This document shows positions 1-47,766 of a stretch of 47,766 nt of DNA, piece after piece. The notes beneath the pieces were generated by a model. The model ran no database searches, had not been told where the DNA came from, and saw only the letters and a list, made by a program, of their open reading frames with translations. The stretch spans positions 1 through 47,766 of the forward strand of contig JAEUTS010000295.1 in assembly GCA_016787005.1 (NCBI GenBank), given 5' to 3'. Both the position numbers and the translations under genes were made by a program. This stretch comes from Bacteroidia bacterium (GTDB lineage: Bacteria > Bacteroidota > Bacteroidia > JABDFU01). Positions within the stretch are counted from its first letter, which is position 1, and the number at the start of each line of letters is the position of its first letter.

Positions 1-483
1 CCCATTTCTAAGAAAATACTCTCTCCAAACACCCTCTTCTTTAAAGCCAATTTTTTTATAAAGATTAATGGCTGCACTATTATGTTCATGCACACCAAGT
101 TGAATGCGATGAAGGTTTAATTTGTTAAATGCATGTTCAATTATTAATTCTGATGCTTCAAATGCATAACCTTTTCCCGATTCTTCAGGATCGCCAAGTA
201 AAATAGCATAAGTTCCCCTTTTATGAACCCAGTCTATTTGGCCAATTTCAATATTACCAATATGTTTATTATTCTCATTAAGCTTAATGGCAAGCCATAA
301 ATCATTTTTACTTTGACTTTTTTGATTAAAATATTGCACCAATGATTCCCTGGTATGGGGAAATTGAGCATGTTGAGTAAAATAATCATTCTCCTGTGAA
401 TTTATCCATTCGGAATACCCTCCCTCAAGATCGTTAATTGATAATGGGCATAATGAAACCCTTGCTCCAACCAAAAAAGACAT
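1..483 (-). CDS. GNAT-family N-acetyltransferase, C-terminus cut by window edge (possible PseH-type acetyltransferase)
   Basis: Not in the ORF track because it runs off the window. Hand translation from the reverse-strand ATG at 481-483 gives 161 codons with no stop down to position 1: MSFLVGARVSLCPLSINDLEGGYSEWINSQENDYFTQHAQF...LHRIQLGVHEHNSAAINLYKKIGFKEEGVWREYFLRNG. This is a RimJ/RimL-like GNAT pattern. Same strand as the upstream gene and 42 bp downstream of it. Confidence 0.6.
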   Translation of the reverse strand, partial: MSFLVGARVSLCPLSINDLEGGYSEWINSQENDYFTQHAQFPHTRESLVQYFNQKSQSKNDLWLAIKLNENNKHIGNIEIGQIDWVHKRGTYAILLGDPEESGKGYAFEASELIIEHAFNKLNLHRIQLGVHEHNSAAINLYKKIGFKEEGVWREYFLRNG

Positions 484-525
484 GATAATGTTATTTATTG
501 TAAAATTAGCTAATATTTTTTGAAA

Positions 526-1506
526 TTAGCCGGGAAACTGAGCCCTTATTGCCTTATGCACCTGATTTATAGTATTGACCACTGTGCCTATATTAAGGTG
601 ATACAAGGGATCTGAATAGCCCGTTGGACAATAACGTATGATGTTCTTCCCTATGATTTGGGCTTCTATAAGTATATTTGAGGAAATACCAATAATCAGG
701 TCAGAATGATAAATGAGGTTGTTGGTATGTGATGTATCTGTTATTTTACTATTTACCCCTTGTGGATCATATTTTGATAAAACTTCCTTAAGTAATTCTG
801 CTTTTTGATTAGGATGCGGCTTTACCAATAAAATAGCCGAAGGAACATCTTTCTGAAAAAGTTCCAGTAATGTCCTGAGTATAGTGGTTTCATCAAAGCC
901 GTATTTTTCAACTCCTCCGACATTACTGAATGGTTCAGGTACGTAAAGGATCAATTTATTTTTATCCGTTAATTTTAAGCTCAAAATATCGGATAGGTTT
1001 TTCTTTGAAAGGAGGGAATGCCAGCTCTTCAGGAATTCGTGGTAGGGATTGCCGGTAATTTTAATTATTTCTTCAGGAACACCCTCAGTCAAAGCAATTT
1101 TTGAAGCTTCGGGATCGATCAGCCATAGTTCATCCGGATAATATATATTTTCCTGATGAATAAACCTTTTTTTTATGTTGGTCCAGTGATCCACAAACGC
1201 ATAACTCCTGATCTTCTTATCGGTGGCAATTTTTAACGTCTCAATTTCAATAATTGAAGTATAGGACGTACCGGTAAAAATATAGTCGGGTTTAATTTTT
1301 TCAATCTGTTCCTGAATCAGGTCCGAGTCACTATGGGTTACATTAAATCCAAAGTCATCATAAAAGTCATAGTTCCGGTCAGAAAATATGTGGAGGTCGG
1401 TTTCCCCTTCACGTTTCAGTCCTGAGGCTACTGCAAGTACTCCTTTTGCTCCGCCCGGATCACTAAAAACGAAAATACCTCTTCTATTATAAAATTGTTT
1501 AAACAC
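526..1506 (-). CDS. Uncharacterised GT-B-like protein of the Pse operon (candidate CMP-nonulosonate transferase)
   Basis: 326-aa ORF with a GTG start that overlaps the upstream stop by 1 nt. Gly-rich N-terminus (GIFVFSDPGGAKGVLAVASGL). C-terminal half has LLVKPHPNQK and IIGISSNILIEAQIIGKNII, reminiscent of GT-B transferases that use CMP/CDP-activated donors (TagB/F, KpsS, sialyltransferase HP motif). The function is inferred. Confidence 0.5.
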   Translation of the reverse strand: MFKQFYNRRGIFVFSDPGGAKGVLAVASGLKREGETDLHIFSDRNYDFYDDFGFNVTHSDSDLIQEQIEKIKPDYIFTGTSYTSIIEIETLKIATDKKIRSYAFVDHWTNIKKRFIHQENIYYPDELWLIDPEASKIALTEGVPEEIIKITGNPYHEFLKSWHSLLSKKNLSDILSLKLTDKNKLILYVPEPFSNVGGVEKYGFDETTILRTLLELFQKDVPSAILLVKPHPNQKAELLKEVLSKYDPQGVNSKITDTSHTNNLIYHSDLIIGISSNILIEAQIIGKNIIRYCPTGYSDPLYHLNIGTVVNTINQVHKAIRAQFPG

Positions 1507-2795
1507 TATAAAAGATCTTTATAATTTTCTGCTACCTTATTGAATGCATTTACAACATCCTGAAGATCATTTCTACTCATTCCTGGACGCATAAATTCAT
1601 GCGTGAATAATTTTTCATAATGCAACTCTTCCGCATTCGGACAAATACCTTTATCATAATTTACTTTTCCCGTGTAGCGAGGACAATTAAAAGAGCAATT
1701 ACTCATTCGTTGTTGATAAATAGGTTGAAGATAAAGAGGCTTAACGTAGCCATATGCTATCAACGGGGTGTTTTCTCTAAGTATTGCGGATGGCAGTTCT
1801 GCTTTAATGGCATCAATGAAAGTATTCCTGGGAATTCCAATAACTTTTTTGTCAAATTTATAAGCTTGTAAATAATAAACATGTTTACTTGATGATTCGA
1901 TCATTGGTGGGGTAAGTCCATTAATTTTTCTCAGCTCTTTGGCTAAAAAATCAGCATTTTCAATGCGTTCATTTAATAAGTTGGGTAGCTTTTTTAACTG
2001 TTCTATTCCAATGGCAGCTTCTATTTCAGTCATCCTGAAATTAAAGCCATGCGTATTCAATAAGTCAGAGGTACCTTTTGCTTCAACAACCTGTTCACCA
2101 TGATTCCTGATTAGAAGAAGTTTTTCTGCAATCCGATCATTATTTGTAATAAGTATACCCCCTTCACCTGTGTGGATATGCTTATGGTAATTAAGGCTGA
2201 AAACACCAATATCTCCAATTGTTCCCACAAATTTGTCTTTGTATTTAGCCATTGGTGCTTGTGCGCAATCTTCAATTACTTTAAGGTTGTATTTCCCGGC
2301 AATTTGCATGATCTCGTCCATTTTAGATGGGTTTCCGAAAATATGCACCATCAGGATGGCTTTTGTTCTTAACGTGATACGCTGTTCAATACTTTTAGGA
2401 TCTAGTCCGAAATTCTCCGGGTCAACGTCCGCAAAAACAGGAACAGCACCATAGATTAATGGGGCTATTGCCCCGGCAGACATAGTATAAGGAGAAACAA
2501 TAACCTCATCACCCGGTTGAATTCCACAGGCACCAATAGCTGCGATTAGTCCAGATGTGTTAGAGTTTACACTTATAGCATGTTTTATTCCAAATGCTGA
2601 AGCCCATGATTGCTCAAATTCCTGTACCATAGGCCCTCCGAAAAAATCTTTATGCCATGCTCCTAAAAACTGAGATAAGTTTCCGCTGTCCAGTACTTTC
2701 ATAACTGTTTTTTTTTCCTCATCACCAATGGTGTTATAGGCGGGGAATAGCTTGGTCCGTACTGGTTGTCCTCCTTTTATTGCGAGTTTGCTCAT
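1506..2795 (-). CDS. DegT/DnrJ/EryC1/StrS-family PLP-dependent sugar aminotransferase (long 429-aa form)
   Basis: The N-terminal region through FSLNYHKHIHTGEGG (Lys in the expected PLP position) is typical of the family. Lies in the operon. Confidence 0.85.
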   Translation of the reverse strand: MSKLAIKGGQPVRTKLFPAYNTIGDEEKKTVMKVLDSGNLSQFLGAWHKDFFGGPMVQEFEQSWASAFGIKHAISVNSNTSGLIAAIGACGIQPGDEVIVSPYTMSAGAIAPLIYGAVPVFADVDPENFGLDPKSIEQRITLRTKAILMVHIFGNPSKMDEIMQIAGKYNLKVIEDCAQAPMAKYKDKFVGTIGDIGVFSLNYHKHIHTGEGGILITNNDRIAEKLLLIRNHGEQVVEAKGTSDLLNTHGFNFRMTEIEAAIGIEQLKKLPNLLNERIENADFLAKELRKINGLTPPMIESSSKHVYYLQAYKFDKKVIGIPRNTFIDAIKAELPSAILRENTPLIAYGYVKPLYLQPIYQQRMSNCSFNCPRYTGKVNYDKGICPNAEELHYEKLFTHEFMRPGMSRNDLQDVVNAFNKVAENYKDLL

Positions 2796-2798
2796 AGG

Positions 2799-3725
2799 TT
2801 ATTGTATATATTCAAGCATTTTTTTATTTAATAATAAACTGTTTTCAAAATTTGAATAAGTGTTAACCCTGTTGTTTAATGCGTCAACTGCCGCATCAAT
2901 CACTGGTTGCATATAATCTTTGATACAATCAGTCGCATGAAAAATTTCTGTACAGTCACTGTTTTTTAAAGATGTAATAATAATATCATTTCCCGAATTG
3001 CTGAAACTTATCTTATGACCTGTAAAACATAATTCTATCTCCCAAACGGTAGTCTTACTATGAGGGATACCGGTTATAATAATGGGCTTTGTGTAAAGCT
3101 CGCCCTTTAAGCTTAGTGTAGGGTCGTTTAGGAATACATCATATGTTTTATCAATGACTTTTATTTTTGACAGATTTATTTCCTCATCAAATAAAAACTC
3201 TATCAGGTCAAAGGCGTGTGAAACATTGTTTAGAAATCCTCTTGTATATTTTATTGATATTTCTGAAAGGCTTTCCGTATTCAAATACTTTGAGTAATTA
3301 TTTTTGAGATATATGTAGACCGGCTGGAAACGTCGTATGTAATTAACAATTATTTTTGATTTTGATTCTAAAAATACAGATTGAATATCATCCAATTCCT
3401 GTTTAATTAATGATATAGGTTTTTCACAAATAATTATTTTGGTATTAATTTTCAGTAAAATATTCAAATATTGAATGTGATAATTAGTCGGAACACAAAT
3501 GCTGACCAGGTCAAATTTTTTCAACTCGTCAGATGTAATTTCATTTAAAATATGACAACTATATTTCTCTGCAATTTTTTTTGATAATTTTTTATCCGAA
3601 TCAAATATCCATAGTTCTATCAGTTTGTTTTTTGAGAATGCTTTCGTATGGGTTTTTACAGAATCATTATCGAGATCATATAGCGCGCCGATATTGCCAC
3701 AACCAACAACAAGAGCCTTATACAT
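2799..3725 (-). CDS. Gfo/Idh/MocA-family NAD(P)-dependent sugar oxidoreductase
   Basis: Rossmann start MYKALVVGCGNIGALYD and a CEKP motif (IIICEKPISL). I prefer the ATG at 3725 (M9 of the track ORF) because it places the Rossmann motif at the N-terminus and gives an 8-nt ATGTATAA overlap with the pseF stop. Confidence 0.7.
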   Translation of the reverse strand: MYKALVVGCGNIGALYDLDNDSVKTHTKAFSKNKLIELWIFDSDKKLSKKIAEKYSCHILNEITSDELKKFDLVSICVPTNYHIQYLNILLKINTKIIICEKPISLIKQELDDIQSVFLESKSKIIVNYIRRFQPVYIYLKNNYSKYLNTESLSEISIKYTRGFLNNVSHAFDLIEFLFDEEINLSKIKVIDKTYDVFLNDPTLSLKGELYTKPIIITGIPHSKTTVWEIELCFTGHKISFSNSGNDIIITSLKNSDCTEIFHATDCIKDYMQPVIDAAVDALNNRVNTYSNFENSLLLNKKMLEYIQ

Positions 3726-4422
3726 TGTGTTTGTTTTTGAATAACTCATATTTTATCTCTGCTATTTTCCAGTCTTCTTCATTGTCAATGTCCTGAACTT
3801 CTGACTCAGGAATAATCATTGGCAAGGAGTTGTCTGAAAACAGTTTTTTGCTTTTTTCAAATTTTAAAGTGTTTAAATAGTAGAATTGTCCGCAATCATG
3901 GTAAGCTTTCGGAAGATCCTGAGACCTTGAATTCATATATTCCGGCCAGAACATTTTAATTTTTCCATCTTCGATCTTTATGGATCTGAAAATAGGGAAG
4001 CTGAACATGGTAACCGGAATTACCGAATCCGCACCGGAGTTCGAAAGAAGCTCACGTGCTTCAATAAGTTTTTGTGCAGTAACAAATGGGGCAGTAGGGT
4101 ATATGCAGCACACATGTGTAAATTCACTATTGAGTTTTCGATAACATTCCAATACTTCAAGAATTACATCTGCTGTCGTTGAATGGTCATCTGAATTTTG
4201 TTCAGATCTTATAAACGGGACTTTCGCTCCTGATTTTTTTGCTATCTCAGCAATTTCCATATCATCTGTTGATACCATAACTTCATCAAAACAATTTGAC
4301 AAAAGGGCTGCATCAATGGAATATTTAATAATAGGCGACCCCATAAAATTTTTTATGTTCTTACGGGGAATCCTTTTGCTTTTTCCTCTTGCGGGTATTA
4401 TGGCTAATGATTTTTTTATCAT
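3718..4422 (-). CDS. pseF: CMP-nonulosonate cytidylyltransferase (pseudaminic acid cytidylyltransferase by context)
   Basis: N-terminal SLAIIPARGKSKRIPRKNIKNF is the CMP-NeuAc-synthetase/PseF family signature. Adjacent to the synthase gene. Confidence 0.75.
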   Translation of the reverse strand: MIKKSLAIIPARGKSKRIPRKNIKNFMGSPIIKYSIDAALLSNCFDEVMVSTDDMEIAEIAKKSGAKVPFIRSEQNSDDHSTTADVILEVLECYRKLNSEFTHVCCIYPTAPFVTAQKLIEARELLSNSGADSVIPVTMFSFPIFRSIKIEDGKIKMFWPEYMNSRSQDLPKAYHDCGQFYYLNTLKFEKSKKLFSDNSLPMIIPESEVQDIDNEEDWKIAEIKYELFKNKHNV

Positions 4423-4441
4423 GTATAGTAATAAATAATGC

Positions 4442-5500
4442 TTATGTAATAAGGTCCCATGTAAGTGGTGTACCGGCTTTTAGATCTGCTTTGGCTGTTT
4501 TGTCAAGAACCTGTTCATAAAATTTAGGTGCTATTCCAAATCCGGGGCGTATGATCCGAATATTATTGTGATTAATGACTTCTCCTTTTTTAATATTGGC
4601 GGATATGTAAATGGATCTTTTAAATGATATTGATTTTTTTTCTTCTTCAGTTATTTCATAGCTTACGTTTCCAATTGAGAGCCATGCTCTTTTGGATTCT
4701 TCAACAAGTTGTTTTAATTCATGCGGCTCCAGCGAGAAAGCACTGTCAACGCCCCCTTCAGCCCTGCTTAACGTAAAATGTTTTTCAACAACTACGGCAC
4801 CTAATGCTACTGCAGCTACTGCCACACCAATTCCCATTGTGTGATCTGATAAGCCAATAGGACAACTAAATCTATTTTGCATTTCCGGAATAGTTCTCAG
4901 GTTGCTTGATTCCGGTGATGCAGGATAACTGCTGGTACATTTCAATAAAATTAAATCAGTGCAGGCATTTTCCTTTAACACACTTACAGATTCGGATAAT
5001 TCACTTAAAGTTGTAATTCCGGTAGACATAATAACAGGTTTTCCTGTTTTAGCGACTTTTGACAACAAATGATGATAATTGTTTTCAAATGAAGCAATTT
5101 TATAAAATGGGTTTCCAAGACTTTCCAGAAAGTCGACTGAAGACTCATCAAAGGGCGTGCTAAAACATAGGATACCCCGTTCCTTTGCTCTTTTAAATAA
5201 AGCTTCATGCCATTCCCACGGAGTGTAGGCCTCATTATACAGATCATATAATTCTCTGCCAAACCATAACGATTTTTTATCAGAGATGGTATAGGCTCCT
5301 TTTATAGTTAAGGTGTCTGCGGTATATGTTTGAAGTTTTATAGCATCCGCACCGGATTCTGCCGCGGCATCAATTATTGATAAGGCTTTCTCGAGCGAAT
5401 GATTATGGTTCCCGCTCATTTCAGCAATAATAAAGGGGGGGTGTTTGCTTCCGATAAGCTTTGTGCCTAGTTTAATATCTTTGGTTATTTCAACATTCAT
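4442..5500 (-). CDS. pseI: NeuB-family nonulosonate synthase, pseudaminic acid synthase by context
   Basis: PPFIIAEMSGNHNHSLEKALSIIDAAAESGADAIKLQTY is the NeuB family core. C-terminal SAF-like tail (IRIIRPGFGIAP). Co-located with a PseG-like gene. Confidence 0.8.
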   Translation of the reverse strand: MNVEITKDIKLGTKLIGSKHPPFIIAEMSGNHNHSLEKALSIIDAAAESGADAIKLQTYTADTLTIKGAYTISDKKSLWFGRELYDLYNEAYTPWEWHEALFKRAKERGILCFSTPFDESSVDFLESLGNPFYKIASFENNYHHLLSKVAKTGKPVIMSTGITTLSELSESVSVLKENACTDLILLKCTSSYPASPESSNLRTIPEMQNRFSCPIGLSDHTMGIGVAVAAVALGAVVVEKHFTLSRAEGGVDSAFSLEPHELKQLVEESKRAWLSIGNVSYEITEEEKKSISFKRSIYISANIKKGEVINHNNIRIIRPGFGIAPKFYEQVLDKTAKADLKAGTPLTWDLIT

Positions 5501-6368
5501 TTGATAGAATTTTTCCGGATTTAAAAGAATGAGCTTTAAAATTCTCTATCTTATAAAGTTCAATTACCCCATTTGTAGTTTTTACAAACAAGCTGTTTTT
5601 ACCTACTTTAAGTATAAGGCCATTCTCCATATCATAAATGTACCCCAAATCTGAAAGCCGTGATGCGTGAATAATTATTTTTGTTTTATTGTAATAGGTA
5701 AATGCTCCGGGGTAGGGGGCCGATAAGGCCCTGACCCAATTATACAGCCGTTCTTTTTGCCAGGACCAATTAATTAATCCATCCTCGGGTACTCTTTTAC
5801 CAAAAAAGCTGATTTTAGTTATATCCTGACGTACAGGTTTTACTGTTCCACGTTTAATTTTTGAAATAATTTTTTTAATAAGTAAAGGATATCTGCGGGC
5901 AAATTTTTCAATCAGATTATATCCGGTATCGTCAGGGCCAATTGGAATGGTGACCTGCTCAATAATATCACCGGAATCACATTCCGCTGTGATCAAATGC
6001 GCGGAAATGCCGGTCACATTTTCGTTGTTTATTATTGCCCATATATGCGGAGCTCTTCCCCTGTATTTGGGAAGAAGCGCACCATGGATATTAAAGGCCA
6101 TTTTGAGTGGAAGGCGTATCAGGTCATTCTCAATCAGATAAAGGTAATTTACAGAGATTAAAATATCAATGACCTTATCATATATAAATCCGGAAACATT
6201 TCCATTTCTGGGATTACCAATGAAAATAGGGATGTTATTAGTATTGGCATATTTTATAATTTCAGTCGAGTTTTTATCTGTACAAATAAATACCAGGTCA
6301 TGATCATGGTAAAGATCTTTAATACAAACCAACCCGAGGTAACCACTTGCTAATATGCCTGCTTTCAT
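5490..6368 (-). CDS. Fmt/ArnA-N-like formyltransferase (predicted sugar N-formyltransferase)
   Basis: FNIHGALLPKYRGRAPHIWAIIN (formyl_trans_N catalytic region) plus an Fmt-C-like region (ALSAPYPGAFTYY). Overlaps the pseI start by 11 nt. Confidence 0.75.
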   Translation of the reverse strand: MKAGILASGYLGLVCIKDLYHDHDLVFICTDKNSTEIIKYANTNNIPIFIGNPRNGNVSGFIYDKVIDILISVNYLYLIENDLIRLPLKMAFNIHGALLPKYRGRAPHIWAIINNENVTGISAHLITAECDSGDIIEQVTIPIGPDDTGYNLIEKFARRYPLLIKKIISKIKRGTVKPVRQDITKISFFGKRVPEDGLINWSWQKERLYNWVRALSAPYPGAFTYYNKTKIIIHASRLSDLGYIYDMENGLILKVGKNSLFVKTTNGVIELYKIENFKAHSFKSGKILSNEC

Positions 6369-6404
6369 ATACTATATGCTTTATTCGGTAATTGCATGTC
6401 GTAT

Positions 6405-6412
6405 CAAAGATA
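6405..6412 (-). promoter_or_regulatory. Candidate internal -7 box (TAtcTTTG on minus strand)
   Basis: Plus-strand caaagata is the reverse complement of tatctttg. It sits 37 nt upstream of the formyltransferase ATG, in the only sizeable (91 bp) gap of the operon. Confidence 0.3.
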
Positions 6413-6459
6413 ATGTAAAGTCTTATAAAATGTGAACAGGATATTCCGGGTTTGCCCTC

Positions 6460-7485
6460 TTAAATTGATCGGAATATATTTAATATTTGCTCAGGAGCTC
6501 TTTTATTGATGAGTTTTTTCTGGTTAGAATAGTGTTGTTGAAACAGAGGTTTCATGGATTCGATATTTAAGAATAAATTATACAATTCAACTTCAGAAAT
6601 AGCGTTGAAATCTCCAATATTCAATATAGCTGCTGCATTGTCAAATCCTGTAAGTATATCCGTTTGATTGTCGGCTGTTTTTCCTGAAATGACAGGTATT
6701 CCAATTGCGCAGGCTTCGTACAAGGTTGTACTGGCCGGACAGATCATCAGATGGGAAACCTCAATCATATTGATTATTTCATTAGCTGAAAGATTGACAC
6801 TGATACTAATTTGTTTAAACAGACCATTGTTTTTAATGAATGTATTAATCGTTTCAATATGCATATTTGCGGCTCCTACAATTATATTGATCTTAGCATT
6901 GGGAATCGCCATTATTAACTGCCTTGCAATTTTTAAGGAGTTATTTTCAACATCAGCTCCACCCATACTGATTAAAAATGTATTGAATATGTTTATCTCC
7001 CTAGATTTGACTCCAATGTAAAAGTCCTTTCGGAGTATTGCGTATTCTAAGCCTAAGAATAATTTTGTATAAGGTTCAATAGAGTAGGAGGTCGGCTTAA
7101 TTCCGGGGGCATGATTAATTACTGCATCAGCACAAAAATGAAAAGCATGAATATCATCAATGCATATCACTTTCACTTCGAGCTTTTTGAGCTTTTTTTG
7201 ATAAGAAGTTGTGAATTGATAACCATCAAGGACCACAATATCGTCCTTTCTCATAATTGAAGAAAATTGTTTTATTTCTTCATCTTCATCAATACTCTCC
7301 GTAATTTTTATGGTGTTAAGCTGATTAAATTGAAATGCTAAAACTTCGGGGATTGTTTTAGTTATCAGGCTGCATTTGAATTGATCAGATATGATCTCAA
7401 AAAGAGAGTAACATCGCATCAGGTGGCCCAATCCGAGAGTAGGTGAGCCATCTGCCCTGAAAAATATTTGTGGTTTAATGTTCAA
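6460..7485 (-). CDS. pseG: UDP-2,4-diacetamido-2,4,6-trideoxy-beta-L-altropyranose hydrolase
   Basis: N-terminus IFFRADGSPTLGLGHLMRCYSL matches the PseG signature (RAD..x.GxGHxMR). GT-B-like C-terminal half (ICPASTTLYEACAIGIPVI). Confidence 0.7.
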   Translation of the reverse strand: MNIKPQIFFRADGSPTLGLGHLMRCYSLFEIISDQFKCSLITKTIPEVLAFQFNQLNTIKITESIDEDEEIKQFSSIMRKDDIVVLDGYQFTTSYQKKLKKLEVKVICIDDIHAFHFCADAVINHAPGIKPTSYSIEPYTKLFLGLEYAILRKDFYIGVKSREINIFNTFLISMGGADVENNSLKIARQLIMAIPNAKINIIVGAANMHIETINTFIKNNGLFKQISISVNLSANEIINMIEVSHLMICPASTTLYEACAIGIPVISGKTADNQTDILTGFDNAAAILNIGDFNAISEVELYNLFLNIESMKPLFQQHYSNQKKLINKRAPEQILNIFRSI

Positions 7486-7517
7486 ATCCTTTAATTAAAT
7501 AGAAATAAAAAAAATGT

Positions 7518-8267
7518 TCAACATAATCTTACGGGTTTTCCGATTGCCTGCAATTCCTTTTTAATATCCAGCGGTGTAAACTGAGTGAAACTAAAGATAC
7601 TGGAAGATCCGACTGCTTCAACATTGGTATTGGTAAACAACTCTTTATAATGATGTAGATCGCCTCCGCCTCCCAATGCTATCAATGGTAATTTTGATGC
7701 GGTTTCAACCAATCTAATAAGTTGGCAATCGAACCCATTCATCATTCCATCGTTATCCACGGCATTTACAATTAATTCGCCGGCACCTGAATCTTCAACC
7801 ATTCTTACAAAATCAATAACATCTATGTCAACTCCAAGGTTATTATATATTTTATATCCATCTCCGTGCTTTTTAGCGTCAACTGCAATGGTGATACATT
7901 GGCTTCCAAAAAAGTCAGAGGCCTCTTTTACAAATTCAGGATTGATAAGGGCTTTGGATTTGACGATAACTTTATCAGCTCCGATCCTGAGTAGATCATT
8001 GATATCCCAGAGGTCGCTTATCCCTCCGCCAATACCTACAGGCATATAGCATTCTTTGATTACGTCTTGAATAATCGGGAGGTTAATCTTTCTCTTTTGC
8101 TTTGATGCCAATATGTCAATGAAAACCAACTCATCCACCCCCCTTGCATTAAATACCTTAGCAGCTTGTATTGGATTTCCAAGCATTCTTGGATTAGAAA
8201 ATTGTTTTGTTTTAACTAATCCAATTCCATTAAAGGTGAGTACAGGTATAACTCTGATTTTAAGCAT
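7518..8267 (-). CDS. HisF-like imidazole-glycerol-phosphate-synthase cyclase paralogue (WbuZ type)
   Basis: MLKIRVIPVLTFNG...GGGISDLWDINDLLRIGADKVIV...ALGGGG. I chose the ATG at 8267 over the TTG at 8276. It gives an 8-nt ATGCTTAA overlap with the upstream stop. Confidence 0.85.
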   Translation of the reverse strand: MLKIRVIPVLTFNGIGLVKTKQFSNPRMLGNPIQAAKVFNARGVDELVFIDILASKQKRKINLPIIQDVIKECYMPVGIGGGISDLWDINDLLRIGADKVIVKSKALINPEFVKEASDFFGSQCITIAVDAKKHGDGYKIYNNLGVDIDVIDFVRMVEDSGAGELIVNAVDNDGMMNGFDCQLIRLVETASKLPLIALGGGGDLHHYKELFTNTNVEAVGSSSIFSFTQFTPLDIKKELQAIGKPVRLC

Positions 8268-8868
8268 TGATTTCAAAAAAGGATTTTAACAGCTGTAGTC
8301 CGGCACTTTGGCTTTTCTCCGGATGAAATTGTGTGCCAAAAATATTTTCTTTTTGTACACTTGAAACAATATCAATTCCGTAGTTTACTGTGGAAGAGAC
8401 CAGAGCGGGATCTTTAACTTTCAAATGGTAACTGTGAATAAAATAAAAATCCAAACTGGTTAGATCAGAAAAATATCGGGAGTTGATAACATTAACAGAA
8501 TTCCAGCCTAGGTGGGGAATTCTTTTTTCTTTTGTATTAATTTTAATTACTTCTCCTTTAATCCATCCCATGCCATTGGTTTCATGAGGCTCCGAGCCTT
8601 TCTGAGCGAGTAATTGCATTCCTAAACAAATTCCCAAAAAAGGTTTTTTTTTATTAATTACCTGATCAGTAAGCAAATCAACCAGGCCATATTTTTTAAG
8701 GTTATTCATCCCCTGGCTAAAAGAACCCACACCGGGTAAAATAATATATCCGGATTTATTAATTATGTCGGAATTATTGGAAATAACATTTTCAATATTC
8801 AAAAAGTTTAAGGCTTTTTGAACGGAGGCAACATTGCCCATTCCATAATCAATTATTACGGCTGCCAC
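8260..8868 (-). CDS. HisH-like class-I glutamine amidotransferase paralogue (WbuY type)
   Basis: VIIDYGMGN, ILPGVGSF, nucleophile-elbow GICLGMQLL and QFHPEKS. Confidence 0.85.
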   Translation of the reverse strand: MAAVIIDYGMGNVASVQKALNFLNIENVISNNSDIINKSGYIILPGVGSFSQGMNNLKKYGLVDLLTDQVINKKKPFLGICLGMQLLAQKGSEPHETNGMGWIKGEVIKINTKEKRIPHLGWNSVNVINSRYFSDLTSLDFYFIHSYHLKVKDPALVSSTVNYGIDIVSSVQKENIFGTQFHPEKSQSAGLQLLKSFFEINA

Positions 8869-8869
8869 T

Positions 8870-10021
8870 TTACTTTATTTCGAAATTGCGAATCAGGCTT
8901 CCGTCAGTCTGCCTGCAGAAAGTTCCATCCGGATTTTTTTTGAATAAAACAGTATTGGTGTAGGAATCAATAACAGAGTCTATTTCATCTTTGGTTAAAC
9001 CGGAATATGTTATAAAGTCGGCAACTGCCTTATGTGGGTATTTTCCGTCATATTTATTTATGAGTTCCAATCCTTTAGCCCGGGATAAACGTTTATTGCG
9101 GATATCAATACATACATGATCTGTAGCTCTGCCAAAACCATATTTTACATATTTTAGGTAATCGTGAAGGCCGACAAGTTTTTCATCCAGGTTTTCATAA
9201 TTCGTATAGGTGCCTTCAACTGGTCCATCCTCTTTTACTTTAAAACCATGTCTTTTCACTATTTCCAGTTGTTTTCGTGCATCCCAAAAAAAGTAATGTC
9301 CAAGAAAAATTCCGATAACACCAAGTTTTTTTATTTCCTCATCGGAAGGATAAAAATAGGGAGTAAGTTCCTTTTCAGTAATATCGTCAACACCGATCAT
9401 GTCCTGTATCCTGTATCCCAATAATCCACCAAACTCTTCGAGCCATTTTCGATTAATCACATTATTTTGAAAGGTTTCTAAGGGTCCGCCATATTCGAGT
9501 TCAGGATTTTCTCCCCACACTACTAATTTAATACCAAACTTTAGGGCGATCATGGTAGGTATGGTAAATATTCCAACATGGTTTGGCCACATTTCATCCC
9601 CAACTCGTTTAAATCCTTCAATGACCATTTTTTTGTAAACCTGGTGATTTTTTTTAAAATGGATAAGATCCATACCCATCTCGCATAAATTATCAAGATT
9701 CTGCTGGCCTATATCAGTAATTGCTGTTGTTTCGAAACATACCAGCAATGGATTGAGTCCGCAAACATACTTCATAAAATAGGCCTGGTAAGTACTGTCT
9801 TTTCCTCCACTTACAGGGATAAGGCAGTCATACCCGATTTCACCCTGAGGAAGTTTCAGTTTGTTGACTATCTCGTAAAAATCTTTTTCCCGCTGTTTCC
9901 AGTCAATTCCCCTGTTTTTATGTTCTGCCCCAATGCAGGCGCTGCAAACCCCATTTTCATCGAAATGAAGATCTGGTTTGGTTTCGGGGTAGAAGCATTT
10001 TGTACAATATTTTATTTCCAT
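8870..10021 (-). CDS. N-acetyl-sugar amidotransferase, PP-loop ATP-pyrophosphatase (WbuX/PseA type)
   Basis: N-terminal Cys cluster (CTKCFYPETKP...CSAC) and PP-loop IPVSGGKDSTYQ. Immediately upstream of the HisH/HisF paralogues, as in acetimidoyl-sugar loci. Confidence 0.8.
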   Translation of the reverse strand: MEIKYCTKCFYPETKPDLHFDENGVCSACIGAEHKNRGIDWKQREKDFYEIVNKLKLPQGEIGYDCLIPVSGGKDSTYQAYFMKYVCGLNPLLVCFETTAITDIGQQNLDNLCEMGMDLIHFKKNHQVYKKMVIEGFKRVGDEMWPNHVGIFTIPTMIALKFGIKLVVWGENPELEYGGPLETFQNNVINRKWLEEFGGLLGYRIQDMIGVDDITEKELTPYFYPSDEEIKKLGVIGIFLGHYFFWDARKQLEIVKRHGFKVKEDGPVEGTYTNYENLDEKLVGLHDYLKYVKYGFGRATDHVCIDIRNKRLSRAKGLELINKYDGKYPHKAVADFITYSGLTKDEIDSVIDSYTNTVLFKKNPDGTFCRQTDGSLIRNFEIK

Positions 10022-10030
10022 ATCTTCTTC

Positions 10031-10669
10031 TTATTTCTCAAGCAAATACATACAGTCTTTATTGTCGTTATGAAGATACTTGTAAAATTCTTTTTTCATG
10101 AGTTTAAGTTGCGGAAATAAACTTTGAAAAATTCCGGCAAAGTCTGCTTTCCACAAAAAATCTTTATTCCCTCTATAATCTATAGCAGATGTTTTTTCAT
10201 CATAATATTCAAAGCCCCATATATATTTTTTGCTGCAACGTACCATTTCCGACATAATTAACTTATGATTTTCGGGAGCAATGTGAATTAAAACACCTGA
10301 TGTAAAGACAAGATCAAAATAGGAATCTTTAAAAGGGATATCATATCCCGAACCTTGTAGGATGTTTATATTTTTGGTGTGTTGCTTGGCAATTTCAACA
10401 GCATCTTGCTGAAGTTCAATTCCATAAAGGTTTTCAAAGCCCATTCGTTGAAGCCCGCTAAGCTGTAAACCAATGTTTGATCCCACTTCAAGTATTTTAA
10501 TGTTTTTAGGCAGTTCACCAATGAATTGTTTATTCATTTCAGGTTTTGTAATACCCCAGGTGTTAAGGTAAGTCTGATCCCATGCAGAGGGGTCAAATGT
10601 ATTTCTATGAGTGTATTCGCGACCAAATTCCCCTTTCCAGAACTCTGATTGTTTATTTAACATATTCAT
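10031..10669 (-). CDS. Class-I SAM methyltransferase (pseudaminic-acid-biosynthesis-associated methylase type)
   Basis: FWKGEFGREYTHRN N-terminus and motif I ILEVGSNIGLQL. First gene of the Pse operon. Confidence 0.65.
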   Translation of the reverse strand: MNMLNKQSEFWKGEFGREYTHRNTFDPSAWDQTYLNTWGITKPEMNKQFIGELPKNIKILEVGSNIGLQLSGLQRMGFENLYGIELQQDAVEIAKQHTKNINILQGSGYDIPFKDSYFDLVFTSGVLIHIAPENHKLIMSEMVRCSKKYIWGFEYYDEKTSAIDYRGNKDFLWKADFAGIFQSLFPQLKLMKKEFYKYLHNDNKDCMYLLEK

Positions 10670-10783
10670 TTATTTGTGAAAGATATATTCAGGTGTTTAA
10701 TGTTTTTATTCAATAATGATAGTTTTAAAACAAAATCGAAAAAGGACTAATAGTTAGGTTAATCGAATCTATTTAGGCAAAAC

Positions 10784-10802
10784 AAAATATTCACAAATAT
10801 AA
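10784..10802 (-). promoter_or_regulatory. Candidate promoter of the Pse operon (TAtaTTTG -7 box inside a 19-nt block shared with the divergent promoter)
   Basis: The minus strand reads ttatatttgtgaatatttt. The -7 box is at 10794-10801. About 125 nt upstream of the ATG at 10669. Confidence 0.4.
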
Positions 10803-11032
10803 CGTAATTACTATTCTGAAGCGTTTTTTTTGATCATAAATTTTGGCTTCATTGTATAATCTATTTTATACAAGGTGTGTTCGGGAAAGAAAATTATCGT
10901 GTTTGGAAATATGTAGCTTCATAGATTTAGTTTTTGTTTGTCAGATAAGGTTTTTCTGTGCAAATTTTGTTTTTATTGGATTTGACTTGTATCAAAGATT
11001 ATGATTCTAATGTATTTTAATGCACGATAAGA

Positions 11033-11051
11033 TTATATTTGTGAGTAGTTT
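11033..11051 (+). promoter_or_regulatory. Candidate promoter of the plus-strand glycan operon (TAtaTTTG -7 box)
   Basis: ttatatttgtgagtagttt is 17/19 identical to the inverted copy at 10784-10802. The -7 box is at 11034-11041. About 160 nt upstream of the ATG at 11205. Confidence 0.4.
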
Positions 11052-11204
11052 TGTGTTTTGTATGAATGTTAGTCATGGATGGCAATAATTAAATTAATCA
11101 GAATAAGTACCTTGTATTTTTCTTTAAGAGGCTTTGTGTTTTTGATGTTTCGAATACTTTCAACAGATAAACCCGTCCATGAAAATTAGATAATCGGGGA
11201 GCAT

Positions 11205-11909
11205 ATGAATATAAAGATAAAAAATCAGCATTCTTTATCACTTATAATACCTGCCTATAATGAAGAGGAAAGCATTGAAGCGGCTGTACTTGTCAATATT
11301 GAAGTATTACAAAGGGCTGAAATTGAATTTGAAATTATTATTATTGACGACGGAAGTAAGGATAAAACGAAAGGGATTATAGAGGAAAAGTTCGCCGGTA
11401 AACCCAATTTGATTTTCTTTTCCAAACCCAATGGTGGTTTTGGTAGTGCAGTCAGAAAAGGAATAGAACTATCTTCACGTGATTATGTGATGTTTGTTCC
11501 GGTTGATAGTCCTTTGAACGAAAATACACTTAGTTCATTTCTTATGCATGCAAACAAAGCTGACATTATAGTTAGTTATCGAATGGAAAGAAAAGGGTAT
11601 TCAAATAGAATGAAGGTAAATTCTTCAATTTATCATAAATTGATTTCATTTTTATTTGGCTTATCTCTAAAGGATTATAATTGGATACATCTGTATAACA
11701 GAAAAATTTTCGATAAAATAACTATTGAGAACGGGAGAATTTTTATGCTTGCTGAGGTTTTGATCAAAGCAAAACGTTTAGGGTATACGTTTTATGAATT
11801 TCCGATTGAAATGGAGGAGCGGACATCGGGAGACAGAACGGCGGCCTCGTATAAAGCTGCATTACAAACATTTTTTGATACAATTAGATTTTTTTTTAAA
11901 AGAAAATAG
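11205..11909 (+). CDS. GT2-family glycosyltransferase, polyprenyl-phosphate sugar synthase type (ArnC/DPM1-like)
   Basis: [14 protein letters not shown]...[11 protein letters not shown]...VPVDSP. Its size (234 aa) fits the ArnC/GtrB/DPM1-like subgroup. Confidence 0.8.
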
Positions 11910-11911
11910 AA

Positions 11912-13018
11912 ATGAAAATTCAATTTGTTGATATACAGCGACAGTATAGAAATTATAAAGGAGAGTTGCTTACTGCTATTGAGAGGGTTTTAGAGAATGG
12001 AAATTTCATCATGGGCAGTGAAGTTCAGCAGTTTGAAAAAGAATTTGCAGTCTATAATGGTTGTAAATATGCAATTGGAGTGGATTCCGGTACCTCGGCG
12101 TTGGAGTTATCTGTTCTAGCGATTGGGATTAAGGAAAGTGATGAAGTAATTACAGTTCCCAATAGTTTTGTTTCTACTGCATTTTCAATTTCGGAAGCTG
12201 GTGCAAATGTAAAATTTGTAGATGTTGATGAAAGAACTCAGCTTATGAATATTTCCCTAATAGAAAATGCGATCACTAAGAAAACGAAGGCAATTATTCC
12301 TGTTCATCTTTGTGGACAAATGGTCAACATGCCCCCATTATTGGAAATTGCAAAAAAATATAATTTAAAGATTGTTGAAGATGCATGCCAGGCACATGGG
12401 GCATTGCAAAATGGTAAAAGAGCCGGAACGATTGGGGACTTAGGTTGTTTTAGTTTTTATCCGGGGAAAAATCTAGGAGCTTATGGAGATGCAGGAGCAA
12501 TTACTACGAATGATGAATTACTATACAATAAATTGACCCTATTAAGAAATTATGGATCTTCGAAAAAATATTATCATGAATTCAAAGGAAGAAACGCAAG
12601 GTTAGATACAATACAGGCCGCAGTTCTGAATGTTAAGCTAAAGTACCTAGAGGCATGGAATAAGAGAAGAAATGAGTTGGCTCAATTATATATGAAAGGT
12701 TTGCAAAATGTTGGTGATTTAACCTTGCCATTTATTGAAAAGGATAATTTCTCAAACTTTCACTTATTTCCTGTCAGAACAAAAAAGAGAGATTTACTGT
12801 TTGATTTTCTTACAAGTCAGGACATCCAGGTTGTTATTCATTATCCAATCCCAATACATTTGCAAAATGCGTATGATGAATTAAAACTGAAAAGGGGAGT
12901 TTTTCCCGTAACAGAAATGTTGGCCGATGAATCTATTTCATTGCCAATTCATCCCGAAATGACTGAAGACGAAGTTGATTTCGTAATAACTAAGACCAGG
13001 GAATTTTTTAATCAGTGA
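11912..13018 (+). CDS. DegT/DnrJ/EryC1/StrS-family NDP-sugar aminotransferase (ArnB/FdtB-like)
   Basis: [42 protein letters not shown]...[15 protein letters not shown] (catalytic Lys context). Confidence 0.85.
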
Positions 13019-13137
13019 TTTGTGAAAATAATGAGATATTACAACTTGGCTAGTTTGAATAGGATGGTAGTGAGGACTGGCGGTTTTTGGGTCATTTTTT
13101 TTAGGTGTTTGATCAATAAAATGTAAATTATATATGA

Positions 13138-13650
13138 ATGAATATAATTAAATCAATATTGCCGGCAGATATAGAGCTCGGCAGCTTTGTTATTATCCAG
13201 GAAAATGTAAGTATTGGATCGGGTGTTAAGGTTTGCAGCCATGTTAATTTATATGGATGCACTATTTCTGATAGTTGTATGATTGGACCTTTTGTTGAAA
13301 TTCAGAATGATGTATTTATAGGCCAACGAACCCGGATAAGTTCTCATACTTTTGTTTGCTCGCATGTTAATTTTGAAGTTGATTGTTTTATTGGGCATGG
13401 GGTTACATTTATCAACGATACTTTTAGTAATGACAAAGTGAATTATAATTCTAAAAACCTGGGAAGGACATATATTGGGAAGAATGTAATAATTGGTTCG
13501 AATGCTACAATTTTTCCGGTTAAGATCGCGGATAATTGTATTATAGGAGCAGGATCGGTTGTGACAAAGGATGTTCCTGAAAATGCGGTTGTCGCTGGGA
13601 ATCCGGCAAAAATAATCAGGTATAGAGGCGCGACAATAGATAAAAAATAA
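13138..13650 (+). CDS. Left-handed beta-helix (hexapeptide-repeat) sugar N-acetyltransferase
   Basis: Repeated [LIV]-G-x4 hexapeptides (IGSGVKV, IGPFVEI, IGKNVIIGSNATI, IGAGSVV) ending in VVAGNPAKII. Confidence 0.8.
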   Translation: MNIIKSILPADIELGSFVIIQENVSIGSGVKVCSHVNLYGCTISDSCMIGPFVEIQNDVFIGQRTRISSHTFVCSHVNFEVDCFIGHGVTFINDTFSNDKVNYNSKNLGRTYIGKNVIIGSNATIFPVKIADNCIIGAGSVVTKDVPENAVVAGNPAKIIRYRGATIDKK

Positions 13651-13661
13651 ATTATTAAAGC

Positions 13662-14393
13662 GTGAGTAATTATATACCAAACCTAAAAGCTCTTTTTGTA
13701 AATCCATATTATATAATTCGCAGGGGGCTGTATTATAATATTAAAGATCTCGCCCCATCTCTTACCGGTCGTTTGCTGGATTTTGGTTGTGGTTCAAAAC
13801 CGTATAAACATTTTTTTTCAGTCGCTGAATATATTGGTGTTGATATGGTTAACCCGGCATATACAAAGCAGAGTGAAAATATTGATTATTTTATTAAGGA
13901 CGGGAAAATACCTTTTCCTGATAACTATTTTGATTCGGTTTTGTGTACAGAAGTTTTGGAACACGTATTTTCAATAGACGAAGTTTTAACAGAAATATCC
14001 AGGGTTTTAAAACCTAATGGAAGATTTTTAATTACTCTTCCTTTTGTATGGGAGGAACATGAGATGCCATATGATTTTGCCAGGTATTCTTCCGTTGCAC
14101 TAATTACTATTTTGAGGAAGCATGGTTTTGAGGTTATTGAACACAGGAAAATCGGTAACTCATTCGAAACTATTTACCAGTTGAAAGTTATGGAAGTTTA
14201 TTATTGGCTTGTTCGTTGTATATCTAATATTTTCATTAGGAAAAAAATTGGTCTTATCCTTATTCCGCTGTATAATTTAAGGGCTATAATTATGGGGAAA
14301 TTATTCTCTAAGAATAATCCTAATTTATATCTGAACAATGTAATTTTATCTTCCAAAATTGGCAATCTCTCAAAGGAAGTCTCTAAACGATAG
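13662..14393 (+). CDS. Class-I SAM-dependent methyltransferase
   Basis: Motif I LLDFGCGSKPY, post-I GVDM, and VLCTEVLEHV...LKPNGRFLIT. Confidence 0.75.
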   Translation: MSNYIPNLKALFVNPYYIIRRGLYYNIKDLAPSLTGRLLDFGCGSKPYKHFFSVAEYIGVDMVNPAYTKQSENIDYFIKDGKIPFPDNYFDSVLCTEVLEHVFSIDEVLTEISRVLKPNGRFLITLPFVWEEHEMPYDFARYSSVALITILRKHGFEVIEHRKIGNSFETIYQLKVMEVYYWLVRCISNIFIRKKIGLILIPLYNLRAIIMGKLFSKNNPNLYLNNVILSSKIGNLSKEVSKR

Positions 14394-14615
14394 GCCCTAT
14401 ACTAAAAATTCGCTAAAAACAAAGAACAGATCTACTCCGATCCAGCTTATGTTTTTAGTAAATTGAAAGAGAGGTTGGCGTCTTAATAAAACAAGAATTA
14501 TTGCCAAGCCCCTTAAAAAATCAAGTTCTCTAAGTCTATTATTCTGTAAAATCACAATTGCTTCGTGTAATAATTAACGAATATAATTAAGTTTTTTAAC
14601 GTAACTTCGACCCTT

Positions 14616-14623
14616 TAAATTTG
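14616..14623 (+). promoter_or_regulatory. Candidate internal -7 box TAaaTTTG
   Basis: taaatttg lies 50 nt upstream of the ATG at 14673, inside a 279-bp intra-cluster gap. Confidence 0.35.
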
Positions 14624-14672
14624 GTGTATTATATGTAATTGTATTTTTTTAATAATTAAGGTAACACAATCA

Positions 14673-15743
14673 ATGGATTCAAAATACGCATCGAAAATAA
14701 TTTCAGGTGATGTAAGTGATCTTGCGGGATCTTTAGCTGAATATAAAGAGAAGTTTGAGGGCAAATGTTTTTTAATAACAGGTGCCGGTGGTTTCCTGGG
14801 AAAGTATTTGGTTTATTTGCTACGGTATATGAATGAAAATATACTGACTAAACCTTGTAAAGGATTGTTTTTGGATAATTTTGTTATAGGTGATGAAGAA
14901 GAAATGGTTTCTGACGGCAATTTGATTTTTATCCGTCATAACGTAATTGAGCCGTTTGAAACAGATCAAAATATTGATTATATTATTCATGCGGCTGGTA
15001 TTGCCTCCCCGCTTTATTATACAAAATTTCCCATTGAGACAATGGATGTGACCACTATTGGTACAAGGAATATGTTAGAACTTGCACGGGCAAAAAATGT
15101 TAAAGGTTTTTTATTTACAAGTTCAAGTGAGGTTTACGGTGATCCTGATGATAAGTTTGTTCCAACTCCTGAAACTTACAACGGAAATGTATCTATTTAC
15201 GGCCCGAGAGCATGCTATGATGAATCAAAGCGTTTCGCTGAAATTCTATGCTTGAGTTTTTATAGGGTTTATGATGTACCCGTTAAAATTGTTCGCTATT
15301 TTAATGTATTTGGTCCCGGAATGCGATTAAATGATTACAGGGTGATACCAAATTTTATTGAACATGCACTAAGAAAGGAGGCCCTTACTATTCATGGTAA
15401 TGGTGAGAATACAAGATCATATTGCTACATAAATGATGCATTAGAGGCAACTTTAAAATTGCTTTTCTCAATTGTAAATGGTGAGGCATTTAATATAGGA
15501 AATCCCGCCCTTGAAATTTCTCTAAATGACCTGGGTAAGGCCGTTCAGGAGTTATTTGATTATCCTGTAAGAATAAATCATGTCCCTCCTCCTCATGCCG
15601 TTTATGCAAGTAGTGACCCTAAAAGGCGTTGTCCGGATATTTCGAAGATTCGTTCGGTTATTCAGTATAATCCCAGGTATGATCTTAAAAAGGGTTTGGG
15701 AAGAACAATTGATTGGTATAAGGAATTTTTAAAAATTTCATAA
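14673..15743 (+). CDS. Extended-SDR NAD-dependent UDP-glucuronate decarboxylase-like enzyme (UXS / ArnA C-domain-like)
   Basis: FLITGAGGFLGKYL, SSSEVYGDP and YDESKRFAE. The YDE[GS]KR form of YxxxK is typical of UXS-type decarboxylases. Confidence 0.75.
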   Translation: MDSKYASKIISGDVSDLAGSLAEYKEKFEGKCFLITGAGGFLGKYLVYLLRYMNENILTKPCKGLFLDNFVIGDEEEMVSDGNLIFIRHNVIEPFETDQNIDYIIHAAGIASPLYYTKFPIETMDVTTIGTRNMLELARAKNVKGFLFTSSSEVYGDPDDKFVPTPETYNGNVSIYGPRACYDESKRFAEILCLSFYRVYDVPVKIVRYFNVFGPGMRLNDYRVIPNFIEHALRKEALTIHGNGENTRSYCYINDALEATLKLLFSIVNGEAFNIGNPALEISLNDLGKAVQELFDYPVRINHVPPPHAVYASSDPKRRCPDISKIRSVIQYNPRYDLKKGLGRTIDWYKEFLKIS

Positions 15744-15758
15744 CGAAAAGTATATTTC

Positions 15759-16166
15759 ATGGAAACACTAAAACACATTGGTCCGGCATTTATTGATGAC
15801 AGAGGTGCAATTACAAATGTTTTTGAAGGAACGATAGAGCATATTGCCCTTATATCTTCAAAAAAAGGCACTGTCAGAGCGAATCATTTTCATAAGAACA
15901 TACATCAATATATTTATTTGGTAAGTGGCGCTTATGAGGCTCATTGTTGTGAAGTAAACAACCCGGGAAGGAAACAGGTTCTTAAAGTATTGCCGGGCGA
16001 TATTGTTGATACACCGCCAATGATTGCTCATGCTCAAAAATTTACGGAAGACTCCGTATTTATAGCCCTTTCAACCAGGAAGCGCTCGGAAGGGAAGTAT
16101 GAAGAGGACACTACTGCTTTTCCGGTTATTGAAGGCGGATATATCAATCAGCAATTGGTCAAATAG
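15759..16166 (+). CDS. Small cupin-fold sugar-nucleotide isomerase/epimerase (FdtA/WxcM/RmlC-related)
   Basis: 135 aa with FIDDRGAITNVFEG...VRANHFHK...YLVSG. Size and His pattern fit the cupins found in NDP-keto-sugar pathways. The exact activity is unknown. Confidence 0.55.
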   Translation: METLKHIGPAFIDDRGAITNVFEGTIEHIALISSKKGTVRANHFHKNIHQYIYLVSGAYEAHCCEVNNPGRKQVLKVLPGDIVDTPPMIAHAQKFTEDSVFIALSTRKRSEGKYEEDTTAFPVIEGGYINQQLVK

Positions 16167-16230
16167 CCGAATGGAATATAATAAATCTCCTTTTTTACTC
16201 CCTTTGCTCTATTTTATTTAAAACCAATAT

Positions 16231-17472
16231 ATGGAACAGTATAAAAAAATAGCATGTAGATATTGTGATGCTAAACTGCCAAATGCAATATTAGAATTGG
16301 GAAGTATGGCACTTGCAAATTCATTTTTGACTAAAGATCAGGAAAACGAAAAAGAATTTGAATGCCCCCTAAGTATTACGCGCTGTACGAATTGTGGTTT
16401 AGTTCAACTTACACATGTCGTACCGGCCGATTTGATGTTCTCTAACTATTTGTATGTAAGTTCCACTACTGCAACATTTAGAAAACATTTTGCAGATTAT
16501 GCCAGATCAATGAAAGAAAAGTCAATTAAGAAGGAGAATTTACTGGCTGTAGATATTGGAAGTAATGATGGACTGCTAGTTTCTTGTTTTATTAATGAAG
16601 GAATGAAAGCGGTTGGTGTTGAGCCGGCAAAGAATTTAAGTGATGATGCGAACAAAAGAGGAATTGAAACGATCAATCACTATTTTGATGAGAATACAGT
16701 CCAACAAATTATTAAAAAACATGGGAAAGCAGATATTATAACTGCTAATAATGTTTTCGCCCATATTGATAATAGTCAATCTGTTTGTAAAAATGCGTTT
16801 GACCTTATGAGTGATGATGGGATTTTTGTAATAGAATTTCCTTATCTCGTTACAATGGTAGATGAGATGCTTTTTGATATGATCTATCACGAACACCTTT
16901 CATTTATAGCATTGACACCCTTAAAATTCCTTCTTGCCAGATTTAAATTAGAGATATTTGATGTGGATATTGTTTCTTCACATGGTGGATCTTTAAGAGT
17001 TCAGATTCAAAAAATGGGAAGTAAGCATCCTATTTCAAAAAGAGTGGTTGATATGCTTAAGAGTGAACAATCGAGAGGCTTTAACGATCAGCCCATATAT
17101 CTTGATTTCGCAGAGAAAGTGTACCACGTGAAGAATAAGCTTGTAGGATTTGTAGATCAGGCAAAAAAGGAAGGAAAAACTATTAGCGGATATGGAGCAC
17201 CGGCTAAAGGTAATACACTTATTAACTTTTGTAAATTTACCCCACTTAAAATCGATTATATTGTGGATGACAATCCATTAAAGCAAAATATGCTATCGCC
17301 CGGAGCAAAGATACCCGTTGTTCCCAGTTCTTATCTTAATGACCACCCAACTGATTACGTAATTATATTTGCCTGGAATTTTGCTAAGGAGATAATTGAA
17401 AAATTACAACATTTAAAAAACAAGGGGGTAAAGTTTATTGTGCCTTTGCCTGAACCAACAATTGTGAGTTAA
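16231..17472 (+). CDS. NDP-keto-sugar C-methyltransferase family protein (Zn-ribbon + class-I MT + C-terminal C-methyltransferase domain)
   Basis: N-terminal CRYCDAKL...CTNCGLVQL Zn ribbon, then VDIGSNDG (motif I), then a C-terminal SGYGAPAKGNTLINF. This is the architecture of TylC3/CoqB-type sugar C-methyltransferases. Confidence 0.7.
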   Translation: MEQYKKIACRYCDAKLPNAILELGSMALANSFLTKDQENEKEFECPLSITRCTNCGLVQLTHVVPADLMFSNYLYVSSTTATFRKHFADYARSMKEKSIKKENLLAVDIGSNDGLLVSCFINEGMKAVGVEPAKNLSDDANKRGIETINHYFDENTVQQIIKKHGKADIITANNVFAHIDNSQSVCKNAFDLMSDDGIFVIEFPYLVTMVDEMLFDMIYHEHLSFIALTPLKFLLARFKLEIFDVDIVSSHGGSLRVQIQKMGSKHPISKRVVDMLKSEQSRGFNDQPIYLDFAEKVYHVKNKLVGFVDQAKKEGKTISGYGAPAKGNTLINFCKFTPLKIDYIVDDNPLKQNMLSPGAKIPVVPSSYLNDHPTDYVIIFAWNFAKEIIEKLQHLKNKGVKFIVPLPEPTIVS

Positions 17473-17557
17473 TATAATTGTGTTGAATTGCCCAGATTTT
17501 TAATTCCAAAGTGTCTAGATTGTAGAAATCAATAGTTTCAGACATATTTTCCAAACG

Positions 17558-19123
17558 ATGAGCCATTTATTAGAGTTTATAAAGGAAAATAGAAATGTTT
17601 TCATTATCTCGTTGTTTTCTTTAGTTACCGGGATTGCAGTAAATGAATTGAATTTGTTTGCGATAAAAAAAATGAATCCGCATAACAATGAAGTTAATAA
17701 TGCTTCAATTTATTACAACCAAACTGTTTTTTCTATAGATAACGAATACTATATCACTCCAGCTGAAAACTTTTTAAAAGGAAAGGGGTTGCGAAGGGAC
17801 CCCCCTATAGGTAATGGCAGTTATTTTAGGCGCACCCCAGGATATTCTCTTTTTTATTTAAGTTTCCGTTGTTTTGCCGATATTCCGTTGGCATTACAAT
17901 TTTTAAAATTTATCCAATTATCACTTTTTACTATTTCAATTTACTGTATTTATTTTATCACTTATTGTTTCAATAGAAACAAAATTGTAGCATTAGTTGT
18001 TGCCATGTTATACGGTTTTTCGCCATTTTTCAGCAGTTATTGCTATTATACTATTACAGAAGGACTTTCACCCTTCTTAATGATTTTCTATCTTTTTTTT
18101 CTTATAAAAGGGTATTTCGAAATCGTTCAAAAGAAAAGGCTCTTTTTTTATTGTATAGCATCATTTTTTATTGGTGTTGGAATAATGACAAGACCTATTG
18201 TTGGTATTGCTGCGATATTGTTGCCCGTATTTCTGATTAAGGAATTTTATGTTGACAAAAATAAATTCAAATTAGTAAAAGAGGTTGTCCTAATTGGATT
18301 AATTCCTCTTTTGATGATATCTGCCTGGACATTTAGGAATTATAGATTAACAGGAGAGATTGTTCCTTTGGAAAGAGTGTATGACCCGGAGACATTAGAC
18401 CGTACGAAGCCAGAATATGAAGGAATGCTGTCGTTTGTAAAATGTTGGGGTGGTGGAGGTGAGATTAACTTGTATCATCAACCCATGTATTATGCCGCCA
18501 TCAAGGGTGATACAAGTAACATTTATGTTAATAATATGATGAAAATATTTCCAGAGTATATTGTAAGTGAAGTAGGATATGCCAGGTTATTCAATATTGT
18601 TAAAAAGCAACAGTATGCATTTTCTTTACAGAAAGAATACTATGATAAATCAATTCCAATGCCTAGTGAATATTTGCCTGTTCAAATTGAAGTTAAAACA
18701 GAATATGAAAAGATTGTTGCAGAATATAAGAAAAATCACTTCTTTCGCTATTGGTTCGTATCACCATTTGCCTATTTTAAAGCAATGGTACTACATTCAA
18801 ATACATCCAATTTGTTTATATTACAGGAGCAATTCAGGGACAGGGTAATATTGAATTTTTACAGGTACTTGTTGCTCGTATTTCATCTTATTATCTACCT
18901 GACATTGTTTTTGAACATATTTATAATAAAGGACCATTTCGAAAAGGCAATATTCGTAATGCTTCCATTACTTTTTATTCTGTTTTTTTGTGTCTTTCAC
19001 AGAGAAGTGGAGCAAAGATATATGCTTCCTGTTTTGCCTTTTATGATATCCGGACTCCAATATCCATTACAGTTTTTGTGTAATTTACCTCGCTTCAGAC
19101 TTTCTTCCATGAAAGCAAAATAG
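17558..19123 (+). CDS. Polytopic GT-C-type membrane glycosyltransferase (ArnT/PMT_2, GT39/GT83-like)
   Basis: 521 aa with about 11-13 hydrophobic segments. Acidic motif (SIDNEYYITPAENF) in the first predicted external loop. Genomic association with a GT2 polyprenyl-P sugar synthase. Confidence 0.6.
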   Translation: MSHLLEFIKENRNVFIISLFSLVTGIAVNELNLFAIKKMNPHNNEVNNASIYYNQTVFSIDNEYYITPAENFLKGKGLRRDPPIGNGSYFRRTPGYSLFYLSFRCFADIPLALQFLKFIQLSLFTISIYCIYFITYCFNRNKIVALVVAMLYGFSPFFSSYCYYTITEGLSPFLMIFYLFFLIKGYFEIVQKKRLFFYCIASFFIGVGIMTRPIVGIAAILLPVFLIKEFYVDKNKFKLVKEVVLIGLIPLLMISAWTFRNYRLTGEIVPLERVYDPETLDRTKPEYEGMLSFVKCWGGGGEINLYHQPMYYAAIKGDTSNIYVNNMMKIFPEYIVSEVGYARLFNIVKKQQYAFSLQKEYYDKSIPMPSEYLPVQIEVKTEYEKIVAEYKKNHFFRYWFVSPFAYFKAMVLHSNTSNLFILQEQFRDRVILNFYRYLLLVFHLIIYLTLFLNIFIIKDHFEKAIFVMLPLLFILFFCVFHREVEQRYMLPVLPFMISGLQYPLQFLCNLPRFRLSSMKAK

Positions 19124-19841
19124 ATACGCCAAAGGGCAGGGGAATATTTAAATTTAAAAAATATCTTTCACTGGCCATAAGGTGGAATAATATTGAATCA
19201 AGAAACGATTTTTTAAATACCGTAACATCTGAACCGGAACCACCTCTTAATAATCTTGAAGGGATAAATCTGTTGATTTTACGAAAGAGATAAATGGGCA
19301 AGAAAAGGAAAAAATTAAAGTAGCTTGCGAAAATAATGTGGCCATCTTTTTTAAATAAGTTCATAAACTGATTTTTAACATATCTTCGACGATGCATATT
19401 AACTTCATCATGATTACTCCAAAGTGACATAAATGCCGGTACCGTTACGCATATTATCCCATTTTGTTTGCAGACCCTTTTCATTTCATTTACCCCTTTC
19501 GTATCATCTTCAACATGTTCAATAACATCGAATGCGCATACCAGATCAAATTCTTCATTATCGAATTTCAAATCGGTTATAGAGCAATTCACAACAGGAA
19601 TACCTAAATTATTCAATAAAAAGTCGCAACATTCTTTATCATATTCAACGGACGTCACCTTTCCAAATTGTTGAAGCATTATGGTGCTTGCTCCAGTGGC
19701 AGCACCAATATTCAGAATATTCAGATTTTTTTTCTCTTTTAATAATGTAGAAAGATGTGATAGGATTATTTTCTTTCTTGCCAAAAACCACCAGTGTTCT
19801 CTTTCGAACGTACTATATTCATTGTAATAATCTCTTGTCAT
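19095..19841 (-). CDS. Class-I SAM-dependent methyltransferase with hydrophobic C-terminal segment
   Basis: ILNIGAATGAST (motif I), FDLVCAFDVIEHVEDD, and a C-terminal IIFASYFNFFLFLPIYLF helix. Confidence 0.75.
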   Translation of the reverse strand: MTRDYYNEYSTFEREHWWFLARKKIILSHLSTLLKEKKNLNILNIGAATGASTIMLQQFGKVTSVEYDKECCDFLLNNLGIPVVNCSITDLKFDNEEFDLVCAFDVIEHVEDDTKGVNEMKRVCKQNGIICVTVPAFMSLWSNHDEVNMHRRRYVKNQFMNLFKKDGHIIFASYFNFFLFLPIYLFRKINRFIPSRLLRGGSGSDVTVFKKSFLDSILFHLMASERYFLNLNIPLPFGVSILLSWKKV

Positions 19842-19846
19842 GTATG

Positions 19847-20728
19847 TTAAGTAAAGCGTTTATTTTTATGCTCTTTTTTAAAATAATCTTCAATTTGAAT
19901 ACCCGAACAACTAAGTCCGGTTTCTTTTAATGAATATAATCTGGGTATCTGATCAGGGACGATTTTGGCGTTTATTTGGGAAAATTCAAGGAGCCATTTT
20001 ATAATAAACATTAAAAATTTAGGAATTGGTATGATAAATATATATTTATTAAGTAAAGTGCTTATTTTTTTTATAAGTTCATAATTGGAAAATCCTTGCA
20101 ACCCGTTAATTGTGATCACCTTTTTTTCATAAGAATGATCAAATATCAATTCGTAGATTGCCTGAGCTGCATCAATATAGAAAATCGGGAATAATTTACT
20201 TTTTACATTTATTGGACATAGTATAATCTTTTTTTGTTCAACATCATGAATTAGTTTATCAATACCCTCATTTTTATTACTTCCATAAATTTCGGATGGC
20301 CTTATTATGAGCCAATGGTCAAAATTATTCTTCAGATAGTCTTCGGCTTGTAATTTAGATAGTCCATAGTCCCCACTTTTATTCCCGGCTACCCTTGAGC
20401 TTATAAAAATAAATGTGTGTACGTTATTCCCCTTTGCGGCATCAACAAGGTTTATCGTGCCTTGCAGGTTAACTTTAAAATAATCTGCTGTATTTCGTGT
20501 GTGTGTGATTGCTGCCGCATGAATAATACTATCTATCTTTTTATCTTGTATAATATTATGAATAAATACCTGGTCATTTATGTCACCAATCAATACTTCA
20601 ATATTTAAACCATCTATCTTTGATATATTACGTGATATTCCGAAAACTCTGAATTTACTCCTGTCAATTTTTTTAATTAACTCCTGCATTAATGCAGATG
20701 ATGCACCGGTAATTAAAACATTTTGCAC
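19847..20728 (-). CDS. NAD-dependent epimerase/dehydratase-family SDR
   Basis: NVLITGASSALMQELI, IIHAAA and YGLSKLQAE (YxxxK). Confidence 0.75.
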   Translation of the reverse strand: MQNVLITGASSALMQELIKKIDRSKFRVFGISRNISKIDGLNIEVLIGDINDQVFIHNIIQDKKIDSIIHAAAITHTRNTADYFKVNLQGTINLVDAAKGNNVHTFIFISSRVAGNKSGDYGLSKLQAEDYLKNNFDHWLIIRPSEIYGSNKNEGIDKLIHDVEQKKIILCPINVKSKLFPIFYIDAAQAIYELIFDHSYEKKVITINGLQGFSNYELIKKISTLLNKYIFIIPIPKFLMFIIKWLLEFSQINAKIVPDQIPRLYSLKETGLSCSGIQIEDYFKKEHKNKRFT

Positions 20729-20733
20729 TGTGT

Positions 20734-21450
20734 TTATTTTTTAATGTAAAATTCTTTAATTCTAAAGACAATTAAGTTTTTTGTAAACTCAAATACAGCA
20801 CCTATTTTCACAAATGAACTTCTCTTAATGTCGTAAAATTGTATTGGGAATTCAGCAATTTTCATTTTATATCTCCGTACGTTTATCATTATTTCTGCGT
20901 CAATGAACCAATCAGTTGAATATAGTTGCATCTTATTCAGCGCTACTCTGCGTATTATTTTGGGCTTTGAATTAATGTCCTTGCTTGCCAATGAGGGGAA
21001 TAATAGCTGAAACAGAAAGTTGTATGTTTTTGATATTAAAACACGATATGGTCCGTCAAATCTTTTTTTACGGTACGTCTTAACTAAATCAAGATTTTGA
21101 GACTTAATAGTGATAAAACACTTTTCGACACTTTCAATAGGAAATTGACCATCTCCATCAATTACACAAATATATTCACCTACAGCAGCTTTGAGGCCTT
21201 CAAGCATGTCCCATCCCATCATTCCCTTTTTGGGTTTTGTTATTGCTTTAAGACGGGAGTCATGTTTGGCCAACTCTTCAACAATTTCTTTTGTGCGATC
21301 TGTAGTGCCGGGAAAGTAATTACCCACTAACACAATTTCAAAATTATCCGTTAGTTTTTCAAGTAGTAGTTTCAATTTTTCTACGAAAGGGATAATTTCT
21401 TCCTCGGCTCGATAGCATAACACTACGACAGATAATTCAATATTGCTCAT
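20734..21450 (-). CDS. GT2-family glycosyltransferase, polyprenyl-phosphate sugar synthase type
   Basis: ELSVVVLCYRAEEEI...VIDGDGQFP. I chose the ATG at 21450 (M9) over the TTG at 21474. It sits 1 nt after the upstream stop. Confidence 0.8.
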   Translation of the reverse strand: MSNIELSVVVLCYRAEEEIIPFVEKLKLLLEKLTDNFEIVLVGNYFPGTTDRTKEIVEELAKHDSRLKAITKPKKGMMGWDMLEGLKAAVGEYICVIDGDGQFPIESVEKCFITIKSQNLDLVKTYRKKRFDGPYRVLISKTYNFLFQLLFPSLASKDINSKPKIIRRVALNKMQLYSTDWFIDAEIMINVRRYKMKIAEFPIQFYDIKRSSFVKIGAVFEFTKNLIVFRIKEFYIKK

Positions 21451-21451
21451 A

Positions 21452-23440
21452 TTATTTTTTATGGAGGAGAGCAAAGCGTTCTCCGGTTCTTGAATCTTCT
21501 ATCATCGTATCGATTCGATTGGCTAAAATGGGTGGTAGTTTGGCTTGCTTACTTAATACAATAAAATTTATTTTGAATCGGTCAATAAAATTCAACTGGC
21601 TTTCTGTCATACTGATAAAGGTGTTCCCCTTTTTTTGTTTGTCAACAAATATATAAAAAACGGAGGTCTTAATAAAACTACTTTCAAGTGCTGTATCCAA
21701 TGGGTTTTTTGACAGAGGAATTTCATGTGGATTAAGACAAACTACACCTTTGTATCCTTTCATGAGTGTAAGATAATCTCCAGTTTGATCCTCTGCGGTG
21801 TATTTACTCCAAACAGTTGTATATTCTTCAGGTGCTTTTAAAAAGCATCCAATAGGATTGCTTTGCTTTGAGTTATTTAATGAGATGATATTGGATATAT
21901 ATTTTTCGTCATGAGGGCTGTTATATTCTTTAGGAAAATAGCCATATATGTTATATGCTATTAATCCCGCAAATGAAATTAATGTCAGCTGGTTTTTTTT
22001 AATAAAGTTTATTTCCTTGATAAATAATGAAATAAAAAAAACATTGGTAATAGTTGAAGATACCATAAAAAAGAGCTGAGGGTGATTGGGGTTATATTCG
22101 AAAAGGAATGATACGATAAATCCGACTATTATTATTAATAATAGTCTTAAGTGTGTATTGTTTAGAATAGAAAATAAAGACTTCTTTGTCTTAGATAATA
22201 CAACAAGTGCTAATAATAGCCAGGGAAGGTAAACAACAATAAATTTAATAGGTTGTAGAAATAACTCAATTCCTATTATTCTGAGCAGTTGTGCAATTTG
22301 CCAATCTTTATCTTTAAAAAGATTTAGAATTAAATCTTTTTCACTTGTTGAGTATACGCTTAAGTAAGTATTCCCCATGATTTTATAGAAAAGAAACAAA
22401 AACAAAAAAACAACTAAGCAGTATATTGAATTTGTAATTATAAAGCGTAAGGGAACACTTTTTTTTATAAAAACAATAAGTAGATAAAGTAAAATTCCTC
22501 CGATTATCGCAAACATCGAAGTAATTGCGAGAATAGGCAATGTTAATAATACTAAATTAGAAATGGTAGTATATTTCGATGGTTTTATAAGGATGAAAGA
22601 AATAATGACCAGATAATATGACGCAAACTTGGGGGTAAGTTCGGACATTATTCCATAGGCATATCCGTTTGCATATTCTAGATATGGAATGCCCTCTAAG
22701 GGTAATTTAATTCCATTCAAAAACAATAATCCGATCGCTATAAATTTCGCAGACAAGGTTATAGTACCGTGCGTTTGAAATAATGCAATGAGTCCGATAT
22801 AAATTATAAAATAAAAGCAGGGCGATAATATTATTGATATGCAAATAAAATTGGGTAAATGAAAAATGCTCGAGAAAAAGCCATTTAACCATAATTCAAA
22901 ATAATGATAAGGTGAATTGCCATGTACTTCTTGAAAAAAGTAATTTGTTAATCCTCCGGAATTTTCATAACCCGTTGAATAAATAGCCTCAGAAATGATA
23001 CCATAAAAATAATTATCAAGACACCTTATTTTTGCCAATAGGATACTTGAATCATAATAGTATATGGCAGAAATCGTGTATGTTATAGCGCTTGCAAGAA
23101 AAAATTCGATAATAGTTTTTCGTGCAAATAACAATTGAAAATCCTTTATAAAGGTTGAATATTTCCCTGTATTGTCTATTTTATTGGCCTTTTTTATTTC
23201 ATAAAATAAAAGTGATCCAATTACTATCAACCCTGTATTCAGTGTTTTGAAACCACATTTATAAAAGGAAATGCTGCAAGAAAGAATAATTGCTCCGGTA
23301 AAAAAACTAAAGAATACTTTCCGATAGTTGCCAGATATTTGTTTCCCAATTCCCAAAAAAAGAAGGAAGAAATATCCGATATTGAAAATAGCCATCAGAA
23401 TGGCAATATATATAATATACATTTCTATATACTGCTTCAT
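21452..23440 (-). CDS. Large polytopic membrane protein with C-terminal soluble domain (possible GT-C-like transferase or polymerase)
   Basis: 662 aa with about 14 or more hydrophobic segments over aa 1-490, then a roughly 170-aa hydrophilic tail. I saw no motif I can assign to a family. First gene of the GT2/SDR/MT operon. Confidence 0.55.
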   Translation of the reverse strand: MKQYIEMYIIYIAILMAIFNIGYFFLLFLGIGKQISGNYRKVFFSFFTGAIILSCSISFYKCGFKTLNTGLIVIGSLLFYEIKKANKIDNTGKYSTFIKDFQLLFARKTIIEFFLASAITYTISAIYYYDSSILLAKIRCLDNYFYGIISEAIYSTGYENSGGLTNYFFQEVHGNSPYHYFELWLNGFFSSIFHLPNFICISIILSPCFYFIIYIGLIALFQTHGTITLSAKFIAIGLLFLNGIKLPLEGIPYLEYANGYAYGIMSELTPKFASYYLVIISFILIKPSKYTTISNLVLLTLPILAITSMFAIIGGILLYLLIVFIKKSVPLRFIITNSIYCLVVFLFLFLFYKIMGNTYLSVYSTSEKDLILNLFKDKDWQIAQLLRIIGIELFLQPIKFIVVYLPWLLLALVVLSKTKKSLFSILNNTHLRLLLIIIVGFIVSFLFEYNPNHPQLFFMVSSTITNVFFISLFIKEINFIKKNQLTLISFAGLIAYNIYGYFPKEYNSPHDEKYISNIISLNNSKQSNPIGCFLKAPEEYTTVWSKYTAEDQTGDYLTLMKGYKGVVCLNPHEIPLSKNPLDTALESSFIKTSVFYIFVDKQKKGNTFISMTESQLNFIDRFKINFIVLSKQAKLPPILANRIDTMIEDSRTGERFALLHKK

Positions 23441-23615
23441 TGTGGGAGGTTATGGTTTGGTAATATTAATAATCTTATCAGATACATATTGTTTTGTAAT
23501 TAATTATCGCAATGGAATATATAATTAAATCCGATACAAGGGTACTCTCCTTTTTGGTGAAAATTTCAATATAGATGCTTAAATTAGTTGTGTCTATTAG
23601 CATTGAGAAATGTAT

Positions 23616-23623
23616 TACCTTTG
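23616..23623 (+). promoter_or_regulatory. Candidate -7 box TAccTTTG
   Basis: 44 nt upstream of the ATG at 23667. It lies downstream of the track ATG at 23610, which argues against that longer start. Confidence 0.4.
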
Positions 23624-23666
23624 TAAAGGTCGTGTTTTTTTTCAAAAATCCTGTTTTGTCGACTTT

Positions 23667-26600
23667 ATGAAAAAAATTGCTCTCTCCATATTTTTTTTCT
23701 TCCACTTTTTTGCCGGATTTGGACAGTCTGATACCATTCCGACTCATTATCCCGGTATCCAATTATGGTTTCGGGGAGATAGTGTCATTTTAAATGGGAG
23801 TAATGTATCAGTTTGGAAGAATAAAAAGGGAAATACGTCTAGGGATGGAATTCAGGGCACATCTGCAAATCAGCCTACTTATATTACCGGAGAAAAATTG
23901 TTAAACAATAAGTCGGTATTAAGTTTTGATGGAGTTAATGATTATTTAGCATGCGGAACTGATTTAAGTATAGACAGTATGCGTACGGTATTCGTAGTAT
24001 TTAAAGAACCTGCCTTTAACTTTTATTCGATGGTATTGTCAAAAGGCTATGCCACTGATGGAGCCTATGTGTTAGGAAATAATGGGAGTACGCAGAAGGT
24101 CAATATGTGGGTAGATAATGAAAGTAATGTCTTCGGTTCCAGTCCCGATATAGGAACCAATTGGAATATATTCACTCACACTATTGCAGCTGGCTCTAAT
24201 GGAGTAAAATTATATAAAAATTCAGTACTTTTTGGACAATACAGCCCCACTGCAGATTTAAAAGGTTCGAATACAAATGAATTACGTGTAGGAAACGATC
24301 CGTCAAATAATTACTATTTTTCAGGATATGTTGCTGAAGTTCTAATATATAACGTAACCTTAAATGATAGTGCTCGTGGTCAAGTAGAGCTTTATCTGAG
24401 ATCTCGTTACGCCCCGCCGGTAAACATAGGACCTGATATAAATATAACCAATACTTTCTGTGATACTGTTTTGAAAGCAGGAGATCGCTTTTTGAAATAT
24501 CTTTGGTCAACTGGAGATACAACTGCAACAATTAATGTCAACAAATCAGGACAATATAGCGTAAAAACTACTGATGTATTTGGTTTTGATTCGTATGATA
24601 CTGTGAATGTTTCGTATCCTTTAATAAATCAACTCAGTGATACCACACTGTGTTTTGGAAAAACTTTAATTTGGAATACCCTTTTACCTAAGAATAGTTA
24701 CAGTTTTCAGTGGCAAGATAATTCAACCGATTCTTTATTGACAATCAATCAGGCCGGGGAATATTACGTAAAAATAACTGATGGAGTTTCCTGTTCAGTT
24801 ATTTCAGATACCGTAAGAGTGACTGTTGATGATTTTAAATCAGCGATTAGCTTAGGCAATGACACGACATTTTGCTCCGGAAATACAATAGGTTTAAAAA
24901 AGGGATCATCTCAAGTTCAAAGTTACTTATGGACAGGCGGCTCTGTCGCGAATTTTCTCACAATTGCAAGTTCTGGTCAATATATGGTTACTGTCACTAA
25001 TAATAACGGATGTACAGTAAAGGATACAATTAACGTCACCATTTCCGGTATAGCCCCCAAAGCCGGCTTCAGTTACATTTCACCCGGTTGTAAAGGAGAT
25101 TCGATCAGTTTCACCGATCTTTCAATACCTCCAGGCGGCAACACGATTACCGGCAGGTTGTGGAGTTTTGGAGATGCTCAGAATTCCTCGTTGGCAAATC
25201 CAAAGCATTTATATTTAAGCCCTAATGATACGGGAGTATTTAACGTTAAACTATCTGTTACAACAAACGTTGGCTGCTCCAAAGACACAACTATACAGCT
25301 GCATGTATATCCGAAACCATTTGTGTTTTTTTCAAATTCATTGGCATGTAGTGGTGATAACGTTGGTTTTACCAACCTTTCGGATCTGAGAGGATACGCC
25401 GCGCAAAGCTATTCGTGGAATTTTGGTGATCCGGCAAGCGGAGCAAATAATACAAGCTCTGTTGCAAGTCCGGGTCATAAATTTATTGCCCCCGGTGTAA
25501 ATAATGTAAAGTTTGTTATTACAAACAACAAGGGGTGTGCAGACTCTTTGGTTAAGTCAGTTACTATTCAACCGGCACCTACGGCTCAATTTTCAACCTC
25601 ACTTACCTGTGAAAAGCAAAAGATATTTTTTACCGATAACTCTTCTATAATATCACCTTCTGTAATTCAAACCTGGAAAACCGATTTTGGAGATGCAAGC
25701 AGTTCAACAATAAAAAATCCTAATCATACCTATAATATAGCATGGACCTATATCGTAAAGTATATTGTAGGAGCTAATAATGGCTGTTCTGATACAGTTA
25801 TTAAACCCATAACAATTTACAATACACCTTTGGCTAAGATTGGATTAATGGGTCCGTTTTGTGTGAAGGATAGCATTGGCTTTTTTGATAGTTCGATAGT
25901 GAATAGTTCATCTTTAAATGGTTGGTCATGGACGATCGATGGCACCCAGAATTTCACCGTACAAGATCCCAAGAGCCCTATTACTAATACTGGCAGCCAT
26001 AGTGCTAAACTCGTTGTGACTTCTTTAGAGGGTTGTAAAGATTCAACAACAAGATCATTTACAATCAACGCTCTGCCAACTGTAGGGTTTTCATTCTCTC
26101 CCACCTATGGTGATCCTCCATTGGTTGTGAGCTTTACCAACCTGTCTGCTGCCGGCACTTCGGCATGGGATTTTGGTGATACTTTTCAAAGTACGCTTAG
26201 TTCCCCAACTCATACCTACCAGGATTCGGGAACATACGTAATAAGTTTATTACTTACTGATAATAATGGTTGTGTAAATTCTTCATCTCAGACGTTTCAG
26301 CTGCAATATGCGAAATATGACATAGCATTATTGGAAGTACAAGCGGATATTGATGCGGATAATTTTTTAAATATAAAGGTAAATTTTGGTAATGCATCCA
26401 CCCGGCCATTAACTGCCGCTGATTTTATTGTTGATATCGACGGTGATAACGGTTTTAAAGAATCATGGGCAGGTAATTTAGGTATTGGAGGTATTTCTTC
26501 ATATACGTTTAAAACGTCTCCACGGTTAAATACAACAAGCGCGCACAATTATATTTGTGTTACTGCCAAAAAACCAAATGGCTTTCAGGATGCTAACCCT

Positions 26601-26900
26601 ACGGATAATGAAATATGTATTGGATTAAAGAGCAATGAATTTATCTTACCTGAGCCCAGTCCAAATCCTGCATCAGACTATATAACGATACCGCTTATTA
26701 TTCCTTCAGATGCGGAAGTTGAATTGATCATTTATGATAAACTGGGACAAGCGGTAAGCGATCGGTTAAAGTATTCCGCCATTAAGGGCTTCAACACTAT
26801 AAAGTATTATACTTATAATTTAGGTGATGGAGTTTATTCTTATGAGATCACCTATAAAAGTGCTAAGGCGGTTAAGAAGTTTGTAAAGTTCCGCAATTGA
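23667..26900 (+). CDS. T9SS-secreted multidomain surface protein: signal peptide, LamG/ConA-like domain, Ig-like repeats, multiple PKD domains, type-A C-terminal sorting domain
   Basis: Signal peptide MKKIALSIFFFFHFFAGFGQ. LamG-like block (LSFDGVNDYLACG...YFSGYVAEVLIYN). At least 6 PKD-like units (W.FGD......P.H.Y...G...V.L......GC.D). C-terminal PNPASDYITIPL...IYDKLGQAV...LGDGVYSYEI is a T9SS CTD. Confidence 0.85.
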   Translation: MKKIALSIFFFFHFFAGFGQSDTIPTHYPGIQLWFRGDSVILNGSNVSVWKNKKGNTSRDGIQGTSANQPTYITGEKLLNNKSVLSFDGVNDYLACGTDLSIDSMRTVFVVFKEPAFNFYSMVLSKGYATDGAYVLGNNGSTQKVNMWVDNESNVFGSSPDIGTNWNIFTHTIAAGSNGVKLYKNSVLFGQYSPTADLKGSNTNELRVGNDPSNNYYFSGYVAEVLIYNVTLNDSARGQVELYLRSRYAPPVNIGPDINITNTFCDTVLKAGDRFLKYLWSTGDTTATINVNKSGQYSVKTTDVFGFDSYDTVNVSYPLINQLSDTTLCFGKTLIWNTLLPKNSYSFQWQDNSTDSLLTINQAGEYYVKITDGVSCSVISDTVRVTVDDFKSAISLGNDTTFCSGNTIGLKKGSSQVQSYLWTGGSVANFLTIASSGQYMVTVTNNNGCTVKDTINVTISGIAPKAGFSYISPGCKGDSISFTDLSIPPGGNTITGRLWSFGDAQNSSLANPKHLYLSPNDTGVFNVKLSVTTNVGCSKDTTIQLHVYPKPFVFFSNSLACSGDNVGFTNLSDLRGYAAQSYSWNFGDPASGANNTSSVASPGHKFIAPGVNNVKFVITNNKGCADSLVKSVTIQPAPTAQFSTSLTCEKQKIFFTDNSSIISPSVIQTWKTDFGDASSSTIKNPNHTYNIAWTYIVKYIVGANNGCSDTVIKPITIYNTPLAKIGLMGPFCVKDSIGFFDSSIVNSSSLNGWSWTIDGTQNFTVQDPKSPITNTGSHSAKLVVTSLEGCKDSTTRSFTINALPTVGFSFSPTYGDPPLVVSFTNLSAAGTSAWDFGDTFQSTLSSPTHTYQDSGTYVISLLLTDNNGCVNSSSQTFQLQYAKYDIALLEVQADIDADNFLNIKVNFGNASTRPLTAADFIVDIDGDNGFKESWAGNLGIGGISSYTFKTSPRLNTTSAHNYICVTAKKPNGFQDANPTDNEICIGLKSNEFILPEPSPNPASDYITIPLIIPSDAEVELIIYDKLGQAVSDRLKYSAIKGFNTIKYYTYNLGDGVYSYEITYKSAKAVKKFVKFRN

Positions 26901-27047
26901 TTTATCATCCGATCCGATTCCTCTTAATCTGTATTGAGCTAAGTCTTAACAGGATCATTTCAGTCTTCCTGGGTTGAGGTGCAGATAAACATTCGGAATC
27001 AGTGCGGGAATTATACCCATAGCCCTTAGGTACCTTTCCGATTTTTT

Positions 27048-27398
27048 TTAACCAAGCAAAACTTCATAAGGTAACTTTAATCCAATATGCAGTGCCTTTA
27101 TCATTTTTAATGATAAATTTCTCTGTCTTTTTAAAACCTGTGAGACAAGACTTTTGCTTCCAAAATATGAAACAACGTCTTTATTGCTGAGGCCTTTTTC
27201 TTCCATAGTGGATTTTATCGCTTCAATCGGGTCGGGCGCGTCAATAGGGTAATGTTTCTTTTCATAATCTTCTATCAATAGAACAAGCACTTGTCCTTTA
27301 TCACCTTCAGGAGTGTTAGGCTTGGCGTCAAAAACTTTTTCAAGCTCTTGTAATGCCTTTTGGTAGTCTCTTTCGTTTTTAATCGGAGCTAGCTTCAT
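27048..27398 (-). CDS. higA: HigA-type HTH antitoxin
   Basis: 116 aa, located 8 bp downstream of higB. The C-terminal GSKSLVSQVLKRQRNLSLKMIKALHIGL is an HTH of the COG5499/HigA-like type. Confidence 0.75.
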   Translation of the reverse strand: MKLAPIKNERDYQKALQELEKVFDAKPNTPEGDKGQVLVLLIEDYEKKHYPIDAPDPIEAIKSTMEEKGLSNKDVVSYFGSKSLVSQVLKRQRNLSLKMIKALHIGLKLPYEVLLG

Positions 27399-27406
27399 TT
27401 TATTTT

Positions 27407-27700
27407 TTAAATTGTTTCTGCATTGATCTTGTCATATTGAGCATGTGTACCTATAAATCGTATCCATGCCCATCCATATTTGTAATTAAACTTTACTATT
27501 AACCTGTATTCATTTCCCTTTATATTAAAAACAACCCTGTTATCTGTTATAATACTTGCAGAAGGATAGTCTGCCTTAATTTCCTTTGGTGATTTCCAAT
27601 TATCTGAAACGGCTTTTTTATACCATGTTTTTAATTGCGTTTCACAGTCCTCATGCTTTTCATAGAAAGCTCTTAATGTTCTGAATGCAACTATATTCAT
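27407..27700 (-). CDS. higB: HigB-type mRNA-interferase toxin
   Basis: 97 aa: MNIVAFRTLRAFYEKH...DNRVVFNIKGNEYRLIVKFNYKYGWAWIRFIGTHAQYDKI. This is a characteristic HigB_toxin family pattern. Confidence 0.85.
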   Translation of the reverse strand: MNIVAFRTLRAFYEKHEDCETQLKTWYKKAVSDNWKSPKEIKADYPSASIITDNRVVFNIKGNEYRLIVKFNYKYGWAWIRFIGTHAQYDKINAETI

Positions 27701-27708
27701 TATTAAGG

Positions 27709-27716
27709 CAAATATA
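27709..27716 (-). promoter_or_regulatory. Candidate higBA -7 box (TAtaTTTG on minus strand)
   Basis: Plus-strand caaatata. Only 8 nt separate it from the higB ATG, which implies a leaderless or near-leaderless mRNA. Confidence 0.35.
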
Positions 27717-27723
27717 CAAAAAA

Positions 27724-27740
27724 GTTCGCGTAATGCGAAC
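27724..27740. promoter_or_regulatory. Palindrome GTTCGC-N5-GCGAAC, candidate HigA operator
   Basis: Perfect 6-bp half sites directly upstream of the candidate higBA promoter. Confidence 0.35.
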
Positions 27741-27768
27741 CGGCATTGAATATATTAATATACTCATT

Positions 27769-27914
27769 TCAATGTCATTTAGTTAAGGTGATTTTTAAAC
27801 AATATCGAATATCGAACAAGGAATGATGAATGTCGAGGTGGTTGATTTACTTCATTATTCGATGTTCTCTGTTCGACATTCATTATTCTTTTTTTCTTAA
27901 CTAAACGACATTGA
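27769..27914. mobile_element. MITE-like / REP-like palindromic element with terminal inverted repeats
   Basis: Termini tcaatgtcatttagttaag and cttaactaaacgacattga are inverted repeats (18/19). An inner inverted repeat pairs gaatgatgaatgtcga (27821-27836) with tcgacattcattattc (27873-27888). The element is flanked by the direct repeat tactcatt at 27761-27768 and 27915-27922. Confidence 0.5.
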
Positions 27915-27922
27915 TACTCATT

Positions 27923-28834
27923 TTACAATTCCTCCATCAACACCTTATAAAGCTTCACCATACTTTCAATATCTTTTTTGTGCACCTTTTCATCCGGTGA
28001 ATGTACGTGATCCTCGGGTGCGCCGATAAAGCACCAGTCAATAGGGTAGGGTGAGCGCTGAACTGAATTGCCATCACTTCCGCCGCTGGCTTCCACTTCA
28101 AGCTGGTATGTCAGTTTGTGTTTTTTTGCAATGGAAATAATTTTGTTCACATAACTCCTGCGTGGCAATCCTGAATCGCGTAAAGAAATAGCGACACCTT
28201 TTCCGTGCTGCACACCTTCCGTAACCCAGGTAATATCACTGATCAGCGTTTGTTGAACTTTGTATTTTTTATAAATGAATTTTGTAAGGTATTCAACGCT
28301 TCCTCCTCCATGTTCTTCCCAGCAGGAGAACACGATGATGCCATCCTTCAATGTTTCAGCTACTTTTAATGCATTCCACACACCGAGCCGGTTATCCATA
28401 TAGCAACATTGTACAAAATCTTTCGTTTCTCTGAAATCGGGTTTGAAGGTGAGCATAGTTCCGCGGTCAATGTCGCGCTTAAATGTGTATGAGAGACTTT
28501 TATCTTTGTTAACTTTCAATGTGCATTCAATTTTTCCTTTGCTATCTGTCCCAACCAGTTTGTACCCATTTTTGGTCTGAGGGCCGCCAATTTTTATTAA
28601 TTGTTTATTGTATCGTACGGTAAAACCAATGGAGTCCATGTGGGCAAAAATGGCGGTTCGGGGTTTTCCAAATACCAACACTATACAATCCTGGAAAGCC
28701 TTTCCATGGAATAGTTTTGGTTTAAAAGCCCATTTTGACTTGTTTTTCTCAATATAACCCAATAAAAAGTCTTTCATGGCCACTTCATTTCCTGAAGGAG
28801 CTTCGATCCGGCACATTTTCTTAAGTAATTCCAT
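27923..28834 (-). CDS. M42-like (M20/M42 clan MH) metallo-aminopeptidase
   Basis: [28 protein letters not shown] and CWEEHGGG. I chose the ATG at 28834 (M16 of the track ORF) because it matches the usual family N-terminus. Confidence 0.65.
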
Positions 28835-29053
28835 GTTAATAATTTGTTGAAAAGTTTGATTTAATGCCAAAATAGCCATACATTTGTTGCGTTGTAAAAA
28901 TATTTACTGTTTTATGCAACATTTTAAAATTAGCTGCGTTAAAGTTAATTAAACAAGTTTCATTTAACCCGTTTCTTTTCACAAGAAACATAAAAAAAGG
29001 AAGATCATAAGATAAACTGCTACTTTTTTATTTAGTGTTAACTAAGCTAAAAA

Positions 29054-29059
29054 AGGAGG
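29054..29059 (+). promoter_or_regulatory. Strong Shine-Dalgarno AGGAGG
   Basis: aaaaAGGAGGtacctATG, with 5-nt spacing to the ATG at 29065. Confidence 0.5.
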
Positions 29060-29064
29060 TACCT

Positions 29065-29670
29065 ATGCGTACGCAGCAGCAACTTATGGACGACCAGAAA
29101 CTCGTAAGCCTTTATATCCAAGGTAACGAGTCAGCCCTCGAAACACTTATTCTTCGCCACAAGAGACGTTTGTTCTCTTATATCATGACCATTGCCAATG
29201 ATCGTGATCTTGCTGAAGACGTATTCCAGGAAACTTTCTTTAAGGTTATTAACACACTTCGTAAGGGACAATATAACGAAGAAGGCAAATTTTTGCCCTG
29301 GGTGGAGCGTATAGCGCATAACCTCTTAATTGATCACTTCAGGAAGGATAACCGTATGCCCACTGTAAGCGGAGGATCGAATGAGGATGGTGAAGAGTTT
29401 GACATTTTTGATCTGATTGGCAATGGAGAATTGAATGCCGAGCAGGAAATATCCAAACGTCAGCTGAATAAAGATATTCGTAAAATGGTATCTAAACTGC
29501 CTGAAGATCAGCGAGAAGTGTTGATGATGCGCCATTATTACGACATGAGTTTTAAAGAAATTGCTGATACTACAAACGTGAGTATAAATACCGCGCTTGG
29601 CCGTATGCGTTATGCCCTGATCAACCTGCGTAAAATGATCGAAGAGCATGGCCTTGTAATGTCGGCCTGA
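29065..29670 (+). CDS. Sigma-70-family (ECF-type) RNA polymerase sigma factor
   Basis: Region 2 (DLAEDVFQETFFKVI...WVERIAHNLLIDHFR) and region 4 (EVLMMRHYYDMSFKEIADTTNVSINTALGRMRYALINLRK). I chose the ATG at 29065 over the GTG at 29035 because of the SD. Confidence 0.85.
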   Translation: MRTQQQLMDDQKLVSLYIQGNESALETLILRHKRRLFSYIMTIANDRDLAEDVFQETFFKVINTLRKGQYNEEGKFLPWVERIAHNLLIDHFRKDNRMPTVSGGSNEDGEEFDIFDLIGNGELNAEQEISKRQLNKDIRKMVSKLPEDQREVLMMRHYYDMSFKEIADTTNVSINTALGRMRYALINLRKMIEEHGLVMSA

Positions 29671-29741
29671 TTTTTTAGTGGAACACAATATGTTAAAAAA
29701 TGTTGCGTTATATAGTTGTAATGACTAAAACCTACAACTGA

Positions 29742-29933
29742 ATGCACAAAACCACTACTCTAAAAAGCTTAGTTAAATTAAACATTAAAAGTTCAGAACT
29801 AATTCAGGAAACCTTCAACGGCAGAGAGTATGAACCATCAGCCATGGTTATTAATAACATACTTAACTACTCAAAAGCGTTGAGTGTACGTAGAACAAAT
29901 TTGTTAGGTGCAGTTGATATGGTATTGAACTGA
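29742..29933 (+). CDS. Small hypothetical protein downstream of the sigma factor
   Basis: 63-aa ORF located 71 bp after the sigma gene and followed by the terminator hairpin. No recognisable motif and no TM segment. Confidence 0.35.
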   Translation: MHKTTTLKSLVKLNIKSSELIQETFNGREYEPSAMVINNILNYSKALSVRRTNLLGAVDMVLN

Positions 29934-29950
29934 TTATATTATTTAACTTA

Positions 29951-29985
29951 CACAAACGCCTCCAATTAAATTGGGGGCGTTTGTG
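29951..29985. terminator. Rho-independent-type hairpin between convergent genes
   Basis: cacaaacgcctcca-attaaat-tgggggcgtttgtg forms a 14-bp stem with one G-U. It is followed by ttta on the plus strand. It sits between the plus-strand sigma unit and the minus-strand SprB-repeat gene. Confidence 0.6.
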
Positions 29986-30030
29986 TTTATATGAATTTCT
30001 GAGTCGAGAAGGCCCTGAATACATGGTGCA

Positions 30031-32190
30031 TCAAGGCGTTGTCAATATAGTATTTATGCTGCAACCATTTTTGTCCCTGATATTTATTGTGTAAGTGCCC
30101 GGGCAAAGTTGATTTTTATACCTGTTCAGGTATCCATCAGGCCAGGTGTAAGTATATGGACTTGTACCACCCGTTGCTGTTATTAATATCCATTCTCTGC
30201 AACCGCAGCCACCTGAGACGGAGCAGCTTGATGTACCTTTGGTAAATTGACCGGTCAGGGCCGGTGGGGAAGATAATGTTACGGAAGAAGTGGCAGTGCA
30301 CCCGCCCGATATGTCTGTTACTGTAACTGAATAAGTGCCCGGTACAAGGTTGTTTATTGATTGTGTTGTCGCTGTTGTATTCCATAGATAACTTAAAGTG
30401 CCTGAACCGCTCGCATTTACTGTTGCGCTTCCTGTAGGCTGACCATTACAATTTATAGGGGTCGATGTGATACTACTTATCGTCGGAGGTGAACCGCCTC
30501 CTGTAACCGTTATCGTTCCGGTTCTTTTGCAGCCGTTGACCGGGTTTGTTACTGTAACAGTATAAGTTCCTGCCTTGTTAACAGTCGGGGTTGAGGTATT
30601 TCCACCAGATATGATACCGGGCCCTGACCAGCTATATGTTACACCGGATGTGGAAGAACTTGCTGTAAGAGTGCTGCTGCCTGTACTGCAATTGAGCGTT
30701 AATGAACCACCTGTAGTTAAATTAGGAGGCGTTGTATTATTTGTTACTGTTACAGTTCCCGTTTTTGTACACCCGCTGACCGGATCAGTAACAGTGACTG
30801 TGTATGTCCCCGCAAAAATTACTGTTGCGTTAGGAGTTGATCCACCGGAACTAATTCCAAACCCTGTCCACTTAAATGTAGCGCCAGGAGTAGTCGAACC
30901 AGCCGAGACAATTCCATTTGTTACCACGCAATTTAACGTTACGGGTCCGCCGGTTGTAAGATTTGGAATGGTTATGTTAGATGTAACGGTCACGGTGCCT
31001 GTCTTGCTGCATCCACTGCCATCTGTAACGGTTACTGTATAAGTGTTGGGCGCGTTTACAGCAGGACTTGAAGTAGTTCCGCCGGAAACAATACCCGTAC
31101 CTGACCATGAATAGGTAACGCCCGGTGTTGTAGACGATGCTGAAATAGTTGTGGTTGCAGAGGCACAGCCCAGCGTTTTGTCGGGACCGGTTGTTAAATT
31201 CGGAGGAGTGCCGCCTGTAGTCAGTGTATAAGTGGCAGTCGCGCTGCAGCCGTTTGAACTTGTAACGGTCAATGTATATGTTCCGGCTCCGGTTACAGAA
31301 GTACTTTGGTTTGCAGGAGAGGCAATCGTTGAACCTGACGGTCCCGTCCATGAATATGTTGGTGATGTAATAGAAGTGGTTCCTGTGAGAGTAACAGTTG
31401 AAGACCCACAGTTAGCGGCTGTAGAAGTAATTGAAGCTGTTGGTTTTCCTGCATTTATATTACCAATAACAATGTACTGGTAGTAAGGATCTGTGCCATT
31501 GTTATTACCCGAACACCCGCTGCCCGCATTTGAAATAGTAGAATTTGATTTGTATGTGATCTTTATAGATGCGATATTACCTGTTGGAAATGTAAAGCGA
31601 ACGCTGCTCATCGCATTTCCTCCTGTACTGGTAGGTGTTGTAGAAGCAACAGTTCCTGTTGAGCTGTTGTAGCTATTATTAGGAACTAAACCCGAAACAG
31701 TTGGATAAACGGTTGTTCCCCCGCTGTTTTTAGCTGAAACAGTTACCACATCGGAGAAAGCATAGGTGCCGCCATCTGTATTAATATCAAAAATGTCAAA
31801 ATATACAGGTGCGCAAACGGGTGGAGTAAAAGTAATATCAACATCTACTGAACAGGTGACGGTCGGCCATTCAACAGCCAGTAAGAGTCCGGTAAGATTA
31901 TAATCACCTGAGCCACTTGCTGTGATATATCGTGGTGAATACGGGGAAGTCCCGTTAACGGTAGGATTGCTGAAAAATTTAGAAGATACTTTCGAACCAA
32001 CATATTGAGTGCATGCGGAAGAGCCCGGGACATTTGGTGTTACAACCGCGCTCATGCCGCCTGTAACATATGTGTATGGCGTAAAACTTGTCTGGCTTGC
32101 TGTATACCCGCTCCAGGGAAAAACCTGGGAGATACAATCTAACGATGAGAGAATAATGATACTGAATAATGGGATCCTTTTTAAAAACAT
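30031..32190 (-). CDS. Secreted Thr/Gly/Ser-rich cell-surface protein with tandem Ig-like and SprB-type repeats, no recognisable T9SS CTD
   Basis: Signal peptide MFLKRIPLFSIIILSSL. Repeated ...PNLTTGG..TLNC.....GVTYSWSG.GI.SGG...P.VN.AGTYTVTVTD..GC.KTGTVTVT units. The terminal units CNGQPTGSATVNASG...YLWN...PGTYSVTVTD are SprB-repeat-like. Confidence 0.8.
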   Translation of the reverse strand: MFLKRIPLFSIIILSSLDCISQVFPWSGYTASQTSFTPYTYVTGGMSAVVTPNVPGSSACTQYVGSKVSSKFFSNPTVNGTSPYSPRYITASGSGDYNLTGLLLAVEWPTVTCSVDVDITFTPPVCAPVYFDIFDINTDGGTYAFSDVVTVSAKNSGGTTVYPTVSGLVPNNSYNSSTGTVASTTPTSTGGNAMSSVRFTFPTGNIASIKITYKSNSTISNAGSGCSGNNNGTDPYYQYIVIGNINAGKPTASITSTAANCGSSTVTLTGTTSITSPTYSWTGPSGSTIASPANQSTSVTGAGTYTLTVTSSNGCSATATYTLTTGGTPPNLTTGPDKTLGCASATTTISASSTTPGVTYSWSGTGIVSGGTTSSPAVNAPNTYTVTVTDGSGCSKTGTVTVTSNITIPNLTTGGPVTLNCVVTNGIVSAGSTTPGATFKWTGFGISSGGSTPNATVIFAGTYTVTVTDPVSGCTKTGTVTVTNNTTPPNLTTGGSLTLNCSTGSSTLTASSSTSGVTYSWSGPGIISGGNTSTPTVNKAGTYTVTVTNPVNGCKRTGTITVTGGGSPPTISSITSTPINCNGQPTGSATVNASGSGTLSYLWNTTATTQSINNLVPGTYSVTVTDISGGCTATSSVTLSSPPALTGQFTKGTSSCSVSGGCGCREWILITATGGTSPYTYTWPDGYLNRYKNQLCPGTYTINIRDKNGCSINTILTTP
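30510..31445 (-). repeat. Intragenic tandem repeats (about 4 units of roughly 76 aa, or about 228 bp)
   Basis: Read from the protein periodicity between aa ~250 and ~560 of the 719-aa ORF. The boundaries are approximate. Confidence 0.55.
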
Positions 32191-32237
32191 AAATTGAATG
32201 TCTCGGATAAACTATTTAACCTATCATTTAACACTCT

Positions 32238-32245
32238 CAAATTTA
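32238..32245 (-). promoter_or_regulatory. Candidate -7 box (TAaaTTTG on minus strand)
   Basis: Plus-strand caaattta, 48 nt upstream of the ATG at 32190. Confidence 0.4.
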
Positions 32246-32339
32246 TCGAAACAGATCGTTTTAAAATAGAGGGCTGGCCCCCTGATAGGTATTCGTAATC
32301 ATCTGGTTGAGGATGGAGGTCGGCCAGTATCCGGTTAGA

Positions 32340-34610
32340 TCACTTTAATAATTCTTTCAGTTTTTTAAACGCCTCCTGGTTTTCAGGTAAGTCAATTGAT
32401 CCGAGTACCTGGCGTTTTTCTCTGTTAGTGAGGTGCCAACTCAGGGAAATATTCTCTTTTTGATTACGTTTCATCTCAAAATTTATAATGTCCACTTTTT
32501 GATCGAACCACAGGCTGGCGTATTGCAGCAATTGATCCTGGTTGAAATCCTGAATATTAAACAGGTTGCTGTATAATAAGCCTAATGGCAACAGAACATT
32601 TTGCAGAATATTCCGGGTAGGATTCTCATCGATCGGTGATTCTTTCTTTTTGTCACGTATCTGTATAATTACAACTCCGCTTGTATTGCTGGTTATCCAG
32701 TTGCGTAAAGCGTACATGTATTTAAGGGATGTTTCAAGGCCGAAATTATCACGCATACCCGCGTCAAGAACTTCAATTCGGGGTTCGCTTGGCAATGAAA
32801 CAATGGGGGAGATATACGGGAAGGTTGCACTCATGCGCAGCACACTGGTGAAATGTACATTTTGTGCACCTTGCTTTTCAAAGAGGCGGCCAAAATCAAT
32901 TGCATCATAAATAGGCTGAATATTCAGGTTCTTTGTATACGAATTTTGAGTGAGATAGGAGATCGGCTGTGCTGATATAAGCATCTTCCGGCCATCGTTC
33001 GCTACTGTTGGTGAAAAGATCATCATTGGTATAATGGCTTCCGACTCAGCTTGTTTATAGTCGTGCAGTCTCTTGTCAAGTATACCATCGGTGTTCTGGT
33101 TAAGTCTCCATTCGAAAGCATATGCGCGGTCCTTGTTGTATTTATAATATCCTTTTTCAACTTTTTGAAGCGGAAAGAAAAAATCATTTACGGCAAGACT
33201 GAAAGCAATAGGATTGAGGATGTCTTTTCCCATATTGTTTTTATATTCCGGAAGATACATATTGTCTATTTTTCCCGACTGGTGCTGCCAGTATAATTCC
33301 CGCAGGTAAGCGGCACCAATCATTCCTCCTGAAGAACCGGTAATGAGTTGCGTATGTTTTAGTAATTCTCCGCCAGTTATGCTGTCAGCATATTGCAGTG
33401 AATAGAATGTCCACAGTGAAGCTCTTAGTCCGCCACCCGTAGTGTTTACTAGAACAAGTTTAGGCTTGGCCGACTTCTCACTTATGTTTTTTAACCGCCA
33501 GCGATTTAGTATCTCAATGGCGTATTTAACATCGCTCTGATCGCAAACACTATCGCAAGACATCTTGTTGAGCGCCTCGTTTGTAAAGGGCGCTTTTTCA
33601 ATTCCATAATTCAATCCATACGCTTTATTGTAGTTACTGAAAACATCGAGTTTGTAAAGCGAATTAACGATCAGGAAAATAGTAATAAGCAGTAAACTTG
33701 CCCAGCCGCGAATCCACACATATAGCGCGCTGCTTAACATCAGGAACATCGTGAATAAAAGAAAAATGCTTGCACCGGCCGGGATAATGAAAAAAGGAAC
33801 ATTTTGAAAAAAGCTTAAAACAAACAAAGTAATGGCGGCGAATAAAACAAAAATAAAGGCGTTTCGGTGGTTTTGTTTGAATACATTACGTAACATTTCT
33901 TTTTTATAGTGCCGCACAGGCCGTACGAGTTTATTTACAAAGGGCATCGTCCAATAGGTTTCCACATACCAGTCGCGCGATTCCTTGATTAGGTTGAGGT
34001 TCTTCCATTCTATTCTTTGCCTGTTAGGCCGCAGAGTTTCTTTGGTTGTATCCTGACCGCGGACACCGAACATTTTATAAATGTCTTTATTGATGGTGAA
34101 GAAATAAGAGATGGAAAGAATTATAAAAGAGACAATGCCGGCAATGAGTCCCGAAATAAGGATGATGATCTGGAAGGTACTGAATACCTGCTCACTTAAC
34201 TGGAACCTGAATATATTGTAAATATATGTGACAATAAATAAAGCGGGAATAACAGAATTGTTCGTGCAGTATTTAAAAAACGGGTTATATAAAGTAGCTA
34301 TGAACGGGAACCGGTAACCATTCATGATATAACTTGAAATATTGAAAGCCATTATAAAACCCCCGCAGGCAAAACCAACGATAAAATAAGACAGGAAATT
34401 TATTCTGTCAAAGTATTCGGGACTGAGAAAAAGATAAGGTACACCATATCGGGGAGCGATCTGTTCCGTTACAAAACCAAACATGATTGCCCAAAAGATC
34501 ATCAATGTCAGGTTCTTTTTGATATGAACCATCAGCAATTGAATGGAAAAGGAGAATATAAATCTTCTTAACCAATCGTACTTGAGCAATATTCTGTTCA
34601 TCCCGATCAT
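32340..34610 (-). CDS. Membrane-anchored patatin-like phospholipase (N-terminal multi-TM domain + patatin domain)
   Basis: About 8 hydrophobic segments in aa 1-320. These are followed by the oxyanion motif NTTGGGLRAS, the nucleophile LITGSSGGMIGA (GxSxG) and the catalytic Asp LDAGMRDNFG. Confidence 0.8.
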   Translation of the reverse strand: MIGMNRILLKYDWLRRFIFSFSIQLLMVHIKKNLTLMIFWAIMFGFVTEQIAPRYGVPYLFLSPEYFDRINFLSYFIVGFACGGFIMAFNISSYIMNGYRFPFIATLYNPFFKYCTNNSVIPALFIVTYIYNIFRFQLSEQVFSTFQIIILISGLIAGIVSFIILSISYFFTINKDIYKMFGVRGQDTTKETLRPNRQRIEWKNLNLIKESRDWYVETYWTMPFVNKLVRPVRHYKKEMLRNVFKQNHRNAFIFVLFAAITLFVLSFFQNVPFFIIPAGASIFLLFTMFLMLSSALYVWIRGWASLLLITIFLIVNSLYKLDVFSNYNKAYGLNYGIEKAPFTNEALNKMSCDSVCDQSDVKYAIEILNRWRLKNISEKSAKPKLVLVNTTGGGLRASLWTFYSLQYADSITGGELLKHTQLITGSSGGMIGAAYLRELYWQHQSGKIDNMYLPEYKNNMGKDILNPIAFSLAVNDFFFPLQKVEKGYYKYNKDRAYAFEWRLNQNTDGILDKRLHDYKQAESEAIIPMMIFSPTVANDGRKMLISAQPISYLTQNSYTKNLNIQPIYDAIDFGRLFEKQGAQNVHFTSVLRMSATFPYISPIVSLPSEPRIEVLDAGMRDNFGLETSLKYMYALRNWITSNTSGVVIIQIRDKKKESPIDENPTRNILQNVLLPLGLLYSNLFNIQDFNQDQLLQYASLWFDQKVDIINFEMKRNQKENISLSWHLTNREKRQVLGSIDLPENQEAFKKLKELLK

Positions 34611-34665
34611 CTGTTTCCCTGCTCCTGTTATACGTGAAAAGCCTTTAAGAGTTTCTGTTTAGAGA

Positions 34666-36363
34666 CTATTTAAGCTTATCGGTTACAATTTTTAATATGG
34701 CTGCCTCCAGTTGCTGAGCTTTCATTTGCAATTCTTCTCCTTTTTTAATGATATCATCGGCAAAAGCCCTGTCCTGCAGGCCTTGTGCGTTCACCCGAAC
34801 ATTCAGGTAAGCTCCCATAACTGCGCTGCGGGCACAAAGGGCTCCAACACCTGCATCTGTTACCGAATTAGGGTTACCCGTTTCTGCCATCGCTTTAATA
34901 ATATCCATTGATCGTAATGTTACCTGCATCACTTTGAACGGTACTTCCGTGGCATATTTGGTCGCTTCCTGTATGGCGGCGGTACGCGACTTTTTTTCTT
35001 CATCGGTTGTTTTAGGTAAACCCAATGCCGTCATTATTTTATTGAACGCATTGGTGTCTTCGTCAACAAGGCTTACTAATTCCGATTTAATATGCTGACC
35101 TTTTTCGGCCCATTGGGAGAACTCTTCCCAGCGTTCGTCCCAGCCTGGTTTGTGTGAGGACAAGTTGGCCACCATTGTTCCTAATGCCGCGCCCAAAGCG
35201 CCCATATAGGCTGATATTGATCCGCCTCCAGGGGCCGGACTTTCACTTGCCGTTTCGTCGGCAAAACCGGAGAGCGACATATTTATTAATCTGCTTTTTG
35301 ATGAATCTTTCAACAAATATTCAATGATACGTTCTTCGGGTTTGAAAGGGCCAAGTTCATCAAGCCCCAATGACTTGATCGCGATTTTTATCAGTTCCTT
35401 CTCCGAAACACCGGTTGATCGTTTTTGTTTTTTCAGGAAATAAATTCCCGCATCGATCAAAGACTGAAGAGGAATCAATCCCACCAATTCGGAACCGGTA
35501 ACACGTATGCCCCGTTCGGCGGCCTTTTTAGAGACCTCGTCAAACGCTATGTGTACAGGTGTTATATTGATATTTGTTAAATTCATTGAAATCTGGGCAA
35601 TACCATATTCCTCAATATACCAGCCAATGGCCTTCACACTTTTTAAAGTACCAGGTATATAAACGGGGTTGCCTTTAGTGTCGTTCACTATTTTCCCGGT
35701 AACAGGGTTTCCTTCACGCTTTACACGTCCCGTTTCACGTACGTCAAAGGCTATAGCATTGGCTCTACGCACAGAAGTGGTATTCAGGTTAATATTGTAG
35801 GCCACAAGGAAATCACGTGCACCTATAACTGTGGCACCGCTCCTGGCGGGAAATTCATCCTTGCCAAAATCGGGTTTCCATTCCGGTAGTTTTATTTTTT
35901 TGAAAAAGCCTTCATATTCACCGGCACGTATAACCGACAGGTTTTTACGTGCAGGATTGCTCTGAGCGGACTCGTACAAATAAACAGGTATTCCCAGTTC
36001 TTTGCCCACGCGGGCTCCCAGCCTTTTAGCATACTCCGCAGTTTCCTCCATACTTATTCCCGAAATGGGTATCAACGGACAAACATCAGTAGCCCCCATG
36101 CGTGGGTGCTCTCCTTTGTGTTTACTCATATCGATCACTTCAGCAGCTTTTTTAATGGCACTGAAAGCCGCTTCACAAACGGCTTCAGGTGAACCTACAA
36201 AAGTCACAACAGTGCGGTTGGTGGCTTTCCCGGGGTCAACATTTAAAAGTCGTATGCCGTCTGTACTTTCTATCACATCTGTGATCTGTTTGATCACGTT
36301 CATGTCGCGTCCTTCACTGAAGTTGGGAACGCATTCGATCAATTTGTTGTTTACAGAGCTCAT
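34666..36363 (-). CDS. ftcD: Bifunctional glutamate formimidoyltransferase / formimidoyl-THF cyclodeaminase
   Basis: N-terminal IECVPNFSEGRD (formiminotransferase) and C-terminal ASESPAPGGGSISAYMGALGAALGTMV (cyclodeaminase). Confidence 0.85.
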   Translation of the reverse strand: MSSVNNKLIECVPNFSEGRDMNVIKQITDVIESTDGIRLLNVDPGKATNRTVVTFVGSPEAVCEAAFSAIKKAAEVIDMSKHKGEHPRMGATDVCPLIPISGISMEETAEYAKRLGARVGKELGIPVYLYESAQSNPARKNLSVIRAGEYEGFFKKIKLPEWKPDFGKDEFPARSGATVIGARDFLVAYNINLNTTSVRRANAIAFDVRETGRVKREGNPVTGKIVNDTKGNPVYIPGTLKSVKAIGWYIEEYGIAQISMNLTNINITPVHIAFDEVSKKAAERGIRVTGSELVGLIPLQSLIDAGIYFLKKQKRSTGVSEKELIKIAIKSLGLDELGPFKPEERIIEYLLKDSSKSRLINMSLSGFADETASESPAPGGGSISAYMGALGAALGTMVANLSSHKPGWDERWEEFSQWAEKGQHIKSELVSLVDEDTNAFNKIMTALGLPKTTDEEKKSRTAAIQEATKYATEVPFKVMQVTLRSMDIIKAMAETGNPNSVTDAGVGALCARSAVMGAYLNVRVNAQGLQDRAFADDIIKKGEELQMKAQQLEAAILKIVTDKLK

Positions 36364-37610
36364 TGCTTTATAATAGTTCCGTTAATAATTACTGTTTCAA
36401 TTAAATTACTTCCGAACGAATAAGGTAAAAAGGAATAACCCGGAATTTCTTTGGTAATAAATACGTTGGCTTTTTTGCCGATCGCGATACTGCCGTGAGT
36501 TGTACTCAGATCCATTGCGTACGCAGTATTTATTGTCGCCGCGTTGATCGCTTCTTCGGGTGTCATTTTGTATTGTATGCAACTCAAAGCTATCATTAAA
36601 TTCATGTTCCCGCTTGGACTGCTGCCCGGGTTGTAATCGCTGGCAATAGCAACAGGTAATCCTGCATTTATCATTTTACGTACGGGCGGGTGGGGGAGTT
36701 GTAAAAAAAACTGAGCGCCTGGCAAAATAGTTGGCATGGTAATGGAATTTTTGATCAGTTCAATTTCTTTTTCTTCAACATATTCTAAGTGATCCACACT
36801 AATGGCGTTACAATAAACTCCCGCTTCAACACCACCTGAGTTGCTCAGTTGCTCGGCATGGACTTTTGGTTTTAATCCATGTTTTAATCCGGCTTCTAAA
36901 ATTTTTATTGATTCTTCTTTTGTGAAATAATTGTTCTCACAAAACACATCGCAGTATTCTGCTAATTTCTCTTCGGCAATTGCGGGGAGCATTTTATCAA
37001 TGATCAGGCTGATATATCTGGCTTTGTCTCCTTTGTACTCTGCCGGTACTGCATGCGCTCCCAGGAATGTTGCCTTGATAGTAAGCGGCGACAGTTCCTT
37101 CAGTTTTTTTATCACGCGCAGCATTTTCAACTCACTTTCAAGACTCAGTCCGTAACCACTTTTAATTTCAACAGCGCAAGTACCTTGTTTCATGACCTCA
37201 TCCAGGCGAACTAACGCACTTTGTATAAGTTCTTCCTCTGAAGCATTTCTCAATCGTTGAGCCGAGTTTAATATTCCACCTCCTCTTTGCGCGATCTGTT
37301 CGTAGCTAAGGCCATTCAAGCGGTCAACAAATTCGCTTTCGCGGCTATCGGCATAAACAATATGGGTATGTGAGTCGCACCAGCCCGGGAAAACCAATTT
37401 ATCAGTAGCGTCTATAACTGTAAGCTTCGTCCAGTCAGATATGCCCGGAAAATCATCCATTTTACCATGATCCGCGATCAAACCATCGTCGATAGCCAGC
37501 CATGCATCATTAATACTGGGAAGGTTTTTCATTTCTGCACCGCAAACCCTCGAACGGTCATTGTCATCAACCTGAACCAGTGTTTTTATATTCTTAATGA
37601 GAATGCGCAT
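36360..37610 (-). CDS. hutI: Imidazolonepropionase
   Basis: PGWCDSHTHIVYADSRE, HAEQLSNSGG and ASDYNPGSSP. Has a 4-nt ATGA overlap with ftcD. Confidence 0.9.
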   Translation of the reverse strand: MRILIKNIKTLVQVDDNDRSRVCGAEMKNLPSINDAWLAIDDGLIADHGKMDDFPGISDWTKLTVIDATDKLVFPGWCDSHTHIVYADSRESEFVDRLNGLSYEQIAQRGGGILNSAQRLRNASEEELIQSALVRLDEVMKQGTCAVEIKSGYGLSLESELKMLRVIKKLKELSPLTIKATFLGAHAVPAEYKGDKARYISLIIDKMLPAIAEEKLAEYCDVFCENNYFTKEESIKILEAGLKHGLKPKVHAEQLSNSGGVEAGVYCNAISVDHLEYVEEKEIELIKNSITMPTILPGAQFFLQLPHPPVRKMINAGLPVAIASDYNPGSSPSGNMNLMIALSCIQYKMTPEEAINAATINTAYAMDLSTTHGSIAIGKKANVFITKEIPGYSFLPYSFGSNLIETVIINGTIIKQ

Positions 37611-37704
37611 AGGCCGAATAGAAGGCGATAAAGATAAGAATTAAAGGAAGAAGGTTCTATTCTTTGTGGTTGATTTTCTGAGACTTGGGGGATTTTGGCC
37701 TCCT

Positions 37705-38421
37705 TCATTTGGAGTGGACTGCGTGGGGTCTCTTTTTTTTCTTTCTCCAAGAGTGAATATCATCAGAAATACGATCAAAGAAGGCGGTGGCGCTGATGGA
37801 CCAGAACATTCCATCGTATTCGGTATTGAATGCGCTTGCCATTAAACTATAGCGATACCCTAAAAGACCGTTTATGCCAAACCATCGAAATGCCTTCATG
37901 CCGAAAAATGCGGGAAGCTTAAATGACAATGATAAGCCTGCCCCGGTAGGGAAAAAGTCTTTGATGTCCTGGCCCAGGAAAATATTATTACCGTTATAAA
38001 CTTTAAAATAGGATTTTCCGTACCCGACCTCAAATGGCACACTCAGCTCCCAGTATTCTCTGCTGAGAAGAAATGGTTCTAAATAAAATGTCCCGTAATA
38101 TACATTCCTTCGCGCGAAGTAAAAGGGTTGGCCATTTTGATCGAGTATTTTACTTTTTAAGTTTTTCGATAAAAAATAGGCGCCAAAACCCGCTTTAAAG
38201 CTTTCATTGATAAGAATACCTATACGTGCTCCCCAAATATTTACAGGGCTATTGTGTATAAATGAAAAACGCTGATCTATATCAAAGGAGGGCTTTATAC
38301 TATATATGATTTTTTTAGGTCTTAAAGTATCTGATTCTTGTGCCCGGACAGGTGAAGCAACATAAGTTAACATGAAGCTGATAAGTAATATTTTAATTCG
38401 GTCGGGAAGTTTCATTTGCAT
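37705..38421 (-). CDS. Hypothetical secreted / outer-membrane-like protein
   Basis: Signal-like N-terminus (ILLISFMLTYVASPVRAQ), aromatic-rich alternating pattern and a basic tail. No family recognised. Confidence 0.5.
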   Translation of the reverse strand: MQMKLPDRIKILLISFMLTYVASPVRAQESDTLRPKKIIYSIKPSFDIDQRFSFIHNSPVNIWGARIGILINESFKAGFGAYFLSKNLKSKILDQNGQPFYFARRNVYYGTFYLEPFLLSREYWELSVPFEVGYGKSYFKVYNGNNIFLGQDIKDFFPTGAGLSLSFKLPAFFGMKAFRWFGINGLLGYRYSLMASAFNTEYDGMFWSISATAFFDRISDDIHSWRKKKKRPHAVHSK

Positions 38422-38489
38422 TAGACTTATAGTAAAATTAGATGGTTTAATATTAATAAGCGAATACCCTGTTTAATCTTCAAAATCCG

Positions 38490-38497
38490 TACTTTTG
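38490..38497 (+). promoter_or_regulatory. Candidate aroC -7 box TActTTTG
   Basis: Ends 5 nt before the aroC ATG at 38503, which implies a leaderless mRNA. Confidence 0.35.
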
Positions 38498-38502
38498 TTT
38501 GT

Positions 38503-39582
38503 ATGGCAGGTAACACTTTTGGAACACTTTTCAGGTTGACTACCTTTGGCGAATCGCATGGCGAAGCTTTGGGTGGAATTATTGATGGCTGTCCTTCGGG
38601 ATTGGCCCTTGATCTTGATTTTATTCAGCATGAACTGGACAGGAGAAGGCCCGGCCAATCGCATATTGTTACGCAGCGTAAGGAGGGCGATAAAGTAGAG
38701 TTTTTGTCAGGCAATTTTGAGGGGAGAACCACCGGAACGCCTATCGGCTTTATTATCCGTAATGAAAATCAACGCTCCAAAGATTACGAACATATTGTAG
38801 ATGCATACCGTCCATCACATGCCGATTATACATACGATGCAAAGTATGGCATGCGCGATTGGAGAGGCGGCGGACGCTCCTCTGCCCGCGAAACGGTGAG
38901 CAGGGTAGTGGCAGGTGCTGTCGCGAAATTAATTTTAAAGAAATACGGGATAACAATAAGTGCTTATACTTCTCAGGTTGGTGATATAAAACTAATGAAG
39001 GATTACCGCAAACTCGATCTGACAAAAACAGATAGCAATATTGTGCGTTGTCCTGATGCGTTGATCGCCGAAACAATGATCAATCGCATTGAACAGGTGC
39101 GTAAAGAAGGTGATACAATTGGAGGGGTTATTTCATGCGTTGTTACAGGTGTTGCAGCCGGACTTGGAGAACCTGTTTTCGATAAGCTGCATGCCGATCT
39201 TGGGAAGGCTATGCTAAGCATTAACGCGGTAAAAGGTTTTGAGTACGGTTCGGGCTTTGATGGTGTAAGCATGAAAGGCTCGGAACATAATGATCAGTTT
39301 GTTGTTGCAAACAAAGAAGTGCATACAAAGACAAATCATTCCGGCGGAATACAGGGCGGAATTAGTAACGGCGAAGATATTTATTTCCGTGTTGCCTTTA
39401 AACCGGTTGCTACCATTATGAAAAAGCAAACCACTATCAATTCAAAGAAAGAAGAAGTTGAAATGGTCGGTAAAGGCCGCCACGATCCATGTGTATTGCC
39501 CCGCGCGGTACCCATTGTTGAGGCAATGGCTGCATTGGTACTGGTTGATCATATTTTAAGAAATAAAACAAACGCCTCCTAA
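38503..39582 (+). CDS. aroC: Chorismate synthase
   Basis: [33 protein letters not shown]...[18 protein letters not shown] is a full-length, canonical match. Confidence 0.95.
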
Positions 39583-39648
39583 ATCCCCCAAATGGGGGAC
39601 TTTAAATTGATTGCGACAGAAAAGCAAGTCCCCCATTTGGGGGATTTA
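39580..39648. terminator. Perfect 22-bp inverted repeat with nested mini-hairpins (aroC terminator and/or repeat element)
   Basis: taaatcccccaaatgggggact (39580-39601) and agtcccccatttgggggattta (39627-39648) are exact reverse complements separated by 25 nt. Each arm contains CCCCC-N4-GGGGG. The left arm starts at the aroC stop codon. Confidence 0.6.
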
Positions 39649-39703
39649 AGGGGCGGGATGGCAAAGACAAAAAATATTTTTAAAAAATATAAAATAAACA
39701 AAC

Positions 39704-42364
39704 ATGAAAAAAGTTCTCAAGTGGTCAGGTATCGTACTCTTAATTTTAATAGTGCTGATCATTGCGTCACCGTTTATTTTTAAAGATAAGATCATCGCGA
39801 AAGTGAAAGAAGAGGCCAATAAAAACCTTAATGCCAAAGTTGATTTCGGAAAGTTCGACCTTACGCTTATCAGCAGTTTCCCAAAATTTACATTGTCAAT
39901 CAACGATGTAAGTATCGCGAATGTCGGGTTGTTTGAAGGAGATACCTTGTTCAGTGCAAAAAATCTGACTGTGTCACTCGACCTGATGAGTGTTATTAAA
40001 GGTGAGCAATACAGCATCCGCTCAATTATAATCGATCATCCCCGCATTAACGCGCAGGTATTAAAAGATGGTAAAGCGAACTGGGATATAACCAAAGCCG
40101 ACAGCTCCGCGAAACCCGAAGCAGCATCGGAACCCACAAAGTTTAAAATGAAACTAAGCAAGTTTGAAATTAAGGAAGGTTACCTTGTTTATAATGATGC
40201 TTCGATGAATTTCAACACAACAATTGTCGGACTCAATCACACATTGAGCGGAGATTTTACACAAGACCTGTTTGATCTTCAAACACTCACTTCTATGGAG
40301 CAGTTTACCACCACCTATGAAGGAGTTACCTATTTAAACAAAGTGAAGACAAATTTGAAGGCCGACCTCGGCGCAGATATGCCGAATTTTAAATTTACAT
40401 TTAAACAAAACGAAATTGCCCTGAATGAATTATCATTTGGTGTTGATGGCTATTTCGCCATGCCTAAAGATGATATGGACATGGATATTAAGTTTAAAGC
40501 CAATCAAAGTGAGTTCAAAAGTTTTTTATCACTCATTCCCGCTGTTTATTCAAAAGATTTCGCCACAGTTAAAACTGCCGGAAAACTGGCGTTCGATGGT
40601 TATGTAAAAGGTATTTACAATGATAAACTCATGCCGGCCTTTGGTATACATGTACTGATCAACGATGCCATGTTCCAGTACCCATCATTGCCCAAAGCGG
40701 TTAAAGACATTGTGGTTGATGTTAAAGTGGATAATAAAGACGGGAAACCCGATAATACAATTATTGATGTAAATAAATTTCACGTTGAAATGGCCGGAAA
40801 TCCTGTTGATGTGAAGATGCACATTACCACACCTGTTTCGGATGCCAATATTGATGGATCGATTATGGGTCGTGTTAACCTGGCCAGCCTGAAAGATATT
40901 GTGCCAATGGAAAAAGGCGATGAGCTGAACGGAAACATTACAGCCGACCTGAAACTCAAAGGCCGTGTTTCAAAACTGGAACAGGGAAAGTACGAAGAGT
41001 TTGATGCCAAAGGCCAGCTTATTGTGATGGATGTCAACTACAAGAGTGAGAAAGATAATTATGATGTATTGTTGAAGTCAATGACGCTCAATTTTTCACC
41101 AAAGTTTGTTGAACTGGCCGGCTTCGACGCGAAGATGGGCAAGAGTGATATCAAGGCTGATGGCCGCATCGATAACCTGCTGCAATATGTATTTAAAGAA
41201 CAATTGTTAACAGGTACATTTAATATGAAATCGAACCTGATGGATCTGAACCAGTTCATGTCCGGTTCAACTGAGGGGCAAACACCTACACCCGCCGATA
41301 CCGCTTCAATGTCGGTTATACCAGTTCCGGCCAATATCGATTTCACTTTAACTACCAGTATCGGCAAATTGCTTTACACTAACCTCGAGTTATCCGACAT
41401 TGTCGGCAAAGTGGTAATAAAAGATTCAAGGATCGATCTGCAAAATCTGAAAATGAATACCACTACTATTGAGGGATCAATGGCCCTGAGCGGCTATTAC
41501 GATACAAAGGATGTGAACAAGCCCAACATTAACTTTAAGATAGACGCGAAAGACCTGAATGTGGCGAAAACCTTCCAGACATTTAACACTGTTCAAAAGC
41601 TGGCGCCTGTTGGTAAATATGCCAATGGTAAATTCTCAACCCAGCTTGATTTTATAGCCGCGCTCGATAAAAAAATGATGCCTGTAATGAACACACTTAC
41701 GGGGGGAGGCAAACTTCAAACCAAAGCCGTTAAAGTGGAAGGCTTCGGGCCCATGAATAAACTGGCTGATGCACTGAAGATGGAAAAATTTAAAAAGGCC
41801 GATTTCAGTGACCTCGATCTGAGTTTTCGCTTTGAGGACGGCCGAGTAAAAGTTGATCCCTTTGATTTTAAACTGGGTGATGTAAAAGGAAAGATCGGTG
41901 GCTCGAACGGTTTCGACCAGACCATTGATTATATCTGGGACTTGCAAATGCCGCGCTCAGCTTTGGGTTCACAAGCCAACAGTGTAATTAGCGGTTTGGT
42001 TTCGCAGGCCAACAGCAAAGGAGCTAACTTAAGTGTGGGCGATAACATCAGTCTGAAAGCATTGTTTGGAGGTACTGTAATGAACCCTACAGTTAAAACG
42101 AGCTTAAAGGATGCGGCTGGCAATGTAAAGGAAGACCTCAAAGCCAAAGCCACAGAAGAAATTGACAAGAAAAAGAAAGAGCTGGAAGACAAAGCTAAAG
42201 CCGAGGCCGACCGCCTGAAAAAGGAAGCTGAAGATAAAGCCAAAGCCGAAGCCGATCGCTTGAAAAAGGAAGCGGAAGACGCTGTTAACAAGGCGGCAGA
42301 TGATGCCAAGAAAAAAGCCGCCGATGAAGCGAAGAAGAAGTTGAAGGGGTTGTTGGGGAAGTAG
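39704..42364 (+). CDS. AsmA-family outer-membrane biogenesis / lipid-transport-like protein with Lys/Ala/Glu-rich C-terminal tail
   Basis: N-terminal anchor KWSGIVLLILIVLIIASPFIF, followed by the AsmA-like KVKEEANKNLNAKVDFGKFDLTLISSFPKFTLSINDVSI. Long beta-rich body. Charged repeat tail. Confidence 0.8.
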   Translation: MKKVLKWSGIVLLILIVLIIASPFIFKDKIIAKVKEEANKNLNAKVDFGKFDLTLISSFPKFTLSINDVSIANVGLFEGDTLFSAKNLTVSLDLMSVIKGEQYSIRSIIIDHPRINAQVLKDGKANWDITKADSSAKPEAASEPTKFKMKLSKFEIKEGYLVYNDASMNFNTTIVGLNHTLSGDFTQDLFDLQTLTSMEQFTTTYEGVTYLNKVKTNLKADLGADMPNFKFTFKQNEIALNELSFGVDGYFAMPKDDMDMDIKFKANQSEFKSFLSLIPAVYSKDFATVKTAGKLAFDGYVKGIYNDKLMPAFGIHVLINDAMFQYPSLPKAVKDIVVDVKVDNKDGKPDNTIIDVNKFHVEMAGNPVDVKMHITTPVSDANIDGSIMGRVNLASLKDIVPMEKGDELNGNITADLKLKGRVSKLEQGKYEEFDAKGQLIVMDVNYKSEKDNYDVLLKSMTLNFSPKFVELAGFDAKMGKSDIKADGRIDNLLQYVFKEQLLTGTFNMKSNLMDLNQFMSGSTEGQTPTPADTASMSVIPVPANIDFTLTTSIGKLLYTNLELSDIVGKVVIKDSRIDLQNLKMNTTTIEGSMALSGYYDTKDVNKPNINFKIDAKDLNVAKTFQTFNTVQKLAPVGKYANGKFSTQLDFIAALDKKMMPVMNTLTGGGKLQTKAVKVEGFGPMNKLADALKMEKFKKADFSDLDLSFRFEDGRVKVDPFDFKLGDVKGKIGGSNGFDQTIDYIWDLQMPRSALGSQANSVISGLVSQANSKGANLSVGDNISLKALFGGTVMNPTVKTSLKDAAGNVKEDLKAKATEEIDKKKKELEDKAKAEADRLKKEAEDKAKAEADRLKKEAEDAVNKAADDAKKKAADEAKKKLKGLLGK
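42185..42274 (+). repeat. Two exact 15-aa repeats (EDKAKAEADRLKKEA) encoded by 45-nt units that differ only at synonymous sites
   Basis: The units at 42185-42229 and 42230-42274 differ at 6 positions (gac/gat, gct/gcc, gag/gaa, gac/gat, ctg/ttg, gct/gcg). All six differences are synonymous. Confidence 0.8.
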
Positions 42365-42469
42365 GGCGGGGAAGCAAAAAACTATCTTGTTCCATTATAA
42401 TTTAACAAAATGGAATGAGAGTATACTCTTAATTAATATAGAAGAATCCGGCAAGTTGGTGTAATCCAA

Positions 42470-43366
42470 ATGAAAGTTGAAACAAAATACTTTTGTAGAA
42501 ATTGTAAAGGAGCAAGAAATCATTCTGTTCTTTATGAAAAAAAACTAAAGGGATCAGACGAAGAGTATTCCTTTCATTGGATTGATTCTTATTTTGTAAT
42601 AGAATGTGCAGGGTGTGAAACGTTATCCTTTTTGAAAGTATATGGTGATTCTGAAATGTATTATCTTGACGAAGAAGGGGAGCAACAGTACGAGCATGAT
42701 GTAAAAATATTTCCAAATCACTTGGAAGGGTGCACTGAACTTGAATATATCCATTTGTTGCCACCCACAATTAAGGCAATTTATGAGGAAACCATCATTG
42801 CTTTAAAGGCCAAAGCTTTCATTTTGACGGCTGGTGGCTTAAGGGCAATTATTGAAGCAATATGTAATCATCTCAAGATAAAGAAGAACGATCTATCTAA
42901 TCGAATAGATTTGCTTCATGAAAAAGGTTTCTTGACTATTAATGAGTCTAGACGACTACATTCAATTAGATTTTTGGGGAATGATGCGTTACATGAAATA
43001 AAAGCACCGAAAAAAGAGCAGATATTTACACTGTTGGAAATTGTAAATCATTTATTAGAAAACCTATTTATTGCCGATAATAAGATTGGCCATAATATTG
43101 ACAGATTAATTGATAAGTATGAGGAATTTATAAAGCTTTTACGAAATAAAATCAGTAAAGAGCAAATATACCATGAAATGACTTTGAAGAATATTCTTGG
43201 AAAATCTTTAAGGCTTATCAGGCCCAAAGAATTTAAGGAATTTGAAAGAAGGTTAAAAGAGGATATTAATAAGGGCGTTATAGATTATTTGTCAATAATA
43301 AATATTAAAGATCCGCTTACTTTTAAAATTTTGAAAATGCCAGAGTCTTTTTTCGATTTCTCTTAA
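42470..43366 (+). CDS. Zn-ribbon + DUF4145-like domain protein
   Basis: CRNC...(37 aa)...CAGC forms a four-Cys ribbon. The region AGGLRAIIEAICNHLKI...LSNRIDLLHEKGFLTINESRRLHSIRFLGNDALHE matches my memory of the DUF4145 core (helix ... iR..GN.aaHe). Confidence 0.65.
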   Translation: MKVETKYFCRNCKGARNHSVLYEKKLKGSDEEYSFHWIDSYFVIECAGCETLSFLKVYGDSEMYYLDEEGEQQYEHDVKIFPNHLEGCTELEYIHLLPPTIKAIYEETIIALKAKAFILTAGGLRAIIEAICNHLKIKKNDLSNRIDLLHEKGFLTINESRRLHSIRFLGNDALHEIKAPKKEQIFTLLEIVNHLLENLFIADNKIGHNIDRLIDKYEEFIKLLRNKISKEQIYHEMTLKNILGKSLRLIRPKEFKEFERRLKEDINKGVIDYLSIINIKDPLTFKILKMPESFFDFS

Positions 43367-43509
43367 CTATGTTCAGCACCTTGGTCTTTCCTAGGCTACA
43401 TGAACATTAAGTCGATTCAATACTGTCAACTATTTTCGCAAGATTACTTCGAAATATTTTTAGTTCAGCACAGTTATTATATAAGAATTTAACATTGTAC
43501 GATTAGATT

Positions 43510-43517
43510 TACATTTG
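43510..43517 (+). promoter_or_regulatory. Candidate -7 box TAcaTTTG
   Basis: 17 nt upstream of the ATG at 43534. Confidence 0.4.
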
Positions 43518-43533
43518 TAAAAAATGTGATTTT

Positions 43534-44214
43534 ATGTTAAAAATAACTATTCTCGTACTCACAACAATAAATGCCTTTTTAGGCATAGATAAAAAACGAT
43601 GGAAAGAGCAAAAGAAGAGATCTTTTGCTATTGCCTTTTTACTTATTCTAATATTTATTTGCATGTGGGCTGAAAATAATAACGAAAAAGGCGAATCATT
43701 AAAAAAAGAAGCCCATCAAACATTATTAGATTTTAGGGATAGTATATATAAATCAAATACTGAAACAAAATTGAGCGAGATTAAAAAAAAGCTGAGCGAT
43801 GCACTAAAACAACATATTCGTGACAGTATTAGTATATCCATATTTGGGAATATTGTAAATCAAAGGGGGCAAGCAAATTTTTCAAATATAGGCAGCCAGA
43901 TAAATGGAAATCAGGTTGGAAAATTGGAAATAAAAAATGAAAGAGAACTTCAGGAAGATGATAAGAAATCAATACTAAATAAAATAGAAGCAATTAAATA
44001 TCTATATAAGATTAAAACAAATAATGTGGGATTATATATTACTCCAGAAAGTAATGGTGGTAAGTTTTTTACTCAACTGGATGAGTATTTGCAAAGGAAA
44101 GGATACTCAATTGTTGATAGATGGCCAGTTATGAATAAAGATATTATTTTAAGGGGTGTTGATGTTGGGTATAGAAACGGGGTTATTGCCGTAACTATTG
44201 GTGTTTTAAATTAA
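43534..44214 (+). CDS. Hypothetical 2-TM membrane protein with coiled-coil and small C-terminal domain
   Basis: Two N-terminal hydrophobic segments (ITILVLTTINAFLGI and FAIAFLLILIFICMWA), then a Lys/Glu-rich helical region. No family recognised. Confidence 0.5.
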   Translation: MLKITILVLTTINAFLGIDKKRWKEQKKRSFAIAFLLILIFICMWAENNNEKGESLKKEAHQTLLDFRDSIYKSNTETKLSEIKKKLSDALKQHIRDSISISIFGNIVNQRGQANFSNIGSQINGNQVGKLEIKNERELQEDDKKSILNKIEAIKYLYKIKTNNVGLYITPESNGGKFFTQLDEYLQRKGYSIVDRWPVMNKDIILRGVDVGYRNGVIAVTIGVLN

Positions 44215-44233
44215 TCGGAAATGATGAGAGGTG

Positions 44234-44260
44234 CCCCGCTGGTCGAGAGCTGATGCTGGT
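44234..44260 (+). repeat. 27-bp direct repeat, copy 1
   Basis: ccccgctggtcgagagctgatgctggt, 25/27 identical to copy 2 at 45384-45410. Confidence 0.7.
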
Positions 44261-44311
44261 TATGTATTTATGATAAATTCTGTTTTGAAAAGTAAATCTG
44301 AATAGTGATTG

Positions 44312-45358
44312 ATGAGTAATTCCTTTTTAAAAGCAAGGTTTCGTGCAAATATTGGCAATATACAACCGTATAGACTCATCCTTTTAGGCTGTTTGTTTTT
44401 ATTCTCGGTTCTGCTTTTTGCACAAAACACGAACGATAATTTGAATAGGTATAATTCAAAGAAACAAAAAGACGGGTATTGGCTTAGCTATCTCGATTCA
44501 AATTTCAATAAAACCGAAAGGAGTAATGCCAAATATTACAGGTATGATTATTACTGCAATGGCAAACCTAAAGTGGGTAATTCACATAAAACGAAAAGAA
44601 ATCTTAATACTAAAATTGTATACAAGCCCAACTTTGTAGATCCAATAAATGAATATCCAATTTTATTGAATGGGGATGTTTTTTATTATGATAAACAGGA
44701 CACATTGGTAGGTTACGAAAGTTATAAAAATGGAAGGCCCTCCGTTTTTAAGGATATTTATTGCTTCCCTAATCATAATCCTTTAAAAAAGTCATCGCTT
44801 GATGTTTTTTATTTTGACAGTGCTTGTGGCAACAATCTACGAGCGGTTTTATATTATCAAATTCATAATGGGATTCCCTTGTATAAAGAGTGTTATGAAG
44901 CTGAACTGAAATATTTCAATAGAGTATATTTTGTTAAACATAAAGAGTTTAAAAGTATAAATGGAGTTCGCTTGGGTTATGCCTATCAATCAAGAAATTT
45001 TTTTGAAATCGGATATTCTGAAAAATACAACAAAGGTGTTTATATTGACTCAATACACAATAAACTGTATGACAATTTTTCCTTTCCGGGATTTACTGTA
45101 TCATTTCTGGCAAGTTGGATTAAGAATAAGACATACTTCGGACAGAAATTCGTTTATTCCTATACTTTTTATTTGATAAATTCCGAAGTTGGCCTGGTAA
45201 ACTACACTAACCTTAAAAGGTATGACTACAGAGTAATTCTCGGAATGGGACCTTCATTATTTGGAAGATTTAGTTTTATGTATCATTATTCCATTCCATT
45301 GGTAAGTGATCCATTTGCAGACATTTCGAAGCATTCATTTAGTGTAGTTTTGTATTAA
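44312..45358 (+). CDS. Hypothetical secreted protein (signal peptide, YwqK/MORN-like KDGYW element, aromatic beta-rich C-terminal half)
   Basis: Signal-like LILLGCLFLFSVLLFAQ. I chose the ATG at 44312 over the TTG at 44309. The Tyr/Phe-rich alternating C-terminal third suggests a beta-barrel or beta-sandwich. Confidence 0.5.
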   Translation: MSNSFLKARFRANIGNIQPYRLILLGCLFLFSVLLFAQNTNDNLNRYNSKKQKDGYWLSYLDSNFNKTERSNAKYYRYDYYCNGKPKVGNSHKTKRNLNTKIVYKPNFVDPINEYPILLNGDVFYYDKQDTLVGYESYKNGRPSVFKDIYCFPNHNPLKKSSLDVFYFDSACGNNLRAVLYYQIHNGIPLYKECYEAELKYFNRVYFVKHKEFKSINGVRLGYAYQSRNFFEIGYSEKYNKGVYIDSIHNKLYDNFSFPGFTVSFLASWIKNKTYFGQKFVYSYTFYLINSEVGLVNYTNLKRYDYRVILGMGPSLFGRFSFMYHYSIPLVSDPFADISKHSFSVVLY

Positions 45359-45383
45359 TTCTTTGTTGGTCAGGTTATTTATC

Positions 45384-45410
45384 CCCCGCTGATCGAGAGT
45401 TGATGCTGGT
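45384..45410 (+). repeat. 27-bp direct repeat, copy 2
   Basis: ccccgctgatcgagagttgatgctggt. It is followed by a local hairpin, ggtcag-N11-ctgacc, at 45408-45430. Confidence 0.7.
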
Positions 45411-45580
45411 CAGTGGCATTTGCCCTGACCTAGTGGAATTTATAAGGCCAGCAGGTTACCCTCCAAAAAATAATTTTAAATTAACAGGCAATAATTGTTT
45501 GAATGTGATTTCATTACTGAAAGGTTGTAAATTTGTAATGTTGTAACGCTGTAAAGGTCGGGGCAAATGCCACCTAACAA

Positions 45581-45588
45581 TACGTTTG
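45581..45588 (+). promoter_or_regulatory. Candidate -7 box TAcgTTTG
   Basis: 41 nt upstream of the ATG at 45629. A second match, taaatttg, lies at 45528-45535. Confidence 0.35.
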
Positions 45589-45628
45589 TGTAAGAGTTGA
45601 CTATCGGGGTTATTTTTAGCAAGGAAAT

Positions 45629-47182
45629 ATGAAAAATACAAATGCAACACTTTTATTAACATTAGCTATCGTTGCAAGGCTGATTGCACAACCATGCGGT
45701 GTTGCGCAATCATTGAGTGGAGTTCAGAAATCTAAAATAAATGCCATTATTAGTCCCCTGGATACGGCATTGAAATATGAGGACTTATTTCATATTGATT
45801 CTTTAAGCGCTGAATTGAAAAGTGTTTATTCAACACAAGCAGGACGGCCCGATGGTGTTGAAAGCTATTATTCTTTAGTTTCAACAACTACCTGGTTAAA
45901 CTTAGCAAATGCTGCAACCCTTTCGAGGAAGTTAATCGCAAATGATAGCATGGTTTATGTTGAGTTGTGGAAACTTGCAAAGGGGAGATCTCATTTGCTT
46001 TCCTATCAGCCCAATTCCATTCCATTACGCTACTCAGCCGAAATTGCTGCGGGTCTTCTGAAAATTGCAGATAAGGAAACTGACTTAATGAGAAAATCGA
46101 TTTACCAATTTTGGGCGACAAGAGCTCTCGACACTTTGGCAACGATGCAATTGCCCAATGGGGCATTCCCGTTTCCCGATCTCAGAGCGTACGGCGATCC
46201 TGTTTTTACTCCTATTCTAAAAAATTTTATTGTTTCCTGCGGAGCCGATTCGGTAAATGTTTTAAAGAGCGGATGGATAGTTGATGATAAAGGCATGGGC
46301 GAATTTAAATTTGATGCTGGTGTAATAGCGAATGCTTATTACGAAGCTTATAATTATACCGGAAAATCGGTGTATAAAACCATAGCAGTCGCGGTTGGAA
46401 ACTATTTAAAGCCATTAAAATTCAACCTTAATTATAACTACAACACCTTTGTTTCATTAGGACTTACAAGGGCTTTTCAATTAACTGCGGACAATTCTTT
46501 TTTAGACAGAGCCATCAGGAATCTGAGGTATGCTGTTTCTCCCGGTCAAATTTTGAACGGAAGATGGGTTGACGGACACAATGCCAACTCGAAATACCAC
46601 AGTATTATCGTTCAAAATATTGTTTCGACCATTCAATTGATTCCGGGTTCATCTGGATTCAAAGGCTGTATTGATACAATGACCAGCAGGGCAGTTAAAA
46701 ATATGACAGACTATTCTTACACCTGCGGTTCGGCCACAGGTTACAGATGGCTGATAAAAGCCTATGGACTTAGTGCCACGTTATTGCCGCAAACATTAAA
46801 AGATTCAATAACAGATCTGATCGGTCAACATATTAATCAATCTGTAATAAATGGGAAATACCTTGATGTTCCAACCATTGGTGATTATATAGAGTTGCTT
46901 GGTTTGCTATCAGGAAGTAACGCTATAAGTTTGCCAATTGCACCGGCTTTAACTGTTTATCCAAATCCCTCGAACGGTTCGTTTGCAATCGACATTAACC
47001 GGTTAATGAATATAAAAGAATTATATATCACAGATATATTTGGAAATATTTTGCTTCATCAGCATAATGTTGAAGAAAAGATAAATATTCATGATTTATC
47101 GGATGGCGTTTATATCCTCACTATTGTAGATGAAAGTAATAAAGCCACAATTATTAAATTAGTTAGCCATTGTGAACGATGA
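45629..47182 (+). CDS. T9SS-secreted protein of unknown function (type-A C-terminal sorting domain)
   Basis: Signal peptide KNTNATLLLTLAIVARLIAQ. C-terminal LTVYPNPSNGSFAIDI...ITDIFGNIL...LSDGVYILTIVDE is a T9SS CTD. The body is helical-repeat-like and I did not recognise it. Confidence 0.75.
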   Translation: MKNTNATLLLTLAIVARLIAQPCGVAQSLSGVQKSKINAIISPLDTALKYEDLFHIDSLSAELKSVYSTQAGRPDGVESYYSLVSTTTWLNLANAATLSRKLIANDSMVYVELWKLAKGRSHLLSYQPNSIPLRYSAEIAAGLLKIADKETDLMRKSIYQFWATRALDTLATMQLPNGAFPFPDLRAYGDPVFTPILKNFIVSCGADSVNVLKSGWIVDDKGMGEFKFDAGVIANAYYEAYNYTGKSVYKTIAVAVGNYLKPLKFNLNYNYNTFVSLGLTRAFQLTADNSFLDRAIRNLRYAVSPGQILNGRWVDGHNANSKYHSIIVQNIVSTIQLIPGSSGFKGCIDTMTSRAVKNMTDYSYTCGSATGYRWLIKAYGLSATLLPQTLKDSITDLIGQHINQSVINGKYLDVPTIGDYIELLGLLSGSNAISLPIAPALTVYPNPSNGSFAIDINRLMNIKELYITDIFGNILLHQHNVEEKINIHDLSDGVYILTIVDESNKATIIKLVSHCER

Positions 47183-47248
47183 GTATAATTATTGATCTCT
47201 AATATCCAAATGGTTATCAGATTTGCCGGACGGAATCATCAGTACAAT

Positions 47249-47650
47249 TTACTTCTCTCCTGTAAAAACCGGGTCACCTTTTAATGGAGCGATATCTTCT
47301 CTGAATTTATCGATAATATTCTTCTCGTCAATAGTTACAGGAGTCTTAGCAGAGGCTATCTGCTGAAGAATGTCAACAAAATCTTTTTTCTTTTTTTCGG
47401 TCAGATAATATTCATTCAGTTTCATTTCACGCATTGCCCATTCATACGCAGTATTCACTTTTGTATGGTCTTTTGCGAGTATCTGGAATATGATCTCGGA
47501 ATAATCAAAATCAATATTATGATTGTTGAACTTCTCCACAAGTAGTTTATGAAGAGCGGTCCGTTCTACCTGCTGTATAGCTCCGTCAGCAGCAGCTACG
47601 GCATAAGCCAATTGGCCGAAAGCATAATATAGCCCCTGAATATTATCCAT
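47249..47650 (-). CDS. TerB-like (tellurite-resistance TerB / DjlA-N fold) small protein
   Basis: GLYYAFGQLAYAVAAADGAIQQVERTALHKLL resembles the TerB-domain helix pattern. Weak recognition by eye. Confidence 0.5.
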   Translation of the reverse strand: MDNIQGLYYAFGQLAYAVAAADGAIQQVERTALHKLLVEKFNNHNIDFDYSEIIFQILAKDHTKVNTAYEWAMREMKLNEYYLTEKKKKDFVDILQQIASAKTPVTIDEKNIIDKFREDIAPLKGDPVFTGEK

Positions 47651-47655
47651 TTTAT

Positions 47656-47766
47656 TTAAGTTTTGGTTTTATTCAATATTAATACAATTCCGCCAATTAA
47701 AATCATTACAACGATTAAAAGTCCTCCGGCCAGATTGTGCCCGGTTGAAAATGCATTCCATAAGCC
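47656..47766 (-). CDS. 3' end of a small membrane-protein ORF entering from the right edge
   Basis: Hand translation of the minus strand gives ...GLWNAFSTGHNLAGGLLIVVMILIGGIVLILNKTKT*. The stop lies 5 nt before the TerB-like ATG. Partial, so weak. Confidence 0.3.
   Translation of the reverse strand, partial: GLWNAFSTGHNLAGGLLIVVMILIGGIVLILNKTKT

Follow-up and report, generated by a model that had tools for sequence, protein, structure and literature searches.

A Bacteroidia operon probably dedicated to a C-methylated, 3-N-acetylated amino sugar delivered to a surface glycan via a lipid carrier

Among described systems, the Arn pathway yields a sugar with an amine at C-4, and canonical Fdt/Qdt genes belong to the synthesis of 3-acylamido-3,6-dideoxyhexoses. 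Known C-methyltransferases of the TylC3 family methylate C-3 of 4-keto sugars, and NovU methylates C-5. The operon analyzed here, located in a window of 47,766 nt (the whole stretch of DNA studied), probably converts UDP-glucuronic acid into a C-methylated, 3-N-acetylated amino sugar, which is placed on a surface glycan via a lipid carrier. The sugar is probably undescribed; literature searches found no described pathway of this gene composition, in agreement with the original prediction. The explanation as a whole, a nucleotide-sugar module joined to a lipid-carrier delivery pair and including the steps proposed below, is in our judgement evenly balanced between right and wrong.

Layout and conservation of the operon

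The eight genes that had been placed on one strand were all present as ORFs (8/8, plus strand) at their given coordinates, and Pfam and PDB matches agreed with the domain content listed for them. Six of the eight are found together again, 53–76% identical, in four further loci of Bacteroidota type (L007, L008, L009 and L028), so their clustering is not a matter of chance. This set does not include the gene of the class I SAM methyltransferase (Methyltransf_11; 13662–14393, plus strand, 243 aa, GTG start, PF08241 58.9 bits), an orthologue of which is absent from the sibling amino-variant loci, where its protein finds partial matches of 24–36% identity only. As an accessory enzyme it may O- or N-methylate the sugar.

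Between the Methyltransf_11 and SDR genes the operon is interrupted by a gap of 279 nt (14394–14672). In L007, L009 and L028 the DegT gene directly adjoins the SDR gene without a comparable gap. A minus-strand ORF in the gap (14397–14555) is too short for Pfam, which returned no match, and its GVDLFFVFSEFLV resembles GVDLFFCLSAYLI, residues 66–78 of an Acyl_transf_3 protein in another locus (L003; pairwise E 0.002). The ORF is probably what remains of an Acyl_transf_3 O-acyltransferase gene, namely its N-terminal 52 codons, and probably marks a rearrangement junction.

Enzymes of the nucleotide-sugar module

The extended SDR (14673–15743, plus strand; YDESKR at residue 182) has human UXS1 (2b69) as its best solved relative, with an E-value of 5e-56 compared to 2.5e-32 for the next class; the C-terminal domain of ArnA (about 1e-17), UAXS (6e-17) and RmlB-type enzymes (1e-13 to 1e-20) were also matched. 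S151, E153, Y182, K186 and R319 align to T118, E120, Y147, K151 and R277 of UXS, so the catalytic residues of the decarboxylases are kept. The enzyme groups with UDP-GlcA decarboxylases as predicted, and a 4,6-dehydratase or epimerase was rejected given the far weaker RmlB-type matches. The subfamily is conserved at 63–78% identity, and its gene lies upstream of the cupin gene in nearly every locus. We propose that the SDR is a UDP-GlcA 4-oxidase/decarboxylase, which would oxidize and decarboxylate UDP-glucuronic acid to UDP-4-keto-pentose in the first step; whether it might complete the cycle to UDP-xylose rather than release the 4-keto sugar cannot be read from the sequence. No Ugd gene was found in the window.

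The cupin (15759–16166, plus strand, 135 aa) is named 'WxcM-like domain-containing protein' by NCBI; the original prediction listed it without assigning a role. It scores 23.0 bits against Pfam FdtA, exactly at the cutoff. Hhalign paired it with canonical FdtA at 91.5% probability (E 8.6e-7), aligning RANHFHK to RGxHAHK with the HxH matched. The AF2 model (pLDDT 92.3) finds QdtA as its top fold match (E 1.2e-8, TM 0.71, rmsd 2.4 Å), with the FdtD isomerase domain, FdtA, HCAN_0198 and WlaRA among the further top matches. The protein may instead act as an epimerase or metal enzyme, as RmlC/ChmJ-type epimerases are interleaved among the fold matches, an additional invariant His (H91) is absent from FdtA, and the Pfam score does not rise above the threshold; against this stand the hhalign probability and the fact that the top fold matches are 3,4-ketoisomerases of equal size. 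From profile and model comparison we classify the cupin as a divergent NDP-keto-sugar 3,4-ketoisomerase of FdtA/QdtA type, which would turn the 4-keto sugar into its 3-keto isomer.

The predicted Zn-ribbon two-domain sugar C-methyltransferase (16231–17472, plus strand; PF08421 66.9 bits, PF08484 181.5 bits) proved to be a full-length homologue of the TylC3/TcaB9/MtmC family, its PDB relatives 4rv9 (6e-86), TcaB9 (4.5e-76) and 5t64 (4.5e-74) all aligning over the full length. With the Zn-ribbon cysteines C9, C12, C52 and C55 and a YHEH motif at 219, it is by homology a SAM-dependent NDP-keto-sugar C-methyltransferase of the TylC3 family. It would methylate a carbon beside a keto group, either before or after the isomerization; in the 3-keto sugar, C-4 or C-2 would be the most parsimonious site. 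To our knowledge, methylation beside a 3-keto group has no precedent.

The DegT-family PLP aminotransferase (11912–13018, plus strand, 368 aa, PF01041 383 bits) matches 7b0d (2e-120), QdtB (1e-99), 7n63 (3e-97), the WlaRG-type 5u1z (6e-91), DesV (7e-91) and WbpE (2e-73). QdtB, DesV, 5u1z and WbpE, its nearest solved relatives with a function known to us, are C-3 enzymes. ArnB (2e-41) and PseC-type enzymes (7e-29) follow at a distance, and the score on the NCBIfam ArnB model is 199 bits with a cutoff of 631; Arn-type amination at C-4 is therefore not supported. Identity is 61–65% to the DegT proteins of L007–L009 and L028 and 44–47% to those encoded after FdtA in two other loci (L001 and L005). 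The left-handed beta-helix N-acetyltransferase (13138–13650, plus strand, 170 aa, Hexapep 65.5 bits) is 53–63% identical in L007, L009 and L028. Its PDB relatives are the LbH half of the FdtD/WxcM-like 4mzu (2e-21), the 165-aa sugar N-acetyltransferase 7s43 (7e-18), WlbB (1e-14) and QdtC (1e-12), assigning it by similarity to the FdtD/WlbB/QdtC type.

Since the aminotransferase falls among C-3 enzymes, the acetyltransferase is of FdtD/WlbB/QdtC type and the cupin is FdtA/QdtA-like, the amine is most likely at C-3. The operon had been called Arn-like, which holds for the SDR, the GT2 and the GT-C protein, whereas the amine chemistry is of Qdt/Fdt type with an N-acetyl group. The aminotransferase would replace the keto group at C-3 by an amine and the acetyltransferase would acetylate this amine, giving UDP-3-acetamido-3-deoxy-C-methyl-pentose with a garosamine-like skeleton. 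With a stable N-acetyl group in place, no deacylase is required.

Proposed lipid loading and transfer outside the cytoplasm

The GT2 (11205–11909, plus strand, 234 aa, PF00535 78 bits) aligns with ArnC (9hwj) over the whole catalytic domain (residues 10–225 versus 9–223) and with GtrB over residues 10–172; ordinary GT2s align over about the first 100 residues only. The NCBIfam models of ArnC, halobacterial Dol-P-hexose transferase, AglJ and PpgS match along the entire domain, but none reaches its cutoff. No TM segment was predicted in the protein, placing it nearer to the small DPM1/PpgS type than to ArnC itself. This lack of a membrane anchor counts against a lipid-carrier role, as does a single Asp (PVDSP) where ArnC and GtrB have DAD. 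The GT2 is 58–62% identical beside the sugar genes of L007, L008, L009 and L028, as conserved as the sugar enzymes, and always adjoins these in amino-variant loci. Such constancy fits a constant acceptor such as polyprenyl phosphate. We propose, from these alignments, a polyprenyl-phosphate sugar synthase of DPM1/PpgS/ArnC/GtrB type, which would load the sugar on the carrier. Membrane crossing would fall to a flippase. The window contains no flippase gene, and this counts against the explanation, as does the absence of Ugd.

The polytopic 521-aa protein (17558–19123, plus strand) yielded an AF2 model (pLDDT 93.4, pTM 0.91) whose top 19 Foldseek matches, headed by ArnT (5ezm; E 2.6e-4), without exception belong to the GT-C enzymes, consistent with the expected GT-C fold. 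Its PMT_2 match is weak (19.9 bits, cutoff 26.1). The protein directly 3' of the C-methyltransferase in L028 exceeds this threshold and matches the 521-aa family (hhalign 99%, E 4e-18). The 39 homologues compared all share D61 and Y65 of the acidic first-loop motif DNEYY; R92, E168, R212, R260, E485 and R487 are likewise invariant in the family, which comprises about 60 clusters, all unnamed. The model suggests an extracytoplasmic transferase of a lipid-linked sugar from an uncharacterized GT-C family.

Family members adjoin FdtA, acyltransferase, DegT and a GT2 of about 310 aa in at least 14 loci, which carry Wzm/Wzt, Wzx or Wza/Wzc genes and are of O-antigen/CPS type. Attachment outside the cytoplasm to lipid A, LPS core or a protein had been predicted; because of these neighborhoods a polysaccharide side-branch, most likely O-antigen- or capsule-like, is a more likely acceptor than lipid A. 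A glycoprotein glycan is possible as well.

Distribution of the module and neighboring genes

Species-level genomes contain 274 relatives of the SDR–cupin–C-methyltransferase triad, most of them in Omnitrophota, and identity is still 40–47% in archaeal and CPR genomes. Of 63 loci that extend far enough to either side, 56 have the C-methyltransferase gene after the cupin gene in a contiguous triad. Present in hundreds of genomes of uncultured bacteria and archaea, the module is undescribed and appears unstudied. A ketoreductase is present in 69/84 triad loci (in 52 directly between cupin and C-methyltransferase) and absent from every one with DegT and LbH genes; in Omnitrophota it replaces aminotransferase and acetyltransferase. 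This exclusivity is consistent with a keto intermediate that has two alternative fates, reduction or transamination. Only 22/84 triad loci have a small GT2 close by, and only 14 of 49 long ones have both such a GT2 and a large polytopic protein, so this sugar does not universally depend on the lipid-carrier route. A further point against the explanation is that the membrane proteins embedded in L007 and L009 show no relationship to the 521-aa family. Under the proposed explanation, the operon is a mosaic of a six-gene sugar/GT2 module common to other Bacteroidota and a GT-C family that elsewhere partners canonical Fdt/Qdt genes.

A convergent second unit (19095–23440, minus strand), annotated with Pfam and NCBIfam, encodes a methyltransferase (248 aa), an SDR (293 aa), a small PgfS/ArnC-like GT2 (246 aa) and a polytopic protein of 662 aa, which hhalign found unrelated to the 521-aa family. 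The unit and the operon may belong to one surface-glycan system. Over 560 residues, the 662-aa protein shares 25% identity (E 1e-9) with proteins of about 677 aa in L106 and L003, located there between a GT2 and a GT-C homologue.

Layout of the operon and its surroundings

The window is one whole 47,766-bp contig of a MAG that NCBI lists as "Bacteroidia bacterium". ORF calling on the window returned eight ORFs on the + strand at exactly the coordinates of the original prediction, and Pfam, NCBIfam and PDB searches upheld all of its domain calls. The first gene encodes a 234-aa GT2 glycosyltransferase (11205–11909). It is followed by genes for a DegT aminotransferase (11912–13018), a hexapeptide transferase of the β-helix type (LbH, 13138–13650), a Methyltransf_11 enzyme (13662–14393), an extended SDR with the motif YDESKR (14673–15743), a 135-aa cupin (15759–16166), a Zn-ribbon C-methyltransferase (16231–17472) and, as found by ORF and profile searches, a 521-aa polytopic protein (17558–19123). 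The genes are closely spaced except for one 279-nt gap (14394–14672) between the Methyltransf_11 and SDR genes. This gap holds a 52-codon ORF on the - strand (14397–14555) without a Pfam match, which resembles the N-terminus of Acyl_transf_3, carries a GVDLFFVFSEFLV motif and aligns pairwise with an acyltransferase of comparison locus L003 at an E-value of 0.002. In the sibling loci L007, L009 and L028, which also carry DegT and LbH genes, the DegT gene directly abuts the SDR gene without such a gap. The short ORF is probably what remains of a gene, left at the site of a rearrangement that joined a GT2-DegT-LbH-methyltransferase block to an SDR-cupin-C-methyltransferase-GT-C block. Promoter and terminator scans returned sites no more frequently than in shuffled sequence.

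Upstream on the - strand lies a complete-looking gene cluster of the pseudaminic/legionaminic type (526–10669) encoding NeuB, a CMP-transferase, a DegT enzyme, a GFO/IDH oxidoreductase, a formyltransferase, a WbuX amidotransferase with HisH/HisF-like partners and a Pse-associated methylase. Judging by its composition, the product may be a methylated nonulosonate bearing acetamidino and/or N-formyl groups, and the sole formyltransferase of the window (5490–6368) belongs to this opposite-strand cluster. On the other side a convergent second unit on the - strand (19095–23440) encodes a methyltransferase, an SDR, a PgfS/ArnC-like 246-aa GT2 and a 662-aa polytopic protein, and is followed along the window by a T9SS cargo gene (23610–26900). 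The remainder of the window consists of housekeeping genes. G+C content is 30–38% over the glycan region (1–28000) versus 40–45% in the housekeeping region (29000–42000), as would fit polysaccharide genes acquired by horizontal exchange.

In the window, large T9SS cargo genes (PKD or Laminin_G together with Por_Secre_tail) are found at 23610–26900, near the operon, and at 45629–47182. Such genes also directly adjoin blocks running from FdtA to a GT-C gene in the comparison loci L001 (3250–6696), L004 (5317–7716), L005 (1622–6625) and L100 (11482–14985). This adjacency could hint at a T9SS cargo protein or its anchoring glycan as the acceptor. As a clue it is weakened, and the adjacency may be due to chance, because at least two such genes are present in the 48 kb of the window.

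Candidate route to a C-methyl-branched pentose

The most far-reaching reading, which we put at somewhat less than even odds, is that the SDR, cupin and C-methyltransferase (the triad) constitute an unrecognised, widespread nucleotide-sugar pathway leading from UDP-GlcA to a new class of C-methyl-branched pentoses. One variant, with a ketoreductase, would make a neutral sugar; the variant in the window would make a 3-acetamido sugar delivered by way of polyprenyl phosphate and a new GT-C family. In the proposed sequence of steps the SDR would convert UDP-GlcA to a UDP-4-keto-pentose, the cupin would turn this into a 3-keto sugar and the C-methyltransferase would place a methyl group on a carbon beside a keto group. 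The DegT enzyme would then transaminate C-3 and the β-helix enzyme would N-acetylate the amine. The GT2 would load the sugar onto polyprenyl phosphate, a further protein would flip the lipid-linked sugar across the membrane, and the GT-C protein would transfer it to a surface polysaccharide or a glycoprotein glycan.

In a PDB search the best solved relative of the SDR was human UXS1 (E 5e-56, 193 bits). The next class followed at 2.5e-32, the ArnA decarboxylase domain at about 1e-17, UDP-apiose/xylose synthase at 6e-17 and RmlB-type enzymes at 1e-13 to 1e-20, so that the enzyme groups with decarboxylases as had been anticipated. Assignment as a 4,6-dehydratase, 4-epimerase or UDP-apiose synthase was dropped, UXS being ahead of these classes by 20–40 orders of magnitude in E-value. 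The NCBIfam models for ArnA (67 bits, cutoff 777) and RmlB (98 bits, cutoff 365) were likewise far from being reached. The features of the UXS family are present: GAGGFLG at position 37, the (S/T)xE and YxxxK motifs and the decarboxylation Arg. S151/E153, Y182/K186 and R319 align with T118/E120, Y147/K151 and R277 of hUXS1, residues whose roles were reportedly worked out by Eixelsberger and co-workers in 2012. We infer that the SDR releases UDP-4-keto-pentose rather than re-reducing it to UDP-xylose, because the downstream enzymes need a keto sugar. A Ugd signature, which would be a local clue to UDP-GlcA as substrate, was found in only 2 of 84 triad loci and is absent from the window. The SDR subfamily is separate from canonical UXS, being 63–78% identical internally and having an N-terminal extension of about 30 residues. 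This distinctness, the score of 193 bits against human UXS1 and the position of the operon beside 2-acetamido sugar and nonulosonic acid clusters would suit another uronic acid as substrate, for example UDP-GlcNAcA (as in UXNAcS) or UDP-GalA, which would lead to a di-N-acetylated or different C-methyl pentose. Since the UXS catalytic and carboxylate-handling residues are kept and positive evidence for such a substrate is lacking, we regard this as very improbable.

The cupin scores exactly at the Pfam threshold for FdtA (23.0 bits, cutoff 23) and is about 26% identical to FdtA. Profile–profile comparison with hhalign gave a probability of 91.5% (E 8.6e-7), placing RANHFHK of the cupin opposite RGxHAHK of canonical FdtA proteins with H43 and H45 on the HxH motif. 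Its AlphaFold model (pLDDT 92.3) matched QdtA first (E 1.2e-8, TM 0.71, rmsd 2.4 Å over 128 columns), followed by the FdtD isomerase domain, FdtA, HCAN_0198 and WlaRA, with RmlC/ChmJ-type epimerases interleaved. From these comparisons a 3,4-ketoisomerase of the FdtA/QdtA type with the catalytic His pair, remotely related to FdtA, is predicted. Mn-dependent oxalate decarboxylases were the best plain PDB match (2e-6); an oxalate-decarboxylase-like enzyme was rejected as profile and fold favour NDP-sugar ketoisomerases and epimerases. Within the family H28, H43, H45 and H91 are invariant and E60 and H62 nearly so, and an equivalent of H91 is missing in canonical FdtA. Because of this extra invariant His the cupin could instead be an epimerase or a metal enzyme. 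A metal site is possible in the cupin; FdtA and QdtA are without one.

The solved relatives of the DegT enzyme were 7b0d (2e-120), for which the PDB code gave no identification in the literature, QdtB (1e-99), 7n63 (3e-97), 5u1z (6e-91), DesV (7e-91) and WbpE (2e-73). QdtB, DesV, the WlaRG-type 5u1z and WbpE we take to be C-3 aminotransferases. Perosamine synthases (about 5e-52), ArnB (2e-41) and PseC-type enzymes (7e-29) were more remote. Orthology with ArnB was discarded in view of 2e-41 versus 1e-99 for the C-3 enzyme QdtB and of a score of 199 bits with the NCBIfam ArnB model (cutoff 631). The LbH acetyltransferase is closest in the PDB to the β-helix half of a bifunctional FdtD/WxcM-like protein (2e-21), then to WlbB and QdtC, all three 3-N-acetyltransferases. 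As judged from sequence relationships, cupin, DegT and LbH enzymes would form a 3-acetamido trio of the Fdt/Qdt type, unlike the C-4 set of the Arn type.

The C-methyltransferase shows the TylC3/TcaB9 architecture with a Zn-ribbon N-terminus, a class I SAM domain and a C-terminal Methyltransf_14 domain (PF08421, 66.9 bits, cutoff 31.3; PF08484, 181.5 bits, cutoff 23.5). The four Zn-ribbon cysteines are C9, C12, C52 and C55, and YHEH is found at 219. Over its full length it matches the D-mycarose 3-C-methyltransferase 4rv9 (MtmC), TcaB9 and the sugar 3-C-methyltransferase 5t64 at 6e-86 to 4.5e-74. The context of UXS-like SDR, ketoisomerase and C-3 aminotransferase argues for a substrate different from a dTDP-4-keto-(di/tri)deoxyhexose.

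The textbook reaction of the TylC3 family is C-3 methylation of a 4-keto sugar. With ArnB-like C-4 amination added, this is the core of the original prediction, in which a 4-acetamido-4-deoxy-3-C-methyl-pentose is carried on undecaprenyl phosphate and handed to lipid A or core in an ArnT-like manner. We find this course distinctly unlikely, even though, besides the textbook regiochemistry, ArnT is the top structural match of the GT-C protein and the GT2 has its best full-length match of known structure in ArnC. A methyl group at C-3 would block ketoisomerisation and force C-4 amination and therefore conflicts with the cupin and aminotransferase assignments: by inferred chemistry a quaternary C-3 is not isomerisable, which leaves the conserved HxH cupin without a role, and the aminotransferase is by its E-values and its score with the ArnB model far nearer to C-3 enzymes. 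The acetyltransferase is moreover of the 3-N type, and homologues of the GT-C protein lie in Fdt-type polysaccharide loci and not in lipid A contexts.

The likeness to the Arn pathway would comprise the oxidative decarboxylation of UDP-GlcA, amination, N-acylation, GT2 transfer onto polyprenyl phosphate and final transfer by a GT-C enzyme. In contrast to Arn, the operon has acetyl in place of formyl, lacks a deacylase and ArnE/F, adds a ketoisomerase and a C-methyltransferase, and encodes a C-3 type aminotransferase and an SDR of the UXS and not the ArnA type (5e-56 versus about 1e-17). ORF and Pfam analysis of the operon revealed neither the N-terminal formyltransferase of ArnA nor the ArnD deformylase, and there is no small SMR-like ORF at the operon that would correspond to ArnE/F. 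Orthology with Arn was excluded on curated model scores and PDB ranking. What was observed earlier (ORFs and domains) thus stands, and so do the SDR class and the GT-C fold; Arn-like logic is retained for the first step and the last two steps and given up for the amine steps, where the C-3-type DegT enzyme, the 3-N-type LbH enzyme and the FdtA-like cupin speak against C-4 chemistry.

All parts agree with a 3-keto sugar methylated at C-4 or C-2, but we know of no precedent for methylation at these positions. A different solution is methylation at C-5, which is alpha to the 4-keto group and for which NovU is a precedent. NovU-like C-5 methylation of the UDP-4-keto-pentose would regenerate a UDP-4-keto-6-deoxyhexose, possibly of unusual C-5 configuration, and Fdt/Qdt-like steps would lead on to a UDP-3-acetamido-3,6-dideoxyhexose of the Qui3NAc/Fuc3NAc type without RmlA and RmlB. 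In the most radical form of the proposal, the triad would then make 6-deoxyhexoses independently of a dehydratase. The cupin, DegT and LbH enzymes make up a complete Fdt/Qdt-like trio, and the RmlA/RmlB supply is missing, there being no NTP-transferase or 4,6-dehydratase gene in the window. The GT-C family elsewhere partners Fdt sets for 3-acylamido-3,6-dideoxyhexoses, and the same or a nearly identical donor would ease the module swap and neatly fit a borrowed GT-C. Against this stand the needlessly indirect look of the route, as 4,6-dehydratases reach this class of sugar in one step, and triad loci such as the Omnitrophota locus L010, which also encode an NTP-transferase and dehydratase-like SDRs and have no evident need for a bypass. 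To our knowledge there is also no precedent for C-methylation of a pentose C-5 methylene. We hold C-5 methylation to be unlikely and prefer the C-methyl-branched pentose.

The antibiotic pathways of TylC3, TcaB9, KijD1 and MtmC employ the same C-methyltransferase family on an NDP-keto-sugar. Their substrates are dTDP-2,6-dideoxy- or 2,3,6-trideoxy-4-keto-hexoses made via RmlB and 2,3-dehydratases, whereas the operon has a UXS-like decarboxylase and would serve an envelope glycan. With a C-4 methyl group the product would have the skeleton of garosamine (3-deoxy-4-C-methyl-3-methylamino-L-arabinose, from gentamicin), a pentose which through its C-3 nitrogen and C-4 C-methyl group comes closest in skeleton, among known sugars, to the favoured product. 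Garosamine carries an N-methyl group where the product of the operon would be N-acetylated. Its assembly takes place on the completed pseudotrisaccharide, through GenD2, GenS2, GenN and the cobalamin radical-SAM methylase GenD1, and not at the nucleotide-sugar level through a TylC3-type enzyme as proposed for the operon. Its formation proceeds by 3''-oxidation and transamination, N-methylation and then 4''-C-methylation (PMC4340712).

Proposed loading on a lipid carrier and transfer

Residues 10–225 of the GT2 can be aligned with ArnC and residues 10–172 with GtrB, whereas ordinary Leloir GT2s align over the first 100 or so residues only; the similarity to ArnC extends through the interface-helix region. 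The likeness to ArnC, GtrB, Dol-P-hexose transferase and PpgS covers the full domain (residues 13–200 for the NCBIfam model of PpgS) with all scores below the curated cutoffs, that for ArnC being 50.7 bits against 529. No TM segment is predicted, and PVDSP takes the place of DAD in ArnC. Polyprenyl-P synthases without TM segments exist, for instance PpgS and human DPM1. By resemblance and context the GT2 is a putative polyprenyl-monophosphate sugar synthase.

About 60 clusters, none of them named, make up the family of the 521-aa protein. The AlphaFold model of this protein, built with 39 homologues, is of high quality (pLDDT 93.4, pTM 0.91), and the top 19 Foldseek hits are all GT-C structures, with ArnT first (E 2.6e-4, TM 0.34, 13% identity), followed by AglB/STT3, PMTs, ALG9/ALG3 and AftA. 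Global TM-scores to GT-C structures are no more than modest (0.3–0.43). In the DNEYY motif of the loop after TM1, D61 and Y65 are invariant, so both the GT-C fold and the acidic residue in the first loop that had been pointed out from the sequence are borne out. Orthology with ArnT was rejected: the fold is common to both, but TM-score and identity are low.

An ORF for a flippase (GtrA, SMR, MATE or Wzx-like) was found neither in 10670–23440 nor elsewhere in the window. This bears on a reading that does without a lipid-monophosphate carrier, in which the GT2 is a cytoplasmic Leloir transferase acting on an undecaprenyl-PP-linked glycan and the GT-C protein has another job (oligosaccharyltransferase, ligase-like or transfer of another sugar). 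The GT2 without TM helices and canonical DAD motif would suit that reading, as would the scores of all polyprenyl-P GT2 models far below cutoff. Across Omnitrophota a small GT2 is present within 10 kb of the triad in only about a quarter of loci, and most triad loci are without the pair of small GT2 and polytopic protein within this distance. We nevertheless judge it improbable, given that the similarity to ArnC runs into the interface-helix region, that PpgS and human DPM1 manage without TM segments, and that the GT2 is conserved like the sugar enzymes while the surrounding glycan genes vary. GT2 and GT-C genes are also directly adjacent in at least eight loci of the GT-C family. We therefore keep to polyprenyl phosphate as the likelier carrier.

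Homologues of the 521-aa protein (30–47% identical) adjoin canonical FdtA, an acyltransferase, a DegT enzyme and a GT2 of about 310 aa in L001, L003–L005, L092, L093, L095, L099, L106 and L107, and FdtA together with acyl-chain genes in L002, L006, L094 and L096. Loci of the GT-C family bear Wzm/Wzt, Wzx or Wza/Wzc genes. The UXS-like SDR and the C-methyltransferase are absent from all of these GT-C/FdtA loci, and between the GT2 of the operon and the ~310-aa GT2 found beside canonical FdtA the identity is only 28–31%. A metagenome scan for the GT-C family yielded only 15 loci, several of them short. The sibling loci in turn have other membrane partners: a 651-aa protein in L007, a 539-aa protein together with a PMT_2 protein in L009, and in L028 a PMT_2 protein for which hhalign shows remote homology to the 521-aa family (99%, E 4e-18). 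The 651-aa and 539-aa proteins have no Pfam match and no resemblance to the 521-aa family. Since the GT-C relatives lack SDR and C-methyltransferase and the siblings use other membrane proteins, the window is a mosaic of a mobile sugar/GT2 module and a GT-C protein whose relatives would normally handle a lipid-linked 3-acylamido-3,6-dideoxyhexose.

Ketoisomerase cupin, C-3 aminotransferase and β-helix N-acetyltransferase are common to the operon, the Fdt/Qdt systems and Xanthomonas wxcK–wxcN. The latter are said to have been assigned as the Fuc3NAc branching genes of the O-antigen by Vorhölter and co-workers in 2001. A DPM1-like GT2 gene accompanies the Fdt-type genes both in the wxc cluster and in loci harbouring the GT-C family, and the sugar is branched on via a lipid carrier. 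The operon differs in that a UXS-like decarboxylase, hence a UDP-pentose, replaces the dTDP-6-deoxyhexose supplied by RmlA/RmlB, in its additional TylC3-type C-methyltransferase, in a cupin with low identity to FdtA and an extra invariant His, and in a shorter GT2 without TM segments. Loss of WxcN leads to an unbranched rhamnan (PMC13133917). In three-component extracytoplasmic glycosylation a polyprenyl-P sugar synthase and a GT-C enzyme decorate a completed glycan, as in the GT136 pentofuranose systems (Kelly et al. 2024, PMC11127046). The operon would share the logic of synthase and GT-C with these systems (Gtr, GacI/GacL, PpgS/Rv3779 and GT136); in contrast to them it is without a flippase gene, has a dedicated and uncommonly elaborate donor pathway of five or six enzymes and uses a GT-C of an uncharacterised family.

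The 662-aa polytopic protein of the convergent unit (19095–23440) has no Pfam match and is unrelated to the 521-aa family. Over 560 aa it is 25% identical to proteins of about 677 aa with which it has the motif YH(Y/F)FELW in common. In L003 (7838–9874) and L106 (5630–7663) such homologues have the GT2 and the GT-C homologue as immediate neighbours on either side. The 662-aa protein is thus a repeated companion of the 521-aa family, and the functional unit may reach as far as 23440.

L002 and L006 (11562–21569) show a further arrangement, in which the GT-C gene is followed by genes for FdtA, an acyl-carrier protein, KAS III, an AMP-ligase, a MaoC dehydratase/SDR, a GNAT enzyme and a DegT enzyme. 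The set resembles a route to a 3-amino sugar whose nitrogen bears a custom-made fatty or hydroxy acyl group.

Distribution of the sugar module

Members of the SDR subfamily are surrounded by contiguous SDR, cupin and C-methyltransferase genes, and the triad is complete in 56 of the 63 loci with room on both sides. A cupin profile scan over one genome per GTDB species found 274 relatives. All of the 80 listed among these are from MAGs, mostly of Candidatus Omnitrophota and in a few cases of Bacteroidota; copies at 38–47% identity come from CPR bacteria, Woesearchaeota, Thaumarchaeota and proteobacteria. Compared with L007, L008, L009 and L028, the window shows identities of 58–62% for the GT2, 61–65% for DegT, 53–63% for LbH, 70–73% for the SDR, 70–76% for the cupin and 63–67% for the C-methyltransferase. 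The expected co-conservation in relatives was thus found for six genes, kept at 53–76% identity. The Methyltransf_11 gene lies outside the conserved gene set of the amino-variant loci compared.

In 54 loci a single gene is inserted between cupin and C-methyltransferase, and 52 of these insertions are homologues of an adh_short ketoreductase, which is carried by 69 of 84 triad loci altogether. The ketoreductase is absent from all loci with DegT and β-helix genes (L007, L008, L009, L028 and the window). That reduction on the one hand and transamination followed by acetylation on the other exclude each other is the strongest indication of a keto sugar as the product of the triad. Full-text searches for a pathway of UXS, cupin and C-methyltransferase, for C-methylation of a UDP-4-keto-pentose and for Omnitrophota glycans returned nothing relevant, in agreement with the earlier statement that no pathway of such composition has been described.

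The interest of the system lies mainly in this widespread, apparently unstudied sugar module. If the model holds, SAM-dependent C-methylation of a UDP-keto-pentose would add a new branch to the sugar chemistry of bacteria and archaea. Its enzymes keep an identity of 55–76% in phyla with almost no cultured members, and the product is therefore possibly a common, unseen surface component. The model would also provide a function for the unnamed GT-C family and for a type of GT2 without TM segments, and would be a case of glycan diversity arising by swapping a sugar-supply module onto an existing delivery system of lipid carrier and GT-C. The variants with ketoreductase and with aminotransferase plus acetyltransferase offer a natural contrast.

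The order SDR-cupin-ketoreductase (adh_short)-C-methyltransferase is found in Omnitrophota in L010 (10001–15171) and in most of L012–L076. In L010 the module is followed by genes for a B12-binding radical-SAM enzyme and a further methyltransferase, and small GT2s and a 661-aa PMT-family protein flank it. The product of this variant would be a neutral sugar, possibly doubly methylated. The sibling locus L009 has, at 15230–19745, a further gene for a TylC3-like C-methyltransferase (411 aa), with neighbours encoding an NTP-transferase, an SDR and an RmlC-like protein (dTDP_sugar_isom). With this second set on the contig, two different C-methyl-branched sugars may be made from one glycan locus.
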